Shown: positions 1-59,639 of the stretch, piece after piece
Position numbering within the stretch: the first letter of the stretch is position 1
How the letters are laid out: every line of letters starts with the position of its first letter
Virus genome (UHGV): UHGV-1364324
Source of the DNA: a virus
Length of the DNA: 59,639 nt
Strand: one strand, 5' to 3'
Program-made: the position numbers and the translations under genes
Notes under the pieces: model-generated
Databases searched by the model: none
What the model saw: the letters and a program-made list of their open reading frames with translations, nothing else
Told to the model about the DNA's origin: nothing

Positions 1-90
1 CTACAGGCGCAGGTGTCGCAACAGGAGCGGCTACAGGCGCAGGTGTCGCAACAGGAGCGGCTACAGGCGCAGGTGTCGCGCCGATCGCAG
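1..90. repeat. 30-bp tandem repeat (3 copies) continuous in phase with copies at 59571..59639; circular/terminal junction of the record
   Basis: Unit caggagcggctacaggcgcaggtgtcgcaa; about 5.3 copies when the ends are joined; encodes (AAPVATPAPV)n on the minus strand. Confidence 0.9.
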
Positions 91-679
91 TGGCACCTGC
101 GGGCATTGCTGGTACAGCACCAAACACAGACGCAGGAGCCGGGCCAGAAATGATTTCTTCACCTGCGTACAGCAGTTGCGCCATTTCCATATTGATGTAA
201 ACACCCGCCTGATTACCCGTTGCTTCATTCGCAGACGTCGATCCGCTGATCCGGTAGTAGTAGCCTTTTTTGGCCTGGTTTTTATCGATCACAGGCTGGA
301 ACTGTGCGTTATACAACGGACAAGCATCGATCGCCACGTTGCGAGAAAAACCGATAATCCAGTGACCGGGATAACCCGTTTTAGTTGCGTGTTTCGGGTC
401 GTCACCGTTCGTGATTTTCCACGCGAAAGTGGCTTGTTGCGTTTCCCCAGCAACATAGTGCGAACTGGCAGCTTTCAGGATTGCCTGGAATACTGCGCCC
501 AATTCACCCTGTTCTTCCCACCAGTTCGCGGCAGTTTTGGGGAATGCCAGACCAACCCACCAGTTGTATTTTTTAGGATCCAGATCGCGTCCGTTGTTAT
601 CTTTCGTGTTCATATCGAAGAACGAACCACCAACCAGACGACCAACCGGAGTTACGAATTTTTCAACTACTTTAGCCAT
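1..679 (-). CDS. putative phage ssDNA-binding-like protein (DUF2815-like?), 5' part of a gene that wraps the window ends (continues 59428..59639); about 296 aa in total
   Basis: ATG at rc 679 (MAKVVEKFVTPVG...); open to position 1 and exactly in frame with the ORF entering from 59639; Pro/Ala repeat linker; lies between Cas4-like nuclease and DNA polymerase. Confidence 0.5.
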   Translation of the reverse strand, partial: MAKVVEKFVTPVGRLVGGSFFDMNTKDNNGRDLDPKKYNWWVGLAFPKTAANWWEEQGELGAVFQAILKAASSHYVAGETQQATFAWKITNGDDPKHATKTGYPGHWIIGFSRNVAIDACPLYNAQFQPVIDKNQAKKGYYYRISGSTSANEATGNQAGVYINMEMAQLLYAGEEIISGPAPASVFGAVPAMPAGATAIGATPAPVAAPVATPAPVAAPVATPAPV

Positions 680-691
680 GTTACTTACCTT

Positions 692-1837
692 TTATAATGG
701 ACGTGCGCCTGCGGGCATCGTCACGGGAGTATTGAAAACGGATTCAGCCATTGTGCTAAAACCAGTTCGAGCATCGGTATCAGGCACTAACGCAAACTGA
801 CCATCAGGTTTCGTTGTGCACATGTCAACCAGCGCTTTCGGTAATGTTTTTTCCAGAGTAGCCAGAGGCTTCAATTTACGTTCATAAAGCGTATCGGGCT
901 TGACACCAAACATAGGTGCAGCACCGATCAGTTTCCCTTCATCGGTTAACTGACGTCGGGTTTGTTTCGGGGCCAGTTTAAAACCGGGTAGCGGCTTACC
1001 TTGCCGAACGAAATGTAAACCCTGAATGTGCAACGCTGTTTTAGCATCGCTCGCCCGTGAATAAAGTTCCTCCAGCAGCTGTAAACGCTGCCCTACCTCT
1101 TCAGGTGTCAATGATGGTGGTGCATCAAGAACCGTAGCCAATTCAATGATCCTCTCATAAAGGGCCGGACATAAACCACGGGCCGGGCAATAGTGACAAT
1201 GATCGCCAACAACTAAAGGCGCATCGATCTTGTGAGCATCAGTAAAACCTTTCTTAAAGCGATCTGCCCAGTCCATCAATACACTGCGTGAAAACTGCCA
1301 GCGTCTAATCGTTCCGTTCGGATGCCATGCACGCGGTTGAACGACTGTAAATACCACTTGTTTAACCGAACTGATACAACGTTGGTCAAGTGCGTAATAC
1401 ACACCCTGTGTATTATCTTCGGCTTCCACTGCCTGATGACCGTACTTGTAATCCCAAACGTAAAGGATATCGGTTAAAAAATCATACCAGCGATAATCAC
1501 AGATGCCGTATTGCCCCGGCAAAAGCCAGTCAATATGAATGCGAACTTCTGAAAACAGCGGATCGATTTTTGCACCAACTGACAGAACATCAGCAATGAA
1601 TTCATCAGCATGTTCATGCATGTCATCAGTTACTGTAATACCATTTGGTGCAACACAAGGCATCAACGGTGGTTTACCTTTAATTTTTTGCTCAAGCACC
1701 CAGTGAGCGGCTTTACCTTCCTGTTTACTCGTGCTTAAAGGTTCATCGAAATCGATCCGCTGTGACAGTTGAACGCTACCCGGACAAGATAACCAACGTT
1801 TAGAACCACTGGCACTAAAGGTAGCGTTGCGTGTCAT
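692..1837 (-). CDS. PD-(D/E)XK Cas4-like exonuclease (DUF2800-like) with C-terminal Cys cluster
   Basis: 381 aa; DHCHYCPARGLCP Cys cluster and nuclease-like core; classic neighbourhood with phage SSB and DNA polymerase. Confidence 0.6.
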   Translation of the reverse strand: MTRNATFSASGSKRWLSCPGSVQLSQRIDFDEPLSTSKQEGKAAHWVLEQKIKGKPPLMPCVAPNGITVTDDMHEHADEFIADVLSVGAKIDPLFSEVRIHIDWLLPGQYGICDYRWYDFLTDILYVWDYKYGHQAVEAEDNTQGVYYALDQRCISSVKQVVFTVVQPRAWHPNGTIRRWQFSRSVLMDWADRFKKGFTDAHKIDAPLVVGDHCHYCPARGLCPALYERIIELATVLDAPPSLTPEEVGQRLQLLEELYSRASDAKTALHIQGLHFVRQGKPLPGFKLAPKQTRRQLTDEGKLIGAAPMFGVKPDTLYERKLKPLATLEKTLPKALVDMCTTKPDGQFALVPDTDARTGFSTMAESVFNTPVTMPAGARPL

Positions 1838-1990
1838 TTATTCGTCCTCTTCGTATTCACAATTACCGCAGTTAACATCTTCACCCGCATCACAAACATC
1901 GCATTTATCTGAACCACAGTATTTGCATTGTTTGACATATTCAGGTTGTTCGTTACCGCAGCCGCTACACTCTTTAACATCGCGTGTCAT
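1838..1990 (-). CDS. small Cys-rich zinc-ribbon protein (about 50 aa)
   Basis: MTRDVKECSGCGNEQPEYVKQCKYCGSDKCDVCDAGEDVNCGNCEYEEDE; ATGA overlap with upstream gene stop and TAATG with downstream start; below ORF-track size cutoff. Confidence 0.4.
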   Translation of the reverse strand: MTRDVKECSGCGNEQPEYVKQCKYCGSDKCDVCDAGEDVNCGNCEYEEDE

Positions 1991-2778
1991 CAGAATGTAC
2001 CACCCATATTTTTGCTGACTTCAGCCTGACCCAGAATTTTTTCAGCATCTGCTGGCGTCTGGTTGATACGCTCGATCAGGTCGATAGCAGATTTCAGTTG
2101 TGCAGGGTCTGACAGTGCCATGATGTTCTGCGTGTTGTACAGCGCCAGAATACGCTGGCTGATCGGCGCGGCACGCTCACCAGTGATCTGACCGAACATC
2201 TGCATCAGTGCAGACTGCAATACCTGGCTGTTATATACTTTCGCTGGGTCAGCGGCAGGCGCAACAGGTGCTACCGGGGCAGTCGGGGCGGTGTTCACAG
2301 GCGCTGTCGGAACAGTGCTGGCAGGTGCAACGGGTACTGCAGGAGTCGGATCGACTGGTGCAACATAGCCCGGCGCAAGTTCAGCAGGTCCGGTATAGCG
2401 TCCGGCTGCAGCGGCTTCAGCGATCAGTTCGCGTTTTACTTTATCCAGGAAAACTTCATCCAGCTTTTTACGCTGACGCCACAGGCCATCGCCTTTATTG
2501 ATGGATTTGCTGTCAGTGTGGATACGCGGATCGTGGCGCAGACCCCATGCGTCGAATTCGTTGGTACTGGTTTCGCCGTCATCGTCGTTATCAGATCCGG
2601 TAGCTGGCGGGACTGGTGGAACAGTTACCTGACCGCTGAAAACGTGAATGGCTTCTTTAGGGGTACTGTTAGGATCGAACCGCATAAGCGGTGCAGCACC
2701 AGTCGCGATAGCATTCGCCAGATTGTTGATTGCAGTTTCCAGTTCTGGAGCAGTGATATGCAATTTAACTTCAAACAT
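1990..2778 (-). CDS. hypothetical protein with Pro/Ala-rich linker
   Basis: ORF 1990..2847; likely true start MFEVKLH at 2778 with RBS AAGGAAC; promoter just upstream. Confidence 0.5.
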   Translation of the reverse strand: MFEVKLHITAPELETAINNLANAIATGAAPLMRFDPNSTPKEAIHVFSGQVTVPPVPPATGSDNDDDGETSTNEFDAWGLRHDPRIHTDSKSINKGDGLWRQRKKLDEVFLDKVKRELIAEAAAAGRYTGPAELAPGYVAPVDPTPAVPVAPASTVPTAPVNTAPTAPVAPVAPAADPAKVYNSQVLQSALMQMFGQITGERAAPISQRILALYNTQNIMALSDPAQLKSAIDLIERINQTPADAEKILGQAEVSKNMGGTF

Positions 2779-2811
2779 AGTTGGTTCCTTGTGTGGTTGA
2801 TTGGTTGCTAC

Positions 2812-2860
2812 GTGGCTAAGGTTACGAGTCAGGTTGCAATGTGTCAAGAATTATTTTATG
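2812..2860 (-). promoter_or_regulatory. sigma70-type promoter of conserved phage family (UP + TTGACA, 17-bp spacer, TAACCT)
   Basis: rc: AAAATAATTCTTGACA N17 TAACCT; drives 1990..2778. Confidence 0.5.
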
Positions 2861-2891
2861 ATTATTTCACATTCACAATGGAGATAAACCG

Positions 2892-3041
2892 ATGATTACT
2901 GATCTGTACAGTTTCATTCGTCATAACGTATTTTTCGATCGCGTAACAGGCAAGTATGTTTTCAGAGGTCGTGAGTTTAAACGAAACGGACAGGCACAGA
3001 AAGCCGCGCGTGACGCATACGTTAAGGAGAGCCGCGCGTGA
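2892..3041 (+). CDS. small hypothetical protein (49 aa)
   Basis: GGAG RBS 8 nt upstream; stop overlaps GTG start of helicase. Confidence 0.35.
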   Translation: MITDLYSFIRHNVFFDRVTGKYVFRGREFKRNGQAQKAARDAYVKESRA

Positions 3042-4702
3042 GTCAACAGCCGTTACGTTACTATCAGCAGGACGCCGTTAACGGTGTGAATGCAGAATGG
3101 GACGCTGGTAAAAAAGATGTGATCCTGGTAATGCCTACCGGGAGCGGTAAAACGCGAACGATGGCTGAACTGGTTAAGGTTGACGGGATCAAAGTTATCC
3201 AGGCGCACCGTAAAGAACTGGTTAGTCAGATAGCAATGGCTATCGCTGCCCAGGGATTACCACACCGTTTCATTGCGCAAAAAGACGCTATTAAATTTGC
3301 TACTGGTCAGCAGATGAAAAAGCTGGGTTACAGCACGTATGCACCCGGCGCGGATATCGTTATTGCCAGTGCACCCACGCTGCGAACAAAAAAATACGAA
3401 CGCTGGCACGATAGCGTAACCCGTGTTTTTTGTGATGAAGCCCATCATCTGGTACGAGGCACCATGTGGGGAACCTGTCGTGAACTTTTCCCAAAATCTT
3501 TAGGATTAGGCGTAACTGCATCACCGATCCGTGCCGATGGTAAAGGGCTTGGACGTCATGCGTCTGGCTATGCTGATGCAATGGTGATTGGCCCGGCAAT
3601 GCGTGAATTAATCAACCAGCAGCACCTGGCCGATTATCGCCTGATTATGGCTGAAACAGATATTGACCTGACAGCGGATATGATTTCCAGCACTACGGGG
3701 GATTACAAGCCATCTGCGTTGAAAAAGGCAATGGAAGATTCAACCATCGTTGGTGATACAGTAAATACCTGGAAAATGTACGCCGACGGTATGCTGACGG
3801 TAGTTTTTACCGTTGATGTTGACGCGGCTATAACACTGGCACAGGAATTCAGGGACGCGGGTATTCCTGCTGAGGCAATCAGTTCGCGTAATACCGATCA
3901 GGAACGCGCCGATATTCTGGACCGTTTCGAAAAACGCAAAACCCTGATTATGTGCAACGCGGATCTGTTCGGAGAAGGTTACGACTGCCCCGCAATGGAG
4001 TGTGCTGTGATGGACAGACCAACAGAATCGTATTCGCTTTTCATACAGCAAATGGGACGCCCGTTACGCTATGTTCCGGGTAAAAAAGCACTCATTATTG
4101 ATAAAGTGGGTAACGTCCGGCGTTTTATTGCCCGTGGTTTTCCGTTACCCGATCAACATTACAACTGGTCGTTAGACGACCGCGATCGTAAATCATCCAG
4201 CGGCGGATCCAGTAACACCACCTGTACAAACAAAGGGGATGCGGTAAAGGGTATTGAACCGTGTCTGAAACCTTATCCTGCAGGGCTTGCTGCTTGCCCT
4301 TACTGCGGTCATGTACCGGAAAAAGCGCTACGTTCAGGACCGGATCGCGTTGAGGGTAATTTACGTGAACTGACTGCTGAAGAACTCGAAGAACTGCGCC
4401 GCGCAGTGGTCATTATCGACCGTGACCCGGCAGCAGTTAAAGACCAGATGTTAAACGCTGGCGCACCTGCTGTTGCAGCTTACAGCGCGATGAAAAATAT
4501 TCAGGCGATGAACGATGCGCAGCGTAAACTACGTTCCATGATAACCACATGGGCTGGGTTACAGCGTGATAAAGGCGTATCACCTGATGATGCTTATCGT
4601 ATGTTTTATCAGGTTTTCGGCGTTGATGTACTTACGGCACAGGCATTACACACGCGTGAGGCAAACGAGTTGTCAGCACGGGTTGCAGGAACTATGATTT
4701 AA
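3038..4702 (+). CDS. SF2 DEAD/DEAH-box helicase with C-terminal Zn-finger
   Basis: Walker A MPTGSGKT, DEAH box CDEAHH, helicase C motifs; RBS AAGGAGAG. Confidence 0.85.
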   Translation: MSQQPLRYYQQDAVNGVNAEWDAGKKDVILVMPTGSGKTRTMAELVKVDGIKVIQAHRKELVSQIAMAIAAQGLPHRFIAQKDAIKFATGQQMKKLGYSTYAPGADIVIASAPTLRTKKYERWHDSVTRVFCDEAHHLVRGTMWGTCRELFPKSLGLGVTASPIRADGKGLGRHASGYADAMVIGPAMRELINQQHLADYRLIMAETDIDLTADMISSTTGDYKPSALKKAMEDSTIVGDTVNTWKMYADGMLTVVFTVDVDAAITLAQEFRDAGIPAEAISSRNTDQERADILDRFEKRKTLIMCNADLFGEGYDCPAMECAVMDRPTESYSLFIQQMGRPLRYVPGKKALIIDKVGNVRRFIARGFPLPDQHYNWSLDDRDRKSSSGGSSNTTCTNKGDAVKGIEPCLKPYPAGLAACPYCGHVPEKALRSGPDRVEGNLRELTAEELEELRRAVVIIDRDPAAVKDQMLNAGAPAVAAYSAMKNIQAMNDAQRKLRSMITTWAGLQRDKGVSPDDAYRMFYQVFGVDVLTAQALHTREANELSARVAGTMI

Positions 4703-4743
4703 TGGTAATCTGTTTAGAATTATTTTAAATATAAGGTAAACTC

Positions 4744-5250
4744 ATGCGTGATTTGATGATTGATATTGAAACATGTGGCACGAAACCCGGTTGTGCGGTG
4801 CTTTCCATTGGTGCTGTATATTTCGATCGCAAAGGTAATATCGGTGAACAGTTTTACGCATCAATGGGTTTTAGCGCGTTGTCATACGGTAATGCTGATG
4901 TTGATACAATGCGTTGGTGGTCGCAGCAGTCTGAACAGGCGCGTACTGACGCGTTTGGCGGGACTGATGACCCACGTGAAGTAGCACAACGTTTTGCAAA
5001 ATTCATTCGTTCTGATGCGCTCCCCTGGGGTAACGGATCTGTATTTGATATCACCATTTTAGAAGCATGGTTTGATGCGGTAGGTATCCGCTGCCCGTGG
5101 AAATTCTGGAACGTTCGTGATGTTCGCACCGCTGTAGATCTGCTGGGTATCAATACTAAACTGTTTACCCGTGATGGCGTTTTTCATAACGCGCTGGATG
5201 ATTGCCTTCATCAGATCAAATATCTCACCAGCGGGACTAAACACTTATGA
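4744..5250 (+). CDS. DnaQ-like 3'-5' exonuclease (DEDD family)
   Basis: Exo I motif MIDIETCG; 168 aa. Confidence 0.7.
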   Translation: MRDLMIDIETCGTKPGCAVLSIGAVYFDRKGNIGEQFYASMGFSALSYGNADVDTMRWWSQQSEQARTDAFGGTDDPREVAQRFAKFIRSDALPWGNGSVFDITILEAWFDAVGIRCPWKFWNVRDVRTAVDLLGINTKLFTRDGVFHNALDDCLHQIKYLTSGTKHL

Positions 5251-5738
5251 CACCTCTTGAAGAGTGGGCGAAACGTCACGGTATCAGCCAGATGGCGCTG
5301 TATGAGTTATACGGCCTTTTTCAGCCGGACGGTAAACCGCATGAAGATGGTAAAAGTGAATCAGCAACGTCTAAAGAATGCGAACTGATCGCGGCCCGTG
5401 CTGGTCAACGCCTCTGGCGAAACAATAACGGCGCTTTACAAAACGAAAAAGGCCAGTGGGTGCGTTACGGTCTGGGTAATACCAGCAAAAAAATCAACGA
5501 TGTTATGAAATCCAGTGACTATATCGGGATCAAAACGTTGATTATCACCCCTGCTGATGTTGGTCGTAAAATTGGAATGTTTATCGCGGCTGAAATGAAA
5601 GAGCCGAACTGGCACATGACCCCCAGTGATAAACGTGCCCAGGCGCAGGCCACTTTTGGTACAGTTGTAGTTAACGCAGGTGGTGAATTTCGTTTCATCA
5701 CCCATCCCTCACAGTTTGAACAATGGATGAAAGAATGA
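5247..5738 (+). CDS. putative VRR-NUC domain nuclease
   Basis: Pattern E..L...G..R.N.G ... SDYIGIK ... AEMK resembling VRR-NUC; ATGA coupling. Confidence 0.45.
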   Translation: MTPLEEWAKRHGISQMALYELYGLFQPDGKPHEDGKSESATSKECELIAARAGQRLWRNNNGALQNEKGQWVRYGLGNTSKKINDVMKSSDYIGIKTLIITPADVGRKIGMFIAAEMKEPNWHMTPSDKRAQAQATFGTVVVNAGGEFRFITHPSQFEQWMKE

Positions 5739-5908
5739 ATAACGAACGCGTAAACCGTCTGCAAAAACTGATCGATACTCACGGGATTGAAAACGTTGCT
5801 AAACGTATGAACGTAAGTGAGATCCACATTAAACGTAATCTTCTCACAGGTCATTCAGCGATTAACCTGGTAAAACTCATGGCTGCTGAACGTCAGTTCG
5901 GAGCGTAG
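5723..5908 (+). CDS. small hypothetical protein
   Basis: 61-aa ORF overlapping previous gene end. Confidence 0.35.
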   Translation: MDERMNNERVNRLQKLIDTHGIENVAKRMNVSEIHIKRNLLTGHSAINLVKLMAAERQFGA

Positions 5909-5911
5909 ATC

Positions 5912-8266
5912 ATGAAGGGATTACTGAACCGTAAACAATGGGTTTGCTGGAGGCTGGAGCATATTGAAGGTCGCCCAAAACCCACGAAAGTACCTTACAG
6001 CCCAGTCCACGGGTACAAGGCCAGTACAACAAATCCTGCTGACTGGTCTGACTATCATACTGCGCTGGGTATGGCGCAAATACATGGTATGTCTGGTGTC
6101 GGTTTCGTGTTCACTGAAAACGATCCCTATTTTTTCATTGACGTCGATAACTGTCTGGTAGATCAGGCTACAGCCACGTGGTCACCACTGGCACACGAAT
6201 TTGTAAACCGTTTCCCCGGCGCTTATACCGAAGTAAGCCAGTCAGGAACAGGTTTACATATCATCTGTGCGTATAGCAGTTTACCGGAAGGGTTCAACAG
6301 CCTTAACGATCAGAAAACCGGGCTTGAAATGTACTGGCGCGATCGCTTTGTTGCCATGACATTAACCGGGAATGGTGAAGTTGACGTTGATTATACACAG
6401 GGTGTTCATGACTCGATCGCCCGGTATGGTCGAATTCGTTCTGATCGTTCCGCACACTGGACCAGCGCACCCTGTGATGAATGGTCAGGACCAGAAGATG
6501 ACGAAGAACTGATCGCAATGGCGTTGAAGTCATCCAGTGCGGCTTCAGTTTTTGGTAATAAGGCATCGTTTGCGGATCTGTGGACGGCAAATGTTGAAAA
6601 ATTGTCTGTCAGTTATGCGAGCGATCAGGGGAAAGATTATAACGGAAACGCAGCTGATGCGGCTCTGTGTTCACATCTTGCTTTCTGGACAGGTAAAAAC
6701 TGTGAACGAATGGAGCGGTTATTTAATAAATCAGCGCTTGTTCGTGGTAAATGGACAGATCGAAAAGATTACCGTGAGAGAACAATATTAGGTGCAGTTG
6801 AACGTTGTGATACCGTTTATCGTGCACAACCCGCGCTGACCCCAGAACTGATTAACGCTGTTACGCCAGCGCCTACAGTTGCGGTAACGGGTAGTGTTCC
6901 GGCGTATATGTCAATCAGACCCGGTGAAGGTGCTTATGGGGCTAACCATACGGTTAACGCATCCACTTTCGTTAATAACTATTATCCAAATAACACACTG
7001 GTTTTTGTACAGCAGCAACCGTACCGCTTTAACGGTCGCGTCTGGGAACGTGTGACAGAAGATGAATTAAAACATCAGTTATCTATGGCAATGCTGGCAA
7101 GCGAACCAAAAGCTGATGTGATTAATGGTACATATAAAGTTTTAAGCTATCTATTTACCCGTGCCGATCGTGAGTTAGGCACCTGGCCGGGCGTTGATGT
7201 TTCACACTATATCGTGTGTCAAAACGGGATCCTTGATGTTCACACCAGAAAATGTGAACCGCACAATCCCGATTTCTTCACCACCAGTATTTTACCATAC
7301 AGTTACGATCCGTTTGCACAGGCACCCGTTTTTCAGGATTTTCTGAATACGACGCTGGAAGGCGATCAGGAACGTATTGCACTGCTGCAGGAATGGCTGG
7401 GGTATATGCTGGTTAACTCCTATGACTATCAGAAAGCGATGTTACTGATCGGTGCGCCTCGTTCCGGTAAGGGTACTATCGGCCAGATTATTCAGGCGCT
7501 GGTAGGTGATGAAGCCTATGCCGGGATTACGCTTGAAGGGCTGGCAAGTGATGCTGTTCTGGAAACTGTGCTTGATAAATCGGTGTTATTTATTGGTGAT
7601 GCTCACAGTGTTTCCGGGCCTGACCGTAACAGGATCCTCGACCGTTTTAAATCGATAACCGGTGCTGATGCGATACCTGTTAACCGTAAATATAAAGGAG
7701 CCTGGAACGGTCGTTTACCGGGTCGTATGACACTTGCCGCGAACAATATTCCGGCCTTTGCTGATGATTCTGGTGCAATGGCAAACCGCTTGCTGATCCT
7801 GCCGTTTAATATCTCGTTTTTGGGTCGTGAAGATATCACGCTGAAATCACGGTTAATGAAAGAATTACCGGGGATCTGTAACTGGGCTATCGAAGGTCTT
7901 GAACGGTTGCGTAAAAATAACCGCTTCACTGAACCAACAGCAAGCATTGTTGAGCGTCAGGAAATCATAGATCAGCAGGCACCGCTGATGGCTTTCGTTC
8001 GCGACTGCTGCGAGCTGTTACCTGATAGCGTAACCCACACTGAAGAACTTTTCTGTAGATATAAGATGTGGAAGATGCAGGAAGGTGGTGCGACGATGAC
8101 TAAAACCGCTTTCAGCCGGGCGTTTAAAAGTATGTTGCGTGGCCGCGTGGTTAAAGATGTGGTGTCTGTTAACGGTCAGCGGGCGAACGGTTTCCGGGGA
8201 GTGCGTTTACTCCCTTTCCAGCCAGCGGGTAACGTTGTTCCTTTCGCGCCCGCCAGTAATAGTTAA
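5912..8266 (+). CDS. bifunctional primase-polymerase (AEP/PrimPol N-term) + SF3/D5-like helicase
   Basis: FFIDVDNC primase-pol motif; Walker A GAPRSGKGT in C-terminal half; 784 aa. Confidence 0.8.
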   Translation: MKGLLNRKQWVCWRLEHIEGRPKPTKVPYSPVHGYKASTTNPADWSDYHTALGMAQIHGMSGVGFVFTENDPYFFIDVDNCLVDQATATWSPLAHEFVNRFPGAYTEVSQSGTGLHIICAYSSLPEGFNSLNDQKTGLEMYWRDRFVAMTLTGNGEVDVDYTQGVHDSIARYGRIRSDRSAHWTSAPCDEWSGPEDDEELIAMALKSSSAASVFGNKASFADLWTANVEKLSVSYASDQGKDYNGNAADAALCSHLAFWTGKNCERMERLFNKSALVRGKWTDRKDYRERTILGAVERCDTVYRAQPALTPELINAVTPAPTVAVTGSVPAYMSIRPGEGAYGANHTVNASTFVNNYYPNNTLVFVQQQPYRFNGRVWERVTEDELKHQLSMAMLASEPKADVINGTYKVLSYLFTRADRELGTWPGVDVSHYIVCQNGILDVHTRKCEPHNPDFFTTSILPYSYDPFAQAPVFQDFLNTTLEGDQERIALLQEWLGYMLVNSYDYQKAMLLIGAPRSGKGTIGQIIQALVGDEAYAGITLEGLASDAVLETVLDKSVLFIGDAHSVSGPDRNRILDRFKSITGADAIPVNRKYKGAWNGRLPGRMTLAANNIPAFADDSGAMANRLLILPFNISFLGREDITLKSRLMKELPGICNWAIEGLERLRKNNRFTEPTASIVERQEIIDQQAPLMAFVRDCCELLPDSVTHTEELFCRYKMWKMQEGGATMTKTAFSRAFKSMLRGRVVKDVVSVNGQRANGFRGVRLLPFQPAGNVVPFAPASNS

Positions 8267-8304
8267 AATAATTCTTGACGGATTACAAGGAAGTGATCCA
8301 TACT
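8263..8304 (+). promoter_or_regulatory. conserved-family promoter (UP + TTGACG, 18-bp spacer, CATACT)
   Basis: TTAAAATAATTCTTGACG at 8263..8280 overlapping primase 3' end; AT-rich region follows. Confidence 0.45.
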
Positions 8305-8472
8305 CTGTACATCAACTGAACAGGGGTTAAGACGATGTGTTGGCTAATCGCTGAGATACTAAATCGTAAAGATATAATTAAATATTATAATATATGCATA
8401 ACCTTAGCCTATATTGGTAGTTTAGAAATAACTGTATATGGTTTTTTTATAGGTAATTATTTCGGATAACCT

Positions 8473-8700
8473 ATGAAACGTCGCCGTAAGCAATATACAT
8501 GCCGATGCAGCGCTTATGACTTTCCACACCGTTTCAGCGGTGGGCGCTGTCAGGGTTTGTGGTTAGTCGAGCCTAATCATTATTGCCCGGCGTGTAACTT
8601 GCTCACGGATTCTGGTTGTCAGGTTATCAACGGTATTGAACATCCGCGCGAATGCCCATTAGTTCAGGACTTTTGCAATCACCACGAGGTTAAATTATGA
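8473..8700 (+). CDS. small Cys-rich protein (75 aa)
   Basis: Multiple CxxC/CPAC motifs. Confidence 0.45.
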   Translation: MKRRRKQYTCRCSAYDFPHRFSGGRCQGLWLVEPNHYCPACNLLTDSGCQVINGIEHPRECPLVQDFCNHHEVKL

Positions 8701-8909
8701 AGCCGCGTTATCGGTTAATGAAATTATCAGATTGTGCAAATGGTACGCGATTTTATTTTTATCGTTCTAAATTGCTGTGGCCTTATACGCTAATTGCTAT
8801 CAATCGTAGGAAATACGAAGGTGTTTATCACATAGGTCATGATTTCAATATTAATGTCCGGATGTTTAGAACATCGTTAAACAAACAAGTTTGGGCCAAG
8901 GTAGAATAA
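8697..8909 (+). CDS. hypothetical protein (70 aa)
   Basis: ATGA coupling to previous ORF. Confidence 0.4.
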   Translation: MKPRYRLMKLSDCANGTRFYFYRSKLLWPYTLIAINRRKYEGVYHIGHDFNINVRMFRTSLNKQVWAKVE

Positions 8910-9095
8910 ATGGGTGGTCATCGTCGAACTCGTTCATTACGCTGTAGTAAGTGTTATGAACAATACGGTTATAACGGTCTTGTCAAAGTAACAGGTAAGA
9001 ATGGAAACGCTTTTACCTGCCGTTGTGAAACCTGTAGTTATACTTATCAAACAACATCAGCGGCTGCACGCCGCGCCTGGAGATACCATGCTTGA
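8910..9095 (+). CDS. zinc-ribbon protein (61 aa)
   Basis: CSKC ... CRCETC arrangement. Confidence 0.45.
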   Translation: MGGHRRTRSLRCSKCYEQYGYNGLVKVTGKNGNAFTCRCETCSYTYQTTSAAARRAWRYHA

Positions 9096-9249
9096 ACGTA
9101 TCGTTATTACAATTATTTTCCTGATTTCCGTGGCGCTGGTTTCTTCAAATCTGGCGTTTATCAGTGAACAGTGGGTACTGGCGTTAACAGGTGTTGTTGC
9201 AGCGTTAGCCAGTATTGCCGCGTGCATGTGGGGTGCTCAAAATGACTGA
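9088..9249 (+). CDS. small membrane protein (53 aa)
   Basis: MLERIVITIIFLISVALV... hydrophobic; GGAG RBS; ATGcTTGA overlap with previous stop. Confidence 0.4.
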   Translation: MLERIVITIIFLISVALVSSNLAFISEQWVLALTGVVAALASIAACMWGAQND

Positions 9250-9457
9250 ATTAGGAGCGGTGATCCGTAAAGGTGAACATTACGCACAAATTAACGATCG
9301 GCTGAACTGGGTTAATATCAATCATGCGACTGTTTTCAGTTCGACATATAAAGCAGGTATCGCACTGCAGGCACTTCGCGAACAAGGGTTTGATGTGCGT
9401 AAAATGTGTGTCGCACAGGTTAAGGTAATAACTAGTGTAATGGAGACTGGTGTATGA
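9242..9457 (+). CDS. hypothetical protein (71 aa)
   Basis: ATGA overlap at both ends. Confidence 0.4.
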   Translation: MTELGAVIRKGEHYAQINDRLNWVNINHATVFSSTYKAGIALQALREQGFDVRKMCVAQVKVITSVMETGV

Positions 9458-10143
9458 AAGTCGTCTGGTCGCTCTTTGATGGTTCCGGGATTATGGGTTT
9501 ACCGTGGGCTGAGGCTGGTTATCAGGTTTACTGCTTTAATGCGGATAAGGGTAATCACGGGGAATATAAAGTAAAAATGCATCACCCGAACCTTCATTAT
9601 ATTGACCAGTGGATTGACCCACAGTTTGCAATAAAACGGGAAATATTGGGAACTCCTTTACCCTCTATTGTTTTTGGTTTTCCTGATTGCACGCTGTTTG
9701 CACAGAGTGGGTCGCAACATGAAAGGTCACGGGGATCGCTGCAATATGCGTTAACACTGGCAAAACTAATCCGTGAACTGGGCGAACGATATAACGTACC
9801 GTGGATGATCGAAAACCCGGTAGGCGCATTATCCTGTCCTGATATGATGGGTAAACCTCACGCATATTTTCATCCGTGGGAATACGGAGGTCACATGACT
9901 GCTGATGACCGACCATTTCACCCAAAAATGCCGATGTTTGATGGGTATACAAAGAAAACCTGTCTGTGGTTCGGCAATGGCTTTAAGATGCCTGAAAAGT
10001 GTCCGGGGCCGATTAACATTGGTTTCTTCTGGGGCTGGAAGTATCTCGGTGGTAAGTCTGAAACGACTAAACAGTTACGATCATTAACGCCGCGTGGTTT
10101 TGCTCGTGCGGTATTCAAGGCTAACCATCATGACCCATCTTGA
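9454..10143 (+). CDS. DNA (cytosine-5)-methyltransferase-like protein, compact and non-canonical
   Basis: Motif I LFDGSGIMG, motif IV-like GFPDC (PDC instead of PC), motif VI ENP (ENV-like), C-terminal ARAV; only 229 aa. Confidence 0.5.
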   Translation: MKVVWSLFDGSGIMGLPWAEAGYQVYCFNADKGNHGEYKVKMHHPNLHYIDQWIDPQFAIKREILGTPLPSIVFGFPDCTLFAQSGSQHERSRGSLQYALTLAKLIRELGERYNVPWMIENPVGALSCPDMMGKPHAYFHPWEYGGHMTADDRPFHPKMPMFDGYTKKTCLWFGNGFKMPEKCPGPINIGFFWGWKYLGGKSETTKQLRSLTPRGFARAVFKANHHDPS

Positions 10144-10327
10144 AAAACTACGGTCGTTAATGGGGTATTACCAATCTGGTAGCGATCAGATAATCAGTCT
10201 TGCCCAGGATCCCCACACGGGGCTTTACTGGGTCAGTTGTAAACGTGCCTGGTATGAATGCGGAACAACACTTGAAGCCGCAATTGATACTGCCTATGAA
10301 AAACATGGGGTGCCTTCTTATGAGTGA
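10130..10327 (+). CDS. small hypothetical protein (65 aa)
   Basis: ATG at 10130 shortly before MTase-like stop. Confidence 0.35.
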   Translation: MTHLEKLRSLMGYYQSGSDQIISLAQDPHTGLYWVSCKRAWYECGTTLEAAIDTAYEKHGVPSYE

Positions 10328-10336
10328 GGAAAAACT

Positions 10337-10732
10337 ATGATAGTCGTGGTCACTGGTGGTCGTGATTATAACGATCAGGCCGCTATCTTTGGTGCGTTAT
10401 CAGTATTACATGCCCAACACCCGATTACCGAACTGATCGAAGGTGAAGCATCTGGTGTTGATACCATTTGCCGTGAGTGGGCGCAACTGAATGCAATCCC
10501 TGTGCGCCGTTGTCCGGCTGATTGGGGTAACCTTGACGTACCGGGCGCGGTTATTAAGCAGGGTAAACACGGGCCTTATAACGCCGTTGCTGGTCATCAG
10601 CGCAATCAGTCTATGCTGGATAATGAACCACGTCCGACATACGGTGTTGTGTTCCCCGGTGGGCGCGGAACGGCTGACATGCATCGTCGCATGTTGAAAG
10701 CTGGTTTAACTGTGTGGGTGCCTTATGGTTGA
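10337..10732 (+). CDS. SLOG-superfamily protein (DUF2493/YspA-like)
   Basis: VVVTGGRDYND ... PADW ... FPGGRGTADM pattern typical of DUF2493 SLOG domains; overlaps next gene by 8 nt. Confidence 0.55.
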   Translation: MIVVVTGGRDYNDQAAIFGALSVLHAQHPITELIEGEASGVDTICREWAQLNAIPVRRCPADWGNLDVPGAVIKQGKHGPYNAVAGHQRNQSMLDNEPRPTYGVVFPGGRGTADMHRRMLKAGLTVWVPYG

Positions 10733-11153
10733 TAGTTTCAGTGGTGAATATCGCTGGCTAAGTAATTTTTGGCCTGTACCTGTCAACTATGATGGGTACG
10801 TTTTTAAAACGGTGGAACATGCTTACCAGGCGCTTAAATGCAAATATCATCATGAATTTCTGGAAGTGAAAAACTGTGACACACCTGGTCAGGCTAAACG
10901 TTTAGCACGTCAAAAAATAATGCGTGATGACTGGGACGAAGTTAAAATTTCAGTCATGTTTTATTTACTGCAGCAGAAATTTTCAGATCCTCATTTATGG
11001 TCATTACTCATCGCTACAGGTGATCAACCCATTGTTGAAGGTAATCAGTGGGGCGACACTTTCTGGGGCGTTTGTCGTGGTAAGGGTGAAAACCATTTAG
11101 GTAAAATGATTATGGCTATCCGGGCCGGACAACAACACTATGAAACTGTCTAA
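10725..11153 (+). CDS. NADAR family protein (YbiA-like N-glycosidase / ADP-ribose processing)
   Basis: WLSNFW ... EHAYQALK ... signature of NADAR (DUF1768). Confidence 0.65.
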   Translation: MVDSFSGEYRWLSNFWPVPVNYDGYVFKTVEHAYQALKCKYHHEFLEVKNCDTPGQAKRLARQKIMRDDWDEVKISVMFYLLQQKFSDPHLWSLLIATGDQPIVEGNQWGDTFWGVCRGKGENHLGKMIMAIRAGQQHYETV

Positions 11154-11568
11154 AAAACAGCGTCAGGAACTACGCATGAAGTTTGGCGGGTATTGTGCTT
11201 ATTGTGGTCAGTTGTTGCCGGAAAAAGGCTGGCACGCTGACCATGTTGAGGCTGTTTACCGTGTTCTTAAACAGGATATGAAAGCCGCTAAAAAAGGTTT
11301 ATGGAAACTTAAAGCAACCGGAAAACACTACCGGGAACAAAATGATACGCTTGAAAACTTATTCCCAGCTTGTGCACCTTGTAACCTGTTCAAAACGACG
11401 TTCACCCTTGAACAATTCCGTAAACAGATCGGTGAGCAAATTAGCCGCGCCAGGTCGTACAGCGTCAATTTCCGCACTGCTGAACGCTTCGGACTGGTTC
11501 AGGTAGTTGAACGCCCCGTGGTATTCTGGTTCGAGATCTACCCTTTCATAGTTCAAAATAATTCTTGA
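11140..11568 (+). CDS. HNH endonuclease
   Basis: CAYCG ... HADH ... N ... CAPCN. Confidence 0.75.
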   Translation: MKLSKKQRQELRMKFGGYCAYCGQLLPEKGWHADHVEAVYRVLKQDMKAAKKGLWKLKATGKHYREQNDTLENLFPACAPCNLFKTTFTLEQFRKQIGEQISRARSYSVNFRTAERFGLVQVVERPVVFWFEIYPFIVQNNS

Positions 11569-11593
11569 CACATTGCAAACCCTCCACCATAAT
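11554..11593 (+). promoter_or_regulatory. conserved-family promoter (UP + TTGACA, 17-bp spacer, CATAAT)
   Basis: CAAAATAATTCTTGACA at 11554..11570; -10 CATAAT at 11588..11593; drives 11628 gene. Confidence 0.55.
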
Positions 11594-11620
11594 CAGCCTC
11601 AGTTACTACACATGAGGCTG
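11593..11620 (+). promoter_or_regulatory. hairpin sequestering SD of ParB-like gene
   Basis: CAGCCTCA N10 TGAGGCTG; GAGG SD lies in the 3' arm; paralogous hairpin at 31851..31873. Confidence 0.4.
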
Positions 11621-11627
11621 AAAACCA

Positions 11628-12386
11628 ATGACCAACATCCATTCACTGCGCAAGCTGTCAGAAGCAGACAAAGAAAACGTAAAACGCGCTAACTCCTTCA
11701 TGATCGACCCGCGCATTATCCAGATCGAGCCGGGCTTTAACCCGCGTGGTATGTTCACGGAAAACTACTGGGAACAGCCTGATACTCTGGCGCATATCGA
11801 ACAGTTCGTTAAAGCATACCGCAACGGTGATTTCGTCCCGCCGATTGCCGTTAAAGTTATCAATGGTGTGCCGTATGTGCGTGACGGTGAGCACCGCTTA
11901 CGGGCGCTGCGTAAACTGATCGCTGAAGGCGTACCGTTCCAGCGTGTTGAAGTCGTTGAAGCGTCTGGTGATGAACTGGCGCAGGCTAAAACCAACTTTA
12001 ACGCTAACAATGGTCGCCAGTGGTCAGCCGTCGAACGTGCGGTTCATTACGGTCGCTTTAAATCCTACGGTATGACCGTTGAAGAAATCGCCCAAGAAGT
12101 CGGTAAAACTGTACAGCACGTTTACCAGTTGCTGACTATCCTTGAAATGCCGCTGGAACTCAAACGCCGGATCCAGGAAGGGTCGATCAGCGCATCAGCC
12201 GCTATCAACCTGTTTAAAAACCCGGACGTTGCTACAGTAAAACGTCCCCCGGCTAAACTGATTCGTTCGGCTGTTGAAGCCATCCGTGGTGAATGGTCGG
12301 TCACGCGGCAGGAAGGCGGTAAAGTCCTGGTTGAATTGACCGCTGAACAGTATGAAGCACTGAAGGCGCTGAAAGATCATGAATAA
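11628..12386 (+). CDS. ParB N-terminal domain (ParB/Srx-like) protein
   Basis: VRDGEHRLRALRKL ParB-box-like motif. Confidence 0.6.
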   Translation: MTNIHSLRKLSEADKENVKRANSFMIDPRIIQIEPGFNPRGMFTENYWEQPDTLAHIEQFVKAYRNGDFVPPIAVKVINGVPYVRDGEHRLRALRKLIAEGVPFQRVEVVEASGDELAQAKTNFNANNGRQWSAVERAVHYGRFKSYGMTVEEIAQEVGKTVQHVYQLLTILEMPLELKRRIQEGSISASAAINLFKNPDVATVKRPPAKLIRSAVEAIRGEWSVTRQEGGKVLVELTAEQYEALKALKDHE

Positions 12387-12495
12387 ATTCCCAGTAGGAT
12401 TCAGAACGGTGGAAGAACGCCGTTCATTTTTCAAAACAATTATCGGCGCGTTTTTATTTGGCGGGCTGATACTTCTGTTGAGGGCGGTATTATGA
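12379..12495 (+). CDS. possible small membrane peptide (38 aa)
   Basis: ATGAATAA overlap with previous stop; hydrophobic C-terminus; low confidence. Confidence 0.25.
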   Translation: MNKFPVGFRTVEERRSFFKTIIGAFLFGGLILLLRAVL

Positions 12496-13304
12496 CCAGA
12501 GAAGAACTGCTGAACATCATTGAAACCGATCACGTTCAGTGTGGCGAGGCTGCTGCACTGGCCCGCATGGCGCTGGCAGCAATGGACAGCGAGCCGGTTT
12601 TCACTCTTGATGCGGCGCGTAAGTTGAAAGAGGGCAATTACCAGCTCTATCGCCACGCGCAGCCAGCGCCGGTAGTCTTTGATGCTATCGACACAAACTT
12701 GATTGACGCCCTTCGCCTGGTTCAGTGCATGCTGGATGACTATCGCGAGCGCAATTATGGTGACGCACAAGGTTGGATTAGACATATCAATACGCACATG
12801 AGCGACTACACTGAAGCGCATGGTGATGATGCCTACTCGGTTCTGCATAACTTAATTACAGCCTCCCCGCAGTCACCCGGCAGTGAACCCGCTACCGTGC
12901 CGGAGGAAATAACTTCGGCAATCGAAGGATTGAAACAGTCGCTGGTTGACTGCAACCGCTACAACTACTGCTTTGATGCAGTTACGCGTGTAGAAAATGC
13001 CTGCCGCGCCGCAATGCTCCAGGCTGGCAACTCTCCGGTAATTCAAGAAAGTTGCAGTGCTCAATTTGGAAATTTTCAGCATTACTGGCATTCAAAGGGT
13101 TACGTGATGGTGCCGAAGGAACCGACAGAGGCCATGTGTGACATCCGTCATATCGGTGTCGATGTCTATTGCGGAATAACTGACGACAATGAGTATTACT
13201 CGATAGGTGGCGCTGATGCTGCAAAAGTCTGGAAAGCCATGCTCGCAGCTGCACCGCAGGCACCCGGCATTGAACCGTCCACCGTGCCGGAGGTTAAACC
13301 ATGA
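12492..13304 (+). CDS. hypothetical protein with internal PGxEPxTVPE repeat
   Basis: 270 aa; about 45-bp direct repeat at 12862..12905 and 13249..13295. Confidence 0.5.
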   Translation: MTREELLNIIETDHVQCGEAAALARMALAAMDSEPVFTLDAARKLKEGNYQLYRHAQPAPVVFDAIDTNLIDALRLVQCMLDDYRERNYGDAQGWIRHINTHMSDYTEAHGDDAYSVLHNLITASPQSPGSEPATVPEEITSAIEGLKQSLVDCNRYNYCFDAVTRVENACRAAMLQAGNSPVIQESCSAQFGNFQHYWHSKGYVMVPKEPTEAMCDIRHIGVDVYCGITDDNEYYSIGGADAAKVWKAMLAAAPQAPGIEPSTVPEVKP

Positions 13305-13468
13305 GGTTGACATTTTCATATTCTGGTGGCAAAGCGTCACGTATTGCCCTTTACATGTTGGTTGGCGGTATTGTTTTTAAATACTCACCAACACCGGGCA
13401 TATTTCTTTTTTGGGCTTTCGCACTCGGAATGATTTTTGGGCTAACAGTTCGCCGTCAAAATGATTGA
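13301..13468 (+). CDS. small membrane protein (55 aa)
   Basis: ATGA overlap; two hydrophobic segments. Confidence 0.35.
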   Translation: MRLTFSYSGGKASRIALYMLVGGIVFKYSPTPGIFLFWAFALGMIFGLTVRRQND

Positions 13469-13509
13469 AGTGATGGTGCTGCTCGCAACTACCCCACAGG
13501 AGGCTGACC

Positions 13510-13668
13510 ATGTTAGAAAATAACCCCAACTACGGCACAATCCAGTGTAAGTCTAAATTTATACGGCTTACAGCAGATGAAGAAAAAGCCTGCAAAGGTC
13601 GCAATAGTTTCCCCAGTGTTAATGAAAACAAGTGGGTTAACAAATTTATTAAGGACGGTAAGAAATGA
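13510..13668 (+). CDS. small hypothetical protein (52 aa)
   Basis: GGAGG RBS; ATGA overlap with next. Confidence 0.3.
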   Translation: MLENNPNYGTIQCKSKFIRLTADEEKACKGRNSFPSVNENKWVNKFIKDGKK

Positions 13669-13832
13669 TCCAGTGGTATTTCTCAAAAGAATGTTTCTGG
13701 TTGCGAATTTTTGGTTATGGGTTTTGCGCAAACGATCGTTCTTCATATACACCGTTCTCAGTACGTAGCGGACATGTAAAAGAGTTACGCATTGGTAAAT
13801 GGGGCTTTAAATTTCTAAGGAGTAAGAAATGA
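13665..13832 (+). CDS. small hypothetical protein (55 aa)
   Basis: ATGA overlaps at both ends link it into the gene chain; alternative to track ORF 13577..13768. Confidence 0.3.
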   Translation: MIQWYFSKECFWLRIFGYGFCANDRSSYTPFSVRSGHVKELRIGKWGFKFLRSKK

Positions 13833-14050
13833 AATATGAAAAACTCGATCAGCTGATTTTAAATAAAATCGGTGGTCACCCCGTGCCGTTTCATAAAATC
13901 TATATTCGTGACGTTGTGGAAGAATCCGAACGGTTAGCAAAAGAGTTAAACAAAACTTACCCGTTCCGTTTTGTTGATACGCGATTACAGTTTCTTCGTA
14001 AAAAAGGCATTATTAAAAATATTACCGGTAAAGGCTGGGTGAAATTATGA
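13829..14050 (+). CDS. hypothetical protein, possible winged-helix DNA-binding
   Basis: 73 aa; basic C-terminal helix. Confidence 0.4.
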   Translation: MKYEKLDQLILNKIGGHPVPFHKIYIRDVVEESERLAKELNKTYPFRFVDTRLQFLRKKGIIKNITGKGWVKL

Positions 14051-14340
14051 AATGGATCTCGTGGTTTCAACCGACTGAAGATTATCGGCCTGTAAATTAC
14101 CCACCGACTGAGAAAATTTTAGCGTGGTGGTGTACTGGTCATAGTGAAAACGGCGCAACACTTGTTGCTTTGGTTGATGTAGATGATCAGGAACAGGCAG
14201 AACACCACGTTAAACTGAACTGGCCTGAAGCGGAAAACTGGCGTTTCTGTGAAGATAAAGAAACTAAAGTTTTTGGTAGTCGTTTCCCGGTTGAGGACTG
14301 GATGATCGAACGTGGTTGTTCTAACCGGGAGGTACGTTAA
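14047..14340 (+). CDS. hypothetical protein
   Basis: 97 aa; ATGA coupling. Confidence 0.45.
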   Translation: MKWISWFQPTEDYRPVNYPPTEKILAWWCTGHSENGATLVALVDVDDQEQAEHHVKLNWPEAENWRFCEDKETKVFGSRFPVEDWMIERGCSNREVR

Positions 14341-14558
14341 TGAAACTGACTGTTGCGCAAAAATTCTGGTTAAATGAATTATGGAAAGCGTATACGTTTA
14401 ACCCTAGCAAAGTATTATCTGTTGTTTATGATAAACCACCTGCTACCGTAATGAAGGCGCTGGAAAGAAAAGGTTTATGTCAGAACGTAATGGATACTTT
14501 CTGGAAAATCACAAATGAAGGTCGGGAACAATTTAACCAAATATTGAAAGAGGAATAA
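14340..14558 (+). CDS. hypothetical protein
   Basis: 72 aa; TAATG coupling. Confidence 0.45.
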   Translation: MKLTVAQKFWLNELWKAYTFNPSKVLSVVYDKPPATVMKALERKGLCQNVMDTFWKITNEGREQFNQILKEE

Positions 14559-14563
14559 CGCTG

Positions 14564-14815
14564 ATGACCGTATTTGAAATGGAAGGTTTCCTTCGTGGTA
14601 AATGTGTGCCCGGCGATCTGAAAGTTAATGAATCAAATGCTGAATACCTGGTACGCAAATTATCACGGGTGGATCAACAACTTGAATCGCTTGATAAACT
14701 GGCTGGTCTGTTCCTGCAACTATCCACTGAACGTGGTGGGCGCGTGGCAACGGCTTACGCTGAATGCGCCGATCTACTGGCTAAAACTGTTCGTGATATA
14801 AGGAAAAACAAATGA
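14564..14815 (+). CDS. hypothetical protein
   Basis: 83 aa. Confidence 0.45.
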   Translation: MTVFEMEGFLRGKCVPGDLKVNESNAEYLVRKLSRVDQQLESLDKLAGLFLQLSTERGGRVATAYAECADLLAKTVRDIRKNK

Positions 14816-14985
14816 ACGAAATCGAAAAACTGGTGAAACGTTTACGGGCAGCAGGTCATAAACTGACTGTTAAAAATACATGGGGGATAATTGTCACTCC
14901 TCCGTGTTCGATAGACGATACACTTTTGATTCAGAAACTGAATAAGGGTGAAAAACTGGCTGACTATATTAAGGAACATCCGTGA
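14812..14985 (+). CDS. small hypothetical protein (57 aa)
   Basis: ATGA overlap with previous stop. Confidence 0.35.
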   Translation: MNEIEKLVKRLRAAGHKLTVKNTWGIIVTPPCSIDDTLLIQKLNKGEKLADYIKEHP

Positions 14986-15215
14986 TGAAAATTAAAAATA
15001 TGGCTGCGTCTGGCCTGTCAGGTCGTATCTTTTACGGTACGATGGAAACCAGTAATGGTGGTCAGTCCGGGCGCTGGTTAGCAGGAAAACAGGACGTTAC
15101 TGATATGGCGATCAAAGCCGTTGCTGAACACTGCTATCAGACGGGTAACAGTTACAGTTGCCAACTTGTTACTGGGGAGACTCTTACACTATCAGTGGAG
15201 GTGAGCAGACCATGA
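14985..15215 (+). CDS. hypothetical protein
   Basis: 76 aa. Confidence 0.4.
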   Translation: MKIKNMAASGLSGRIFYGTMETSNGGQSGRWLAGKQDVTDMAIKAVAEHCYQTGNSYSCQLVTGETLTLSVEVSRP

Positions 15216-15352
15216 AAATTAAACTGCCCGGTTGGTGGGTTTCTGTAAGCTGGCAACCTGCTAAACGCTGGGGTTACTTTTACTTCTGGCACGATCAACC
15301 GCTTCGCGCATTCTGGATCGGTCATGTCGCAATCGAATGGTGGTGGCGATGA
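15212..15352 (+). CDS. small Trp-rich protein (46 aa)
   Basis: MKIKLPGWWVSVSWQ...; ATGA overlap. Confidence 0.35.
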   Translation: MKIKLPGWWVSVSWQPAKRWGYFYFWHDQPLRAFWIGHVAIEWWWR

Positions 15353-15675
15353 GTCTATTTCAATGTGAACATTGTGGGTGTGTTGAAAATACTGCTTTAT
15401 CTTCTCAAGGTTTCAACGGGTTCTTTGAGCGCTTGTACAACTGGTCATATGCACCAGAAAGAAAAGGTAAACGGTTGTGTTCCGCGTGTGGGCCTGTTAA
15501 ATATCGTGATGGTAATCCGACACCATATGGTAAATGGCATAACGTATTTGCTCGCCAGTATTTACCGTTAGGTAAGTTTAAAACAAACAGTCAGGGTAAT
15601 CTGCAACATATTGAAACAGGTGATATAGATTATCAAAATTATCTTGTACCGCCGTCTGAGGTGAGCAAACAATGA
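15349..15675 (+). CDS. zinc-ribbon protein
   Basis: CEHCGC ... CSAC. Confidence 0.45.
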   Translation: MSLFQCEHCGCVENTALSSQGFNGFFERLYNWSYAPERKGKRLCSACGPVKYRDGNPTPYGKWHNVFARQYLPLGKFKTNSQGNLQHIETGDIDYQNYLVPPSEVSKQ

Positions 15676-15986
15676 AACGATTACTTCTGATCTCTCTGCT
15701 GGCAACCGCTGCAGTAAACGGTGCGGAGTTAAAACGCTGTGACCTGACAATCACCCGGCTGAACTCAACGGACAGCATTACACGGCCTGGTGGCGCAACT
15801 GTGGTTGATGATGTGGATCGGTTCGTGGTGATGACCAGCGACCTGACAAGCTGGAGCCTGAAACTTAACCGCTACGGGTTCGGCAAGTCGAAAGACGGTA
15901 AACGGATGTTCGTAAAAGACAACGGCAACTACACCGCGAAAGAAACGCTGATCACCTTATCTGCAACAAACTGTCATCCCTTCTGA
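15672..15986 (+). CDS. secreted protein with signal peptide
   Basis: MKRLLLISLLATAAVNGA / ELK signal-peptidase-I-like site. Confidence 0.5.
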   Translation: MKRLLLISLLATAAVNGAELKRCDLTITRLNSTDSITRPGGATVVDDVDRFVVMTSDLTSWSLKLNRYGFGKSKDGKRMFVKDNGNYTAKETLITLSATNCHPF

Positions 15987-15993
15987 ACTGCTG

Positions 15994-16012
15994 GCGGGGC
16001 GCTCAACCCCGC
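15994..16012. terminator. hairpin between convergent genes (weak, no U-run)
   Basis: GCGGGG cgctcaa CCCCGC. Confidence 0.3.
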
Positions 16013-16938
16013 TGCATATCCGTGTAAAACTGCATAATCACATCGTCCGGGAACGCGTTAAAATCACACTGCGGGTTCATCATCATGGCGAACGGTCGAA
16101 CGTATTCGCGGATCTCCGGCGTTACCGTAGCCTGTGTGGTCATCGCGTTAAACAGCGTACCTGTCCCTTCATAACGCTCTGTCAGCGTCACCATTACATC
16201 AAGCACATCAGAAGGCCATTCCCGCCCGATATGATTGTGTAGCCAGTTTTCCGTAATGTTGTACCCGGTGGTGTTCCGGCGCAGAGTGTACAGCGCGTTA
16301 TTGAAGTTGCCGCACAGCGTTTCAAACCGTTTCCAGACGTCGAAGCCATAGCGGATCACTACATCCTTTTGACTCATTACCCGTGGTGTTGCGTCCGGTT
16401 CTGCCTGTGGTAAACCGTCGCGGATCACGCCGTCCATATAGTTCAGAACATCAGGATACCAGCCGCTGTCGATCCGGTTCAATACCCATGACTCAGTGAC
16501 CCGGCGATTCAGCCCGGCGTTACGCAGCACGTCAACCGCCTTAAATGTCCCGCCACACTGATCCCTGAACCGTTCCCAGACGTCATAGCCGTAGATCACC
16601 TGTTCAACTTCCTTATCCACCATCCGCAACTGCTGAAAATAATTATCGCTGAACCGACGATGAGGCAACGCCGCACGCAGGGTATCAACGCTGACGCTTC
16701 TGTTCAGTACGTGCGGCTGCGTTGGCGGTTGCGTGGTGATGACCACAGGGTTCAGATCCAGTTCCCCGCCCGTTACCGTACTGAGGATTAGATTTAATGT
16801 TTCTGCCCGTGGTAGCCGTTTTCCTGTCATCCATTCAGTAAAACGACCCTTGTTTACGTTGCAACCCATCATGTTCAGATAATTTACAGCGTTGTCTGCT
16901 GAACCAAAGTGACGAGCAAACTTATCGAATAAATTCAT
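16003..16938 (-). CDS. HTH (XRE-like) protein with two tandem about 60-aa C-terminal repeats; candidate regulator binding adjacent iterons
   Basis: N-terminal HTH-like segment; duplicated YG(Y/F)DVW(E/K)RF... domains; divergent from iteron region. Confidence 0.5.
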   Translation of the reverse strand: MNLFDKFARHFGSADNAVNYLNMMGCNVNKGRFTEWMTGKRLPRAETLNLILSTVTGGELDLNPVVITTQPPTQPHVLNRSVSVDTLRAALPHRRFSDNYFQQLRMVDKEVEQVIYGYDVWERFRDQCGGTFKAVDVLRNAGLNRRVTESWVLNRIDSGWYPDVLNYMDGVIRDGLPQAEPDATPRVMSQKDVVIRYGFDVWKRFETLCGNFNNALYTLRRNTTGYNITENWLHNHIGREWPSDVLDVMVTLTERYEGTGTLFNAMTTQATVTPEIREYVRPFAMMMNPQCDFNAFPDDVIMQFYTDMQRG

Positions 16939-17027
16939 TGTTGTTACACCTTACCAGATGTGATTAGGTCAAGTTTACGCCTTATATGAAACAAGTACAA
17001 CTCTTATATGCAACAGGATCAAAGTTG

Positions 17028-17260
17028 GCCTTGTTACAACTGGTAGGATGAAAGAGAAACCTTGTTACATCTGGTAAGCTGAAACATAGATTGCTAAAGT
17101 TCTATGTAAACCATCCAAGCACATCTGGTAAGCTGAAACTAAAAATCCTTATATATTAGTTATTTATCTTTTTATAGTATAGATAGTATAGATAGTATAG
17201 ATATATAAGAAATTATAAAGTAGGTATAGTTAGGCTAGTTAAACTGGTAAGCTGAAACAA
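17028..17260. repeat. iteron array: 4-5 copies of CTGGTA(A/G)G(C/A)TGAAA(C/G), plus CCTTGTTACA repeat
   Basis: Copies at 17040, 17071, 17125, 17244 and degenerate 17383; paralogous region at 34330..34560. Confidence 0.7.
17170..17225. repeat. AT-rich tract with (TAGTATAGA)x3 tandem repeat and ATATAAGAAATTATAAAGTAGGTA box
   Basis: Near-identical about 45-bp box at 34493..34535. Confidence 0.7.
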
Positions 17261-17403
17261 GGTAAACTAGGAGGGATTAAAAAGTTATAGGAAAATACCA
17301 TACTATCTATGATTTTCAATGTTATCAACGACTTAAAGTATGTTGTAGACAATCCGTGATAAATTGTGCAAAATTAACCAAAATGGTAAGAGGAAACTAG
17401 CTT

Positions 17404-18039
17404 ATGAAAATTTCAGATCGTGCGAAACGTGCCAGTCTGGAATTAAGTCCCGAACAGCTTAACTTCGCCAACCTGTGGCTAGATCGCGCAAATAACGGTC
17501 TGAGTAACGCCCAGTGCGTTTTAAGGTCTTATCCGGGTCATAACACTGAGGCGGCTGCAGCGACGACCGCACACCGTCTGCTGTCGAATACGAAGGTGTT
17601 AAACTATCTCGACGCAATGGGAAGTCATGCGCTGGAATCTGTCGGTGAATCGTTATCGTCCCGTGTCGAATGGTGGAAGCGTGCGGCAAGTACCGCTGAA
17701 GAATTGCTGGAACCGTTTTGCAAACGTGTAGTGATCCCCGGCGAGGACAACGACGAATGCAAACACCTGTGGGTGAACAGCACTGACGATATTCCGAACC
17801 ACCTGCAGCAATACGTGGTGCGTTACAAACGCTACCTGTTAGGCGGGTACACGCTGGAGACGCGCGAACTGTTTGATCCTAAGACGCGGGCGAAAGCATC
17901 GGAGAACCTGGATAAAATCACCGGGAATAGCGTTGAGCGTGTGGAATTGTCAGGGGCGGTCGGTAATCTGGTTCAGACGGTGCCGGACGGTGCCAACATT
18001 GAAGATATCGCCCAGTTGTATCAGAAGGCGTTGAAGTAA
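17404..18039 (+). CDS. terminase small subunit (Terminase_2/SPP1 G1P-like)
   Basis: LELSPEQLNFANLWL ... NAQCVLRSY ... AHRLLSN pattern of TerS family. Confidence 0.55.
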   Translation: MKISDRAKRASLELSPEQLNFANLWLDRANNGLSNAQCVLRSYPGHNTEAAAATTAHRLLSNTKVLNYLDAMGSHALESVGESLSSRVEWWKRAASTAEELLEPFCKRVVIPGEDNDECKHLWVNSTDDIPNHLQQYVVRYKRYLLGGYTLETRELFDPKTRAKASENLDKITGNSVERVELSGAVGNLVQTVPDGANIEDIAQLYQKALK

Positions 18040-18111
18040 GGTAAGCAGTACGTTGATATGTTTTATGCGAGAAAACAGCACACAGCGAAAACTAAACCGG
18101 TTTAGCAACCA

Positions 18112-18160
18112 TTTAAAAAAGAAGCCCGGACGTTACCGGGCAACCTTTATTAATTTTTCA
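18112..18160. terminator. bidirectional intrinsic terminator
   Basis: GCCCGG acgtta CCGGGC flanked by A-run upstream and T-rich downstream. Confidence 0.55.
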
Positions 18161-18485
18161 GTGCATCTTTCAACAACCGATACGTTTCAGGACAGTTACC
18201 CGCACCGCGTTCACGTTCGTAAGCAGCACTAATTGCGTCCCAATTTTCAATCACACCTTTGAACGATGGGACACGTTTTGCTATCAACGGGAAACTGTTT
18301 CTGATTTCTGGTACAGCCTCAACCAAAAACCAACAGCGGCGAAAGTCAGCAACATCAGACGGTGCACGAAATCCCCAGTCACCATCCATTTCATTACCCG
18401 TGTGAATGCAAACCATCGTCTTAGAACTTAGACCTGTTTCACCAGAGCACAACCACTGAATAATACGTTCCTGTTCTGTTTTCAT
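18150..18485 (-). CDS. hypothetical protein
   Basis: 111 aa. Confidence 0.45.
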   Translation of the reverse strand: MKTEQERIIQWLCSGETGLSSKTMVCIHTGNEMDGDWGFRAPSDVADFRRCWFLVEAVPEIRNSFPLIAKRVPSFKGVIENWDAISAAYERERGAGNCPETYRLLKDALKN

Positions 18486-18646
18486 TCTGTATCACCTTTT
18501 AAATATTTGTCGTCACCAGGAACCCAGAAACGGTCGCCAACATCAGGCGACGATTCCCAGGGCATTTTTTCAGTTACTTCCAGTTCCAGATCGCCGCGCG
18601 TGTTTTCAGCGATAATCTTCACGGGTACACCATCATAGGTTTTCAT
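18482..18646 (-). CDS. small hypothetical protein (about 54 aa)
   Basis: [21 protein letters not shown]...; ATGA overlaps on both sides; coordinates +/-1. Confidence 0.35.
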   Translation of the reverse strand: MKTYDGVPVKIIAENTRGDLELEVTEKMPWESSPDVGDRFWVPGDDKYLKGDTE

Positions 18647-18921
18647 TTGTTCCTGGCCTCCAGCATTGCATCAGCATAGGCGTATGCGCCTTTTGCATAA
18701 TAGGAAAACGCTTCACCGGGTGTATTGAATATTGGCTGATTTTCAGAGGAATGAGCTATTAACCCCTGTAATGCAGCGATCGCAAACTGATCACGAATGG
18801 TCAGTGTTTTCTGGTTGATTTCTTCCAGGGTTTCCGCTGACTGAAAATGAGAAAGACAGTTTTGACCTTCAATAGATTTATAACCCTGAGAGTGTTTATG
18901 TTCGGCATCACTACGTTTCAT
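18643..18921 (-). CDS. hypothetical protein
   Basis: 92 aa; ATGA coupling. Confidence 0.45.
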
Positions 18922-19832
18922 CGTTGAGCCTCCCCGCCCAGAGCGGTTACAAGCTGTTTGATCAGCGCTGAAAGTTCACCTGTCATCAGTGTAAAATCAG
19001 CATCAAACCGCGCTAACACGTCTTCACGATCGATATCGTCGTTCTGGTCGATCAGTTCGTCGCAGAATTTCAGGCGCGTTAAAATCGCGTCATCAGTCAG
19101 CGTGAACGTAACCCGCTGTTGCCAGTCCAGCGCCAGTTTAGTGACAACTTTCCCGGCTTCGATGTGCGTTGCGATTTCATCGCTTACCAGGTCCTGTTTC
19201 TTAACGCGGGCAATACCACCATCAGCCAGGATCGCTTTCAGTTCTGCCGCATCACCGATCGCGAAACCCGATGGTGCGTTGCCGGAACGGACCCATTCAG
19301 TCATCGTCAGTTCAACAGGATTTTCAATGGTCAGCGGGATAACCGGGAGACTACCCAGACTTTTACGCAGCAGCGCCAGTGCATCTTCAGCTTTGCGAGC
19401 GCTGGACGCATCGACAACAATCAGACCGCTCATAACATCGATCCACAACTGCGTGCGGCTGTCTTTGGTAAATGCTCGTGGTAACAGAGACTGCAACACT
19501 TCATCTTTCAGGCTGTCTTTCTCTGTTTTCTTCAGTTTACGACCCTGTTCACTTTCCAGTTTCGCAATACGCGCGTTCAGTTCCTGTTTAATAACCGGAC
19601 CGGGCAGGATTTTTTCCTGACGTTGCACGGTTAACAGATACTGAGTGTGCGATCGATGCGCCAGGGTCTGGCTGAAAGCAGTCGCCGGAACCCATCCAGT
19701 GCGTGCCGTATCCTGGGAGCCGCACGGCGTAAACTGGAACGGCAGCAACTGTTGTTCAATGGTTGCCAGTTGTGCCATCAGTGACATAGGGTTACTGATA
19801 CGGTAGATAATTGCGTTTTTAAAGAAGTTCAT
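18918..19832 (-). CDS. rdgC: recombination-associated protein RdgC homologue
   Basis: Full-length similarity to enterobacterial RdgC recalled from memory ([56 protein letters not shown]-terminus). Confidence 0.85.
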
Positions 19833-19834
19833 AA

Positions 19835-20032
19835 TTATTCGATTTCCTGTGGGTTAACTTTAATGGTTGTTTCGATTTTCGGTGTATTACCAGCCTTTGA
19901 TAATGTTTGATATTCGATTACGTCAACTTCAATAAACATACCGTTAGTAACAGCATCGTTTATTGCTACGTTCAGTTCATCTGTCAGATGCTTAATTTCA
20001 CGCTGGCGTGCCAGTGCTTCGGATAGTTTCAT
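19835..20032 (-). CDS. hypothetical protein
   Basis: 65 aa. Confidence 0.4.
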
Positions 20033-20259
20033 GGTGACACCTTGTTAAAAGGGTTAATGGGTTTATTTTGGTTCCATTCAGGATACTCACAAACTAATGG
20101 GATATTTAGTTTACTGGCTAACTGTTCCGCATCGTGTTTAGACCATACAAACCATCCATAACCACCAGTAGGTGCAACATCCGCATTAGTTTTTACAGCA
20201 AAATATTCATTACCGTTTGGTGTCGGTGTCATAGTGACGAATAATTTCACCTTCAACAT
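20029..20259 (-). CDS. hypothetical protein
   Basis: 76 aa; start may be 20232. Confidence 0.4.
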   Translation of the reverse strand: MLKVKLFVTMTPTPNGNEYFAVKTNADVAPTGGYGWFVWSKHDAEQLASKLNIPLVCEYPEWNQNKPINPFNKVSP

Positions 20260-20392
20260 CCTCTTTAATGATCGGTACAGTTCCGCAGCGGCAGTTGATC
20301 ATTCGTTCACGACCGTTATCATCAACCGCTGCTGGGATGTAAGTTACGCCCGGTTCAAGTTCAACCGTGGGTGACCAGTCAAAGCGGGTCAT
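20210..20392 (-). CDS. hypothetical protein
   Basis: 60 aa. Confidence 0.35.
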   Translation of the reverse strand: MTRFDWSPTVELEPGVTYIPAAVDDNGRERMINCRCGTVPIIKEDVEGEIIRHYDTDTKR

Positions 20393-20613
20393 TTCCGGTT
20401 CCTTCTTTTCCGTGCATCGCGCCGGGACTGTGCAACACCAGTTTTACGGCGCGGCTGTCTGGTCGGTAACTGTTGGGTAACCTGTGGTGGTTTCAATCCA
20501 GTGGTAAATATTTCGAAATCACCGATCGTGAGTTTGCCCAGACTGCTCGCCTGTTCGCGGAACTGTTTCAACGTTTCGGAAAAAGGATAAAAACCTACAA
20601 TAATGTTGTTCAT
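20389..20613 (-). CDS. hypothetical basic-tailed protein
   Basis: 74 aa; Arg/Lys-rich C-terminus. Confidence 0.4.
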   Translation of the reverse strand: MNNIIVGFYPFSETLKQFREQASSLGKLTIGDFEIFTTGLKPPQVTQQLPTRQPRRKTGVAQSRRDARKRRNRK

Positions 20614-20882
20614 ACGTTCAGTACCGCGAAATCAGGCGACAGGCTGCGGTGATCGTGCTGCCCGGACCAGGTAAACGAAAAGGTGTAATCGCAGCGTTCA
20701 CCGTCGAATAAGAAGGGAATTTGAAACCCCGTATCGTCGGTGATGCGAACTTTTACGGGGTATTCAGCTTGTGGGTCGATAGCGATAATCTGACCGAAAG
20801 GTTTTGTTTTGCGCCGTGCGAGGACGTCGATTAGTTGTGGGTTGGTGATTTCCACATGTTGACCAACATGATAGATGGACAT
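20610..20882 (-). CDS. hypothetical protein
   Basis: Start MSIYHVGQ at 20882 with GGAG RBS just downstream of promoter. Confidence 0.5.
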   Translation of the reverse strand: MSIYHVGQHVEITNPQLIDVLARRKTKPFGQIIAIDPQAEYPVKVRITDDTGFQIPFLFDGERCDYTFSFTWSGQHDHRSLSPDFAVLNV

Positions 20883-20914
20883 TTTGTTGACTCCGGGTTG
20901 TGTGTACAACCAGA

Positions 20915-20960
20915 AGTCTATCGGGTAATTCGTAATCCGTCAAGAATTATTTTAAACCGT
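20915..20960 (-). promoter_or_regulatory. conserved-family promoter (UP + TTGACG, 17-bp spacer, TAGACT)
   Basis: rc TTAAAATAATTCTTGACG; overlaps 3' end of 20918..21124. Confidence 0.55.
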
Positions 20961-21124
20961 CCTGTACTGTCTATCGCGTAACAGATACCGTTGCTGTAAA
21001 CGGTAGTAGTCTGAGTAATTCTTTGATAATCGGTGCATTGGCTGCGAATACGTAAGTCATACGCAGACTGTACGACGAACCATGCAACCATTATTGCTAA
21101 CAATTTCAAAACAAATCTAAGCAT
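20918..21124 (-). CDS. small membrane/secreted protein
   Basis: Hydrophobic N-terminus MLRFVLKLLAIMVAWFVV; GGAGGG RBS. Confidence 0.45.
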   Translation of the reverse strand: MLRFVLKLLAIMVAWFVVQSAYDLRIRSQCTDYQRITQTTTVYSNGICYAIDSTGRFKIILDGLRITR

Positions 21125-21183
21125 TTCCGCACCCTCCTGTGTTTCCCCCAGAGTAGTGCGGATTTCCGGGGAGGCTATGGGGG

Positions 21184-21366
21184 TTAGTCTGATTTTAAGG
21201 CGAGGTGTTTTTCTACACCCTCTTTGACATCTCTTAGTGATCGTTCAAACCAGTTAACATGATTTACATAACTGTCAAATTTAAAACCTTTTGCGTTAAT
21301 TTTAGCAATGGTAATATCTCGTGCAGCGTTAATCATTGCTATTGTTATTTCGTCAGTCTGTTTCAT
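21184..21366 (-). CDS. hypothetical protein
   Basis: 60 aa. Confidence 0.4.
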   Translation of the reverse strand: MKQTDEITIAMINAARDITIAKINAKGFKFDSYVNHVNWFERSLRDVKEGVEKHLALKSD

Positions 21367-21518
21367 AGTTTGTGCACCTTAAAATTACAGCCGGAATAGC
21401 GATGTTTACCGCACAGTTTACAGCGGTGTTCTTCAGTCGCGTAGTTGCGTTCATCCCCGTGAATGGTTCTGAACAGATACCACTGATGTTTGCAAAAAAG
21501 ACGCTTGATGAAATTCAT
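21363..21518 (-). CDS. small zinc-ribbon protein (about 51 aa)
   Basis: C..H ... CKLCG ... C; ATGA overlaps both neighbours. Confidence 0.35.
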   Translation of the reverse strand: MNFIKRLFCKHQWYLFRTIHGDERNYATEEHRCKLCGKHRYSGCNFKVHKL

Positions 21519-21727
21519 TTACTCACTTTCCATTTGTTGTAGTCATTTTCAGTAATCACAACATCAACACCATAAATAAATTCAGTTATCTGCTGTTTAT
21601 TTATAAATCCACGCGTAAATATTTCGTCAAAGAAAACGCGGCAATCGCAATCAACAGTTATTTTTCTTACACCATAAGGCCAACCGTAATCTAAAACTTT
21701 AATCATTACTGCTTCTGTACGCGTCAT
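21515..21727 (-). CDS. hypothetical protein
   Basis: 70 aa. Confidence 0.4.
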   Translation of the reverse strand: MTRTEAVMIKVLDYGWPYGVRKITVDCDCRVFFDEIFTRGFINKQQITEFIYGVDVVITENDYNKWKVSK

Positions 21728-21932
21728 ATTTAATCACCCCGTGACCAGGCGCGAAGCAGACCGTATTGCGTTCTTTGAAAACCCATCCGGCTTGCTTCGC
21801 TTGTTTCAGGCAATCGCGAAAGTTTTCACCAGCGAATACGGTAACTTCAGTTGTGAAAAATGAACCTCTGGGTTGGTTGCACATTCGACAATCACAGTAA
21901 AGGTCCATTGAATATCCGCTAACTACAGGCAT
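21699..21932 (-). CDS. Cys-containing hypothetical protein
   Basis: 77 aa; CDCRMC. Confidence 0.4.
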   Translation of the reverse strand: MPVVSGYSMDLYCDCRMCNQPRGSFFTTEVTVFAGENFRDCLKQAKQAGWVFKERNTVCFAPGHGVIKYDAYRSSND

Positions 21933-22106
21933 CAGTAACCCCTCTTCGACTGGTATTCAATTTTGTTCAGTGTGTTTTGCACGATCTGCCATGAGCGCAT
22001 CATGAACAACGATGCACACTGTGATAACATCAGACAACGCGGTTGAACACTATACGCAGCGATTGTGTCCATATCATCAGATGTCAGGAGGAAACGCCAG
22101 GGTGTG

Positions 22107-22298
22107 TTATTCATGTTCGAGCCGTCCCAGCAGTTCGCGGATGTTTTGCAGAACGTGTTGCTTTGTCTGCGTCGTTACACAAACACCATCAGTACGCCCG
22201 AACGTGTCCAGCACCGTTTGAAGCGAGTGTTTAAGTTCAACGTAATGTGTGATTGGTATAGAAACCATCACCACTAATTTTCCGTCAGTGTTAGCCAT
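22107..22298 (-). CDS. hypothetical protein
   Basis: 63 aa. Confidence 0.35.
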   Translation of the reverse strand: MANTDGKLVVMVSIPITHYVELKHSLQTVLDTFGRTDGVCVTTQTKQHVLQNIRELLGRLEHE

Positions 22299-22303
22299 AA
22301 TGA

Positions 22304-22561
22304 TTACCCCGCTGTACTTTCAACCTGATTAGGAAATCTTAAAACCTCATCGAATACAGCACCGATACGATCCGCGCTGGGGATGAAATCACAACTCCCA
22401 TTGTCAACGGCTTCACATATTTCGTGGTAGCGCGTTACATCGAATAACGTCACATCACAATCACCAATGGTGGCAAATGCAATACGCTTTGATGGGCATT
22501 GCGCTAATATTTTATTTACTTTTTCAACCCATTTCCTTTCGGCGATTGTTAAAACGGCCAT
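22304..22561 (-). CDS. hypothetical protein
   Basis: 85 aa; GAGGG RBS. Confidence 0.45.
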   Translation of the reverse strand: MAVLTIAERKWVEKVNKILAQCPSKRIAFATIGDCDVTLFDVTRYHEICEAVDNGSCDFIPSADRIGAVFDEVLRFPNQVESTAG

Positions 22562-22571
22562 AATGAACCCT

Positions 22572-22748
22572 CTATTCGGTTATTTCTTCGTACTCAACAC
22601 CCCAGAAACCTGTAACCCATGATAGTTTTTCATATTTTAGTAGTGAGTTAGACCACATTAACTTATCACCACTGGCACTATCTAAAATTTCTGTGATTTC
22701 ACCAACCGTAACAAAAGTACAGTTTGATTTAGTAATTCTAACGTCCAT
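22572..22748 (-). CDS. small hypothetical protein (58 aa), first gene of leftward operon
   Basis: MDVRITKSNCTF...; GAGGG RBS in the leader duplicated at 26655..26675. Confidence 0.4.
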   Translation of the reverse strand: MDVRITKSNCTFVTVGEITEILDSASGDKLMWSNSLLKYEKLSWVTGFWGVEYEEITE

Positions 22749-22781
22749 CTTTTCTAAACCCTCTGTTCAGTTCATGTTCAA

Positions 22782-22830
22782 AGCATAACCGTGCATCTGC
22801 AATTCGTCAAGAATTATTTTAACCAATACC
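22782..22830 (-). promoter_or_regulatory. conserved-family promoter (UP + TTGACG, 17-bp spacer, TATGCT)
   Basis: 74-bp module 22755..22828 identical to 26655..26728. Confidence 0.6.
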
Positions 22831-22884
22831 AGCTACGATAACCCGTGGTAAACTGTACAGAACTGTTGAAAACGGAACATCACA

Positions 22885-24648
22885 ATGAATAAATTCGCTG
22901 GCAACATTCACAAGTACCCGCGCTGGCGGGACGCTTACGCAGAAGATGAACGGATCTGGCGCAAAGGTGAACCACGGCCTGATTACCGTCAGTGTTACAT
23001 CGACCGTATCAACCTGATAAACCGTATGCGCACCGATCGGGCGATCATTCCGGTACTGAAAAAGTATTATGAAACTAACCCGGTGGCGTTCATCCTCGAC
23101 TGGGCGTTTACCTACGATCCGCGTAACGTTGGTACGGAATTTCCGCCGAACATGCCGTTCTGTCTGTTTGAGCGTCAGATCGATATGATTCAGTTCGTTT
23201 ATGAAGCGCTCGAAGATAAAGAAAAAGGATTATGGGAAAAATCCCGCGACTATGGCGCAACGTGGGTAGCCTGCGGATTATCCGTGTGGGCCTGGCTCTA
23301 TCGTCCCGGTTCGTCAGTTGGCTGGGGGTCACGTAAAGAAACGCTCGTTGATAAACTGGGGGATCCTGACAGCATATTTGAAAAAATCCGCCAGATTATC
23401 CGCGCTCTGCCTCCTGAATTACGCCCGGTTGGTTACCGTGAAAAAGATCACCTGACGTTCATGAAATGTATCAACCCGGAAAACGGTGCAACAATCACTG
23501 GTGAGGCCGGGGATAACATCGGGCGCGGTGGTCGTAAATCAATTTATTTTCTCGATGAGGCTGCACACGTTGATCGCCCTGAACTGATCGAAGCGTCATT
23601 GTCAGCTAACACCAACGTTCGTATCGATATCAGTTCTGTTAACGGTGTCGGTAACGTTTTTTATCGCAACCGTAAAGCAGGTATTGAATGGGAGCCGGGT
23701 AAGAAAATACCCCGTGGTAAATTGCGCGTCATGGTTCTGGACTGGCGCGATCACCCGGCGAAAGATGATGAATGGTACAAGCGCGAAAAACAGTCATTCG
23801 CTGAAAAAGGTTTACAGCATATTTTCGCACAGGAAGTTGACCGCGATTATGCTGCAGCCGTTCAGGGTGTACTCATCAAAGCTGAATGGGCGCGGGCCGC
23901 ATTCGATGCGTTCAAAGATATCGCGTGGCGTAAAGCAAACGGTCTGCTTGCACCAGCAGGTAAACGCATTGCCGGACAGGATGCCGCAGACGGTGGTGAA
24001 GATGCGAGTGCACTGGTCGTTGCTCATGGTGTATTTATCACGCATCTACAACTTGACCACCGCAGCGCTGAACTGGCCGCACCTGGTATGCTGAATGCTG
24101 CGAACATGATCGGTGTTGATGAATACTGGTATGAAGTTAACGGCGTGGGTGCTGGCGTTAAAGTAGCGGCTAACGATCGTAAGGATACGTTGCGGTTCCG
24201 TGTTCGTCCGTGGTTACCGAACGGAAAAGTTGTCAATCCTGGCGGTGATATTATCGGCGGAACGATACCGGGCGATAAAGACCGTAAAACGAACAAAGAT
24301 TATTTCAGCAACTATAAAGCACAGGCATCATGGGCGCTGCGTATGCGTTGCCAGAGAATTTATAAATGGTACGTTGAAGGTCAACCACAGGATCCTGATG
24401 AGATTATTCTGATTGATCCGACAATGGAAAACGCGCAGCGTCTTGAGGCAGAACTATGCCAACCAACGTATAGCACTAATGGTGCGGGGAAAATAGTTAT
24501 TGATAAAAAACCAAACGGCTCTAAATCACCTAACTTTTTCGACGCAACCGTTATTGCTACTTCACCGAAGCGCGTAGAATTCGAGGAAGAAACGTTTACA
24601 GGTACAGTAAACGCTGTCGGAACACCAGATTACGGGAGTATATTCTAA
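22885..24648 (+). CDS. terminase large subunit
   Basis: 587 aa; deviant Walker A KSRDYGATW typical of TerL ATPase; nuclease-like C-terminal half. Confidence 0.8.
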   Translation: MNKFAGNIHKYPRWRDAYAEDERIWRKGEPRPDYRQCYIDRINLINRMRTDRAIIPVLKKYYETNPVAFILDWAFTYDPRNVGTEFPPNMPFCLFERQIDMIQFVYEALEDKEKGLWEKSRDYGATWVACGLSVWAWLYRPGSSVGWGSRKETLVDKLGDPDSIFEKIRQIIRALPPELRPVGYREKDHLTFMKCINPENGATITGEAGDNIGRGGRKSIYFLDEAAHVDRPELIEASLSANTNVRIDISSVNGVGNVFYRNRKAGIEWEPGKKIPRGKLRVMVLDWRDHPAKDDEWYKREKQSFAEKGLQHIFAQEVDRDYAAAVQGVLIKAEWARAAFDAFKDIAWRKANGLLAPAGKRIAGQDAADGGEDASALVVAHGVFITHLQLDHRSAELAAPGMLNAANMIGVDEYWYEVNGVGAGVKVAANDRKDTLRFRVRPWLPNGKVVNPGGDIIGGTIPGDKDRKTNKDYFSNYKAQASWALRMRCQRIYKWYVEGQPQDPDEIILIDPTMENAQRLEAELCQPTYSTNGAGKIVIDKKPNGSKSPNFFDATVIATSPKRVEFEEETFTGTVNAVGTPDYGSIF

Positions 24649-25352
24649 TGACCACGCTAACACTCTTGAGTAGTGAAACCAGTGACGATTTATTGACCAA
24701 AATCAATGATGCATTGAGTGATGGTAAATTTCTTTACGGTACAACAACAGTTTTACCGGGTGAGAGTCATAATCCGGTGCGTTTTTTCCAGTATGTCAGC
24801 GATATTGATATTACCAGCGGGGCAAGCGCTTATGACATCTGGCTACAGCAGGGTAACACAGGAAGTGAACAGGATTTTCTGGATAGTCTACAGGGTGCAT
24901 CCTACGTGCGCCAGAAATCAGAGGTAACCTGGTCTGGTATCTCACTGGTTATTCCAACCGAATCGCCGATCAACCTGATTAACGCACTGAAAGCACTCAC
25001 CCCCAGCGGTGGTACGTTAGCGCCATTCTTCAACACCACTGACAACAAACTGCACGTATTCAACCAGAACATGACGGTTAATTTTAAACTTAACCTGATT
25101 GGTTCATGGGCAGGATCAACCGAAAACCGCAGCATGACCCTAAATTTTGTCGGTACAACAGGTAACACACTGACTTATTCACGAGATAGTAGCGTGACCA
25201 GTGATAATGTATCGTTCAGAACGTTCCTGAGTATCGACCAGGATGGGAATATTGCAACGAACGGTACAGAGTTGACGATCGTCAGTAACGGTGCAGCGTT
25301 TACTGCTACACAGGTGCTATTGATTGCCGAACAGCTTGTTCCGACTCCTTAA
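24648..25352 (+). CDS. tail-fibre-like / virion fibre protein
   Basis: SAYDIWLQQGNTGSEQDFLDSLQG motif common in phage fibre proteins; TAATG coupling to TerL. Confidence 0.4.
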   Translation: MTTLTLLSSETSDDLLTKINDALSDGKFLYGTTTVLPGESHNPVRFFQYVSDIDITSGASAYDIWLQQGNTGSEQDFLDSLQGASYVRQKSEVTWSGISLVIPTESPINLINALKALTPSGGTLAPFFNTTDNKLHVFNQNMTVNFKLNLIGSWAGSTENRSMTLNFVGTTGNTLTYSRDSSVTSDNVSFRTFLSIDQDGNIATNGTELTIVSNGAAFTATQVLLIAEQLVPTP

Positions 25353-25359
25353 ATTGAAT

Positions 25360-25388
25360 AGCCCCGTTACTCCGGGGCGTTTTCATCG
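25360..25388 (+). terminator. intrinsic terminator
   Basis: GCCCCG ttactc CGGGGC GTTTTCAT. Confidence 0.6.
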
Positions 25389-25621
25389 CGGTAAACGTCA
25401 GCGCAGCCGTATTTATTTTCAGGATGATACACCTGTTCAACTTTCAATGCTGCCTGACACTCGTCCCAGGTAAGAACGTTATCATTTACAGGTTCAATCA
25501 TCGACCCGTTCAGAATGATTACTAACACGTATCCAATCAGCATTTTCTGAGAGTCTCCCGCCAGTCCAGACCGTGTAGATGGACATGTGCAACTACTGAA
25601 GGTGGGAAAGCAGAACCCCAT
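25367..25621 (-). CDS. hypothetical protein
   Basis: 84 aa. Confidence 0.4.
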   Translation of the reverse strand: MGFCFPTFSSCTCPSTRSGLAGDSQKMLIGYVLVIILNGSMIEPVNDNVLTWDECQAALKVEQVYHPENKYGCADVYRDENAPE

Positions 25622-25869
25622 TCAGTTTCGTAATCATTAGTTTCCGGTAACTCGTGCCAGGCACAAACTGTCCCATCGGCATCTGTGGTAATACACTTTG
25701 AACCTTCAGGAACATCCAAGCTCAAACCGAAATAATCAACTGTTTTCATTTTAATCAGACTAACCAGTGTCATTTTACAGTCCGGCGCTTCCTCGTGGAT
25801 ATCCCACGACTTACCGCAATGCGAGCACTGGTATTCATCATTGCAGCGAATAGCGTTTACATGGTTCAT
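25537..25869 (-). CDS. Cys-rich hypothetical protein
   Basis: 110 aa; CSHCG ... C. Confidence 0.4.
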   Translation of the reverse strand: MNHVNAIRCNDEYQCSHCGKSWDIHEEAPDCKMTLVSLIKMKTVDYFGLSLDVPEGSKCITTDADGTVCAWHELPETNDYETEWGSAFPPSVVAHVHLHGLDWRETLRKC

Positions 25870-26135
25870 GGTTGTTCCCCGATGTGACTGTTAATATTAC
25901 GGCTTGTTAATGGTTCCCAGCCTTTTTCAACAGCGATGTCAATACACTCAGCTAATGTATTAGCCTTAATTGGTACGCCGATTTCTACGTCATCATATGT
26001 TCGTTGGATTTGGTAACCATCAACTACATATAATATTTCAACTGCGCCATGCAACGTGTGCATTGACTGAAGCCATTCAATATGGTTCATTTCACAGTCT
26101 CCGGTACAAACCATTGTGAAGCCAGGTAAGCACAC
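25866..26135 (-). CDS. hypothetical protein
   Basis: 89 aa. Confidence 0.4.
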   Translation of the reverse strand: MCLPGFTMVCTGDCEMNHIEWLQSMHTLHGAVEILYVVDGYQIQRTYDDVEIGVPIKANTLAECIDIAVEKGWEPLTSRNINSHIGEQP

Positions 26136-26398
26136 CCAGCGATCTTGTGCTCGTGTTTCGGTTCGAAACTAGCCAGAATCACTTTGATATGTTTGTGGGC
26201 GTCTTTGAAATTTACACCTTCTACTGCAACAGCGTAATTTTCCAGACCCTTGTAAAACCATTTGCTAACCCATCTGTTCCACGGGTTAGAGTCTTTGAAA
26301 AACTCTTCTGGGATACTACCCATTGCCGGGAGAAATTTAGCAAGGTTTTTTGGTCCGAAAACAATATTACCAGAGGTGATGTTTTCAATCGGTTTCAT
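26087..26398 (-). CDS. hypothetical protein
   Basis: 103 aa. Confidence 0.45.
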   Translation of the reverse strand: MKPIENITSGNIVFGPKNLAKFLPAMGSIPEEFFKDSNPWNRWVSKWFYKGLENYAVAVEGVNFKDAHKHIKVILASFEPKHEHKIAGCAYLASQWFVPETVK

Positions 26399-26400
26399 TT

Positions 26401-26544
26401 TTAAAACCCCTTGTCTTTAGCAATTTGACGTGCGCGTTTCATAGTGTGACCAGCCGCCATCAGGCGTTTAATTTCTGCTTCACGACGTTCAAAACGGGTA
26501 TCATGGGAATTTTCAGTCAACGGGTGTTTATTTTTCGGATTCAT
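26401..26544 (-). CDS. small basic protein (47 aa)
   Basis: MNPKNKHPLTENSHDTRFERREAEIKRLMAAGHTMKRARQIAKDKGF; GGAG RBS. Confidence 0.35.
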   Translation of the reverse strand: MNPKNKHPLTENSHDTRFERREAEIKRLMAAGHTMKRARQIAKDKGF

Positions 26545-26680
26545 TGTGTTTTCTCCATTCTAACCACTGGTCGCGTAAATCCTTAATGAAATAATAAGCG
26601 GCTACAAAACCCAACTGTGCTCGCCATTAAGTAAAAGTATCCCAGTTATTCTTGTACATCATCTCACCCTCTGTTCAGTT

Positions 26681-26729
26681 CATGTTCAAAGCATAACCGT
26701 GCATCTGCAATTCGTCAAGAATTATTTTA
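26681..26729 (-). promoter_or_regulatory. conserved-family promoter (duplicate of 22782..22830 module)
   Basis: Identical 74 bp including RBS region. Confidence 0.6.
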
Positions 26730-26795
26730 ACCCCGTGCAAAACTAACCCGCCTGATATAACATATGTTAAGAATAAACCCGTGGAGCCTGTGAAG

Positions 26796-28148
26796 ATGGC
26801 AGATGACCAATTTGAACAACTAGCCGTTGCCGGATACAGTCGCACAGGCAACCAGGTTAACGATGATTTTTTACCTAAACTCAACGGTAAACAGGGTCGT
26901 CGTATCCTTCGCCAGATGGCAGAGAACGACGAAACGATCGGTGGTGTACTGTTTGCCATGAACAGCGTTTATCGTTCCGTACAGTGGATTTTTGACCCGT
27001 CTGATAAAGAAGACCCGCAAGCTGTTAAATACGCTCAATGGCTGCAGAATGCTATTGAAAACCAGATGGGTGATCCACAGGGTGCGTTACCTGATGACAC
27101 CTGGTCAGCATTCGTTCAGACCTGGACCGACACCGATGTTTTCGGCTGGGGATGGTATGACGTCTGGGTTAAAGATTTACCCGATGGTTCCGTGGGTATC
27201 GCCCGTCTCGTTCCGGTTGCGGCTGAAACGCTCGACGGCTGGGAGATTGAAGAACCGACAGGTTATGTCACGGGTATTCATCAGCGTCAGCCATCAACCA
27301 ATATCAGCAAACTGATCCCCCGGTCACGATCGCTGCATCTGATTTCATCACCGAACAAAGGTAACCCGGAAGGTTTATCACTGCTGCGCACAGCATATCG
27401 CCCGTGGTATTACAAAAAAGTTCATCTGGAAATCGAAGCAATTCTGGCAGAACGTGGAACAGGTTTCCCGGTCATTACCGTTAACCCTGACATTAAAAAA
27501 GCGGCTAACGATCCGACGCTGTCTGAACAGCAACGTCAGTTAGCACAGGCAATGATAGATGAATTTGAAAACATCGCGGCTAATATTAAGCGCAATGAAC
27601 AGTCTGGTCTGGTGATTTACTCAAAACCGTATATTACCGGGTTTGATAACGAAACAGGGGTGACGACATACGGCGGTGAACAACAGGTTAAACTGGAATT
27701 CCTGACGCCTGAACAGTCTAACGCCGTGGATATCGACCGCACGATTAAGCGTCTCGATACCAGTATTGCCCGTGCGCTACTGGCCGACTTCATGTTTTTT
27801 GGTACAGGTGGGAATACAGGCAACCAGGCGAATCTGGGTAGCCGTACAGAACTGTGGATCCGTGCGATGCAGTCGCGTATCGATAGCAACGTTGAATGTA
27901 TTAACCGTCAGCTAATCCCGCAGTTATGGAAACTGAATGCGTTCCCGGATGAATATAAACCAACGTTACGCGCTGGCTCAATAAGTAAAGACAGTATTGA
28001 AACACTGACCACTGCGCTTACACGTCTGGCACAGGCTGGCGCGCCAGTATTCCCGGATCCTGTACTTCAGGAATTCGTGTATAAAGAGGCGGGATTACCA
28101 ACAGCGGGAATTGATAAAACTGGTGAAGGTTTACCGTCTATTGATTAA
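26796..28148 (+). CDS. portal protein
   Basis: About 450 aa; position and size; GGAG RBS before ATG 26796 (track start GTG 26781). Confidence 0.7.
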   Translation: MADDQFEQLAVAGYSRTGNQVNDDFLPKLNGKQGRRILRQMAENDETIGGVLFAMNSVYRSVQWIFDPSDKEDPQAVKYAQWLQNAIENQMGDPQGALPDDTWSAFVQTWTDTDVFGWGWYDVWVKDLPDGSVGIARLVPVAAETLDGWEIEEPTGYVTGIHQRQPSTNISKLIPRSRSLHLISSPNKGNPEGLSLLRTAYRPWYYKKVHLEIEAILAERGTGFPVITVNPDIKKAANDPTLSEQQRQLAQAMIDEFENIAANIKRNEQSGLVIYSKPYITGFDNETGVTTYGGEQQVKLEFLTPEQSNAVDIDRTIKRLDTSIARALLADFMFFGTGGNTGNQANLGSRTELWIRAMQSRIDSNVECINRQLIPQLWKLNAFPDEYKPTLRAGSISKDSIETLTTALTRLAQAGAPVFPDPVLQEFVYKEAGLPTAGIDKTGEGLPSID

Positions 28149-28180
28149 ATAAAAAAAGGGGTCTATAACAGACCCCAAAA
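28148..28180 (-). terminator. intrinsic terminator (mainly minus strand; bidirectional hairpin)
   Basis: GGGGTCT ataac AGACCCC with A7 run upstream (T-run on minus strand). Confidence 0.65.
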
Positions 28181-28248
28181 CACCAACGACCAGAACAGAA
28201 TTAATATGATTGCTATCAGTGAATAAACTTTCTGGTTGTATGTCATGG

Positions 28249-28590
28249 TTACCCCACATAATTTGCAACGATTTGATCGCAGTCGTCCGTGTTGCGGGCC
28301 AGTCGATAAATTTCAGAAGCAACCTGTGACCGATAATACATATCGACGTTGTAATTATTAGTCACGTAGTTATAAGCCGCTTCGTAACTGCCGAACATTT
28401 TGTGATTGCTCACAACTTCTTTTTTCACTGAACCATTCAGCAACCAGCCGATCAACAGCAGTATTGCACCGATACCAGGACTGGTTAAAACCGCAATAAA
28501 GAACCAGGTTCCGGGGTTGCGCCCGGTATGTTTGGCAAAGGCACCAACCAGAGCGCTAAAGAGGATCCACAGGATTACGAACATTTTCAA
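28249..28590 (-). CDS. two-TM membrane protein
   Basis: Hydrophobic helices; AAGGAG RBS. Confidence 0.5.
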   Translation of the reverse strand: MKMFVILWILFSALVGAFAKHTGRNPGTWFFIAVLTSPGIGAILLLIGWLLNGSVKKEVVSNHKMFGSYEAAYNYVTNNYNVDMYYRSQVASEIYRLARNTDDCDQIVANYVG

Positions 28591-28615
28591 ATCTCCTTAA
28601 CCAGTTGTTGAGTTA

Positions 28616-28664
28616 ACAGTACACGTCCATGTGTAATCCGTCAAGAATTATTTTGAAACGTCGA
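28616..28664 (-). promoter_or_regulatory. conserved-family promoter (UP + TTGACG, 17-bp spacer, TACTGT)
   Basis: rc CAAAATAATTCTTGACG. Confidence 0.5.
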
Positions 28665-28908
28665 ATACTGGCGGAACACCCATCCCAGCCATGACGCGCC
28701 GTTGTTCGTACACCTGACGCAGTTTTTGCAACTTCTCTATACCGATATCACAACCCCGGATTATATCATCGCACAGGTCAGTATAACTTGCCCCAGCTTG
28801 TGGCGTGGTTCGCGGATAGTCAACCAGTGACGGATCCGTAATGATAACTTTCGGGAGAAACGCCACCGTATCCCCAACACCATTTTTCATAATCGTCATG
28901 AGTCGCAC
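28648..28908 (-). CDS. hypothetical protein
   Basis: 86 aa. Confidence 0.4.
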   Translation of the reverse strand: MRLMTIMKNGVGDTVAFLPKVIITDPSLVDYPRTTPQAGASYTDLCDDIIRGCDIGIEKLQKLRQVYEQRRVMAGMGVPPVFDVSK

Positions 28909-29483
28909 CCGTGATAAAGTTCCTGACCCTGTTCAACTTTAGACCCGCAACACTGACAAACCAAACGGTATTCGAAACCAGGTGCTGCACAGTGCTTGCG
29001 GTAGCCAGCGTCGTAAAGTTCCCGGCACGCATGGATAACAGCGGTCATATTATAATTAGTGACCGATCCGAGCATTTCATTAATAACCGTTTCACGTTCA
29101 TCAGGCAGTGGTTTGAAATCGTCGTCATCAACCACAAACGATTCAGAACCGTCTTCAGGCTTAACCCACACTTCGTTACCGTTGACGCCCAGTACGTTAA
29201 CGGTGGTCCATTCCGTGCCGTTGTTCCACTGGCAGACTGTACCGACAGTTGGTAGCCCTTGACCGTCCCACACCTCGATCAGTTCGCGCTGTGCGATGAG
29301 TGGTAAACCGCCTACGTCGTCATAACCTTCTTCTTTTTCCCGACTCTTATTTTGCCAGTGACCAAGACCTATCACCTGCTCGTAAAATACAAGACACAAG
29401 GATCCTTGACATACACTGAGCGCCCAGTGAGGCGCACCTTCAAAATCTTTTTCAGAACCTTTGATATATTTCCACTGTTTCAT
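28896..29483 (-). CDS. hypothetical protein with C-terminal zinc ribbon
   Basis: 195 aa; CQCCG ... C. Confidence 0.45.
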   Translation of the reverse strand: MKQWKYIKGSEKDFEGAPHWALSVCQGSLCLVFYEQVIGLGHWQNKSREKEEGYDDVGGLPLIAQRELIEVWDGQGLPTVGTVCQWNNGTEWTTVNVLGVNGNEVWVKPEDGSESFVVDDDDFKPLPDERETVINEMLGSVTNYNMTAVIHACRELYDAGYRKHCAAPGFEYRLVCQCCGSKVEQGQELYHGCDS

Positions 29484-29809
29484 AAGTTTTCCCCAATAAT
29501 TGCAGCACAGTTAACGATCGCTAAACGGGTTGCTTTTTCACGGTCTTCCCCGTGTGGAGTAAGTTGTTTATAGCGAACACCAGTATCTGGATTGTTCACT
29601 AAAACTGCATAATCTCTAACATCCAGATCTAAATACAGGTGTACCATCAAACTGAAAGCATCACCGTTATCAATAAGCGGGTTCCACAAGCGACCACCGC
29701 CGATATCGATCCCTTCGTTTACGTCGCGCTCGCCATACGCGATATAGTATTTACCCTCAATTTCACCAGCGCGGGCCGCATTGATCAGCAATTCACGATT
29801 AGTCATCAT
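29480..29809 (-). CDS. hypothetical protein
   Basis: 109 aa. Confidence 0.45.
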   Translation of the reverse strand: MMTNRELLINAARAGEIEGKYYIAYGERDVNEGIDIGGGRLWNPLIDNGDAFSLMVHLYLDLDVRDYAVLVNNPDTGVRYKQLTPHGEDREKATRLAIVNCAAIIGENL

Positions 29810-30309
29810 TTACGCCCCGTTGATCCGAAACCGCCTTTACGCTGACTTTCCACGCCGGGCAACTGCTCCACTTCAACCACGGCTACCGGTTCAACGCGTT
29901 CTACCATCAGTTGACAGCAACGTTCACCGTGTTCCAGCATGAACACTTTGTGGGAATGGTTAACCAGGGTGATAAAATATTCGCCGGGATAATCGCGGTC
30001 ACCAACACCCACGCAGTTGATCAGTGTCATACCATTTTTCAGGCTGAGGCCGGAACGAGGGTAGAATTTGATGCAATGATCAGCATCGACAGACATTTTC
30101 AGACCAGTGGGAATCAGTGCGCGTTCGCCTGGGTAAATACCAATAATACCCTCAATGGGTTTTCGTTCCAGTTTAGCGCCTGCAGGCGGGAAGATTGTCA
30201 CAGTTTCAGACCACAGACATGCGCGAACATCCATCCCGGCGCTATCAGCCGTTTCACGCGTTGGGATCACAGCCAGGTTAGTGAGTCGTTGAATGTAAAG
30301 GTTAGACAT
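29806..30309 (-). CDS. dut: dUTP diphosphatase (dUTPase)
   Basis: AGMDVRA, PRSGL, GVGDRDYPGE and C-terminal RKGGFGSTG motifs. Confidence 0.8.
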   Translation of the reverse strand: MSNLYIQRLTNLAVIPTRETADSAGMDVRACLWSETVTIFPPAGAKLERKPIEGIIGIYPGERALIPTGLKMSVDADHCIKFYPRSGLSLKNGMTLINCVGVGDRDYPGEYFITLVNHSHKVFMLEHGERCCQLMVERVEPVAVVEVEQLPGVESQRKGGFGSTGRK

Positions 30310-30337
30310 TGTTTAGTTCCTCATTGTGTTTCGACAC

Positions 30338-30390
30338 TTGCAATACTGCGTCCTGTAGTGTAATCTGTCAAGAATTATTTATAACCAACG
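30338..30390. promoter_or_regulatory. overlapping divergent promoters: minus-strand conserved-family promoter (TTGACA at rc 30371..30366) and putative plus-strand TTGCAA-N17-TAATCT
   Basis: Minus promoter drives dut; plus candidate would drive the 30402 gene; hexamers interleave on opposite strands. Confidence 0.4.
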
Positions 30391-30401
30391 AGGAACAAAC
30401 G

Positions 30402-30884
30402 ATGAGTAAAGTTGACTGGAGTAAAGCGCCTGAGTGGGCTGAATGTGTTGTTATACGCACAGGTTATCAACTTAGTGATCATTATCACTGGTCGGAATTA
30501 CCTCGTTCGCAGGCTCGCATGATGAAGATTGAAACGGGTACTAATTTTTCAATGTCTGATCCTGCATTATGGCGAATTGTTGAACATCGTCCCGTAGAAC
30601 AACCATCAACCGCGCCGGAACTGTTAAATCACGCTGCACAACTTCTGGCTGAACGTGGTAAACAGTACGACAAATCAGGTGAAGAACGTTCAGCGGCTGC
30701 AATCGTCGCGGCGTTTAATGCGATCACTAAACGCGATTTAACACCAGGTGAAGGCTGGTTATTCATGGTGCTATTAAAAGCAGTTCGTTTCTATTCGAAT
30801 ACTGAAACACCACATCGTGACAGTCTGGAAGATATGATCGCCTATGCTGCGTTGCACGCTGAGGAATATCTGAATGATAAGTGA
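30402..30884 (+). CDS. hypothetical protein
   Basis: Start MSKVDWSK with GAGGAA RBS; 160 aa. Confidence 0.5.
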   Translation: MSKVDWSKAPEWAECVVIRTGYQLSDHYHWSELPRSQARMMKIETGTNFSMSDPALWRIVEHRPVEQPSTAPELLNHAAQLLAERGKQYDKSGEERSAAAIVAAFNAITKRDLTPGEGWLFMVLLKAVRFYSNTETPHRDSLEDMIAYAALHAEEYLNDK

Positions 30885-31065
30885 GTTGCAGGCGTTTCAC
30901 CTGATGGTAAAACACAGCATGATTATCATTCACTGTGACCGTGATAAATCGGTATTCACTGACGACTTACAATATACGGAACAGTGGGTTGATAATTGTG
31001 ATAAACCTAAAGCTACATGCCGTTTAATTGACCGTGTGGCGCGTGACCTGGGGGAACAGTTATGA
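30874..31065 (+). CDS. hypothetical protein
   Basis: 63 aa. Confidence 0.4.
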   Translation: MISELQAFHLMVKHSMIIIHCDRDKSVFTDDLQYTEQWVDNCDKPKATCRLIDRVARDLGEQL

Positions 31066-31418
31066 AGGGTTTTCCGGGTGTATATTATAGCACTACTGGT
31101 TTTTCAGCAGGCGTTCATGTAAATCAAAAGAAATGCCATCTTGGGGTTTTTAAAACTCCAGAGCGTGCAAGTGTATCAGTGCGACTGTTTAAATACTGGT
31201 TAAGAAAAGGTTTTAAACCTGATGAAATCCCACGGTCATGTGTAACACCAATGAATCGTGAACCGGATTATAAACCAGTTGAAAATTATAAAATTTCAAT
31301 GATCATTAAAAACAATGGTGAATATAAATTAGACACCATAGATCTATTAAATCTCGCAAGAGAATTACAGTCACTAAGGGTTTATAAATATGGTCGGACA
31401 AAAGCGCTCAGATTCTGA
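31062..31418 (+). CDS. AP2-like DNA-binding domain protein
   Basis: GVYYSTTGFSAGVHVNQKKCHLGVFKTPERASV resembles AP2/ERF fold. Confidence 0.45.
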   Translation: MKGFPGVYYSTTGFSAGVHVNQKKCHLGVFKTPERASVSVRLFKYWLRKGFKPDEIPRSCVTPMNREPDYKPVENYKISMIIKNNGEYKLDTIDLLNLARELQSLRVYKYGRTKALRF

Positions 31419-31542
31419 ATTACTTCGCGATCTGGAACTGGATTATGAACGTGCATTAGCAGCAGTAGAACACCTGGAAGAACAGATCAGGGAAGTGAAG
31501 AACCGTTTGCAAGGGGTGACTAAACGTGAATTTCAGTCATAA
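31390..31542 (+). CDS. possible small coiled-coil protein (50 aa)
   Basis: Alternate-frame ORF spanning the junction; low confidence. Confidence 0.2.
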   Translation: MVGQKRSDSELLRDLELDYERALAAVEHLEEQIREVKNRLQGVTKREFQS

Positions 31543-31843
31543 TTTAGAACGTTCTGCAGAATATAGCGGTTATCCTGCAGATCATCCGAAAGTAATCGGT
31601 GTGCATGAGTTTATCGATATCGTTATAACATTGCAGTTGTGTGTTGCGATGAATAAAGATAAACCAAATACTGCGTTAAAACGTTGTGCACAGGCACTGA
31701 AACAACGAATGACAATGCCAAACACAATCAAAATGCTTGACGTTGTTCTTTCACAACCATTCCCATCAGGCTATGTTGCCAAACTCCAGCGCCTGCTGAT
31801 CGCAACTGATCGTGAAGTTGGTCAACGCATGATAAACCTGTGA
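31526..31843 (+). CDS. hypothetical protein
   Basis: 105 aa; GTG start. Confidence 0.4.
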   Translation: MNFSHNLERSAEYSGYPADHPKVIGVHEFIDIVITLQLCVAMNKDKPNTALKRCAQALKQRMTMPNTIKMLDVVLSQPFPSGYVAKLQRLLIATDREVGQRMINL

Positions 31844-31850
31844 TACAATA

Positions 31851-31873
31851 AGCCTCAGTAACCACGCTGAGGC
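31851..31873 (+). promoter_or_regulatory. hairpin sequestering SD / possible terminator before head-morphogenesis gene
   Basis: AAGCCTCAG taaccacg CTGAGGCTT TTCT ATG; paralogue of 11593..11620 hairpin. Confidence 0.4.
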
Positions 31874-31879
31874 TTTTCT

Positions 31880-32833
31880 ATGAAAGACCCATACCCGGAC
31901 ATTGCTGATAAATATGACCTGCGGATCCGTGAAGCACTGAACATCGTGTGGGAAAACGTGCGCCGTAGTGAGTCTTTAGCAAACCTTGAATACATTATTG
32001 AAACTCAGGGTATTAGCGGGTTACTTCCCATTCTTGACACCCTCCCGGATGAGTTGAGCGCACAGCTACGACCTGTTATCGAAAACGCGATAGCTGAATC
32101 AGGTCGTGTAGTCGTTCAGGTTCTGCCGAAAGCAGCTGTTACTGCCCCCGTGGTTTTCAGCCTTGTTAACCCACGGGTCGGTGCATACATCAATAACTAC
32201 GTTGGACAGATGATCCGCGAAGTAAGCGATGAAACGGTAAAAGCGGTTCAGATTGCTGTTAATCAGGGCGTTATTACCGGGCGTAACCCGCGCCAGATTG
32301 CTCGTGATTTTCGTTCCAGTATCGGATTAACCAGTCGCCAGGAACAAACTGTTCAACGGTTACGTGCTGCGCTTGAAAAAGGTGAAGCAGGTTATGTGAA
32401 CAGCTTAACCACCGTGACTGATAGCGCAAAAAACGCTGTAAGCGCCGGGAAACTGTCTGAAAGCCAGATTGATAAGATTGTTGAACAAACCCGCTTACGC
32501 TACGTAAAACAGCGCACAGAGACAATTGCACGTACTGAGTCATTACGTGCAACATCTGTTGGTCAGGATCTGGCAATTCGTGAAGGGCAGATTACCGGGG
32601 CTATCAGTAACGAACTGTTAAAGCGCTGGTTATATCGTCACGATACACGCACTCGTGACGCACATATTAGCGCCGGGGAAACTAACGGGTGGATCCCAAT
32701 GAACAGACCGTTTTCAACACCGTTAGGGCCGCTTATGTTCCCTCGTGACCCTAACGGAAGCGCATCGAATACGATTAACTGCAGGTGCCGTGTACAGTAC
32801 AGTTTGCCGGAAGATATCGGTTCACTGGGTTGA
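31880..32833 (+). CDS. phage head morphogenesis protein (Mu F / SPP1 gp7-like)
   Basis: 317 aa; family-typical C-terminal region. Confidence 0.55.
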   Translation: MKDPYPDIADKYDLRIREALNIVWENVRRSESLANLEYIIETQGISGLLPILDTLPDELSAQLRPVIENAIAESGRVVVQVLPKAAVTAPVVFSLVNPRVGAYINNYVGQMIREVSDETVKAVQIAVNQGVITGRNPRQIARDFRSSIGLTSRQEQTVQRLRAALEKGEAGYVNSLTTVTDSAKNAVSAGKLSESQIDKIVEQTRLRYVKQRTETIARTESLRATSVGQDLAIREGQITGAISNELLKRWLYRHDTRTRDAHISAGETNGWIPMNRPFSTPLGPLMFPRDPNGSASNTINCRCRVQYSLPEDIGSLG

Positions 32834-33088
32834 ACAGGTACAGCGCCCGAACATAGCCAGACTAATCGGAGACGGATCAGCAGGGCTTGAAACAGAATCA
32901 GCGTGGTAAACAGTCCCGCGATAAATCACGCTGAAACCATTTTCTTTAATCAGCATGAGTTTTCCGGTTCTGGCGGTCATTCGAATACTGTTACCTGTTC
33001 GTTTCTCGATCACAAAATCAACTTTATCACCGACTTTCACAGGTGTTGGTTCACCCTGATAGCCGTTACATACGTCACAACGTTTCAT
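32822..33088 (-). CDS. zinc-ribbon hypothetical protein
   Basis: CDVCNG ... CTC. Confidence 0.4.
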   Translation of the reverse strand: MKRCDVCNGYQGEPTPVKVGDKVDFVIEKRTGNSIRMTARTGKLMLIKENGFSVIYRGTVYHADSVSSPADPSPISLAMFGRCTCSTQ

Positions 33089-33099
33089 CAGCGTTTACC

Positions 33100-33273
33100 T
33101 CATGGTTCTGACATTTCAAGATTAACACTAATACCAGAACGAATGGCCTGCGGTGCTAATTTTGCCAGTTCTTCCTGATCGTCGCGCCATTGTTTTCTGA
33201 GTATTTCGATACTCTCACGAACGCAAACCTGACGCCTGCGCAGTTCTTTAATTCGTTTTTCGAGATCGGTCAT
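33100..33273 (-). CDS. small coiled-coil protein (57 aa)
   Basis: MTDLEKRIKELRRRQ...; GAGG RBS for next gene follows. Confidence 0.35.
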   Translation of the reverse strand: MTDLEKRIKELRRRQVCVRESIEILRKQWRDDQEELAKLAPQAIRSGISVNLEMSEP

Positions 33274-33278
33274 GGGTA

Positions 33279-33518
33279 TTACTCCTGCTCCGGGTAGATA
33301 ACATCGTATTCGTTTATCTCCACCCAGTAATATTCACCTTCAGCCCGATCGTCTGATTTCCACAAAACATTATCGAACTGATTAATACGTTCAATGACTT
33401 TTTCAGCATGTTCTTTAGCCAGTTCAAAACTGCTGTACATGCCGCCTTCACGTTCCCCACGTCCTGGTGCACCGTCCATACCAGATCGAACTTCAAAAAC
33501 TGATTCTAAGTCACACAT
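33279..33518 (-). CDS. small acidic protein (79 aa)
   Basis: High D/E content. Confidence 0.4.
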   Translation of the reverse strand: MCDLESVFEVRSGMDGAPGRGEREGGMYSSFELAKEHAEKVIERINQFDNVLWKSDDRAEGEYYWVEINEYDVIYPEQE

Positions 33519-33523
33519 CAGCG

Positions 33524-33799
33524 TTACTCCTGCTTTTCACCACAGAACGGGCAGTAAGACATTTTCACGTTAGTTTCTAATCGCGTGAAGTTCTTCGCCA
33601 GTTCACCGTTTTTCTTCGGCGCACGATACGCCAGGCGATATTTCAGCATGACGTAGATGTTCCCGGATGACAGCCCCAGACACTGGTTATCCCAGCCCAC
33701 TTTGTCAAATATGTTGGTACTGACTTCTGCCCCCTGCGGCACTTTTTCCATCAGTCGTTGTTGAAGTTCGTCACCAAGTTTTTTCATGCATTCGCACAT
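33524..33799 (-). CDS. zinc-ribbon hypothetical protein
   Basis: MCEC ... CPFCG. Confidence 0.45.
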   Translation of the reverse strand: MCECMKKLGDELQQRLMEKVPQGAEVSTNIFDKVGWDNQCLGLSSGNIYVMLKYRLAYRAPKKNGELAKNFTRLETNVKMSYCPFCGEKQE

Positions 33800-33820
33800 G
33801 GGTTGTTCCTTGTAGTTGAA

Positions 33821-33836
33821 GCCCCGTTGCCGGGGC
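33821..33836. other. intergenic GC hairpin
   Basis: GCCCCG ttgc CGGGGC; no U-run. Confidence 0.3.
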
Positions 33837-33843
33837 GGGTTAG

Positions 33844-34242
33844 TTATGCCAGTGATGCGGCAATTTCTTCAAACTTATCTGCCAGCACATTGCGGCGCGT
33901 GAACGTGCCATTTATGGCCAGATCATCACGCCCTAATTTGTGGGCGCACTCGTTGAACTCGCGCTGCACTGCATCCATCGGGCGCTGTGAAAAATCACCG
34001 TTCGGGTTACGCAGACCAGACGCGTAATGCAGGGCGCTATTAGCAAGCAGGGTTTCAGCGGAATGTTGTGATTCAACTTCATACGCCAGTGCTTCACGCA
34101 GACTATTGGTACGAAGAACGGTTTCACCTTTTACGGTATCAACGACAATGTATTTACACGCGGTTGATGCATCAGTACCAACGATAAACATATTTTCTGC
34201 TTTCCAGACTTTACGGTTTTGAGTTTCGCTAATCAGTTTCAT
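33844..34242 (-). CDS. hypothetical protein
   Basis: True start MKLISETQ at 34242 with GAGGGTAAGA leader shared with 42282 gene. Confidence 0.5.
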   Translation of the reverse strand: MKLISETQNRKVWKAENMFIVGTDASTACKYIVVDTVKGETVLRTNSLREALAYEVESQHSAETLLANSALHYASGLRNPNGDFSQRPMDAVQREFNECAHKLGRDDLAINGTFTRRNVLADKFEEIAASLA

Positions 34243-34273
34243 CGTCTTACCCTCAGTTCGTTTCGTTGTGATA

Positions 34274-34322
34274 ACTATACCTCCATACCTGCAATTCGTC
34301 AAGAATTATTTTAAATCTTCTT
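34274..34322 (-). promoter_or_regulatory. conserved-family promoter (UP + TTGACG, 17-bp spacer, TATAGT)
   Basis: Promoter + leader (34245..34310) duplicated at 42290..42355. Confidence 0.6.
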
Positions 34323-34329
34323 TCATCTT

Positions 34330-34560
34330 ACCAAACTGGTAAGCCGTAACTCAGCGTCATAGATGACATAGATAGTATGAAAGAGTTATACAGATCTGGT
34401 AAGCGGTAACATAGATTGCATAGTTTGCGTATACTTATTTTTAACAAATTTATCTTCTAACTTACTGTTTTTATTATCTTTTACATACTTATCATAGATA
34501 GTATAGATTTATATAAGAATTATAAAAGTAAGGTAAGTAAGGGTTAGTAGGGTAAGATCT
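34330..34560. repeat. second iteron/AT-rich region paralogous to 17028..17260
   Basis: CTGGTAAGCCGTAAC (34336), CTGGTAAGCGGTAAC (34396), ATAGATTGC box, ATAGATAGTATAGATTTATATAAGAATTATAAAAGTAAGGTA, GGTAAG repeats. Confidence 0.65.
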
Positions 34561-34630
34561 AAAAGATAAGGAAAACAGCATGAAATGTATGATACTATGC
34601 ACCCGTGGTTAACTCGCGAGGAAACACCCA

Positions 34631-35041
34631 ATGATCGAAGTTAAAGTTAACAAGGTCGACTCACAGTTACGGATGGTTTTTGGCTGGGGTTCGATTTGTA
34701 AAAAACGTAATCAGGAAACGGGTCAGTTAGAAATTTACACTGACACCGACAACGAACAATTCCCTGAAGATGTAACGTTAAAAGCATGGCTGGATTTCAT
34801 GAACGGCGATCAGCGGATCATGGATAACATGCACAACGAACAACCCGTGGGTAAAGTGGTGTTCGCTTTTCCGATGACCGAAGATATCGCCGCAAGTTTT
34901 GGACTGGTTGAAAAACTGGATCAAACAGGCGTTATTGTTGGTACGCTGATCACCGACGATGACATTCTGAAAAAATTTCAGTCTGGCGAATATACCGGGT
35001 ATAGTATCGGTGGAACTGCTTACTATGAGGACGTTGAATAA
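34631..35041 (+). CDS. putative prohead protease (S78-like) or head assembly protein
   Basis: 136 aa; His (DNMHNE) and Ser (GYSIGG) candidates; first gene of head operon. Confidence 0.3.
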   Translation: MIEVKVNKVDSQLRMVFGWGSICKKRNQETGQLEIYTDTDNEQFPEDVTLKAWLDFMNGDQRIMDNMHNEQPVGKVVFAFPMTEDIAASFGLVEKLDQTGVIVGTLITDDDILKKFQSGEYTGYSIGGTAYYEDVE

Positions 35042-36297
35042 TGCGTACTGATGGCACTAACCATTTACGCCGGGCGCGGTCAATGAAAATTGGCTTTCTG
35101 TCCGGTGTGACCAAACCAGCGCATGAAGGCGCAAACGCCCTCATGCTTAAATCCCATGGTGAAACACCCGGCGAAGCCCTGCTGAAATCTGCGTTTAGTG
35201 CGGCGCTTGCTGAACAGCAGCTGGAACAGCAGGTGAACCAGTTCCTTTCTAACTCATGGGTGCTTAATGAAGCGCTTCGCGAGTCAGCAGAGGATATTGC
35301 GAAAGATGATTCAATTACTGATAAACAAGCAGCATTGCGTGACGCAGTAAATGAATATATTATAACAATGCAGCAGGCCGCTGGTATTTCGCTTAATAAA
35401 GCGAAGGGTGGTAAAACAGAAGGTGGTGAAGTATTCCCGGCATCCGATTACGCTTATGTACCGGACCCGGAAAAACCTTCAACCTGGAAACTTCGTTTAA
35501 CCTCCACGCCCGGCGGAAAACCTGATTCACGTATTGTCGGCGCTGCACTGGCCGCATTAGGTCCAGGGTATCGCGGTAATAAGGTTGAAATCCCTGAAGC
35601 TGATTTAGCAGGTGTGAAAAGTAAGGTTCGGGCCGCGTGGAAAGAATTGCACCCGGATCAAGAAATCCCCCAGGTTTTAAAAACGGCAGAGGAAATTGAA
35701 ATGTCCGAACTGGAAAAATACAAAGCTCTGGCTGAGATGAGCGATACCCACAAGGCGTATCATGATGCTCTGCCTGAAACCGATCAGGAAGCGTTCCGTA
35801 AAATGGACGCAACCGCCCGTGACGCTCTGGTAGTTATGGCGAAACAGGCTGATGAATCTTTTACTACTCTGGCAGGCCAGGAAGTGAAAAAATCCGTAGC
35901 TGGCGCGATGTATGACGTTCTGAAAACTCAGGACGAACAGATCCGCAAAGCACAAACCGAAGCGGCGCTGGCGAAAGCTAAAGAAGTCGTTAATACCGAC
36001 TTTGCACATATTCCGGGTGAAGTTGTCCAGAAAACCGCGATGGTCATGGCGCTGGATAAACTGCCGGAAGCCGATCGCACTTTCGTGGTTGAGAAACTGA
36101 AACAGGCTGATACCCTGTGGAAAGAACGTAAAACGCCTGCAGCGCCAACCGGTGGTAAAGGTTCCAGTGCGTTTGAAGATCTGGTCAGCGAATACATGAA
36201 GAACAACCCAGGCAAAACCCGTGCACAGGCCATGCAGGCCGTCGCATCGACCAAAAAAGGCCAGGATGTTATCGAAACCATGCGAGGTGATGAATAA
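35041..36297 (+). CDS. scaffolding protein
   Basis: 418 aa, Ala/Glu/Lys-rich helical repeats; TAATG coupling. Confidence 0.5.
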   Translation: MRTDGTNHLRRARSMKIGFLSGVTKPAHEGANALMLKSHGETPGEALLKSAFSAALAEQQLEQQVNQFLSNSWVLNEALRESAEDIAKDDSITDKQAALRDAVNEYIITMQQAAGISLNKAKGGKTEGGEVFPASDYAYVPDPEKPSTWKLRLTSTPGGKPDSRIVGAALAALGPGYRGNKVEIPEADLAGVKSKVRAAWKELHPDQEIPQVLKTAEEIEMSELEKYKALAEMSDTHKAYHDALPETDQEAFRKMDATARDALVVMAKQADESFTTLAGQEVKKSVAGAMYDVLKTQDEQIRKAQTEAALAKAKEVVNTDFAHIPGEVVQKTAMVMALDKLPEADRTFVVEKLKQADTLWKERKTPAAPTGGKGSSAFEDLVSEYMKNNPGKTRAQAMQAVASTKKGQDVIETMRGDE

Positions 36298-36704
36298 TGG
36301 CTACTAATAGCAAAATCTACTGGAACTATGAGCGCCCGACCCGTGCTGTTGCCAGCGTAGCGATCGCCGCTGGTGTTGGTCTGGTGCTCGATACCAGTCT
36401 GGGCGACACCAACGCATGCGTACCGAAATACAAACTTCCTGCTGCTGGCGGTCGTATCGACGGCGTAGCACTGGACGATGTAGCGGCTAATCAGTTCTTT
36501 GATCTGGTCAACGAAAAAGAAAAATTCGTTCCGATTAAAGCGGCTGCGGCTTTCGGTGTCGGTGTTGAACTCGCAGTAACTGCCGCTGGTAAATTCCAGA
36601 CTGCAACCACGGGTCAACTGGTCGTGGCAATTTCGCAGACCCAGGCCACCGCTGCGGATCAGGTTGTTACGGCTTTAGTCCGTGCGCCGTACGCTAAAGC
36701 ATAA
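36297..36704 (+). CDS. head decoration protein (lambda gpD-like)
   Basis: 135 aa; LVLDTS motif like lambda D; directly precedes major capsid. Confidence 0.45.
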   Translation: MATNSKIYWNYERPTRAVASVAIAAGVGLVLDTSLGDTNACVPKYKLPAAGGRIDGVALDDVAANQFFDLVNEKEKFVPIKAAAAFGVGVELAVTAAGKFQTATTGQLVVAISQTQATAADQVVTALVRAPYAKA

Positions 36705-36719
36705 TCAGGAGCAAATCAG

Positions 36720-37739
36720 ATGAGCTATAAACAGAATTTCCGCGACGTTAGCAACCCGGATCTATTCCTGTCTAACTTTTCGGTAGCGTACTGGCAGGAT
36801 ACATCACTGTTCGTCGGTACTCGTTATTTCCCGGTTGTTCCGGTAAACCTGGCGGCTGGTAAGTATCTTACCTATCCGAAAGGTTATTTCGGTCGCCCGG
36901 TTAACTCGAAACGCGCTGAAGATGGTGTTGCTAACACTATCGGCTACAAAACCAAAAGCGAAGGCTATACCGTCGATGACGACGCGATCCGTATTTTTAT
37001 CTCTGATAAAAAACGCGCAAACGTCGCAAACGGTCAGCAGCTGGATATGGAAGCAACAGGTGTTGTTACCGATGCACTGCTGATCAATAAAGAGATCGAC
37101 TTCGTTTCTAAGTTCCTTGTGCCGGGTAAATGGGCAACTGACTATCAGGGTGTTGCATCTGGTCCTACTGGTAACCAGTTCCTGAAATGGTCTAATGCCA
37201 ACTCTGACCCGATCGGTGATATCCTGTCTCGCCGCGTAGCGTTCTCGCTGGCAACGGGCGGTCGCCGCTGGAACAAGGCGCTGATGACCCTGGACGTTTA
37301 CGATGCTCTGACCCGTAACCCGTCTGTTATCGACCGTATCAACGGTGCGTCTACCAGTCAGAATCCGGGTATTGTGACCCAACAAGCGCTGGCCGCTCTG
37401 CTGGAAGTCAACGAGATCGAAATTATGCAGTCCGTGGTTAACATGGCTGCTGACGGTCTGGAAACTGCAGAAGGTGACCCGCTTACCGATATGCAGTTTG
37501 CAGCTGAAGGCGTGCTGATGCTGAACTATGTTGAACCGACAGTGGGCAACATGAAGCCTATCGCAGCTGTTACCTTTGCCTGGAATGAATTTGTTGGTCT
37601 GGGCATTGATAACGGTCCGGCGATCCGTACCTATCCGGGTGTTGAAGGTCGTCGCGGTAACTTTGTTGAAGCAGAGTTTGCGATTGATACCCAGATGGTT
37701 GCACCGGATATGGGTATTCTGTTCTACGACGCTGTTTAA
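36720..37739 (+). CDS. major capsid protein (lambda gpE-like family)
   Basis: 339 aa; position after scaffold/decoration; terminator follows. Confidence 0.7.
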   Translation: MSYKQNFRDVSNPDLFLSNFSVAYWQDTSLFVGTRYFPVVPVNLAAGKYLTYPKGYFGRPVNSKRAEDGVANTIGYKTKSEGYTVDDDAIRIFISDKKRANVANGQQLDMEATGVVTDALLINKEIDFVSKFLVPGKWATDYQGVASGPTGNQFLKWSNANSDPIGDILSRRVAFSLATGGRRWNKALMTLDVYDALTRNPSVIDRINGASTSQNPGIVTQQALAALLEVNEIEIMQSVVNMAADGLETAEGDPLTDMQFAAEGVLMLNYVEPTVGNMKPIAAVTFAWNEFVGLGIDNGPAIRTYPGVEGRRGNFVEAEFAIDTQMVAPDMGILFYDAV

Positions 37740-37756
37740 CAGTCTGCCGTAATCAC

Positions 37757-37790
37757 AAAGGGGTGGCTAACGCTGCCCCTTTTGCTTATG
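37757..37790 (+). terminator. intrinsic terminator after major capsid gene
   Basis: AAAGGGGTGGC taac GCTGCCCCTTT TGCTTAT (11-bp stem incl. G-U). Confidence 0.55.
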
Positions 37791-37801
37791 TGAGGTTTAT
37801 C

Positions 37802-38185
37802 ATGAAAAAAAATGAATTTGATCCGTCAGCTAAATATCGTTTCACCCGTCCTATGCTCTGGCACGGTAAGTACGTTGCCACGGGTGATGCTGTTCCCGAC
37901 GATGGTACACCTGTTGGCATTTTGCGGGCATTGTTCAAACAGCGGCAGATTGAAGCCGTTGTACCCGTTACCATCCAAAACAAAAGCAACGAACCGGTAA
38001 CTGTTAGTCAGAAAGATGACAAAATAACTATCAGTGCTGGCCCGGTAGCTGAGATCCGCAGTGAAGGCGATGGCTTCTATAACGTTTATATGTCCGGTAT
38101 GCCATTAACCCCGGCTAAAATTCGCGGTAAGAAAGCCGTTGAAAAATGGTGTGAAGAACAAAAGTTGACTTACAAGTATTCTTGA
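37802..38185 (+). CDS. hypothetical protein
   Basis: Start MKKNEFD with GAGG RBS; 127 aa. Confidence 0.45.
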   Translation: MKKNEFDPSAKYRFTRPMLWHGKYVATGDAVPDDGTPVGILRALFKQRQIEAVVPVTIQNKSNEPVTVSQKDDKITISAGPVAEIRSEGDGFYNVYMSGMPLTPAKIRGKKAVEKWCEEQKLTYKYS

Positions 38186-38945
38186 CGTATTGTTAGTTCA
38201 AGGCGACGCTGATTAGATAGAACTGCATAGCAGACGCTGTTGAAAACCTTAGCCTTTAATCGGTCACCATGTGTGACGCTGGATAAACGTAACCAGCAAC
38301 TATCAGGTAAGGGTATTGACAGGTGGATGTTCGTAGCGCTGCGTAACTTTTGATGGGTTCGAGTCCCATACAATGCTCTTTCCGATAGTTTTCGTGGCGA
38401 CTTTGCGGGTTTTTAGAAACTGACCACAAAGATAAATGCAAACGAAGAAATGTATCTGGCAGTAGCCTAACGGCTAAACACCAGTGAGGTATTCCAGCTC
38501 CTCATCAACGAATCTGGCGCACTGGCCCGGTGTGATTAATAATGGGCACACAACAGGTAAGGTAATTTCAAGCAGTCTCAAGGGGTGCGCCCGCACTGAT
38601 GACGATCGGTGCGCAAAAGTACGCACAGAAGAACTTGGAGTTATCTTTCCGTTGTGGTGAAGTACAAGATGACAGTGCTGATGAATCGGGGACATCAAAA
38701 CCCTTGAGCCGGGTCATATGGGGACGGCAAGAACGCGACTTCAGCCACCACACGTGCGAATCACACCAATAGGAGGTGATCGCTATCTTGCTGGCGGGCA
38801 AGCCGCAAAGCGTGGGTAAAGCACGTTGTGAAACGTTCTGAACTGCGTAAAGAATTAACCCAGAGCCATGCAATTATTCGCCGTCTGTTTAAGACGGCTT
38901 TTTTTCGTGCTAAAATAATGAAAACTATTCTGTACAGGTGACCAC
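38186..38945 (+). other. about 750-bp non-coding island with tRNA-like T-arm/acceptor element and terminal intrinsic terminator
   Basis: No ORF >=60 aa; ATGGG TTCGAGT CCCAT T-arm at 38353..38369; 7-nt 38187..38193 complementary to 38370..38376; no canonical D/anticodon arms. Confidence 0.3.
38880..38905 (+). terminator. intrinsic terminator
   Basis: GCCGTCT gttta AGACGGC TTTTTTT. Confidence 0.7.
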
Positions 38946-39356
38946 ATGGCAATCACAGTTGAAGGTATCCGCAATTTAATTAACGTTCCTGATATCAGTG
39001 ATGACACAATTCAGTGGTACATCGATAACGGGTACACCAATCCGTTAAGTATCTGTATCGCGCTTTGTGATTACATGGCTTCACTGGTCAGTAACGATAC
39101 TGATATTAAAGTTGGCCCCATCTCACTTTCTGGTAGTGACGCCGCTAAAGCCTGGAACTTGCTTAAAAAAGATTTTATTTTGCGTTTGAATACCGGGACG
39201 GATCCGGGTGGTTCAGGATTTGGCTTAGGGTTTGGTGTCGGCGGTATTACATTAACTGGTCAGGGTATGCCCCCTGCTATTCAGCGTGGGCAGTTTGATA
39301 ACCCACCTATCACGCTTGAGAACAACACTACACGCATTAATGAAGGTGAGCAGTAA
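38946..39356 (+). CDS. head-tail connector/adaptor (gp6-like)
   Basis: 136 aa; first gene after head module. Confidence 0.4.
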   Translation: MAITVEGIRNLINVPDISDDTIQWYIDNGYTNPLSICIALCDYMASLVSNDTDIKVGPISLSGSDAAKAWNLLKKDFILRLNTGTDPGGSGFGLGFGVGGITLTGQGMPPAIQRGQFDNPPITLENNTTRINEGEQ

Positions 39357-39730
39357 TGTCCGATCAACGTAACCGTGTTTTAGCAGGTGTTACACGCGCA
39401 CTCGCAGAAGTGGGTGAAGATCTGACTGTATCGCGTACTGTAACCACACCAAACCCCAGCAACCCCACGCTACCCGGTGTGACAGAAACTACGGTTCACA
39501 GTTGCCGTGGTTATGTTTACCCACTGGAAAAATGGGATCCGTCAACCATGACGCGCAATACCGTGACAATGGTCATTATGGATACGAAATCTTTTGACCC
39601 GCCTTTTGTGCCTGAACGTGGTGATGTGGTAACTGATAACCGTGGGCGTGAATACAGGTTGTTAGACCGTCAAAATCCGCGTTTGCTGGGTGATGATATG
39701 GCGTTTATTCATCCTACAGGCGCTGCATAA
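39356..39730 (+). CDS. head closure / head-tail joining protein
   Basis: 124 aa; ATGA coupling. Confidence 0.35.
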   Translation: MSDQRNRVLAGVTRALAEVGEDLTVSRTVTTPNPSNPTLPGVTETTVHSCRGYVYPLEKWDPSTMTRNTVTMVIMDTKSFDPPFVPERGDVVTDNRGREYRLLDRQNPRLLGDDMAFIHPTGAA

Positions 39731-40158
39731 TGGCACGTAACGTTAATGATATAAACCGGATCACTGGTGTCTTTAAAGACATTAAAGCTGATTTACAGGA
39801 TTTCACAAATCGTGAGGTTATCCGGTATGTTTTAACGTTGCGTAATATTTTAATCAGTGAACCACCTACAGGTACACCCGTTGATACGGGATGGGCATCT
39901 AACAACTGGTGGTTCGATCAAGGTCAACCAGCTAATAGCCCTTCTACAGCATCTGGTGATGTTGCAACCAGTAAAGCGCGTATTGAACAGGATACAATAA
40001 CGATCAGCAGTATTGTTGTTAATGGTCAGTCACTGCACATAACGAATAACGTTCCATATATTGGTGTTCTGAATAGTGGTAGCAGCTTACAAACACCATC
40101 CGGGTTTGTGGATCGTGCTATTTTAACAGCCGGAATTATGGTGAGGTTCAATCAATGA
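39730..40158 (+). CDS. tail completion / neck protein (HK97 gp10-like)
   Basis: 142 aa; position. Confidence 0.35.
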   Translation: MARNVNDINRITGVFKDIKADLQDFTNREVIRYVLTLRNILISEPPTGTPVDTGWASNNWWFDQGQPANSPSTASGDVATSKARIEQDTITISSIVVNGQSLHITNNVPYIGVLNSGSSLQTPSGFVDRAILTAGIMVRFNQ

Positions 40159-40577
40159 AAATCTCTGACGTATCCGGGGTTGTTTATAATCGTGTTCTGG
40201 CTAATCTCCCCGTGGAGATAACACCGGATCGTTTTACGATTGCATCTGGTAATCTTCCCGATGACACAACAAAGAAACCCGGACTTATTTTAACGCATAA
40301 CCCTGGTCCGTGGGCAATTACAACACTGGGTGGTGAGGGTGTTTGTCGTCGTCGCTTACGTACAGGGAACGTTTTTTTACAGGTGCGCACTCCTGCACAA
40401 TACGGAATGGACACGTTAAGTCTTGATATTGCTGATCGACTGGCGCGTTTGTTTGAAGGTATCTGGCAGGATCGCCCGTTACTTTATACAGGTGTTGATG
40501 TAAGATATGTGGGACGTGATAATGCCTGGTTCCTCGCGAATACGGTTATCACTTATGAATTCGAAGAAGTCTATTAG
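40155..40577 (+). CDS. tail terminator-like protein
   Basis: 140 aa; position before major tail protein. Confidence 0.35.
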   Translation: MKISDVSGVVYNRVLANLPVEITPDRFTIASGNLPDDTTKKPGLILTHNPGPWAITTLGGEGVCRRRLRTGNVFLQVRTPAQYGMDTLSLDIADRLARLFEGIWQDRPLLYTGVDVRYVGRDNAWFLANTVITYEFEEVY

Positions 40578-40593
40578 CGAATGAGGAACCAAA

Positions 40594-42051
40594 ATGGCTG
40601 AGTCAATTTTTAACTGTAATCAGGCCAGCGCTGCAGACGTTAACGCAACCCGTCTTTCTGTGGCTAAGGTCTGCGAGCCTGTCAGCGGTACACCATGGAC
40701 TGTACAGCAACCGAATGAAATCAGTTCGTATTCTGCTGACATTACCAAAACTCAACGTACCCCGATCAGCACTGACCGATCCGCGCGGAAAGGCACGGTA
40801 ACCAACGTTGAAGTTGCACCAGGGTTTCAGACTGATATTACGCTGGACACATTCCGTTACTGGGGTGACGGCTTCCTTTACAGCCGCTGGATGGGTGCCG
40901 GGGCTATCGATATTGATGTGATCAGCGTTGATAGCGATAGCTATACTGTTGCCGCACTTGCAAGCGCATTACCAGCCGGAACCTTAGTTTATGCTGCAGG
41001 GTTTATGATGGCTGCGAACAATGGCCTGAAAACTGTTGGTTCAGGTAGCACGACTACCGATATCAACGTTACTGGTCTGGTAGCTGAGGCATCCCCGCCA
41101 GCGACTGCACGTTTATATGTAGTCGGTACAGTCGCGGCTGCAGGCGATATTGCGGTGAATGCAAATGGGCAAATCACCTCAACCACGCTGGACTTTACCA
41201 CGCTGGGGTTAATTCCGGGCCAGTACATCTATATTGATGGTTTCACCCAGACCGTTACCAGTAAGTTAGCGCGGGTTGTCGCCGTTACTGCCCATGTGCT
41301 TACGCTGGCAAGCAGTGAGTTTGTAACAGAAGTCGGTACAGGGAAAACGGTTAGTATTTACGTTTCCAGTTTTGTGCGTAACGTTCCGGTTGATTCAGCA
41401 GATTTTGTTAAAACTGAATACACGATGGAAGCGCGTTATAACACTGAACCGGAAATTTTCGAATATGCCCGTGGTGTCAGCGCTAACCAGATGACCATTA
41501 ACGCGCCGCTGACTGAAAAAATGACAATGGATCTGACATTTGTCGCACAGGATTTGTCAGAGCCTGTTGATACTCCGCTGCCGGGTTCTGGTTATTACGA
41601 TTTCGTTGAAAACGAAGCGTATAACACGGTTACTAACCTCAACCGTGTTCGCCTGACCGGGATCGATGAAAGTGGGCTTTCAACCTATCTGAAAGATACC
41701 ACCATCACGATCAACAACAACGTATCGGGTGAAAACACGCTGGGCCGTATGGGTGCCACGTTTACCAACCTGGGTAACCTGGAAGTCACTATTGATACTG
41801 AAGCAGTGATGACTGATGGCGCGGTGCTTGCGGCGATCCGCAACAACACCACCGTTACGTTTGAGCTGGCTGGCGTTAACGGTGACGGTGCATTCGTGGT
41901 TAACATTCCTGCTATGACGCTGGGTGATGGTTCTAAGAACCTGGCGACGGGTGAGAAGGTTAAAGTGACAGTATCAGGTACAGCCCATGAAGAAGCGGGT
42001 CTGGACTTCATGATCGGCTTCAGTCTGTTCCCGTATCTGCCAACTCTGTAA
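40594..42051 (+). CDS. major tail (tube) protein with C-terminal extension domain
   Basis: 485 aa; strong terminator immediately downstream. Confidence 0.5.
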   Translation: MAESIFNCNQASAADVNATRLSVAKVCEPVSGTPWTVQQPNEISSYSADITKTQRTPISTDRSARKGTVTNVEVAPGFQTDITLDTFRYWGDGFLYSRWMGAGAIDIDVISVDSDSYTVAALASALPAGTLVYAAGFMMAANNGLKTVGSGSTTTDINVTGLVAEASPPATARLYVVGTVAAAGDIAVNANGQITSTTLDFTTLGLIPGQYIYIDGFTQTVTSKLARVVAVTAHVLTLASSEFVTEVGTGKTVSIYVSSFVRNVPVDSADFVKTEYTMEARYNTEPEIFEYARGVSANQMTINAPLTEKMTMDLTFVAQDLSEPVDTPLPGSGYYDFVENEAYNTVTNLNRVRLTGIDESGLSTYLKDTTITINNNVSGENTLGRMGATFTNLGNLEVTIDTEAVMTDGAVLAAIRNNTTVTFELAGVNGDGAFVVNIPAMTLGDGSKNLATGEKVKVTVSGTAHEEAGLDFMIGFSLFPYLPTL

Positions 42052-42058
42052 AAGAACT

Positions 42059-42084
42059 GCCCCGGACTAACCGGGGCTTTTTAT
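42059..42084. terminator. strong intrinsic terminator (bidirectional)
   Basis: GCCCCGG actaa CCGGGGC TTTTTAT; U-rich on rc as well. Confidence 0.7.
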
Positions 42085-42087
42085 GTG

Positions 42088-42282
42088 TTAGTTAAGATAT
42101 GCCGCACGACCAGCCATATAACCAGCGAGAAACATTTTAAACCACTCGTTGCACTCTCCTTGCTGATAATATGCACCAATTTTCCACATTTCTTTTTCTT
42201 CGCGGTCGAAACGAAAACGCCCTTTGCAGTTCTTTTCAAAAGACTCCATAATTTCGTACCATTCTTTTGTGAACAACATCAC
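42088..42282 (-). CDS. moron: small hypothetical protein (64 aa) with own promoter and terminator inside tail operon
   Basis: MMLFTKEWYEIMESFEKNCKG...; opposite strand to flanking tail genes. Confidence 0.5.
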   Translation of the reverse strand: MMLFTKEWYEIMESFEKNCKGRFRFDREEKEMWKIGAYYQQGECNEWFKMFLAGYMAGRAAYLN

Positions 42283-42311
42283 TCTTACCCTCAGTTCGTT
42301 TCGTTGTGATA

Positions 42312-42360
42312 ACTATACCGCCCTGTCTGCAATCCGTCAAGAATTATTTTAAATACCTTG
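42312..42360 (-). promoter_or_regulatory. conserved-family promoter (UP + TTGACG, 17-bp spacer, TATAGT)
   Basis: Promoter + leader nearly identical to 34245..34310. Confidence 0.6.
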
Positions 42361-42418
42361 CGCAATTCGTACAGAACTATTACTATCAACGTGTCATCTA
42401 ACATAACAGGTAAACATC

Positions 42419-42841
42419 ATGTCCAAGTTTGATCATCTTAAAAAAGCACTTTCACCGTTGGTTTTGAAAGCCTCTGCTGAACTGATTCTGAATGAAAATT
42501 TCAAAATCATCGTGTTGAACCTGAACACCACTAACCAGGCGTATAACGCTGCTGTTGCGAACTACATGAAAGGTCGCGCGGCGCTTCCTGAAGATTTTTT
42601 TGAACGTCTCTGGAAGCAGGAGTATTTCCCGCAGGGGATCGAGTTCGTCGCTAATGTCCTGATGCTGGACTGGGTATTGTTGTCAGAAGATGACACGCCT
42701 GAACCGTTCAGCCCGGAAGAAGCGATTGAACTGATGAACGATGATCGGTTTGGGCCGTCCATTTATGCGCGGGTAATTCAGTTCTCCATTAACTCCGCAA
42801 TGTTTAAAGACGACTGGGAGAAACAGATCACAAAAAACTAA
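42419..42841 (+). CDS. tail assembly chaperone (gpG-like)
   Basis: 140 aa immediately upstream of tape measure; slippery site at 3' end. Confidence 0.55.
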   Translation: MSKFDHLKKALSPLVLKASAELILNENFKIIVLNLNTTNQAYNAAVANYMKGRAALPEDFFERLWKQEYFPQGIEFVANVLMLDWVLLSEDDTPEPFSPEEAIELMNDDRFGPSIYARVIQFSINSAMFKDDWEKQITKN

Positions 42842-43107
42842 TTGACTTCCTCCAGTGGAACCGCAAAACAGACGGCGATGATCTGGACTGGGTTGCACAG
42901 GGGGCTGCAGCGCGTGGTAAGGCCGTTCCGGCAGTAATCAGCAATCGTCCGGTATTACGTCGTGACGCATTGTTTTACTGGAATGCTTACCTCGATCTGA
43001 TGACGGCTGACTGGGGAACCTGCGAACATTACGCCCGGTGTTATAACGTTGATGTTCAATTCCTGTGGTCATTACTGATTAAGTTACGCGCTGTTGGGTC
43101 AAAGTAG
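42832..43107 (+). other. programmed -1 ribosomal frameshift site A_AAA_AAC and GT-like extension ORF (about 90 codons, no ATG)
   Basis: Heptamer at 42832..42838 in zero frame of chaperone; -1 frame open to TAG at 43105..43107. Confidence 0.6.
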
Positions 43108-43157
43108 TCACGGGGTCACGGTTGAGTTAAACTATTCGTATCATCGTTTCAGGAGGC

Positions 43158-46079
43158 TTGACCGTGGCCCAATATCCTATTGATATAAAGTTAGATACCG
43201 GGTCTGCTGACCGCGATCTGAAAAATCTTAATACTCAGTTAGATCAAACTGAGAAATCAACAATAGCCGCAGCACAGGCAGCAAACCAGTTATCTGCTGC
43301 TGATCAACAGGTTGCTAAAGCATCCCAGCAATTAGCCCAACAACAAGTCCAACAGGCTGCTAAAGCCGCTGCTGTTGCCCGTGCTACCCGTGAGGCTGCG
43401 CAGGAACAATCGCGCCTTTTAGCCACGCAGGGGGCTGCTGCGCGTGCTGCTGGTGAAACGGTCAACAACCAACAGAAATTTGCAGATCTTGCTAAAACAA
43501 TTAAACAAGCAACCGCTGATGAAAAGAAAGCAATTGATGATCTGACAAATAGCCTTAAAAAGCTGGATAACCAGCAGAATAATACAAACCAGTCAGCACA
43601 GAAAACCAATACCGCATTTGATACTATCGCAACGGGTGTTAAAGGCTTTATCGGCTTACAGGTCGTAAGCACTGTCGCTGAATGGGGTAAGGCTTTCATT
43701 GATACCGCATCTCAGGTTGAGTTACTGCAAAGTCGTATACAGCTTTATTCGAATACGTCTGTTGAAGCAACACAGATTTTTCAGCAACTGGTACAACAGG
43801 CTAACCGTGCTGGTACAGATATCAATGCTGTAGCCAACAGTTTTCAGCGTTTTGCGGCTGCTGGTAAAGATGCCGGGATCAGTAATCAGGTTATTCTGCA
43901 GTTTACCGATAACCTGCAGAAAATGGCGCGTATTTCCGGCGCATCATCACAGGAAGCATCCGCCGCTATTTACCAGTTATCACAGGCGTTTGCGTCTGGT
44001 CGATTACAGGGTGATGAATTCCGGTCTGTTTCAGAACAGATGCCTACTGTTTTACAGGTTTTAGCAAAACAGTTAGGTGTAACTACGGGTGAATTAAAAC
44101 AAATGGGTTCTGAAGGACTCATTACCCGTGACCAAATGTTACTATTAAACAACGCCACCGACGATATTAACGCACAGTTCGACCGTATGCCGCGTACCGT
44201 CGATCAGGCTGCTACAGCATTGCAGAATAACCTTTCTGTGGCTATCGCTGAACTGGATCAGCAGATCGGTGCGTCTAAATTTCTGGCGAAATTCCTCGAT
44301 TTACTGGCAGGCGGTGTATCCGGGGTTACTGACCTAGTCAAAGCCGCTGGTGAAATTGATAAAATGGCGCAGGCTACAAATAACCTGAACGCCGTCACCA
44401 GTCAGCGCGAATCGAACCTGAAAGAGATCGCGGATCTTGAGAAACAGATCCAGAATGGTTACACCACGCAATCAATCGGTGGTTATACCAAATTTGTTAA
44501 TAATACCGCTGATGCACAAAAACGCCTGACTGAACTTAAAAAAATTGATGTTCAGTTAACAAAACAACAGGCAGACGCACAACATCAGGTAACACAGGCT
44601 ACCCCACTGGGTAAAGGTGTTGCTGAAAACCTGGCATCACAGGCAAGCAAGTTAGCATCGCTGAACAAAAGTGTCACGGCTGCTGGCCGTCCTGATGCAG
44701 ATGCAGCCAAACAGATTAAAAACCTGCAGGAACAATTCACTTATACTAAAGCGCTTGCCGATGGTAACTACGAACTGGCCGCTGCTCAAAAACTGGGTAA
44801 TAAAGCCACCAAAGACCAGATCTCTTCTTACGCTGCGTTACTGAAACAGCAGGCAGAGTATAAGCAAGGCCTTAAAGACGATAAAAAAGCCCAGTCAGAG
44901 GCCGCAGCCGCCGCAAAACGTGCACAGAAAGAACTGGAACGTAATCAGGCTGCGAATGAAAAATATTTAAAAACACTTAACGATAAAGTTAATGCTGGTC
45001 AATACGATGTTCAGTTGGCCCGTGAACAGGTTCAGTTAAGTCTTACGCAGGGTGCATCAGTTGATCAGCTTACGGCAGCGTATCAGAAGTCCTATCAGGT
45101 ACAGCAGCAGTTAACGCTACAGTCACAGCAGGCAGAGGCACAATCACGCCTGAATAAAGATGCTACAGATGCTGAACGTAAGGCGGTAGATGAACAGGTT
45201 GCAGCGCTTCAGCGTCAGCAGGAGGCTAAACGCCTTGCTGCACAAGTTTCCCAGGTTCAAAGCGATGTTACCAGCACACTTAACCCGGTTCAGGGACAAA
45301 TGGACCAGATTAACCAGCAGGAAGCACAGCGTTTAACTGTTGCTGAACAGGCACGCCAACAGGATCTGATTAACGAACAGCAGTACCAGGATCTGAAAAC
45401 GCAGATCATGATGGCGGGTGAACAACAGCGCAATGATGTGATGACTGCTAATAATGCGATGTTGCTGGGTGCAACTGGCGATCTTTTTGGTGGTCTGGCT
45501 GATGTTTTAAAGAATGCGCAAGGTGAACAGTCAAGTATCTATAAAACGATGTTTGCAGCAAGTAAAGCATTCGCCATTGCGCAGGCGTCTGTTCTCCTGT
45601 GGCAAAACGTCAGTAAAGCAATGGCGATTGGTTTCCCTCAGAACATCCCATTTATTGCGGGTGCTTTAGCACAGGGTACGTCTATTTTAACTAACCTGTC
45701 ATCCGTGGCTGCAACCGGGTTTGCAACGGGTGGTTTAGTCACGGGTCCTGGTACAGGGCAGAGTGATAGCATTAACGCACGTTTAAGTAACGGTGAATTC
45801 GTCAGTACCAAACAAGCAACAAGTCGTTATCGTGATACACTGGAATCAATGAACCGTGGCACCTATACGCCAGGATCAGAAGGCGGATCAGCACCTAACG
45901 TACAGGTTCATAACTATGGTGGTGAGCGTGTGCAAGTTAAGCAGGGGTTGACCCGTGACGACGTGGTTCTGATCATCGGTGAAGAATTCCCGCGTCAGTC
46001 TGCTGCCCAGTGGAATAACCCTTACAGCCAGACTAATAAATCATTCAGATCAAACTATGATGTGAACAGGAAACTTTAA
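43158..46079 (+). CDS. tail tape measure protein
   Basis: 973 aa, helical/Ala-Gln-rich; AGGAGG RBS (start TTG 43158 or GTG 43164). Confidence 0.8.
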   Translation: MTVAQYPIDIKLDTGSADRDLKNLNTQLDQTEKSTIAAAQAANQLSAADQQVAKASQQLAQQQVQQAAKAAAVARATREAAQEQSRLLATQGAAARAAGETVNNQQKFADLAKTIKQATADEKKAIDDLTNSLKKLDNQQNNTNQSAQKTNTAFDTIATGVKGFIGLQVVSTVAEWGKAFIDTASQVELLQSRIQLYSNTSVEATQIFQQLVQQANRAGTDINAVANSFQRFAAAGKDAGISNQVILQFTDNLQKMARISGASSQEASAAIYQLSQAFASGRLQGDEFRSVSEQMPTVLQVLAKQLGVTTGELKQMGSEGLITRDQMLLLNNATDDINAQFDRMPRTVDQAATALQNNLSVAIAELDQQIGASKFLAKFLDLLAGGVSGVTDLVKAAGEIDKMAQATNNLNAVTSQRESNLKEIADLEKQIQNGYTTQSIGGYTKFVNNTADAQKRLTELKKIDVQLTKQQADAQHQVTQATPLGKGVAENLASQASKLASLNKSVTAAGRPDADAAKQIKNLQEQFTYTKALADGNYELAAAQKLGNKATKDQISSYAALLKQQAEYKQGLKDDKKAQSEAAAAAKRAQKELERNQAANEKYLKTLNDKVNAGQYDVQLAREQVQLSLTQGASVDQLTAAYQKSYQVQQQLTLQSQQAEAQSRLNKDATDAERKAVDEQVAALQRQQEAKRLAAQVSQVQSDVTSTLNPVQGQMDQINQQEAQRLTVAEQARQQDLINEQQYQDLKTQIMMAGEQQRNDVMTANNAMLLGATGDLFGGLADVLKNAQGEQSSIYKTMFAASKAFAIAQASVLLWQNVSKAMAIGFPQNIPFIAGALAQGTSILTNLSSVAATGFATGGLVTGPGTGQSDSINARLSNGEFVSTKQATSRYRDTLESMNRGTYTPGSEGGSAPNVQVHNYGGERVQVKQGLTRDDVVLIIGEEFPRQSAAQWNNPYSQTNKSFRSNYDVNRKL

Positions 46080-46080
46080 T

Positions 46081-46584
46081 ATGGCTACCACTGACGACTT
46101 ACCACGGCTTGAGTATGGGGGCGAAATGGTTCGCCCTGCGCGTGATAACTATAACTATAACCCTCCTTGGGGTGCGACGAAATCAGATATTGCCGGGACA
46201 CTATCGCGGCTGGGACGTAGCGCTTTCGGTGGCCCGGCTGATGTTTCCTGTACTGTTCAGTTGCATAGCCCAGCAATGCTTCAATGGTGGGACGATTTCT
46301 ATAACCTTGAAATTGCAGAAGGTACGAAACGCTTCGTGATGGAACTGTTTGTTAACGGTTTTATTCAGGAACACGTAGTACAGATCGTATCACGACCAGC
46401 AGCAGTTACAGTAGGCTGGAAAGGAAGTATTGACCTGCAGTTACAGGCAGTACCGATTATCGATCGCTGTGCTATGGCGTCCCGCTTGCTTATCACTAAA
46501 TGTCAGGGTGATCATTCATCTTGCTATATTAAAGATCTGATTGATTTAGGTTTATCTCTGAATAACGCCTGGACACCAGAATGA
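46081..46584 (+). CDS. minor tail protein (lambda M-like position)
   Basis: 167 aa; directly after TMP. Confidence 0.4.
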   Translation: MATTDDLPRLEYGGEMVRPARDNYNYNPPWGATKSDIAGTLSRLGRSAFGGPADVSCTVQLHSPAMLQWWDDFYNLEIAEGTKRFVMELFVNGFIQEHVVQIVSRPAAVTVGWKGSIDLQLQAVPIIDRCAMASRLLITKCQGDHSSCYIKDLIDLGLSLNNAWTPE

Positions 46585-47087
46585 AAGATGAACTGAAAGA
46601 ACTATTGACAGTTGCCACAACGGGTAAAGGTGTGGTTGACGGTATTAAACTTAATCATAGTTCCTGGCCGCAACCGCTTTATATCACCAGTGTTTACCCT
46701 GGCTTTACAGCAGTACATGAAGATGGTCTGGAATATGATTACGAATATATTCCTATGTCTGTTAAGAAAGCGAATAAGCAAAACGACTTATCGCAGGATT
46801 ACAGTTTCACTATTCAGGATCTGAACGAGGTTGTCGGGGTTTATCTGGACCTGATACCGCTTGATAGTGAAGAAAAACCATCGGTGGAGTTACGAACCTT
46901 CGTGTACCGTGAAGACGGATCTATTTCTGATATTCAGGATGGTCCGTATGTGCTCGAATCGGGTGATATCACTACTGAGCCGCAGGGGTGTACGTTTACA
47001 GCTACACCACCGATAACGAATTTTTCAGGAACAGGTGAGTTACAAACGTTTGAACTTTTTCCTTCATTACTGGCGTATACATCATGA
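46581..47087 (+). CDS. minor tail protein (lambda L-like position)
   Basis: 168 aa; ATGA coupling. Confidence 0.4.
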   Translation: MKDELKELLTVATTGKGVVDGIKLNHSSWPQPLYITSVYPGFTAVHEDGLEYDYEYIPMSVKKANKQNDLSQDYSFTIQDLNEVVGVYLDLIPLDSEEKPSVELRTFVYREDGSISDIQDGPYVLESGDITTEPQGCTFTATPPITNFSGTGELQTFELFPSLLAYTS

Positions 47088-47443
47088 TCGGCGATCGTTA
47101 TGATGTTGATAACTGGAATTGCACACATGAAGTCAGCCAATGGTATATGTTAAATAACTATCCCCATCAGTTGCACAGCGTCAACAGTAGTGAATGGGGT
47201 GTATCGTTCGTCAGATGGATGCGTAAGCGTTTTACACCACTGGTTAAGCCTGAACAGGGTGCGTTAGTTTTAATGAAAAATCGTTGCTCTGGTGGGCTTC
47301 ATGTCGGTGTGTGGGATGATGGTATGGTTCATCATTGTTATCAACCTCCCGGTAACACACCAGGACAAACTATAAGAACACCTCTAAGTATAATAAAATG
47401 TTCTCACAAAGACGTGACTTTCTGGAGAATGAACAATGTCTAA
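47084..47443 (+). CDS. NlpC/P60-like cysteine peptidase tail protein (lambda K-like)
   Basis: Conserved Cys (WNCTHEV) and His (GLHVGVW, HHCY). Confidence 0.4.
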   Translation: MIGDRYDVDNWNCTHEVSQWYMLNNYPHQLHSVNSSEWGVSFVRWMRKRFTPLVKPEQGALVLMKNRCSGGLHVGVWDDGMVHHCYQPPGNTPGQTIRTPLSIIKCSHKDVTFWRMNNV

Positions 47444-49973
47444 AGTCGTTTATCACACAGTACCGATTGAAAAAGCTGAAAATGTTGATTTTGGTGAATG
47501 GTTGCTGAAACGCTGGCCTGTTGGATCCGTTCGCCCCCGTGGGTTACTGATTTTTAAAAATGACGAAAACATTACTCACGAATGGGTGAACAACCCATCA
47601 GTTTTAAACGATCCCGATGCTACATACCATATTTACGAACTTCCGCGCGGTGGTATTGTAAGTGCTATTACAGGTGTAATCGGCACTATTCTCAACCCTA
47701 TTTTAAAACTATTTACCCCGCAAAGTAATGTTTCTAATACATCATTAAATAATAAAATAAAGTCCTCAAATAACTCTTTACAAGGTCGTACAAATGATTC
47801 CAGACCTGGTGAACGCATTGCTGATATTCGTGGTATGGTCAGAGCGTACCCGGATCTGTTAATGAACTATAGTGTTTTTAAAAACGGAACTGAATATGAG
47901 TGCCAGTTTCTTTGCTTGGGTGTTGGTTCATATGTCACTGATGAGATCAGTGATGGTGTAACACCTATTACTAACGTATCGGGTTCTCAAATATCAATTT
48001 ACGATCCTGGTACAGCACCAGGTTACGGATCGCCTTCGAAGGTTATCAACGGTGCTATTGATATCGCATCGTTCCCCGTGGTAATCGCTAAAGAATCAAA
48101 TGAAGTTGATGGTGCTGAACTATTCCCACCGAACTATGCTGACGTTAGTTCGGGCAACCTGACATTTACGATTTATTCAACTGGTCAGATTGATGGGGTT
48201 AGTAACGATGAAAACAACCCTATTGACTGGTCAGATCGTGTATCTATTGGTGATGATTTTGTAATATCAGGATTTATTTCACTCGAAGAACAAATTGTTA
48301 GCGGTAGTCCAACTGGTTTGTACTATCTGCATGACCTAAGTGGCACATATAGGGTTACCGGAACCTCAGATGAAGGTGTATTATTAGATGTTTCTGGTAA
48401 CCCTAACTGGTCATTCCTTTCTTCAACAGGTCAGGCACCTGTAACCACAGTTTATGATGTAGGTGGAGGTTTATATTCATTAAATTCTTCATCTGGTGGG
48501 ACGAAGGTTACATATAAACCGAGCATGGACACGACACGCCCATATAGTGTCGGTCCGTATCTGATGGTTAATTCACCAAAAATTCTGGTGAATGCTTACG
48601 CTCAAAATGGTATTTATCGTCGTCGTTATTACATTACACCATTTGACGTAACTTTGCGTGTAACTGTATCTAACTATAACAACCCATCAGATCCTGAATA
48701 TACTTATGATTTCGTGGTAAAAGGATCGACAAGTGCGACAGGTGCGTCTTTACTATTCGATAATCCTTATCCAGACGCTGCTTTTATCAGAATGCAACGT
48801 TTAACAGATACTACTTTGGATGAAAGCATTTCAACAGTAGATACAGTTAAATGGCGTGATATGTATGGTATTACTGATATTTCACCGCGTAGTTACGGTG
48901 ATGTTACAACAATACATTCAGTAACTAAAGCAACATCATCTGCTTTAAAACTGAAAGAACGAAAATTAAACATGTTAGCTACCCGAATTTATAACGGTAG
49001 TCCAAGCAGCAATTTTGCAGATGTTGTTATGTCTATGCATCTTGATCCAAATTTTGGACGCCGTGATCTATCCACAATTGATGTTGATGCTTTATATGCT
49101 GTACAGCAACAACTACTAGATTATTTTGGCGACCCTCGATCTATTCAGGTTGGGTATACGTTTGACGACAACGGAACCACCTACGAAGAAGCATTGCAAA
49201 CCATTTGTAATACGGTCAACGTAACACCATACCAGGTGGGTAGCGTGCTTTATTTTTGGCCTGAGTTACCACAATCTGTATCTGCAATGCAGTTTGGGCA
49301 CGCGTTTAAAGTGCCGGATACTGATAAACGTACCCGTGCATTTGCACCACCTAAAGAATACACGGGCGTTCAGGTTAAATACTTTGACCACGATGAAAAA
49401 TCATATCTTTACGTTACGATCGGCGAAGAAACTAACCTGAATAAAATAGATTTAGTTGCCTGCCAGTCAAAATATCTGGCTACAATCCGTGCTAATCGTG
49501 AGATGAATAAACTACGTTATCAACGTATTACCCATGAATGCACCGCGCTTAGTATCGGGTTGCAGGCTACCCCTGGAATGCGTGTGGATATGATTGATAA
49601 TACCAGAATGAAACAACACGAAGGTGTGATTGTTGATGTTGACGGTTTAACACTGACGTTAAGTGATCCTGTTGATTTTGTTACAGGTAATACGTATTCA
49701 ATCACGATAACAGGGCGTTTAGGCACGCTTGAAAACATCCCAGTTTCACCTGGTGATGATGAGTTTACTGTTGTATTACAGTCAGCACCAACAGAAGAAA
49801 TATATACCGGGTGGTTACAGGATCGAACTAGTTATATTATCAGAACAGATGATGAACGTAGTAAGCTGGCGATGTTGGTACAGACTATGGAACCGTCAGG
49901 CGCTGATAATAATTATCAGGTGGGGTTAACGTGCATCAATTACGATGCACGTTATTATCAGGATGATAAGTAA
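47436..49973 (+). CDS. tail tip / host-specificity protein (J-like)
   Basis: 845 aa, last large gene of tail operon. Confidence 0.45.
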   Translation: MSKVVYHTVPIEKAENVDFGEWLLKRWPVGSVRPRGLLIFKNDENITHEWVNNPSVLNDPDATYHIYELPRGGIVSAITGVIGTILNPILKLFTPQSNVSNTSLNNKIKSSNNSLQGRTNDSRPGERIADIRGMVRAYPDLLMNYSVFKNGTEYECQFLCLGVGSYVTDEISDGVTPITNVSGSQISIYDPGTAPGYGSPSKVINGAIDIASFPVVIAKESNEVDGAELFPPNYADVSSGNLTFTIYSTGQIDGVSNDENNPIDWSDRVSIGDDFVISGFISLEEQIVSGSPTGLYYLHDLSGTYRVTGTSDEGVLLDVSGNPNWSFLSSTGQAPVTTVYDVGGGLYSLNSSSGGTKVTYKPSMDTTRPYSVGPYLMVNSPKILVNAYAQNGIYRRRYYITPFDVTLRVTVSNYNNPSDPEYTYDFVVKGSTSATGASLLFDNPYPDAAFIRMQRLTDTTLDESISTVDTVKWRDMYGITDISPRSYGDVTTIHSVTKATSSALKLKERKLNMLATRIYNGSPSSNFADVVMSMHLDPNFGRRDLSTIDVDALYAVQQQLLDYFGDPRSIQVGYTFDDNGTTYEEALQTICNTVNVTPYQVGSVLYFWPELPQSVSAMQFGHAFKVPDTDKRTRAFAPPKEYTGVQVKYFDHDEKSYLYVTIGEETNLNKIDLVACQSKYLATIRANREMNKLRYQRITHECTALSIGLQATPGMRVDMIDNTRMKQHEGVIVDVDGLTLTLSDPVDFVTGNTYSITITGRLGTLENIPVSPGDDEFTVVLQSAPTEEIYTGWLQDRTSYIIRTDDERSKLAMLVQTMEPSGADNNYQVGLTCINYDARYYQDDK

Positions 49974-50198
49974 CTATGAAAAACGACCCCGAATTGAAGA
50001 TCAATCAGCCGTGAGTATTTCAGAGACAGTTAAAGTTGTAGCTGTTAAATCATCTTTACGTGCACGGTAAAACTTACCAATCCATGCCAGTGGGAACGGT
50101 GTATGACCTACCCTTCGATAAATACTGTTTTATATACAGTAGTTTTGAGTGGTAGATCAAGAAAGTTTCAGGTATCAATTTCTATGATAGATGCTATG

Positions 50199-50235
50199 AC
50201 CGCCCGGTAATTCTTCCATACGGTTACCGGGCGGT
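50199..50235. other. perfect 12-bp stem hairpin between convergent tail genes
   Basis: ACCGCCCGGTAA N13 TTACCGGGCGGT; no U-run. Confidence 0.5.
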
Positions 50236-50239
50236 ACAG

Positions 50240-50995
50240 TTACAGCGTCAGTCCATAAACGTCTTTATAAAAGGCCGTCAGCTTTGCGAGCAATGATGCT
50301 CCAGCACTGGTGTTCATTGCGACGGTACACAGAAATAGGTCGGACACGTCACCATCCCAGAACTGAGAACCACCCGGTAATGCGCCCAGGGCGAATGCCG
50401 AAGAGGAAGGACTTCCAGCAGCAGCAACGGATGCCATCACACCATTCACGCGCAGGAAAATATTCGTCCCATCATAACCACAAACGAACGCAAACGGCGT
50501 ATCAAGATCCAGTGTCGGGACAACGCATGTTGCTGACCCATACAGAAACTGTAATTTCCCGGCGTTGGTAGTGGGGCTTACGTTGAGTATGGCCCGAACA
50601 GACGAGGAGGTGAATGTACCACAAAGGTTACTTGATGCCGCCAGCGCCCTTAGTGTGGCCACACCTGACCAACTGAATGGCTGCGTTAAATCCAGCACAT
50701 CTCCGCTGAATAAAGAGCGATCAGATTCTGATGCGTTGAATCTGGCCCCGGAGTATTGTCCAAATGCGTTGCTGACCAGGGTTGCGCCATTGGCTGCATC
50801 AGCGCGGGTCAACTTGCTGGCGGTCCCTTTCCGATCGTTGAATGAGACAATATCATTACCACTCAGCGTTACTGAATTCGCATCGGCCTGAAACCAGTTT
50901 TTTACGCCTGAGTCGGCAATCAGCGCCGATGCCAGACTTTCCCCCGCCGGCAACGCGGTATTATTGAAATTTTGTGCAACAATGATTCCGGGCAT
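50240..50995 (-). CDS. tail-fibre-associated protein (possible adhesin/partner)
   Basis: 251 aa Ser/Thr/Ala/Gly-rich; downstream of fibre gene in same leftward transcript. Confidence 0.4.
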   Translation of the reverse strand: MPGIIVAQNFNNTALPAGESLASALIADSGVKNWFQADANSVTLSGNDIVSFNDRKGTASKLTRADAANGATLVSNAFGQYSGARFNASESDRSLFSGDVLDLTQPFSWSGVATLRALAASSNLCGTFTSSSVRAILNVSPTTNAGKLQFLYGSATCVVPTLDLDTPFAFVCGYDGTNIFLRVNGVMASVAAAGSPSSSAFALGALPGGSQFWDGDVSDLFLCTVAMNTSAGASLLAKLTAFYKDVYGLTL

Positions 50996-51000
50996 GTTAA

Positions 51001-53085
51001 TTACTCCGTAACAGTGATTTCAAAACGAATAGCGTAGTGGCGAACGTTGCGCGGGATATTCACACCCTGCCTGTTCCACCAGGATTTTCGGTCGGTTTCG
51101 ACCATTAGGTTACCGCGACGTGTTGGCCAGTAGGTGACATCATCAAATGCGTCAATCGCATATCGTAGGGTACGTTGCGCCGGTGCCGCCGAGAGGGTCA
51201 GACGTACTGTTTTGGCTCCCGTAATTTCAACGGCTGTGATGGTCGCGCCGGGGAAAGAAAAGCCGTGGTTAAGCGTATCTGGAACCCAATCGCTATCGAT
51301 TGACAGTTTTGCGCCAAAGGCCTCGAAAGGCGTGCCTTCAAAAGTGATATCGACAATATTTCCGGATAGGACCGCAGACACCGGCTGTACCGGTTTCCAC
51401 GCTCCTTTATCAACGATGCTGGAGTAAACGTCCGCATAGGTCTCACCCAGCATCAACCTGCCCTCTGGCCCTGTGTGAACAGTGCTGGGACCAGTACCCG
51501 GTTCGTCACCGAGCTTAAACTGGTACATCGGTCCAGCCAGGAAACTATCTGCGCGGCTCTTCGCTACGTCCCATTGTCCCTGACTGGCGTAGTTCTCGCC
51601 GCTTGCGGCTTTCGACATGTTTGTTTGCCAGATAGCAACCTGAACATCATTAGCCTGTCCGGTTGCGGCTTTGTACCCGGGTAGAATAGTGTTGAAAAGG
51701 TCATTCAACTGAGTGGCGTAGTTATCGCGACCGGTTGGTCCCGCTTCGCCTTGAATCCACTGCATAACGTCAAGCACAGCAGATCGGCCATACTCCGCAG
51801 CAATCTCTACGGCACGCTGCAGGAACGTCACTGCGTTCTCGTAGTTCCAGTATCCCGACTGCGCGTTCGGGTAGAATGAGCTAATAGGCTGCGAGCCATG
51901 CCAGGCGGTTGCGGCGATATAACCCGGGTCATCCCGCCCAAGCTCTGCGTTACGCTGCGTGATTCCGTACGCCGAGCAAATCGCTGGGGACTGCGCAGCA
52001 GAGTAGTCCAGCGCCGGTACAAAGTCGGTGAGCGATGCTGGCGATAAATGAACGGTTCCCTGCTGACTACTGCCGTTGACTCCCGCAAACCCCCATGCAG
52101 AAAACGCCCACGGCGCACTATCAACAATGCGGCCTGTCGAGCCACCAAGCCCCGCATTTGACTGGCCATATACCAACGCAATACGGATTGCCGTAGCTAA
52201 TGGCGCAGCCATCACCAGCGTATCCTGCACACCGTCAGATAACTGACGCGCGTCGAAAGTGCGTGAACCTTTGTCCAAGACAGAAGCTGTGTTGTATTCG
52301 TCGCCGATATAGTGTCGGGGATTAAATACCCGCGCTCCCCATTGCCCGCGGATATCAGGAACGGTGGCCCCCCCGCCACCAATTCTGTCAGCAATGTATG
52401 CAACAGAATCATCATCAAGCAGAGCGAACGTTAAACCAGTATCCGGGTTAAAGCCGATACCTACGCGCCCGTCATTTTTCGATTTAACAACGGAAATATA
52501 TTGCGGTCCGTCGCGCGGAGGTATTTTATCTGTGCCGGGAATTTCAACGTCTGCCACATATACGCCGCCGTCGTTTTTAAATCCGATAACACGTTTATCA
52601 GCTGAGATGACCGGAAATGAAAATCCCGCCACACCGTTTCGATAGAGTGACTGATTCTGCATTTGCTGAATAATGCTCAGTAATGAGTCGATATAAACCT
52701 GAGATGGCATTCGGCGCCCCGTGGCCTCCAGCGTTCCACCGTTGTTGATGTACTCGTTTGCCAGCGCGCTTCCGTCCTGGCTACGCACGTAGGTTGTGGA
52801 GTTTACCGGGATATTCGCGATATCAGCCTGAGCATCAGCCAGGGTCATGTACTGACGGCTTAGAGGGATCAGATTCTGCCGGGTTTCCTCAACAACAGCA
52901 TCACCATCCGCCTTAATCCCTTTAAGTGTATGATCACTTACCGTTTCAGTACCAATTGTATCAGTTACCATCAATGCGTCAGCACCGTTTGCATCCTTAC
53001 TTTTAGCTACATGTTCTATGTGTTGAATTGCTTGTTTGCCTGTTTTAAGGTCGTCAGCACTGATATAATTGCTGCAGTCAGCCAT
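51001..53085 (-). CDS. side tail fibre/tailspike with GQSN (SGNH esterase) motif
   Basis: 694 aa; VYGQSNAGLGG motif; Gly-rich segments. Confidence 0.5.
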   Translation of the reverse strand: MADCSNYISADDLKTGKQAIQHIEHVAKSKDANGADALMVTDTIGTETVSDHTLKGIKADGDAVVEETRQNLIPLSRQYMTLADAQADIANIPVNSTTYVRSQDGSALANEYINNGGTLEATGRRMPSQVYIDSLLSIIQQMQNQSLYRNGVAGFSFPVISADKRVIGFKNDGGVYVADVEIPGTDKIPPRDGPQYISVVKSKNDGRVGIGFNPDTGLTFALLDDDSVAYIADRIGGGGATVPDIRGQWGARVFNPRHYIGDEYNTASVLDKGSRTFDARQLSDGVQDTLVMAAPLATAIRIALVYGQSNAGLGGSTGRIVDSAPWAFSAWGFAGVNGSSQQGTVHLSPASLTDFVPALDYSAAQSPAICSAYGITQRNAELGRDDPGYIAATAWHGSQPISSFYPNAQSGYWNYENAVTFLQRAVEIAAEYGRSAVLDVMQWIQGEAGPTGRDNYATQLNDLFNTILPGYKAATGQANDVQVAIWQTNMSKAASGENYASQGQWDVAKSRADSFLAGPMYQFKLGDEPGTGPSTVHTGPEGRLMLGETYADVYSSIVDKGAWKPVQPVSAVLSGNIVDITFEGTPFEAFGAKLSIDSDWVPDTLNHGFSFPGATITAVEITGAKTVRLTLSAAPAQRTLRYAIDAFDDVTYWPTRRGNLMVETDRKSWWNRQGVNIPRNVRHYAIRFEITVTE
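53055..53069 (+). promoter_or_regulatory. putative extended -10 promoter (TGATATAAT) for lysis cassette, inside 5' end of fibre gene
   Basis: Perfect TATAAT with TG at -15/-14; only 28 bp separate divergent starts. Confidence 0.35.
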
Positions 53086-53113
53086 CTTTTAACCCTCGTG
53101 GGAGTGTGGAACA

Positions 53114-53437
53114 ATGTCCGATAATCCGGTATTGAAATATTGGCCTATCATAACATTTATTGTAACTGGTGCGGTAGGTTTCGGCGTACTCCAGCAGCAG
53201 GTTAATGCAACAGCTAAAGATGTAGCTGACGCAAAAGTAAACGCCAGTAACGCCTACAACCTCGCCAAACGTATTGAATCCCGTGTTGATGTTCATGATG
53301 TAAAATTAGAGTATCAGGCTGTTCAGAATACTCAAATCCTTTCCAGCGTCAAAGAACTTACCCAGTCTACTAACGATCTGAAAGTCGTTATCGAAGGTCT
53401 TAAAAATCAACGTCGTACAGAAGGTGACACAAGATGA
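53114..53437 (+). CDS. putative holin (single N-terminal TM)
   Basis: 107 aa; TM YWPIITFIVTGAVGFGVL; precedes endolysin. Confidence 0.4.
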   Translation: MSDNPVLKYWPIITFIVTGAVGFGVLQQQVNATAKDVADAKVNASNAYNLAKRIESRVDVHDVKLEYQAVQNTQILSSVKELTQSTNDLKVVIEGLKNQRRTEGDTR

Positions 53438-53994
53438 GCACAGGCAATAAATCTGTTGATGAAATCATTGATACAACTATTGGTCACGAGGGCGGTTATT
53501 CAAATGATCGCGCCGATCGTGGTGGTGTAACAATGTGGGGTATTACTGAAACTGTAGCACGTGCACATGGCTACAAAGGTGATATGCGTTTATTACCACG
53601 GGCAACTGCTGTAAGCATTTATGAGGCTGATTACTGGTTTGGTCCTCGTTTCGATCTGGTACAACAAGTTTCACCGTTAATTGCGGCTGAACTTTTTGAT
53701 ACTGGTGTTAACATGGGTCCGTCAGTGCCATGCAAGTTCTTTCAACGGTGGCTGAACGTCTTCAATAATCAGCAAAAACTCTATCCTGATTTGATCGCAG
53801 ATGGTCAGATTGGACCACGAACTATCAACGCCCTTAAACAGTATTTAACCACCCGTGGTAAAGATGCTGAAAAAGTCATGGTGCGTGCATTGAACTGTTC
53901 ACAAGGTAATCGTTATCTGGAACTGTCAGAGGCACGGGAAGCCAATGAAACGTTTACTTATGGTTGGTTACTTAATCGCGTGGGGTCACTCTAA
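53434..53994 (+). CDS. endolysin: GH108 N-terminal domain + PG_binding_3
   Basis: HEGGYSNDRADRGGVTMWGIT motif. Confidence 0.8.
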   Translation: MSTGNKSVDEIIDTTIGHEGGYSNDRADRGGVTMWGITETVARAHGYKGDMRLLPRATAVSIYEADYWFGPRFDLVQQVSPLIAAELFDTGVNMGPSVPCKFFQRWLNVFNNQQKLYPDLIADGQIGPRTINALKQYLTTRGKDAEKVMVRALNCSQGNRYLELSEAREANETFTYGWLLNRVGSL

Positions 53995-54236
53995 TGGATA
54001 TGTTCAGCATGTTTCGTAACGCAGCGGGTGGTATCTCGTTAAGCCGGGCGCAGGCCGCGCTGGGTTTCCTCGTGGTAACCGGGATCCTGATCTACCAGGC
54101 AGTTGATCAGACGTTAGATAACACGGTTTTGTTAACGTACTTCGGTTTCTGTATCGGTCAGTATGTGGGCGCTAAGAAGATCGCCGTTGATAAGGATATC
54201 AAAGAACAGAAAATTGATGCGGGGTTAAACCCATGA
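53994..54236 (+). CDS. two-TM membrane protein (holin/antiholin candidate)
   Basis: 80 aa; two hydrophobic helices; ATGA coupling. Confidence 0.4.
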   Translation: MDMFSMFRNAAGGISLSRAQAALGFLVVTGILIYQAVDQTLDNTVLLTYFGFCIGQYVGAKKIAVDKDIKEQKIDAGLNP

Positions 54237-54631
54237 CTATTCGTAGCGTTATCATCACGATTATTGCGCTTTTACTGGCTTTAGCCGCAGGTGGTATCAC
54301 CTGTTATAAGGCGGGGTATAAAGCGCGGGTAAATGAAGAAAAACAGGAAAAGTTAAACGAGGCGCAACAGGAACAGTCACGTTTGAAAGCACAGCAAGAG
54401 TTGGCTGATAATGTTTTACGTGGTCTTGCTGACTGGTCACAAAATACTAAAATTGTGGAAATTCGTCATGAAAAAACTAACACTGTTTTTCGTAATGAGT
54501 GCCTTACTCCTGAATATCAGCGCCTGTACAACGAACGAGTTACCGAAGCAGAAAGCCGTTTATCAGGCCGCGCTGGTTCAGAAGTGTCAGACCGAAAACC
54601 TGCCACGGCTAAACGGTCTGACGGGAACTGA
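54233..54631 (+). CDS. i-spanin (Rz-like)
   Basis: N-terminal TM + periplasmic coiled coil. Confidence 0.55.
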   Translation: MTIRSVIITIIALLLALAAGGITCYKAGYKARVNEEKQEKLNEAQQEQSRLKAQQELADNVLRGLADWSQNTKIVEIRHEKTNTVFRNECLTPEYQRLYNERVTEAESRLSGRAGSEVSDRKPATAKRSDGN

Positions 54632-54716
54632 TTCAACCGATGTGAACGATTTGTGGTTAGACATTTATTTTAAATGCGCCTATACGCACAATTCGTTAGT
54701 AGACAGCCTTCAGTAA
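54468..54716 (+). CDS. o-spanin (Rz1-like lipoprotein), embedded in the Rz gene (+1 frame) and extending beyond it
   Basis: MKKLTLFFVMSALLLNISAC lipobox-like signal; Pro-rich periplasmic part. Confidence 0.55.
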   Translation: MKKLTLFFVMSALLLNISACTTNELPKQKAVYQAALVQKCQTENLPRLNGLTGTDSTDVNDLWLDIYFKCAYTHNSLVDSLQ

Positions 54717-54935
54717 TTCTTCAACGCTCACTTCAACCCACGATGCCGGAACAGGGTATTCAGTCCGATACATGAACAGGGATGTTCCGATCAAACCGTT
54801 AGGATCTGTTTTAATTCCCTGCATGGCAACCAGTGGTAAAAACTGTTCACGAGTTTGTGACAGTCGCGCAAAGCGCCCTGTGGGACGTTTTGCCGGGTCC
54901 ATAGGGTTAAACTCAACGATTGTTGACATAAGCAA
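54696..54935 (-). CDS. hypothetical protein
   Basis: 79 aa; convergent overlap with o-spanin. Confidence 0.4.
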   Translation of the reverse strand: MLMSTIVEFNPMDPAKRPTGRFARLSQTREQFLPLVAMQGIKTDPNGLIGTSLFMYRTEYPVPASWVEVSVEELLKAVY

Positions 54936-56244
54936 TCCTCTGTTTAGCTATTTCACAATAATGTGGGTCCATTTCAAAACCGATAAATTCAAAACCTTCA
55001 ATTGCGCAGGCTTTACCAGTTGAACCACTACCTGTGAACGGATCCAGAACTTTACCGCCCGGTGGTGTAACAAGGCGCACAAGCCATTGCATCAGCGCTG
55101 TAGGTTTCACCGTAGGATGGTTATTACGTGCGCCTGATGTACGCCCGGCACCAGCGCGGGGACTGTTTAACCCGTCAGTATCAGGTTCACGCCCGGTCAT
55201 TTCCGCACCAGTTACCATTGCCAACATCACACCTTCATCACGGTCTGATTTGCTCGCTTTAGCACAGTAGAAGAAACGCGCGGCGCTACCAGTATCTGAA
55301 TAGAATTGACCTGGTACACGATCATTAAATTTACCGTAAATACCGTTAGTCACTTCACTTTGTTCAGTACCTTTCACAGGTGCAGCAGCGCCAGCTTTCG
55401 CCGGGAACAAATTTACGACTTCATCAGAACCATCGTGGATAAAATTAGCTGGGAAGCGTCCAGTGGTTGTATCAACAGCCCCGGTGCGATTGCTACCGTT
55501 TAAACCATCACCAAACGCATTATCAGATATTTCATTTCTTTTATTAAATACAGGTACACCATCTGGCGCAGCAACCCGACAATCATCAATATTCATACCA
55601 CCCGTGCCGAACTGCAGGATATTTTCAGCAACCGTTCCTGTCAGTGGTTTACGCGCAACGCAAATAGGCTCGTGAGCAGGTTTTAAAGCTGTTCCCCATC
55701 CTTGCCACTGTTTCGCTTCGTCGGTGGCGGGTGCGGTGATATTTATTTCTCTGCTTTGATTTAAAACTTCGCTAAACTCGTTGTTACCTCCGCTTCTTCC
55801 ACCTTCACTTTTCCGTGTACCTACGACCTCACGTTCTGCACCTGCCGCTTTGTCAATCGCCTTACTCACATCCAGTGACTTAGGGAAACCGGAACCATAA
55901 ACCCAGTCAATTTGATCGCGGATTTCAAATCCAGCTAAACGGATCGCCAGTGTTCCTAGGTCATAGGTGCGTGTGCCGAAAAACGCCAACAGGTGACCAC
56001 CGGGTTTAAGGACGCGGAAAACTTCTTTCCAGACTGACGGACCCGGAACAAAACTATCCCAGGTTTTACCCATGAAACCACCGCCTGTATGAACATAATC
56101 GTCACCGTTTAACCAGTGGCGTAAAACTTCGTTCATATCAGGTTGTTTACTGAGTCCGTAAGGCGGATCCGTCACGACTGCATCGATACTGTTATCAGCA
56201 AGCATCATACGCATACCGATCAGGCATTCTATGTTAATCACCAT
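54913..56244 (-). CDS. DNA methyltransferase (N6-adenine/N4-cytosine, DPPY motif)
   Basis: AVVTDPPYG motif; 443 aa. Confidence 0.75.
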   Translation of the reverse strand: MVINIECLIGMRMMLADNSIDAVVTDPPYGLSKQPDMNEVLRHWLNGDDYVHTGGGFMGKTWDSFVPGPSVWKEVFRVLKPGGHLLAFFGTRTYDLGTLAIRLAGFEIRDQIDWVYGSGFPKSLDVSKAIDKAAGAEREVVGTRKSEGGRSGGNNEFSEVLNQSREINITAPATDEAKQWQGWGTALKPAHEPICVARKPLTGTVAENILQFGTGGMNIDDCRVAAPDGVPVFNKRNEISDNAFGDGLNGSNRTGAVDTTTGRFPANFIHDGSDEVVNLFPAKAGAAAPVKGTEQSEVTNGIYGKFNDRVPGQFYSDTGSAARFFYCAKASKSDRDEGVMLAMVTGAEMTGREPDTDGLNSPRAGAGRTSGARNNHPTVKPTALMQWLVRLVTPPGGKVLDPFTGSGSTGKACAIEGFEFIGFEMDPHYCEIAKQRIAYVNNR

Positions 56245-56584
56245 GTGGGATACTCTCCACGCTGTAATAAACGGGGATCCCTAATCGTTCAGCCTCTGCG
56301 ATTTCAGCAATAGTTCCATGCGAACGACGGTAATCAGGAAGTACCAGAACAGCATCACAGCGGCGCATAATTTCTAGTGTGCCTGACAGGTAGTATTCAG
56401 GCTGAACATTGCGTAAACCGCCGTCAAAGTCCCATAGTTCTGTATTCTTGTGTGGAATAACCGGGAACCATTCAGGATGTTCCAACGTCAGGCGTTTACC
56501 CATTTGTTCAGCACGAGATACATTACGGGAGGTTTTAAGCGCACAATCAGCGCGGTAAGGCCCGGCAATATAGCAGAGTTTCAT
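56234..56584 (-). CDS. DUF4406-like (nucleoside 2-deoxyribosyltransferase-like fold) protein
   Basis: YIAGPY motif and Rossmann-like pattern. Confidence 0.4.
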   Translation of the reverse strand: MKLCYIAGPYRADCALKTSRNVSRAEQMGKRLTLEHPEWFPVIPHKNTELWDFDGGLRNVQPEYYLSGTLEIMRRCDAVLVLPDYRRSHGTIAEIAEAERLGIPVYYSVESIPHGD

Positions 56585-56895
56585 TGTTTGTTTTCCTGCA
56601 TCTGTAAGAACACGATCATTGCTGCGCGAAGCGGGTTTGTACCGTCAATGTACTGATAATTTATCGTTCCAGCACCCCATTCACCATATCCGTATATACC
56701 TATTGAAATTCCATTTTTATAAATAATTGGATAACTATCTGACGGGTTAGTACACGGGTTAAAAACCCACAAATCACCATTCTTCCAATAACAAAGACCA
56801 TTATAATTATCCTCAAGATTGGCCCATTCAAGTTTAAGAATATCACCAACTAATTTAGCAATCTGTTCATCACTCAACTTACTGTAATCAGTCAT
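56581..56895 (-). CDS. hypothetical protein
   Basis: 104 aa; ATGA coupling. Confidence 0.45.
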   Translation of the reverse strand: MTDYSKLSDEQIAKLVGDILKLEWANLEDNYNGLCYWKNGDLWVFNPCTNPSDSYPIIYKNGISIGIYGYGEWGAGTINYQYIDGTNPLRAAMIVFLQMQENKQ

Positions 56896-57424
56896 GACGT
56901 TTCATTCCTTCTAACATGTCCCAGATGATAGCCACACGGCGCGGGTTGGTGCTGATTGAATGCAGGGTTTCGCACCCGTGATGATAGCCCCAGCGAACAG
57001 ACAGTTCTGATAACAGGTAGCCGCGAGTATTAGCCAGTTCTGCCAGTTCACCCGGCGCGAAAATAGTTGTGTTCGGTTCTGTCAGAACATGCGAGCCGAA
57101 AATTGCGTCAGTGATGCGCCACGGTTTCATGAGGTCGTCAACCATGTACCAGTTACTGATACTGATTTCAGAAACACCCCAGCGTGCAGCCAGTTTCAAA
57201 CGTTCCTGGCGCGGCGGGAAAACCGGCATTCGTGGTAAACGCAATTCGATTTGTTCTACAGGTTCAAAAAATGCGTCATCGGTCAGGCGGAATTCACCAC
57301 GGTCATCAATGTAGAAACCACGGGATTTCCCGTCACGAACGAACCCGTCAACGCGGTTGTAAACTTTACCCGGCGTAAACACGCCAATGGTGGAACCAGA
57401 AAGGAATTTATGTGAAGTATGCAT
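56888..57424 (-). CDS. hypothetical protein
   Basis: 178 aa. Confidence 0.45.
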   Translation of the reverse strand: MHTSHKFLSGSTIGVFTPGKVYNRVDGFVRDGKSRGFYIDDRGEFRLTDDAFFEPVEQIELRLPRMPVFPPRQERLKLAARWGVSEISISNWYMVDDLMKPWRITDAIFGSHVLTEPNTTIFAPGELAELANTRGYLLSELSVRWGYHHGCETLHSISTNPRRVAIIWDMLEGMKRHD

Positions 57425-57464
57425 TGTTTATCGCCTCAGTAAGTTTTAAATAATTCTATACGGT

Positions 57465-59348
57465 TTACCGTAACGGCGCAACCAGCTTTTCAGCCTCTTT
57501 GATATAAAACTCATAGTTCAGCGTTGCCCGGTTGAAGCGCTGCATGTTGTTACACTCTGTTACTGTCCACCCCTTGCATACCGCCATGCGACGTTCTGGT
57601 GCGTTAGGATCGATCTTCAGTGCTTTAGCCAGCGGTGGCATGACTTTTATTAACGGTGCACCATCAGTGCTGACATAATAGCGGGTAATATTTTGAACCT
57701 GCTGATCGCCACACGTTAGTTTGCTGTTACGGGGAACTTTCGTCACCAGCATGAAATCGTGAATATCTTCATGTGATGTTATAAACTTACGAATATCTTT
57801 ACCGTATACCAGCGCGGCTTCAGCAGCTTTTGCAACAACCTGCATACTGTGGTTCTGATGCCAACCCAGGTCGCCGTTAGGGTTTGCATCAGTCTTAGTA
57901 GTGTGACAGTACGCACCTTTACGTTTAACTTTCTTACCGCCTTCATAAACAGCGATGTAGTTGTTTACATCACGAATAAACATCGCGTCATAAATGGCTT
58001 CTTCCAGTTCCAGACGTGTCAGTTTTTCCCACGCGTGACGAACCTGTTCAACCTGTCCTGTAAACACACGGGGGACGTATACTGTAAGACCATCAGTGTT
58101 AGCCTGAATCATAGACAGACCCGGAATTTTCAGAAGTTCTTCAGCTAACATACACAACAGTAACTGACCGTTGATAGTGATCGACATTGTATACGCCGGG
58201 TCATAGAACGGGCTGTATACGTTATTTGAGTCACCGTAAACACCGTTAAGTGCGAGTTTAAGCATTGCGTTTTCTGGTGTGCCTTTTGGATAACCAGAAC
58301 GCATATCGTAAACATTTTTATAAATAGTACAGAACTGTTTACCCAAATGAGCCGGGAATAATTCATTACTGATCGCCAGGTTAGGGTAAAAACTTGCAAC
58401 ATCCAGATCGATAATAACGTAATTTTCAGTTGATCTAATGGTTTGTGATTCAATCGATCCGTGGATGCCACCTGTGCCAAAAACAAACGAAAACCCATTG
58501 ACAGTAGCATTTAGATCAGTAAACACACCTTTTGTTTCTGTAATAATCTGCTGACGTAGCCAGTTCAGTACGCGATTAAATTCACTTTGTTCAAAACGGA
58601 TGTAAGGAAATATAACATCGTTAAGTGCAATAGATGATCTGATAGTTTGCCGTGGTCTTTTGCCTGGTCCTGGGTGATAACATTCAATGCCTGATTTTTC
58701 CAGTTCCATAATGAAATAATCTTTACCGATTTTAGTATCATTGTGGTTCATGAAATTTCGCTTATACTTCTCGGAAAGTTCACGGCGAAAATCTATCAAC
58801 TTTTTACTGTGACCATGAAACATCAAAGTAGCTTTAAGGTCGTGTATCAAATACTGACGAAGTTTATCAATTTGTTCATCGGTCAAATAAGTACCCGGTG
58901 AGAATGGCAGATCTTCAATATTTTCCATTCTCATATTGAACTCAAGCGTTTTTAAACTTGTTCTTTTTGCCTGGTTATCAAAGTGGTGAATCTTATAAAG
59001 ATCGATTTGTGGAACAATCCAGTCACTTTCCCACACCATGTGAGCAAAACGATTATCATCGCCACAGTTAATGATAGCATCACCTTTACGATAAATATCA
59101 GCATTAGTGATGTACATGATATTATTGAGTATCGAATGTTGAACAGGGTAGTCATAACCAATGTTGTTATAACCCACTTCTTCAGCACCATGTTCACGAA
59201 GAAATTCAGTGAACATATAATACGCCTGACGATCATCGCGGCGATGCGAGATTTCAAATATATACGGCGTTCCCGTTAAAGCGTGAATAGCACCAAATAA
59301 CCACACGTTAGGGTAATTTTCAATATCGTAAATGTAAGCGTCTGACAT
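57465..59348 (-). CDS. DNA polymerase with 3'-5' exonuclease domain (family-B-like motifs)
   Basis: Exo I YIYDIENYP; pol motif A DLDVASFYPN; motif B KLALNGVYG; motif C-like ANTDGL. Confidence 0.7.
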   Translation of the reverse strand: MSDAYIYDIENYPNVWLFGAIHALTGTPYIFEISHRRDDRQAYYMFTEFLREHGAEEVGYNNIGYDYPVQHSILNNIMYITNADIYRKGDAIINCGDDNRFAHMVWESDWIVPQIDLYKIHHFDNQAKRTSLKTLEFNMRMENIEDLPFSPGTYLTDEQIDKLRQYLIHDLKATLMFHGHSKKLIDFRRELSEKYKRNFMNHNDTKIGKDYFIMELEKSGIECYHPGPGKRPRQTIRSSIALNDVIFPYIRFEQSEFNRVLNWLRQQIITETKGVFTDLNATVNGFSFVFGTGGIHGSIESQTIRSTENYVIIDLDVASFYPNLAISNELFPAHLGKQFCTIYKNVYDMRSGYPKGTPENAMLKLALNGVYGDSNNVYSPFYDPAYTMSITINGQLLLCMLAEELLKIPGLSMIQANTDGLTVYVPRVFTGQVEQVRHAWEKLTRLELEEAIYDAMFIRDVNNYIAVYEGGKKVKRKGAYCHTTKTDANPNGDLGWHQNHSMQVVAKAAEAALVYGKDIRKFITSHEDIHDFMLVTKVPRNSKLTCGDQQVQNITRYYVSTDGAPLIKVMPPLAKALKIDPNAPERRMAVCKGWTVTECNNMQRFNRATLNYEFYIKEAEKLVAPLR

Positions 59349-59351
59349 AGT

Positions 59352-59386
59352 AAATCCTGATAAATAAATGGGGCGCTATGGCCCCA
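59352..59386 (-). terminator. intrinsic terminator for SSB-like gene
   Basis: rc GGGGC catagc GCCCC ATTTATTTATC. Confidence 0.5.
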
Positions 59387-59427
59387 TGTCTGTTTAAAGC
59401 GGTATGTCGTCCCAGTTCCAGTAACTA

Positions 59428-59639
59428 TCAGTAACCGTTACCCGTGAGAAACCCCGGCGCGGGAGTGGTCATAACCATGTAACCCTGATCGATCATCGCC
59501 TGATCAGTCCAGCCACCTGCAACAAACTGTTCGTAAGTCGCACCAGCGGCTTTTTCAGTCATCACTTTCACAGGAGCGGCTACAGGCGCAGGTGTCGCAA
59601 CAGGAGCGGCTACAGGCGCAGGTGTCGCAACAGGAGCGG
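59428..59639 (-). CDS. 3' part of the wrapping SSB-like gene (C-terminal tail ...KVMTEKAAGATYEQFVAGGWTDQAMIDQGYMVMTTPAPGFLTGNGY*)
   Basis: No stop from 59639 down to TGA at rc 59430..59428; frame matches the 1..679 part through the codon spanning positions 1/59639/59638 (GCC). Confidence 0.5.
   Translation of the reverse strand, partial: APVATPAPVAAPVATPAPVAAPVKVMTEKAAGATYEQFVAGGWTDQAMIDQGYMVMTTPAPGFLTGNGY
59571..59639. repeat. 30-bp tandem repeat copies (2.3) at window end, continuing at 1..90
   Basis: Same 30-bp unit; joins position 1 seamlessly in repeat phase. Confidence 0.9.

Follow-up and report, generated by a model that had tools for sequence, protein, structure and literature searches.

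A conserved SLOG gene and a facultative, predicted NADAR hydrolase gene overlap in the early operon of a 9NA/Sasha-like Klebsiella siphophage

The window analyzed here, the whole 59,639-nt stretch of UHGV virus genome UHGV-1364324, is the genome of a ~60-kb 9NA/Sasha-like Klebsiella siphophage. We detected intact open reading frames for a SLOG-family and a NADAR-family protein at the 3' end of its replication-module operon, with the SLOG gene placed between the primase/Dcm genes and ParB (Table 1); an earlier note on this DNA had rightly assigned both to the early region. The HNH gene that follows overlaps the NADAR gene by 14 nt, and its PADLOC matches were limited to weak, uninformative PtuB-like ones. 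Downstream of it lies a candidate promoter, called from its match to the consensus, that would mark the 3' boundary of an operon ending in SLOG, NADAR, and HNH; phage AVIO78A has an annotated promoter at the corresponding site. The ParB-like gene beyond it was present in all relatives examined and forms the constant downstream anchor of a variable slot described below. Upstream, the presence or absence of the Dcm-like gene in relatives was independent of SLOG, and the 65-aa ORF is 97–98% identical in KP13-27, Carvaje, phi_KPN_H2, and VLCpiS10a, with no match in Pfam, PHROG, or NCBIfam profile searches. Two other ideas about the locus were rejected. One was a prophage or host origin, for which megablast of the pair found no match in a set of 5,426 complete E. 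coli genomes. A 7-deazaguanine DNA modification in this phage, an idea prompted by SLOG homologues in Queuovirinae and by a NADAR homologue after DpdA in phage EC151, was searched for by tblastn with the EC151 preQ0 transporter, QueD, FolE, and DpdA, which hit nothing in the window.

Table 1. Features at and around the SLOG and NADAR genes (positions in the window).
Feature	Position	Strand	Details
Dcm-like DNA cytosine methyltransferase, upstream, same operon	9454..10143	+	phrog_757 5.5e-77
Small conserved ORF, 65 aa, between Dcm and SLOG	10130..10327	+	no family match
SLOG, YAcAr family (DUF2493)	10337..10732	+	131 aa; ATG start; kept gene of early/replication operon
SLOG/NADAR start/stop overlap, 8 nt, ATGGTTGA	10725..10732	+	read from sequence
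NADAR, YbiA-type ribosyl N-glycosidase / ADP-ribosylglycohydrolase (predicted)	10725..11153	+	142 aa; ATG start
HNH endonuclease	11140..11568	+	phrog_2118 5.9e-56; PF01844 4.8e-05
Sigma-70 promoter-like site TTGACA-17-CATAAT ahead of ParB-like gene (candidate)	11565..11593	+	11/12 consensus positions
ParB-like protein	11628..12386	+	phrog_1033 2.8e-55; PF17762

The 8-nt overlap between the two genes, which the earlier note had taken as a sign of special coupling, was borne out by the sequence itself. Consecutive genes in this operon overlap by 4, 8, or 14 nt at 7 of the 11 junctions from 8473 to 13304, so overlaps are the rule here and the one between SLOG and NADAR is not distinctive. No strong Shine-Dalgarno sequence was read before the NADAR ATG, and termination-reinitiation probably couples translation of NADAR to that of the gene before it, as is usual in the operon. 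Wherever the NADAR clade occurs in this phage lineage it lies directly after SLOG with the identical 8-nt overlap, as seen in KP13-27, phi_KPN_H2, AVIO78A, L005, and Logan contig L170.

Assignment of the downstream protein to the NADAR family, suggested earlier by the motifs WLSNFW (residues 11–16) and EHAYQALK (residues 31–38), held up in every comparison. It scored 81.3 bits (E 1.2e-22) against the PF08719 profile, for which the curated cut-off is 35.1 bits, with residues 8–134 aligned to positions 9–160 of 163, and it matched phrog_1017 at 1.4e-42. It also narrowly passed TIGR02464, the NCBIfam model for riboflavin biosynthesis intermediates N-glycosidase (76.9 against a cut-off of 73.7). 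A search of PDB sequences returned E. coli YbiA (2B3W, 6.4e-16), and the predicted structure (pLDDT 87.4, with a low-confidence loop at residues 108–120) matched the same entry in Foldseek at TM 0.78 and 33% identity, as well as the ADP-ribose (ADPr)-bound NADAR of Phytophthora (8BAU, probability 1.00). The alignment with YbiA starts at residue 4, showing that the protein has no N-terminal extension. PADLOC gave only a weak and uninformative PDC-M42C match, and the best 120 database homologues were all single-domain.

Residues E31, H32, K38, K58, W70, E105, N107, W109, D111, and W114 were invariant across 33 homologues. The ADPr-binding and catalytic residues of the P. nicotianae enzyme are E43, K50, R79, W89, R93, E125, D130, and W133 (PMC11543638); in our alignment E31, K38, R62, W70, E105, D111, and W114 occupy all of these positions except R93, where K74 is an arginine-to-lysine replacement, and the equivalent positions are conserved across homologues. 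Judged from these alignments, the active site is complete and the catalytic residue set intact. The last beta-strand carries a glutamate (IVE105GN), neither aspartate nor histidine, and the protein shows the features of the YbiA subfamily. It is 43% identical (E 3e-41) to a NADAR family of T5-like phages that includes proteins of the BASEL phages IrisVonRoten and HildyBeyeler, which we take to be Bas32 and Bas33.

The SLOG protein was likewise correctly named from its motifs, all of which are present (GGRDY at residues 7–11, PADW at 60–63, and FPGGRGTADM at 106–115). Residues 1–63 matched the PF10686 YAcAr profile at 75.1 bits (E 3.7e-21; curated cut-off 28.2 bits), the protein matched phrog_289 at 1.4e-25, and its best 120 database homologues were single-domain proteins with PF10686 alone. 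PADLOC and NCBIfam profile searches gave no match, nor did a sequence search of PDB chains, where fold comparison alone succeeded. The structural model, which resembles YpsA, the SLOG domain of Thoeris ThsA, and LOG, is predicted to adopt the three-layer Rossmannoid fold that these share with DprA, and its structural neighbors include DprA, ShosA, and the ThsA SLOG domain with bound 3'cADPR. Across 40 sequences G7, G8, R9, P107, G108, G109, G111, T112, and D114 were invariant, and the pocket motifs GGR, GxxxGxD, RN, and PGGxGTxD were strictly conserved; such a pocket points to probable binding or cleavage of a nucleotide or of a ligand derived from one. Its acidic residue (D114) falls two positions after the threonine, unlike the glutamate of the LOG motif, which we take to be PGGxGTxxE.

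The claim that the two genes form one unit did not survive a survey of related phages, in which the pair was largely not conserved. The interval separating SLOG from the ParB promoter is a variable slot, occupied in close relatives by NADAR plus HNH, by either gene alone, or by neither. NADAR is carried by only 3 of the 14 distinct close GenBank relatives that have SLOG (KP13-27, phi_KPN_H2, and AVIO78A); a short annotation had suggested a truncated copy in KP13-27, where tblastn shows the full ORF to be intact. The other 11, including Sasha, Sergei, Solent, Carvaje, Kpn BU9, VLCpiS10a, and Bas82, have SLOG without it, and HNH directly follows SLOG in Sasha, Carvaje, and L006. Kpn BU9 likewise combines SLOG with HNH, VLCpiS10a has SLOG alone, and phi_KPN_H2 has SLOG and NADAR. 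Among the best 80 viral SLOG loci in IMG/VR, searched with a locally built NADAR HMM, NADAR lay within 4 kb in one, a phage of the same type, and was absent from the other 79; a Pfam census of immediate neighbors, made as a cross-check in case that model overlooked distant NADARs, recovered NADAR once and neither Macro nor Nudix. Where the pair does occur it is old: SLOG/NADAR identities across relatives were 98/99, 93/92, 79/88, and 60/64%, and since NADAR divergence tracks that of SLOG, both appear to have been inherited together for a long time. In the relative at 60/64%, pair and overlap are kept and flanked by HD_4 and Nmad5. In FSL SP-062, the SLOG gene is only a remnant.

In unrelated phages the association recurs modestly. 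Of 79 independent viral NADAR loci, 6 had a YAcAr SLOG gene no more than 4 kb away on the same strand, directly adjacent in two, against a rough chance estimate of 1–2. Immediate neighbors of these 79 NADARs were heterogeneous, with no dominant partner and with DUF4326 and NUDIX among them, and the best 120 SLOG and best 120 NADAR matches held no SLOG-NADAR fusion. A coupled SLOG-NADAR pair had been thought not described, a claim of novelty that fails because Iyer, Burroughs, Anantharaman, and Aravind have reported that YAcAr/YpsA-like SLOG domains of phages occur fused to NADAR, Macro, and DUF4326 or as their conserved neighbors, with SLOG-NADAR co-occurrence above chance, and proposed that such SLOG-NADAR/Macro sets degrade host ADPr-derived signals in counter-defense (Iyer et al. 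2021, PMC7824862; 2022, PMC9503650). The published fusions and the 6 of 79 loci make some functional link possible.

The reading we favor, at somewhat better than even odds, is that SLOG and NADAR are separate neighbors: NADAR would act alone as an orphan-antitoxin-like DNA ADP-ribosylglycohydrolase, and SLOG would be an older, lineage-conserved gene with its own role that most relatives retain without NADAR. We infer this independence because all four states of the slot exist among relatives; the adjacency and 8-nt overlap would then go back to a single ancestral placement of NADAR in that slot. During infection, NADAR would strip ADP-ribose set on phage DNA by DarT1-type or similar guanine-targeting host toxins, so that phage replication could proceed, as published for T4 AdfN and NADAR-Bas32. 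By analogy with characterized enzymes, its most likely substrate is ADP-ribosyl-guanine DNA. Three phage NADARs are known from experiment to counter DarTG1: T4 AdfN, NADAR-Bas32, and NADAR-Bas60. That of Bas32, a T5-like BASEL phage, restored plating on DarTG1 hosts and neutralized DarT1, and NADARs generally work as single-domain proteins (Johannesman, Carlson & LeRoux 2024, PMC11257639). The counter-defense module proposed in the earlier note thus loses the pair as a unit and keeps NADAR, for which a role of this known kind is plausible given its 43% identity to the T5-like family, one member of which neutralizes DarT1. YbiA-subfamily enzymes, including a myxobacterial antitoxin, hydrolyze guanine-ADPr in vitro, though one study saw no rescue of cells from DarT1 by E. 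coli YbiA or T4 gp30.3 (PMC11125620), and in vitro activity is therefore no guarantee of anti-DarT function.

Several other readings of the locus must be weighed against this one. In the cooperative model of Iyer et al. and the earlier note, SLOG would bind an ADPr-derived signal or toxin or cleave its adenine N-glycosidic bond, NADAR would cleave another ribosyl bond, and together they would blunt Thoeris-like or other NAD+-derived signaling; cADPR isomers, ADPr-1''P, and similar molecules are candidate signals. The published fusions and neighborhoods that join YpsA-like SLOG domains of phages to NADAR, Macro, and DUF4326, our 6 of 79 loci with DUF4326 and NUDIX among NADAR neighbors, the 3'cADPR-bound ThsA domain among SLOG structural neighbors, and the retention of pair and overlap at 60–64% identity between the nucleotide-centric HD_4 and Nmad5 are all consistent with it. 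However, SLOG is kept without NADAR in most close relatives, and the genes flanking its best 80 viral homologues encode helicases, sigma factors, and replication proteins, with no Macro, no Nudix, and no other NADAR immediately adjacent to them. Phage NADARs assayed so far act on DNA and alone, and we found no experimental work on a phage SLOG/YAcAr protein in the literature, so we regard cooperation as unlikely. A two-step version, in which SLOG would capture or open an ADPr-derived messenger, or recognize ADP-ribosylated DNA, before NADAR finishes its destruction, we rate a shade lower still. Those same neighborhoods suggest instead that SLOG might be a replication or recombination accessory, such as a DprA-like binder of ssDNA or nucleotides or a regulator of helicases or nucleases, unrelated to ADP-ribose and beside NADAR by chance. 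An SF2 helicase is the commonest downstream neighbor of its closest viral homologues (12 of 79, with HNH in 3), primase, DnaB-like, and sigma-factor genes occur upstream of them, the SF1B helicase HelB of phage ICP1 carries a fused DUF2493, DprA and ShosA are structural neighbors, and the window gene itself sits between primase/Dcm and ParB. Yet the protein has only 131 aa and none of the extra DprA domains, its invariant small-ligand-type motifs (GGR, PGGxGTxD, and RN) resemble the nucleotide pockets of LOG and YpsA, and its decay to a remnant in FSL SP-062 indicates that it is not essential for replication; an accessory role of this kind seems improbable.

NADAR might instead be a YbiA-like N-glycosidase of metabolic housekeeping with no part in immune evasion, removing reactive ribosylamino-pyrimidine or other damaged nucleotide intermediates while nucleotide metabolism surges during infection, with the adjacency to SLOG incidental. 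YbiA is its best relative of solved structure, it passes TIGR02464, its last strand has the YbiA-type glutamate, and Enterobacter phage EC151 has a homologue with 50% identity immediately downstream of DpdA, within a FolE/QueD 7-deazaguanine cluster. (That cluster is fed by GTP cyclohydrolase.) We consider this explanation doubtful: riboflavin and 7-deazaguanine genes are absent from the window, YbiA-subfamily members including the myxobacterial antitoxin hydrolyze guanine-ADPr, the T5-like family to which it is 43% identical contains a tested anti-DarTG1 factor, and sporadic presence among near-identical phages is typical of counter-defense genes.

If NADAR works as predicted, 9NA/Sasha-like phages of Klebsiella, E. 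coli, and Salmonella carry a facultative anti-DarT-type gene that may partly account for differing host ranges among near-identical phages; some phages of this group are considered for therapy. Natural, nearly isogenic variants exist within the lineage (SLOG only, SLOG and HNH, SLOG and NADAR, and all three) and allow direct testing of phage YAcAr SLOG function and of NADAR dependence on SLOG. Were the two-step pathway true, it would give the widespread phage YAcAr SLOG family its first experimentally tractable function, and the SLOG-only, SLOG and HNH, and SLOG and NADAR variants would be different tunings of one sensor-effector slot.

The concept put forward here stays within published predictions and experiments. 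Like the architectures of Iyer et al. (PMC9503650, Fig. 5h/5i), the window has a YAcAr/YpsA-like SLOG gene beside NADAR in an early-gene region, followed by HNH as in the SLOG-HNH associations they reported. Their set is computational and stresses fusions and larger phages, whereas the window encodes separate proteins in a 60-kb siphophage whose lineage pairs them facultatively. Against the SLOG of Thoeris ThsA, B. subtilis YpsA, and LOG phosphoribohydrolases, the window SLOG is only 13–19% identical and is a stand-alone protein of 131 aa with no effector domain. The NADAR shares a Glu-type active site and 'naked' YbiA fold with E. coli YbiA and plant COG3236, which are described as N-glycosidases acting on riboflavin intermediates (Frelin et al. 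2015, cited in PMC9503650 and PMC11543638); unlike E. coli YbiA, it is encoded by a phage, lacks a riboflavin context, and is sporadic among near-identical genomes. DarG1 of DarTG1 (BC4488 family; Schuller et al. 2023, PMC11543638) belongs to the same superfamily and, by analogy, probably shares the same chemistry, removal of guanine-ADPr. It differs in its N-terminal beta1-beta2-alpha1 extension and a last-strand Asp in place of Glu, and profile searches found no DarT/ART gene beside the window NADAR, where SLOG and HNH are the neighbors. The T4-like AdfN (gp30.3) cluster has a His in place of E105 and a Tevenvirinae context in place of a 9NA/Sasha-like Klebsiella siphophage. In T5-like HASG4, the one such phage examined, no annotated neighbor of NADAR within 3 kb is a SLOG gene, in contrast to the window, where NADAR directly follows SLOG. 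The window NADAR nonetheless resembles the orphan anti-DarTG1 NADARs (PMC11257639) as a stand-alone protein of the ~140–150 aa class that lacks an adjacent toxin and the DarG1-type N-terminal extension and whose set of catalytic residues is complete.

Both the SLOG gene (YAcAr/DUF2493 family) and the NADAR gene (YbiA type) are intact, and the two ORFs, their 8-nt overlap, and all of the motifs quoted in an earlier note are present as claimed. The family calls held as well, with bit scores well over the Pfam cut-offs for SLOG (YAcAr PF10686, 75.1 against 28.2; also phrog_289) and NADAR (PF08719, 81.3 against 35.1; also phrog_1017), and the predicted structure of NADAR (pLDDT 87.4) matches E. 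coli YbiA (TM 0.78, 33% identity) and an ADP-ribose (ADPr)-bound Phytophthora NADAR. The genome is complete (~59.6 kb) and belongs to a 9NA/Sasha-like Klebsiella siphophage; Klebsiella phage KP13-27 shares 97% identity with it across the region tested, and other relatives are Carvaje, Kpn BU9, phi_KPN_H2, and Salmonella and E. coli phages of Sashavirus and Nonanavirus. The reading we favor, at somewhat better than even chances, is that NADAR works alone in counter-defence as a facultative enzyme, like AdfN and NADAR-Bas32, and would remove guanine-linked ADPr from phage DNA, that SLOG, probably acting independently of it, belongs to the replication module as an older, conserved protein that binds or processes nucleotides, and that their adjacency and overlap may be historical and organisational.

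The early/replication region runs helicase, exonuclease, primase, small ORFs, Dcm-like gene, a conserved 65-aa ORF, SLOG, NADAR, HNH, and ParB-like gene. From 8473 to 13304, 7 of 11 successive gene junctions overlap by 4, 8, or 14 nt, so the SLOG/NADAR overlap is usual packing for this operon and gives the pair no special status. The slot holding NADAR and HNH lies immediately upstream of a promoter-like site, at a place equivalent to an annotated promoter in phage AVIO78A, and the consensus matches of this site predict that a single transcription unit ends with SLOG, NADAR, and HNH. A good GAGG Shine-Dalgarno precedes SLOG; because NADAR and HNH have none such, it is plausible that their translation is coupled.

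Features of the SLOG–NADAR region
Feature	Position	Length or sequence	Context
Primase	5912..8266		after helicase, exonuclease
Dcm-like methyltransferase	9454..10143		upstream, in SLOG operon
SLOG	10337..10732	131 aa	ORF
8-nt SLOG/NADAR overlap		ATGGTTGA	present in window sequence
NADAR	10725..11153	142 aa	ORF
HNH endonuclease	11140..11568		3' of NADAR, 14-nt overlap with NADAR
Sigma-70 promoter-like site	11565..11593	TTGACA-17-CATAAT	11/12 consensus positions; in 59-nt HNH–ParB gap

Elsewhere in the genome we detected a second DNA methyltransferase, a 443-aa phrog_67 enzyme (54913-56244, minus strand); the Dcm-like gene varies in its presence among relatives. The 270-aa ORF at 12492-13304 has weak matches to phrog_60 and others. 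A segment within it is duplicated and terminates in PQSPGSEPATVPEE and PQAPGIEPSTVPEV, so a domain may have been duplicated in tandem. Directly after the large terminase, the C-terminal half of ORF 24648-25352 matches phrog_1030 'tail needle knob' (1.6e-74), a family and a position both unusual for a siphophage.

Comparison with related phages largely refuted conservation of the pair as a unit. A tblastn search with SLOG (E ≤ 1e-25) matched 53 phage records, 16 of them (14 distinct phages) at least 77% identical and the rest mostly Queuovirinae (~48%); close NADAR homologues were found in only three of these 14 phages (KP13-27, phi_KPN_H2, and AVIO78A), the remaining NADAR matches being, by organism counts, the T5-like set. 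Local tblastn across 14 related loci, with SLOG and ParB as constant anchors, revealed every NADAR/HNH combination in the slot: both genes (window, IMG/VR locus L005, and KP13-27, where the HNH match is partial), NADAR only (phi_KPN_H2, AVIO78A, and Logan contig L170), HNH only (Sasha, Carvaje, locus L006, and, by annotation, Sergei and Solent), or neither (VLCpiS10a, Bas82, and locus L007), with SLOG itself a remnant in FSL SP-062. The SLOG tree tracks phage lineage rather than NADAR presence; Carvaje, for instance, has a SLOG with 98% identity to that of the window, yet the phage lacks NADAR. Two observations speak for a unit. Wherever this NADAR is present it lies directly 3' of SLOG with the identical 8-nt overlap, which is kept in L170 despite identities of 60% (SLOG) and 64% (NADAR). 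In addition, SLOG and NADAR have diverged in parallel. Both observations would follow if NADAR was placed there once in an ancestor and was later lost or exchanged by recombination repeatedly; they show long co-residence and are not independent evidence of function.

Three of these loci have further features. In Salmonella phage FSL SP-062 (L173:1501-1703), Dcm (40 aa) and SLOG (34 aa, 91% identical) remnants adjoin intact HNH and ParB; since most of Dcm and SLOG is deleted, SLOG is dispensable there. The diverged L170 (Logan SRR33471211; 4089-6130) carries four consecutive nucleotide-centric genes: HD_4 (PF13328, RelA/SpoT-type HD), YAcAr SLOG, NADAR, and the nucleotide-modification-associated Nmad5 (PF18757). 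The GenBank ybiA CDS of KP13-27 starts internally (342 nt), which looks like an annotation error, as the full 142-codon ORF (L001:3826-4254) is intact, with 98.6% identity and the 8-nt SLOG overlap.

Among the 80 closest IMG/VR SLOG loci, NADAR occurred within 4 kb at one, of the same phage type. A Pfam census of immediate neighbours found SF2 helicases (~580 aa, ResIII/DEAD/Helicase_C) downstream at 12 of 79 and HNH at 3, with sigma-70-like (8 of 80), primase or DnaB-like, and other genes upstream, and neither Macro nor Nudix among the ~80 loci. The SLOG–helicase neighbourhood is thus recurrent (L009-L084), and a DUF2493 domain is fused to HelB, the helicase of ICP1; a replication-linked SLOG unrelated to ADPr would suit this context, but we think it improbable. 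Conversely, 6 of 79 independent viral NADAR loci had a YAcAr-type SLOG on the same strand within 4 kb, two directly adjacent (L115 and L153) and three within ~1 kb; YAcAr was the joint commonest immediate neighbour, the others being heterogeneous (DUF4326 and NUDIX once each). Roughly one to two such loci would be expected, given SLOG in 7-31% of phages (published), 8 kb sampled, and genomes of ~50-150 kb, so enrichment over this rough expectation is modest. A cooperative pair degrading an ADPr signal would agree with this enrichment and sits poorly with the many relatives that carry SLOG without NADAR; we regard it as unlikely.

The ADPr-binding and catalytic residues of P. nicotianae NADAR (E43, K50, R79, W89, R93, E125, D130, and W133; PMC11543638) align with E31, K38, R62, W70, K74, E105, D111, and W114 of the window NADAR, positions conserved across 33 homologues. 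A T5-like phage NADAR (96 records) is 43% identical (E 3e-41), and its carriers include the BASEL phages IrisVonRoten and HildyBeyeler, which we take to be Bas32 and Bas33. Every NADAR subtype so far tested hydrolyses guanine-ADPr in vitro, E. coli YbiA and a YbiA antitoxin from myxobacteria among them (PMC11125620); T4 AdfN, NADAR-Bas32 (T5-like), and NADAR-Bas60 counter the toxin-antitoxin defence DarTG1, and the latter two neutralise DarT1 even when no phage is present (PMC11257639). By analogy, the strongest functional lead is that the window NADAR is an orphan, antitoxin-like DNA de-ADP-ribosylase. It might instead be a metabolic YbiA-like N-glycosidase, given its similarity to YbiA and a score just past NCBIfam TIGR02464 (76.9, cut-off 73.7). 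In the Queuovirinae Enterobacter phage EC151 (L166:856-4420), a NADAR 50% identical to that of the window directly follows the DpdA homologue of a gene cluster that also encodes a preQ0 transporter, QueD, and FolE, a context that favors the metabolic reading and in which some phage YbiA-type NADARs may be linked to 7-deazaguanine DNA modification. However, we found no preQ0 transporter, QueD, FolE, or DpdA genes in the window, and a metabolic role has a low probability.

The claim of an undescribed two-gene system in the earlier note does not hold, and its hypothesis is essentially the prediction of Iyer et al., who found viral SLOG domains to be mainly of the YpsA-like/YAcAr type (2021, jumbo phages, PMC7824862; Iyer, Burroughs, Anantharaman, and Aravind 2022, PMC9503650), described them both as fusions with NADAR and Macro and as their conserved gene neighbours, suggested that such modules probably break down host ADPr-derived signals, and listed SLOG fusions to HNH and to helicases. 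Our literature search turned up no experiments on a phage SLOG protein; with the slot variants that occur naturally, what phage YAcAr SLOG proteins do could be tested. Both SLOG and NADAR belong to known families, their arrangement is of a type already published, and the window NADAR is probably a new addition to the phage counter-defence enzymes of a known class. This NADAR lacks an N-terminal extension, and its last-strand residue is the Glu of the YbiA subfamily, whereas the DarT1-linked BC4488/DarG1 NADARs have Asp and T4-type AdfN has His (PMC11125620, PMC11543638).

What the first reader, a model, noticed from the sequence alone, without database searches (positions are those of the whole stretch)
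16003..17403. Divergent HTH regulator beside an iteron-rich AT-rich region upstream of TerS
The 465-bp intergenic region between the leftward HTH gene (16003..16938) and rightward TerS (17404) holds four exact or near-exact copies of CTGGTAAGCTGAAAC (17040, 17071, 17125, 17244) and a degenerate copy at 17383. It also holds a CCTTGTTACA direct repeat, (TAGTATAGA)x3 tandem repeats, and a very AT-rich tract. The HTH protein has an XRE-like N-terminus followed by two tandem repeats of about 60 aa (YG[YF]DVW[EK]RF...). The architecture suggests a DNA-binding protein with two repeated binding or effector domains acting on the iterons. It could be a late-gene switch, a replication origin with its initiator, or a pac region for the adjacent TerS. 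The whole region is duplicated elsewhere in the genome (see next finding).
Basis: partly seen in the sequence, partly recalled or inferred. Interest (0 to 1): 0.75.

Follow-up and report, generated by a model that had tools for sequence, protein, structure and literature searches.

The report
Phage multi-HTH regulator and its operators
A Klebsiella phage of the 9NA group encodes an uncharacterised protein with three DNA-binding domains beside the array of repeats it most likely recognises, and this probably forms a transcription switch in front of the DNA-packaging and head genes, although a replication origin is not excluded.

Summary
The 465-bp gap between a leftward 311-aa gene and rightward TerS holds three exact and three degenerate copies of CTGGTAAGCTGAAAC, one of them inverted. 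It also holds a 9-bp tandem array and one of the two most AT-rich tracts in the genome.

The motif core occurs eight times in the window. All eight lie in this gap or in a second gap (34243-34630) before the head genes.

The protein has three lambda-repressor/XRE-like HTH domains and belongs to a tiny family restricted to 9NA-like phages. It always sits divergent from TerS. In distant phages its two domain types are separate adjacent small genes with palindromic sites at their own promoter.

Each phage lineage has its own repeat sequence. That type recurs in its unlinked head gap in four lineages. Sasha, Sergei and Solent are the exception.

Repeat type tracks this protein, the most diverged shared protein. 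It does not track TerS (84-91% identical) or the primase.

My best reading (about 0.5) is an operator array for an autoregulated regulator that gates TerS and head-gene transcription. The main rival (about 0.2) is an SPP1-like origin pair. A pac role for the repeats is unlikely.

Nothing was shown experimentally. This is a new variant of a known kind, of moderate interest.

The parts
16003..16938 (-). Gene for the 311-aa regulator. Domains: N-terminal HTH (residues 1-57, nt 16768-16938); conserved LPHRRF linker; central HTH repeat 1 (about residues 105-178, nt 16405-16626); central HTH repeat 2 (about residues 186-262, nt 16153-16383); conserved C-terminal domain of about 50 aa (nt 16006-16152).
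16943..16957 (-). Operator O0: inverted repeat copy (CTGGTAAGGTGTAAC) over the Shine-Dalgarno/5' leader of the regulator gene.
   Evidence: A repeat copy lies next to the regulator gene's start in the other lineages too.
16970..17013 (+). Two tandem 22-bp units (CAAGTTTACGCCTTATATGAAA / CAAGTACAACTCTTATATGCAA). This is the candidate promoter region of the leftward regulator gene. Its function is unassigned.
   Evidence: family D6. Conserved in KP13-27 and recognisable in L015.
17029..17054 (+). Operator O1 (CCTTGTTACA + CTGGTAGGATGAAAG): degenerate here, closer to consensus in KP13-27.
17060..17085 (+). Operator O2 (CCTTGTTACAT + CTGGTAAGCTGAAAC): exact copy, followed by CATAGATTGC.
   Evidence: Invariant between the window and KP13-27.
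17121..17139 (+). Operator O3 (ACAT + CTGGTAAGCTGAAAC) at the left edge of the AT tract.
17140..17243 (+). AT-rich tract (82% A+T). It contains the 9-bp tandem array (ATAGTATAG x3.9, 17174-17207) and -10-like elements (TATAAA at 17214, TATAGT at 17225-17230). It is either the candidate rightward TerS promoter region or a DNA-unwinding element.
   Evidence: The array and the T-rich run before it are conserved in every lineage and in both intergenic regions. No consensus sigma-70 promoter was found.
17244..17258 (+). Operator O4: exact copy, 13 nt downstream of the -10-like TATAGT.
   Evidence: In all six lineages examined an own-type repeat lies 0-25 nt after the -10-like element.
17383..17397 (+). 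Operator O5 (ATGGTAAGAGGAAAC): degenerate copy over the TerS Shine-Dalgarno sequence.
   Evidence: 9NA and L025 have a full own-type palindrome at the same place.
17404..18039 (+). Small terminase subunit (TerS): a solitary rightward late gene flanked by leftward genes.
   Evidence: PHROG 51, E 4e-9. Annotated as TerS in relatives. 84-91% identical across lineages.
18124..18141 (.). GC-rich hairpin after TerS. It is a strong terminator for the leftward early block and a weaker one for TerS.
34274..34313 (-). Consensus early sigma-70 promoter (TTGACG-N17-TATAGT with an A/T UP-like element) for the leftward gene block. It abuts the first head-region operator.
34320..34350 (.). Head-region operator Oh1: a head-to-head pair (TTTCATCTTACCA-AA-CTGGTAAGCCGTAAC).
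   Evidence: A site lies at the same place in 9NA, L034, PDP46, Bas82 and the virome contigs, each of its lineage's own type.
34396..34410 (+). Head-region operator Oh2 (CTGGTAAGCGGTAAC), followed by CATAGATTGC.
34411..34630 (+). AT-rich tract with the 9-bp array (34493-34507), then a conserved leader up to the first head gene (XkdF-like, 34631..35041).
   Evidence: 96-98% identical among the Klebsiella phages and 71-73% to 9NA and Sasha.

Best explanation
The repeats are operators for the adjacent 311-aa protein, which is an autoregulated, sequence-specific transcription regulator built from three HTH domains.

Inferred recognition. Each operator is composite. It has short inverted arms (TTACCA / TGGTAAG in this phage) that differ between lineages, probably read by the more variable N-terminal HTH of a dimer. 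It also has a flanking tail, CTGWAAC in this phage, 9NA and the Sasha group and ACMAAAC in L025, probably read by the highly conserved central HTH.

Inferred action. Six operators span the gap between the regulator's own gene and TerS.
- One covers the regulator's own 5' leader (autoregulation).
- Three lie upstream of the AT-rich promoter region.
- One lies just downstream of a -10-like element.
- One covers the TerS ribosome-binding site.

Occupancy therefore gates TerS transcription, most likely by repressing or delaying it. Three more operators sit between a consensus early leftward promoter and the head operon. Together they form an early-to-late switch for packaging and head genes.

The sign of regulation (repression or activation) is the least certain step.

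Shown: the anatomy, the fold, the distribution and the co-variation. Inferred: DNA binding, promoter positions and the regulatory outcome.
For: 1. The motif is confined to two intergenic regions. There are 8 of 8 core matches there and 11 loose matches against 1.15 expected.

2. All three repeated protein units fold as XRE/lambda-repressor-type HTH domains. The profile has a weak sequence link to a three-HTH XRE protein. The N-terminal and central domain profiles cross-match.

3. Stand-alone relatives in three metagenomic phage contigs encode the two domain types as separate neighbouring small genes. Palindromes ATACCG-N3-CGGTAT lie at their own promoter. In L018 the palindrome sits between TTGCAA-N17-TATAAT, a classic autorepressor layout.

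4. Lineage-specific repeats:
- window, KP13-27 and L015: TGGTAAG-NN-G-N-AAC;
- 9NA: AACAC-N3/4-GTGTTATCTGWAAC;
- L025: AACAC-N4-GTGTTAKACNAAAC;
- L016: GATACCAGAAGTGTATC;
- Sasha, PDP46 and Bas82: TAGTGCA-N4/5-TGTGCATTA.
The own type recurs at the head-gene locus, which lies tens of kb from the regulator gene, in the window/KP13-27 group, 9NA, L025 and in PDP46, Bas82 and four virome contigs.

5. The regulator is the most diverged protein shared with 9NA (42%) and Sasha (30%). TerS is 89% and 84% identical, and the primase 92% and 88%. The variable patches of TerS are discordant with repeat type.

6. The repeats are the best-conserved blocks of the gap between the window and KP13-27.

7. In the six lineages whose right half was examined, a repeat follows the -10-like element. 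In all seven, a repeat lies near the regulator's start. A repeat at the TerS ribosome site was seen in the window (degenerate copy), KP13-27 (a weaker version), 9NA and L025.

8. Positional precedent: late-gene regulators such as RinA are encoded directly upstream of terS and act on the promoter between the two genes (PMC3152322, PMC3753634).
Against: - No transcription start, binding or expression data exist for any 9NA-like phage in the literature I could reach.
- No convincing sigma-70 promoter could be assigned in either direction in the TerS gap.
- TerL, portal and other late blocks lack the repeats, so this is not a general late switch.
- Sasha, Sergei and Solent are viable with head-region sites of a foreign type. 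The head sites therefore cannot be essential activator sites in those phages.
- PDP46-like phages also place a consensus early-type promoter between the module and the head genes.
- The regulator gene and most of the repeats are physically linked, so part of the co-variation could come from mosaic inheritance.
- The layout (AT tract, then direct repeats, then an inverted copy at the gene start) is also the classic layout of iteron origins.
Confidence: 0.5

Rival explanations
1. Replication origin(s) with their initiator. The repeats are iterons bound by the 311-aa protein, and the adjacent AT tract is the unwinding element. The head-region copy would be a second origin or a fork barrier, as with SPP1 oriL/oriR. 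Transcription from the embedded promoter might help to open the origin.
For: - The layout is a textbook iteron origin: AT tract, three direct repeats, then an inverted copy over the start of the adjacent DNA-binding protein gene.
- The two AT tracts are the most AT-rich 100-nt windows of the genome.
- No other repeat cluster that could serve as an origin was found in the window.
- SPP1 has two origins made of direct repeats plus an AT-rich unwinding element, both bound by gp38. One of them lies in the intergenic segment between the gene-7 head-morphogenesis gene and the scaffold/capsid genes, which is the position of the second locus here (PMC6316719).
- Tolerance of foreign head-region sites in Sasha fits a dispensable second origin.
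Against: - The protein has XRE-type HTH domains and no similarity to known initiator families. It has no homologue on plasmids.
- Its small relatives look like promoter autorepressors.
- The gene lies outside the replication module and lacks the consensus early promoter carried by the early gene blocks, including those of the replication module.
- Repeat spacing is irregular (31, 54, 119, 139 bp) and orientations are mixed. Copies sit on two ribosome-binding sites.
- The phage encodes a P4-alpha/D5-like primase-helicase. Such proteins usually recognise their own origin (my knowledge, not tested here).
- GC skew only follows gene orientation.
Confidence: 0.22
2. Packaging recognition region. 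The repeats form the pac recognition site, read either by TerS or by the 311-aa protein acting as an accessory specificity factor. This would resemble lambda cosB R sites or SPP1 pacL just upstream of the TerS gene.
For: - The position is immediately upstream of TerS, as for lambda cosB and SPP1 pacL. SPP1 pac overlaps the gene-1 promoters and ribosome site (PMC6316719).
- 9NA uses pac-directed headful packaging (PMC8954984, citing Zeng et al. 2019).
- Several database records and assemblies begin or break inside this gap.
Against: - The putative DNA-binding region of TerS is nearly invariant across lineages with three unrelated repeat types. Its few variable patches are discordant with repeat type: the window resembles Sasha and KP13-27 resembles 9NA.
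- The same repeats occur before the head genes, where a pac site has no role.
- Record starts follow an annotation convention, and breaks are expected at sequences shared by the two gaps.
- I could not read where Zeng et al. map the 9NA cleavage region.
Confidence: 0.05
3. Pure positive late activator (RinA/ArpU-like logic). The protein is needed to switch on the otherwise silent TerS and head promoters, and it has no repressive role.
For: - The gene sits directly upstream of TerS, like RinA-family activators (PMC3152322, PMC3753634).
- The candidate promoters lack a recognisable -35 element, as is usual for activator-dependent promoters.
- Upstream sites lie at a roughly conserved distance (71-83 bp) from the 9-bp array in the head regions.
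Against: - Operators lie downstream of the -10-like element and on ribosome-binding sites. Those are repressor positions.
- Sasha-type Salmonella phages keep foreign sites before their essential head genes.
- TerL and portal blocks have no sites.
- Relatives show autorepressor layouts.
Confidence: 0.12

Closest known systems
XRE/Cro-C1-type autoregulators: R-M controller (C) proteins, anti-CRISPR-associated Aca repressors, HigA/MqsA antitoxins
   Same: - The sites are palindromic and lie at or next to the protein's own gene.
- Stand-alone relatives have an operator between the -35 and -10 elements of their own promoter.
   Different: - There are three HTH domains in one chain (two in the Salmonella and E. 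coli phages) plus a conserved C-terminal domain.
- No Pfam HTH model is matched.
- There are nine sites at two loci instead of one or two operators.
- The sites are composite: inverted arms plus a directional tail.
RinA / ArpU / LtrC / Alt late activators of Gram-positive phages
   Same: The gene lies directly upstream of terS, and the target DNA lies between the regulator gene and terS. Together they control packaging and morphogenesis genes (PMC3152322, PMC3753634).
   Different: - There is no sequence or family relationship.
- The orientation is divergent.
- Site positions suggest repression at least at TerS.
- Only two of at least six late transcription blocks carry sites.
SPP1 gp38 with oriL and oriR; iteron replicons such as pSC101 and P1
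   Same: - Repeats sit next to an AT-rich tract.
- One cluster lies at the binding protein's gene. A second lies between the gp7-like head-morphogenesis gene and the scaffold/capsid genes (PMC6316719).
- An inverted copy covers the start of the protein's gene, as in rep autoregulation.
   Different: - The protein fold is XRE-HTH, not a known initiator fold.
- Repeat spacing is irregular.
- The gene lies outside the replication module.
- No replication data exist.
phi29 p4 early/late switch (from my own knowledge, not checked in a paper here)
   Same: Multiple sites lie in an AT-rich gap between divergent early and late promoters, so that one protein represses one direction and controls the other.
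   Different: The protein is unrelated, and there is no evidence here for a p6-like partner or for activation.
POU-type bipartite HTH proteins
   Different: These are eukaryotic proteins. The resemblance is of fold and logic only.

Membership tests
XRE / Cro-C1 HTH superfamily | Sequence match to Pfam HTH_3, HTH_19, HTH_31 or related models above threshold | tested here: not met
   The whole protein has no Pfam family at E <= 0.1. There are only indirect links: the family profile hits a three-HTH XRE protein at E 7e-4, and a small relative hits HTH_3 at E 0.03.
XRE / Cro-C1 HTH superfamily | Four- to five-helix lambda-repressor-like fold containing a helix-turn-helix | tested here: met
   [not shown]
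XRE / Cro-C1 HTH superfamily | Sequence-specific binding to (pseudo)palindromic operators | not testable with these tools
   Inferred only, from co-variation of repeats with the protein and from the palindromic site architecture.
Iteron-type replication origin with initiator | Cluster of repeats adjacent to an AT-rich unwinding tract, next to the binding protein's gene | tested here: met
Iteron-type replication origin with initiator | Binding protein belongs to a known initiator family (Rep_3/RepA winged-helix, phage O, replisome organiser, DnaA-like) | tested here: not met
   No Pfam, PHROG-function or PDB sequence match. The fold matches are to transcription regulators. There is no plasmid homologue.
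Iteron-type replication origin with initiator | Replication starts here and depends on the protein | not testable with these tools
   GC skew is uninformative because it follows gene orientation.
pac / cosB-type terminase recognition site | Site specificity tracks the TerS DNA-binding domain | tested here: not met
   TerS is 84-91% identical across lineages with unrelated repeats, and its variable patches are discordant with repeat type.
pac / cosB-type terminase recognition site | Single locus at or in the terminase genes where packaging cleavage occurs | tested here: inconclusive
   The repeats also occur before the head genes.
RinA/ArpU/LtrC/Alt late activator families | Sequence membership in one of those families | tested here: not met
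   The Pfam and PHROG scans return no such family.
RinA/ArpU/LtrC/Alt late activator families | Encoded next to terS and acting on the promoter between the regulator gene and terS | tested here: inconclusive
   Adjacency is met in every relative examined. Action on a promoter could not be tested.

The most novel reading that the evidence does not exclude
The two repeat-plus-AT-tract modules are transcription-coupled replication origins (an oriL/oriR-like pair). They would be run by a previously unrecognised class of initiator built from tandem XRE-type HTH domains. Placing one module at TerS would couple genome copy number, late transcription and the onset of packaging in 9NA-like phages.
Probability: 0.15. 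Interest if true: 0.7.

Novelty: new variant of a known kind. Interest (0 to 1): 0.45.

Why it matters
Phages of the 9NA group infect Salmonella, E. coli and Klebsiella. Some have been isolated with phage therapy or biocontrol in mind, and the group is now part of the BASEL collection. Their gene regulation is essentially unknown: the BASEL paper speaks of 'limited knowledge about their biology' (PMC11990801).

This locus gives the first concrete, testable regulatory circuit for the group. It supplies a candidate regulator, nine mapped candidate binding sites and a natural set of specificity variants in at least five lineages.

The matched changes of protein and sites, together with the split-gene relatives, make it a useful small system for studying how multi-HTH proteins evolve new DNA specificities.

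If the origin reading is right instead, the locus would define a new initiator type.

In practice, the region matters for engineering these phages and for setting genome start coordinates.

Tried and rejected
- **TerS as the repeat binder:** rejected, because TerS conservation is discordant with repeat type.
- **Primase-helicase as the binder:** unlikely. It is 92% and 88% identical across lineages whose repeats differ.
- **Sigma-54 promoter at TGG...TTGCA next to the repeats:** the spacing is off by one and the element is absent at most copies (read directly from the sequence).
- **Canonical sigma-70 promoters:** only weak 9-of-12 matches at the chance rate in the TerS gap. I could not assign a transcription start.
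- **Structured RNA:** no Rfam hit at E <= 1.
- **Family assignment:** Pfam, PHROG function, PDB sequence and plasmid searches gave nothing. A word-index search with the N-terminal domain alone found nothing.
- **GC skew for an origin:** it only mirrors gene orientation.
- **k-mer scan for other repeat clusters:** noisy. The apparent cluster at about 31 kb dissolved on inspection.
- **ACCCGTGG before late genes as a late-promoter mark:** the word occurs 31 times in the genome, so it carries no statistical weight.
- **Conserved mini-ORFs in the leaders:** substitutions between the window and KP13-27 are all non-synonymous, so coding is doubtful.
- **Zeng et al. 2019 (9NA packaging):** could not be read. 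The BstA paper on 9NA holds nothing about this locus.
- **Sasha's annotated 'direct tandem repeat':** it is a (PPVARAE)n linker, not a domain duplication.
Full report
**What the window is.** The window is a complete phage genome of about 59.6 kb. Its two ends share the same 30-bp tandem repeat, so the assembly is circular with an overlap. It is 95-97% identical around the finding to Klebsiella phages VLCpiS10a and Kpn BU9, and it is related to Salmonella phages 9NA and Sasha.

The genome has an unusual layout. The rightward late genes (TerS, TerL, portal, head morphogenesis, head and tail genes) are separated from one another by blocks of small leftward genes. Most of these blocks are fronted by a near-identical consensus sigma-70 promoter, AAAATAATTCTTGACg-N17-TATAgT.

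The gap 16939-17403 lies between a leftward 311-aa ORF and rightward TerS. CTGGTAAGCTGAAAC is exact at 17071, 17125 and 17244, and degenerate at 17040 and 17383. An inverted copy lies at 16943-16957.
- With up to 3 mismatches there are 11 matches in the window, against 1.15 expected.
- The core GGTAAG-NN-G-N-AA occurs eight times in the genome. Five are here and three are in 34320-34410.
- The CCTTGTTACA prefix, the 9-bp array (17174-17207) and the AT tract (82% A+T) are all confirmed.
- The two AT tracts are the most AT-rich windows of the genome.

The second locus (34243-34630) lies between a leftward early block and the head operon (XkdF-like protein, scaffold, capsid). It shares the repeats, the array and the AT tract at about 70% identity. 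It has no copy of the gene.

**The protein.** Pfam finds nothing, and PHROGs places it in a family of unknown function.
- The N-terminal domain and the repeats share the same four-helix pattern. Their profiles cross-match weakly.

The protein therefore carries three tandem HTH domains, a conserved LPHRRF linker and a conserved C-terminal domain of about 50 residues.

The two repeats are 41.5% identical. The duplication is specific to the Klebsiella lineage; 9NA, Sasha, Bas82 and PDP46 have one central domain.

The family is tiny. An exhaustive profile search of 1.84 billion representatives found 15 proteins at E <= 0.001 and 7 at E <= 1e-10.

In three metagenomic phage contigs the N-type and central-type domains are separate neighbouring small genes. 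This is a Rosetta-stone relationship.

**Comparative anatomy.** In every relative examined the gene lies divergent from TerS across a gap of 420-615 bp. Every such gap is full of repeats, but the repeat sequence is lineage specific:

| Lineage | Repeat type |
|---|---|
| Window, KP13-27, L015 | TGGTAAG-NN-G-N-AAC |
| 9NA | AACAC-N3/4-GTGTTATCTGWAAC |
| L025 | AACAC-N4-GTGTTAKACNAAAC |
| L016 | GATACCAGAAGTGTATC |
| Sasha, Bas82, PDP46, four virome contigs | TAGTGCA-N4/5-TGTGCATTA, often followed by GCTGTAAA |

The sites are short palindromes with a directional tail. The tail is CTGWAAC in most lineages.

By contrast, the 9-bp array, the T-rich run before it and the leader up to the start codon are conserved in all lineages.

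**Co-variation.** The decisive comparison is the head-gene locus, which lies tens of kb from the regulator gene. Its two sites are of the phage's own type in the window and KP13-27, in 9NA, in L025/L034, and in PDP46, Bas82 and four virome contigs. Repeats embedded in the conserved right half of the TerS gap also switch to the local type.

The exception is Sasha (and, by similarity, Sergei and Solent). Its head locus carries window/9NA-like sites.

I then asked which protein tracks these changes.
- TerS is 84-91% identical throughout. Its few variable patches group the window with Sasha and KP13-27 with 9NA, which is discordant with repeat type.
- The primase-helicase is 92% and 88% identical to those of 9NA and Sasha.
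- The 311-aa protein is 83% identical in KP13-27 (same repeats), 42% in 9NA and 30% in Sasha. It is the most diverged protein shared by the three genomes.

Between the window and KP13-27, the repeats are the best-conserved blocks of a gap that is 82% identical by BLAST.

**Function.** Several points favour a transcriptional operator array.
- The fold is that of a transcription regulator.
- The small relatives have palindromes of the same general form, ATACCG-N3-CGGTAT, at their own promoters. In L018 one lies between TTGCAA-N17-TATAAT, and in L017 and L020 they flank the -10 region.
- In the six lineages whose right half was examined, one repeat lies 0-25 nt after a -10-like TATAGA/TATAGT/TATAAA element in the TerS gap. 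In all seven, one repeat lies at the regulator's own leader. A repeat on the TerS ribosome site was seen in the window (degenerate copy), KP13-27 (a weaker version), 9NA and L025.
- Late regulators of Gram-positive phages sit in the same place relative to terS (PMC3152322, PMC3753634).

I therefore favour an autoregulated regulator that gates TerS, probably by repression or delay, and modulates the divergent early and late promoters before the head operon.

The caveats are real.
- No promoter could be assigned.
- TerL and portal have no sites.
- Sasha tolerates foreign head sites.
- PDP46-like phages carry an extra early-type promoter before the head genes.

**Rivals.** The origin reading is serious.
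- The order (AT tract, then direct repeats, then an inverted copy at the gene start) is the classic iteron-replicon layout.
- No other candidate origin was found in the window.
- SPP1 has two repeat-plus-AT-tract origins bound by one protein. One of them lies between the gp7 gene and the scaffold/capsid genes, exactly where the second locus lies here (PMC6316719).

Against it stand the XRE fold, the autorepressor relatives, the irregular spacing, the gene's position outside the replication module and the absence of plasmid homologues.

A pac role for the repeats is unlikely because TerS does not track them and because they recur before the head genes. I could not read where 9NA's cleavage region was mapped.

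**Verdict.** This is a real, conserved and evolving protein-plus-site system. I found no description of it in the annotations or the literature I could search. It is a new variant of a known kind (an HTH regulator with an operator array), of moderate interest, with a minority chance of being a new type of origin-initiator pair.

Noticed in passing
window 2835-2858(-), 4704-4727(-), 8265-8288(+), 11555-11578(+), 20931-20954(-), 22798-22821(-), 26706-26729(-), 28632-28655(-), 30359-30382(-), 34290-34313(-), 42328-42351(-), 57447-57470(+): A family of about 12 near-identical early promoters, AAAATAATTCTTGACnnATTnCA, occurs across the genome; the copy at 34274-34302 reads TTGACG-N17-TATAGT. The promoters stand in front of the rightward replication/early genes and most of the leftward small-gene blocks. 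The same element is present in 9NA and Sasha. The 311-aa gene has none.
   Followed up: partly
window 17404-42100: The late genes are fragmented. TerS, TerL, portal, head morphogenesis and the head operon are each separated by blocks of small leftward genes with their own early promoters and terminators. Every late block therefore needs its own rightward promoter or read-through. Only the TerS and head blocks carry the repeat module.
   Followed up: partly
window 1-79 and 59570-59639: The same 30-bp tandem repeat (CTACAGGCGCAGGTGTCGCAACAGGAGCGG) lies at both ends of the window. The record is therefore a circular assembly cut inside a repeat. Sasha has an annotated tandem repeat in a gene at roughly the corresponding genome position (gp63).
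   Followed up: no
L001 1589-1870 (Sasha gp81); L012 (PDP46); L008 (Bas82); L043-L048: In the Sasha lineage the regulator carries a (PPVARAE/PVARVE)n linker between the central HTH and the C-terminal domain. Its copy number varies between isolates: about 13 in Sasha, 6 in PDP46, 3 in Bas82 and 4-6 in the virome contigs. This looks like a length-variable spacer.
   Followed up: partly
L017 1-640, L018 1-900, L020 1-850: In distant metagenomic phages the two domain types are separate small genes. Palindromes ATACCG-N3-CGGTAT lie over their own promoter. In four of the five contigs looked up, the contig ends within about 420 nt upstream of this gene. The SP-062 and SP069 assemblies and several GenBank records also break or start inside the equivalent gap. 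The cause could be assembly breaks at shared repeats or real DNA ends; it is unexplained.
   Followed up: partly
L007 15794-16133 (Sasha head region): Sasha, and by similarity Sergei and Solent, have head-region sites of the Klebsiella/9NA type (CTGGTAAGACGAAAC, CTGGTTATCTGTAAC). Their TerS gap and regulator are of the TAGTGCA type. This is a mosaic mismatch that these phages evidently tolerate.
   Followed up: partly
window 22841, 26777, 34601 (+) and 17352: A(C)CCGTGG, preceded by a -10-like hexamer, lies 11-45 nt upstream of the TerL, portal and head-gene starts, with a CCGTGA variant at TerS. The word is common in the genome (31 copies), so its significance is unclear.
   Followed up: partly
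window 34581-34613 and 17309-17359: Short leader ORFs end just before the head gene (MKCMILCTRG*) and TerS (MIFNVINDLKYVVDNP*). Counterparts exist in 9NA, Sasha and KP13-27. The substitutions between close relatives are all non-synonymous, so these are more probably conserved DNA or RNA elements than peptides.
   Followed up: partly
L009 13731-14143; L014 (PDP46 17520-17960); L029-L033: In the E. coli-type relatives an extra gene (DUF723, with a variable GTTGAACCAGTAACGACTGCT tandem repeat) has been inserted between the repeat module and the head operon. It brings its own consensus early-type promoter.
   Followed up: no
L019 1-260: At least eight direct repeats of CAGTAGGTTTATGACACGC, followed by an AT-rich stretch, lie upstream of a weak N-domain homologue (P0021) and a parA-parB/korB operon. 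This looks like a plasmid or phage-plasmid origin or centromere and is probably unrelated to the finding.
   Followed up: no
window 12859-12906 and 13246-13293: A 48-nt direct repeat (83% identical) lies inside ORF 12492..13304. It reflects an internal duplication of a proline-rich segment of that protein.
   Followed up: no
window 39000-39500 compared with ON602746 39342-39429: VLCpiS10a has an annotated tRNA-Ser downstream of the capsid gene. ARAGORN finds no tRNA anywhere in this window.
   Followed up: partly

Follow-up and report, generated by a model that had tools for sequence, protein, structure and literature searches.

Repeated promoter-leader cassettes, probably read by the host sigma-70 RNA polymerase, in the genome of a 9NA-like siphovirus

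Ten strong copies of a nearly invariant sequence in the genome of a 9NA-like siphovirus are probably early promoter-leader cassettes that engage the host RNA polymerase through sigma-70 and drive variable gene blocks. The repeated unit is a cassette of fixed length (∼75 bp) in which promoter, leader and ribosome-binding site follow one another. The family is of a known kind, that of repeated early promoters in virulent phages, and its presence here is a modest surprise. Promoter strength, early timing, use of the host polymerase and a role in recombination are what we infer from the sequence.

A complete 9NA-like genome

The window, that is the whole stretch of 59,639 nucleotides analyzed here (UHGV-1364324), has identical first and last 60 bases and is collinear with the whole genomes of its relatives; these features identify it as the complete, circularly closed genome (∼59.6 kb) of a 9NA-like siphovirus. 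Its closest relatives are the Klebsiella phages KP13-27, BU9, Carvaje and VLCpiS10a. Identity reaches ∼93% over a 10-kb stretch with KP13-27, Kpn BU9 and Carvaje, versus ∼82-85% with the Salmonella and E. coli phages of the 9NA/Sasha group. The coding fraction of the genome is 91.4%. Late genes (small and large terminase, portal, head genes, tail tube, tape measure and tail tip) run rightward, and blocks of small leftward genes are set among them.

No phage RNA polymerase or sigma factor is apparent among the annotated or scanned proteins. The phage 9NA has no lysogeny genes (PMC4153490), and since the same holds for the present phage, expression of its units in a prophage stage is not expected. 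The window contains no tRNA or tmRNA genes and has no Rfam match at the gathering score. A permissive rescan of positions 38100-39000 returns tmRNA-like matches, all of them sub-threshold.

Anatomy of the repeated element

The 18-mer TTAAAATAATTCTTGACR has 13 matches in the genome at up to three mismatches, where 0.19 are expected, and none of 100 shuffled genomes contains 13. An earlier note on this DNA had listed a family of sites composed of an UP element, TTGAC[GA], 17-18 bp and a -10 element, and all 13 of these sites are present, as ten strong and three degenerate copies. Two strong copies point rightward (18-mer at 8263-8280 and 11553-11570) and the other eight leftward (2842-2859, 20938-20955, 22805-22822, 26713-26730, 28639-28656, 30366-30383, 34297-34314 and 42335-42352).

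A logo built from 46 aligned sites of this phage, KP13-27, 9NA and AVIO78A reveals a conserved block of 26 bp, TTTAAAATAATTCTTGACRGATTRCA, which extends from -48 to -23 and falls abruptly to background at -22. The conserved stretch is thus larger than first described, as it reaches into the spacer with a box, ATTRCA, at -28 to -23, whose information content is 1.25-1.85. The -10 signal is carried by T-12, A-11 and T-7 (information content 0.6, 1.1 and 0.95). Although TTGAC is invariant or nearly so across the 46 sites of the four phages, it belongs to the pattern that was searched. This is not so for the -10 positions, the T/A block from -48 to -43 and the ATTRCA box; because they were not used in finding the sites, their conservation is independent evidence.

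Among the ten strong copies the -35 element is always TTGACR, which is near-consensus, and the spacer measures 17 bp in nine and 18 bp in the rightward copy at 8263. In the -10 hexamer, positions 2 and 6 are A and T in every one of the ten. Agreement with TATAAT is limited to three to five of six positions, which counts against a plain promoter reading. Upstream, the stretch from -46 to -38, TAAAATAAT, matches the proximal UP subsite consensus at ∼6 of 9 positions, while -59 to -49 is poorly conserved (information content of at most 0.25). The UP element of Estrem et al. (1999) is reported to be an A/T-rich region from -59 to -38 made of a proximal subsite, AAAAAARNR, and/or a distal one. A generic sigma-70 scan of the genome yields 18-28 sites versus 24-33 in shuffled sequences, so that there is no genome-wide excess; members of the family are among its top-ranking matches.

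The distance to the start codon is also nearly constant. Measured from the motif centre it is 63-66 nt in eight of the ten copies, 73 nt in the copy at 2842 and ∼60-65 nt in the copy at 26713, its truncated first ORF being counted. From the -10 element to the start codon there are 27-34 nt in nine copies, with the same truncated ORF included. The leaders fall into subtypes, TATGCTTTGAACATGAACTGAACAGAGGGT being found at 22805 and 26713 and TATAGTTATCACAACGAAACGAACTGAGGGTAAGA at 34297 and 42335. The latter two cassettes are 93% identical over 72 nt (34245-34316 versus 42283-42354). Folding of the ten 84-nt cassettes gives z < -2 in three, the other seven being no better than shuffles. These hairpins occupy different places, the spacer in the copy at 8263 and the leader in those at 11553 and 20938, and no stem-loop is common to the ten cassettes folded.

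Six strong copies lie wholly in intergenic DNA; of the others, three reach no further into the upstream gene than its last codons, and one is inside the 3′ end of an ORF (20918-21124). Each has the orientation of the next gene. An equal occurrence in coding DNA without orientation bias, which the earlier note regarded as fatal to its promoter reading, is therefore not what is observed, with nine copies in intergenic DNA or terminal codons and ten of ten co-oriented. The description of each copy as the start of an operon of small genes is too general. Copies at 8263, 11553, 20938 and 28639 are internal to strings of co-directional genes, and the genes next to the copies at 2842, 11553 and 30366 encode proteins of 262, 252 and 167 aa.

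Ten cassettes and the genes behind them

Genes served by the cassettes include a replication/recombination operon (with a DUF2800/PD-(D/E)XK nuclease), RdgC, a dUTPase, a ParB-like HTH protein, proteins of the NADAR and SLOG families and many proteins without annotation (ORFans). Cassette 1 (2779-2860, leftward; -35 TTGACA at 2842-2847, -10 TAACCT at 2819-2824) precedes a gene for 262 aa (1990-2778, leftward) that is part of the leftward replication/recombination operon, and has orthologous copies in KP13-27, 9NA and AVIO78A. The two rightward cassettes come next. Cassette 2 (8262-8334; -35 TTGACG at 8275-8280, -10 CATACT at 8299-8304, with the 18-bp spacer) overlaps the primase stop codon and is followed by small ORFs from 8335; its spacer hairpin has z = -2.4. 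Cassette 3 (11552-11627; -35 TTGACA at 11565-11570, -10 CATAAT at 11588-11593) has a leader hairpin with z = -3.7 and is followed by the ParB-like HTH gene (11628-12386).

The remaining cassettes are leftward. Cassette 4 (20883-20956; -35 at 20938-20943, -10 TAGACT at 20915-20920) is internal to a leftward string and precedes the gene 20610-20882. Cassette 5 (22749-22823; -35 at 22805-22810, -10 TATGCT at 22782-22787) is divergent from the large terminase gene (22885-24648) and is followed by a gene for 58 aa (22572-22748). The leftward string from cassettes 5 and 4 is closed by a bidirectional terminator-like hairpin at 18124-18141, which also follows the small terminase gene. Cassette 6 (26660-26731; -35 at 26713-26718, -10 TATGCT at 26690-26695) is divergent from the portal gene (26796-28148); the first ORF behind it is shortened by a stop codon at 26627-26629, and its leftward block ends at a second bidirectional terminator-like hairpin (25361-25378).

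Cassette 7 (28585-28657; -35 at 28639-28644, -10 TACTGT at 28616-28621) is again internal and has downstream of it the gene 28249-28584. Cassette 8 (30310-30384; -35 TTGACA at 30366-30371, -10 CAGTAT at 30343-30348) has the dUTPase gene (29806-30309) directly behind it. The block of cassettes 8 and 7 ends at a leftward terminator-like hairpin with a T-run (28158-28176), adjoining the portal stop codon. Cassette 9 (34243-34315; -35 at 34297-34302, -10 TATAGT at 34274-34279) precedes a gene for 132 aa (33844-34242) without homologue in the four relatives compared. Cassette 10 (42280-42353; -35 at 42335-42340, -10 TATAGT at 42312-42317) heads a single ORFan of 63 aa (42088-42279) that ends at a bidirectional terminator-like hairpin (42059-42077), and together the three form a moron-like unit of a single gene, flanked by the tail-tube and tail-chaperone genes. 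All four hairpins are strong and are places where leftward blocks meet the ends of late genes.

Occurrence in other phages and in prophages

The motif occurs 10-13 times per genome in KP13-27, 9NA and AVIO78A, at largely syntenic places. Four of the AVIO78A copies have been annotated as generic sigma-70 promoters by the authors of that genome (annotation method: PMC10612097). The first 16 kb of the Sergei record carry annotated ribosome-binding sites and terminators and no promoters. The motif string has no match in the literature searched, and an earlier description of the family is possible; literature searches found no transcription data for the 9NA-like group.

More distant phages hold variants of the element. 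Proteus phage PM-CJR, with 60% identity in the major capsid protein, is interleaved in the same manner and has seven copies of TTTAAAATATGGCTTGACRnATTACA, followed at 17 bp by TAnnnT. This variant keeps the A/T block, the -35 element and the ATTACA box, the four bases before the -35 being changed from ATTC to TGGC. In Vibrio relatives (48% capsid identity), four promoters have the form TTGACA-NN-YGTAAC-N-TAnnnT.

The exact 22-base pattern AAATAATTCTTGACRNATTRCA is found in ∼25 contigs of IMG/VR. It is multi-copy in 9NA-like contigs and single-copy in ∼10 contigs that resemble Klebsiella prophages, where it precedes a toxin-antitoxin pair, DUF1902 (HicB-like) and HicA. A tail-spike gene and a gene resembling a Bro-N antirepressor are neighbours of this prophage copy, around which two kinds of upstream flank are combined with three kinds of downstream sequence. 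The presence of the 26-mer before DUF1902/HicA in unrelated Klebsiella prophages suggests that no 9NA-specific factor is needed, and a single copy before a toxin-antitoxin pair suggests that the element works with host proteins alone. In one phage contig a copy (locus L055) lies beside a tRNA. Among 185,579 bacterial genomes, one per species, the exact pattern has eight matches, almost all in unrelated taxa; as this is about the chance level that we estimate, the motif is not a host motif.

Probable early transcription by the host polymerase

The A/T block, TTGACR, the spacing of 17-18 bp and TAnnnT, together with the position and orientation of the copies and the apparent lack of an own polymerase, point to promoters for host sigma-70. 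The reading of the earlier note, very strong host-polymerase promoters of the early or middle class, is largely right, with strength and timing as predictions. Given that no phage polymerase is apparent and that genes of DNA metabolism and accessory genes lie downstream, the promoters are most likely early (pre-replicative) ones, used when the DNA enters the cell. In this mechanism the host sigma-70 RNA polymerase would read the ten strong copies. Each cassette would present a proximal UP-like A/T block (-48 to -38), the -35 element TTGACR and a 17-bp spacer that begins with the ATTRCA box, then a moderate TAnnnT -10 element and a short, fixed-length leader that runs through a Shine-Dalgarno sequence to the start codon. 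Its targets would be blocks of DNA-metabolism and small accessory genes, most of them antisense between rightward late structural genes, and terminators would isolate each early block from the convergent late genes. With a promoter and a terminator of its own, each small antisense block can sit among late structural genes.

Rather than constitutive early promoters, the copies might be middle or late promoters that depend on an activator of the T4 MotA or lambda Q type, but this is improbable. The MotA box is a TGCTT-type sequence centred at -30 that replaces the -35 element. MotA promoters have no -35, whereas every copy here has a consensus TTGAC, and ATTRCA is unlike the MotA box. For an action of the Q type, a box is indeed present between the -35 and -10 elements, but the logo has no -10-like pause element (TAnnnT) at +1 to +15, and no Q-like family is matched among the proteins scanned, which were part of the ORFs. 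The genes served belong to DNA metabolism and the accessory class and are not structural, and the prophage copy presumably functions without phage factors.

A conserved box in the spacer

If the ten cassettes are host sigma-70 promoters, their spacer still holds a feature that such promoters do not call for. ATTRCA is as conserved as the -35 element, across genera, and corresponds to no known sigma-70 contact, so that it may reflect more than plain recognition by the polymerase. A doubtful but specific proposal is that the 26-bp element is more than a promoter and that ATTRCA is the site of a phage protein which would globally switch the dozen early units off, or reprogramme the polymerase, when the antisense late genes are turned on. 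More broadly, the sigma-70 promoters could double as operators, a phage or host protein binding the composite of -35 and ATTRCA so that early transcription is shut off later or a modifying factor is loaded onto the polymerase; this, too, we hold to be unlikely.

The pattern of conservation is what speaks for a bound protein. ATTRCA is strongly conserved without being in the search pattern, with a sharp fall at -22, and it persists in the Proteus phage, where other bases stand between the A/T block and the -35. In the four promoters of the Vibrio relatives the box at almost this position is another one, YGTAAC. In addition, a virulent phage without its own polymerase needs a switch from early to late transcription. 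Against this, no conserved regulator is found. A homologue of the ParB-like HTH protein is missing from the Proteus phage, whose own Xre-like HTH protein has none in the window, 9NA, AVIO78A or KP13-27, and the conserved small proteins match no family in Pfam or PHROGs. Away from the promoters GATTRCA shows no enrichment (21 occurrences versus 19.7 expected), and in unrelated prophages the 26-mer presumably works as a single copy. An operator with dyad symmetry around the -35, TAATTC-N5-GRATTA, was considered and rejected: it pairs at five of six positions at best, its right half varies, and the symmetry leaves out the conserved CA at -24/-23.

The degenerate copies bear on the same question. 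One (4711-4728, leftward; TTAAAATAATTCTAAACA) has TAAACA and no usable -10 and lies antisense between the helicase and exonuclease genes; it occupies the same place in KP13-27 and 9NA and is undetected in AVIO78A. Another (57445-57462, rightward; TTTAAATAATTCTATACG) has TATACG and no -10 and lies antisense in a 40-bp gap after the DNA polymerase gene; its 23-bp motif is identical in four phages, the flanks of which differ. Judged by their sequence, these two TTG-less copies, fixed in place, cannot be promoters, and their conservation at fixed positions favours a bound protein, for which they would be pure binding sites. Related sites, TTCTGTACAG, are found upstream of the large terminase gene, the 38946 gene and the 42419 gene, and the one upstream of the terminase, GTTCTGTACAGTTTACCAC, is kept in four phages in varying surroundings. 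On a protein-binding reading, a single protein would also occupy the sites at 4711 and 57445 and the TTCTGTACAG sites, all of them free of a promoter, and its binding to the composite of -35 and box would explain the conserved box, the TTG-less copies and the related sites alike.

The third degenerate copy (38170-38187, rightward) is weak, with three mismatches; it keeps TTGACG and has no -10 at 17 bp. It overlaps TTGACT-17-TATTGT at 38165-38193, which may serve the ORF-free region downstream in its place.

Further readings of the conserved sequence were tried and set aside. A sigma-54 promoter (TGGCAC-N5-TTGC, with fixed spacing at -24/-12) fails because TGGC occurs only in the Proteus variant, where the spacing to TTAC/TTGC is one base too long, and the enteric copies have ATTC where TGGC is needed. 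ATTRCA can be taken as the -35 or -10 element of a second promoter, overlapping or divergent, at 2842 (TTGCAA-17-TATGAT) but not in general. An association of the G or A variant of the box with divergent versus internal position is inconsistent across relatives.

Gene conversion and exchange of genes

The promoter copies are probably also places of recombination. Two of them are identical over 67 bp (22758-22824 and 26666-26732, 100%, offset 3908), while their flanks are ∼25% identical, which is chance level. The earlier note had given the identity as 74 bp, between 22755-22828 and 26655-26728; this overstates its extent and misplaces the second interval. Its proposal of a recent recombination of a promoter-leader cassette is nevertheless borne out by the unrelated flanks and by VLCpiS10a, the nearest relative, in which the orthologous pair differs at 11 of 67 positions versus none in the window. 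The 67-bp sequence of the window has three differences from the portal-adjacent copy of VLCpiS10a and nine from the terminase-adjacent copy. These two comparisons indicate a recent gene conversion from the portal-adjacent to the terminase-adjacent copy, in which the tract 26666-26732 would be the donor.

Individual exchanges of genes can be located at cassettes. Homology to VLCpiS10a, KP13-27, AVIO78A and 9NA begins at 22758-22785, from which it follows that the gene behind cassette 5 has been replaced. What occupies the slot at 42088-42279 varies from phage to phage. Of the ten genes that come first after a cassette, three or four have no homologue in KP13-27, 9NA or AVIO78A. The cassette had been called a probable unit of mosaic gene acquisition, to be recognized by gene swaps between related phages that it bounds. 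Such swaps exist, the two loci just named being clear cases, but they are not significantly commoner than at other junctions: breakpoints fall at 15 of 27 promoter junctions versus 108 of 288 other gene junctions (odds ratio 2.1, p = 0.10). HSP ends lie within 80 bp of motifs in ∼20 of 176 cases, versus ∼3% for random positions by our own estimate. Mosaicism is pervasive in the group, with the cassettes as one class of crossover point and not demonstrably the main one.

Such a distribution could suggest a repeat without any role in transcription, either a parS-like site for ParB or the target of a site-specific recombinase that moves cassettes. The ParB-like HTH gene lies directly behind one copy, and copies are found at the boundaries of gene swaps in several comparisons. 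This explanation is nonetheless highly improbable. All ten copies are oriented with the downstream gene, at a fixed distance from its start codon and with a -10 signal at 17 bp, none of which would be expected for parS or att sites. parS sites are palindromic, 14-16 bp long, independent of orientation and usually clustered near parB, whereas the motif is asymmetric, not palindromic, dispersed and strictly gene-oriented. Neither an integrase nor a recombinase turned up among the ORFs scanned, and the Proteus phage keeps the motif yet has no homologue of the ParB-like gene.

The host sigma-70 promoter reading accommodates these exchanges. The copies would be paralogues kept alike by selection on the 26-bp element, to which occasional gene conversion between copies would add homogenization, the 67-bp pair being one such event. 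Short islands of identity beside variable genes would then offer crossover points at which downstream genes are swapped.

Comparison with known systems

The family is a ready-made transcription map for poorly studied virulent siphoviruses that are isolated for therapy against Klebsiella, Salmonella and E. coli. Its cassettes flag the genes that are likely to be expressed first, including ORFans and candidate anti-defence genes (NADAR, SLOG, methylases). A compact strong promoter for enterobacteria may be available in the 26-bp element, and the spacer box is a handle on early versus late timing in a phage without its own polymerase. The family is also an example, outside the T4-type phages, of repeated regulatory sequences that appear to homogenize one another, provide crossover points and reach the toxin-antitoxin morons of prophages.

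Among virulent phages that rely on unmodified host polymerase at the start of infection, T5 (N25) and T7 (A1-A3) have strong sigma-70 promoters with an A/T-rich upstream region. Unlike the present family, these early promoters are not near-identical over 26 bp, are clustered in the DNA that enters first and have no conserved spacer box. The likeness to T5-type promoters is thus best taken as a functional analogy, not as membership.

Morons are reportedly units of promoter, gene and terminator that have been inserted among the late genes of temperate phages, lambdoid ones included (Juhala et al. in 2000). Cassette 10 with its ORF (42088-42279) and terminator (42059-42077) resembles them as a self-contained insert between two tail genes, and in Klebsiella prophages the same promoter heads a genuine moron (DUF1902/HicA). 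In contrast to morons, most blocks here are multi-gene, and one promoter sequence is common to all units.

The closest analogue is the PeSL (promoter-early stem-loop) cassette, and the family seems to work like a PeSL without being one. A PeSL of the T4-type phages joins a strong early promoter of sigma-70-like type, rich in A/T upstream, to a stable stem-loop (terminator or attenuator), a Shine-Dalgarno sequence and an ATG; the repeated copies precede ORFans and mediate modular shuffling (Arbiol et al. 2010, PMC2839356; Comeau et al. 2014, PMC4122927). In both families, by analogy, many near-identical copies of a sigma-70-like promoter, strong and early, would have A/T-rich DNA upstream and end in a Shine-Dalgarno sequence and a start codon, mostly before small variable ORFans and a few genes of DNA metabolism. 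In both, the copies would act as points of homologous exchange, with evidence of recombination between them. The stem-loop that defines PeSLs is absent here as a family feature. PeSLs belong to a T4-type myovirus and its hyperplastic regions, whereas the present cassettes belong to a 60-kb siphovirus and head blocks that lie antisense between late structural genes, and they have in addition the conserved ATTRCA box and a leader of fixed length.

Possible leader elements behind promoter cassettes

The leader of the ParB-like gene (11628-12386), which follows a rightward cassette, contains a stable hairpin at 11593-11620 (CAGCCUCAG...CAUGAGGCUG; z = -3.7) directly 5′ of the Shine-Dalgarno region; it is kept in 9NA and AVIO78A and could serve as a translational element or a stability element. 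Behind the terminase-adjacent promoter (22749-22823 of the window, minus strand), the first gene in KP13-27 and 9NA is preceded by a conserved untranslated stretch of ~230 nt (CATAGACAAGATACCTGACCAAGTATGTAGTAACCCGG...; minus strand, about 22430-22687 in KP13-27, locus L002, and 3737-4003 in 9NA, locus L003). This stretch, which may act as a leader RNA element, is replaced in the window.

Behind the portal-adjacent promoter (26660-26731, minus strand), the first ORF (26627-26662, minus strand) has only 11 codons and is stopped by a TAA at 26627-26629. KP13-27 and VLCpiS10a have TAC at this place and encode a 44-aa protein; the TAA of the window stems from a recent nonsense mutation or from a sequencing error.

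Upstream regions of the late genes

Two long, mutually related ORF-free stretches are found in the window, one 5′ of the small terminase gene (16939-17403) and the other 5′ of the head-gene operon (34322-34630). Common to both are iteron-like repeats: ATCTGGTAAGCTGAAAC (4-5 copies), TTGTTACA, TATAAGAAATTATAAAG and the 9-mers ATAGTATAG in tandem. Analogous repeat-rich regions occur in the Proteus and Vibrio relatives, each with its own repeat sequences. Candidate functions are a late-promoter/activator region, a pac site or an origin.

Another motif class, TTCTGTACAG..TTACC, lacks the TTG and is similar to the promoter core. Sites of this class lie at 22848-22867, 38927-38942, 42369-42381 and 27842-27851. 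Ahead of the large terminase gene, the copy GTTCTGTACAGTTTACCAC is kept in four phages with variable flanks, and ACCCGTGG recurs at 22840, 26776 and 34600, directly 5′ of the start codons of the terminase, the portal and the head operon. The TTG-less motifs and ACCCGTGG may be control signals of the late genes.

A region without convincing ORFs

The 760 bp at 38186-38945 hold no convincing ORF. They are preceded by a promoter-like TTGACT-17-TATTGT (38165-38193), end with a strong terminator (38880-38898) and include GGGTTCGAGTCCC, which resembles a tRNA T-arm. Matches to tmRNA and permuted tmRNA within the region were sub-threshold only (18.8 bits versus a gathering score of 47), and ARAGORN gave no match there. 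Among the relatives, the region is partly common with KP13-27, shorter in AVIO78A and missing from 9NA. It may encode a non-coding RNA.

Window ends and tail-needle-knob gene

The window starts and ends with the same sequence (1-60 = 59580-59639). Two 30-nt units CTACAGGCGCAGGTGTCGCAACAGGAGCGG make up each end and fall within a leftward gene, a homologue of 9NA gp66. The pattern looks like a circular-assembly overlap across a short in-gene tandem repeat, in which case the true genome length would be ~59,579 bp.

Directly 3′ of the large terminase gene, this siphovirus encodes a 234-aa protein (24648-25352) in which Pfam detects a tail-needle-knob domain of the Sf6 type (E = 1.4e-50). No homologue was found in KP13-27, 9NA or AVIO78A; the protein is also present in VLCpiS10a.

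The promoter element in prophages

Single copies of the 26-bp promoter element occur in Klebsiella-type prophage contigs (L012, at 4741-4762, and L009, L010, L031, L033, L035, L036, L038, L039 and L059). There, the element heads a DUF1902 (HicB-like)/HicA toxin-antitoxin pair, flanked by a tail-spike gene on one side and a Bro-N antirepressor-like gene on the other, and its upstream and downstream flanks occur in differing combinations.
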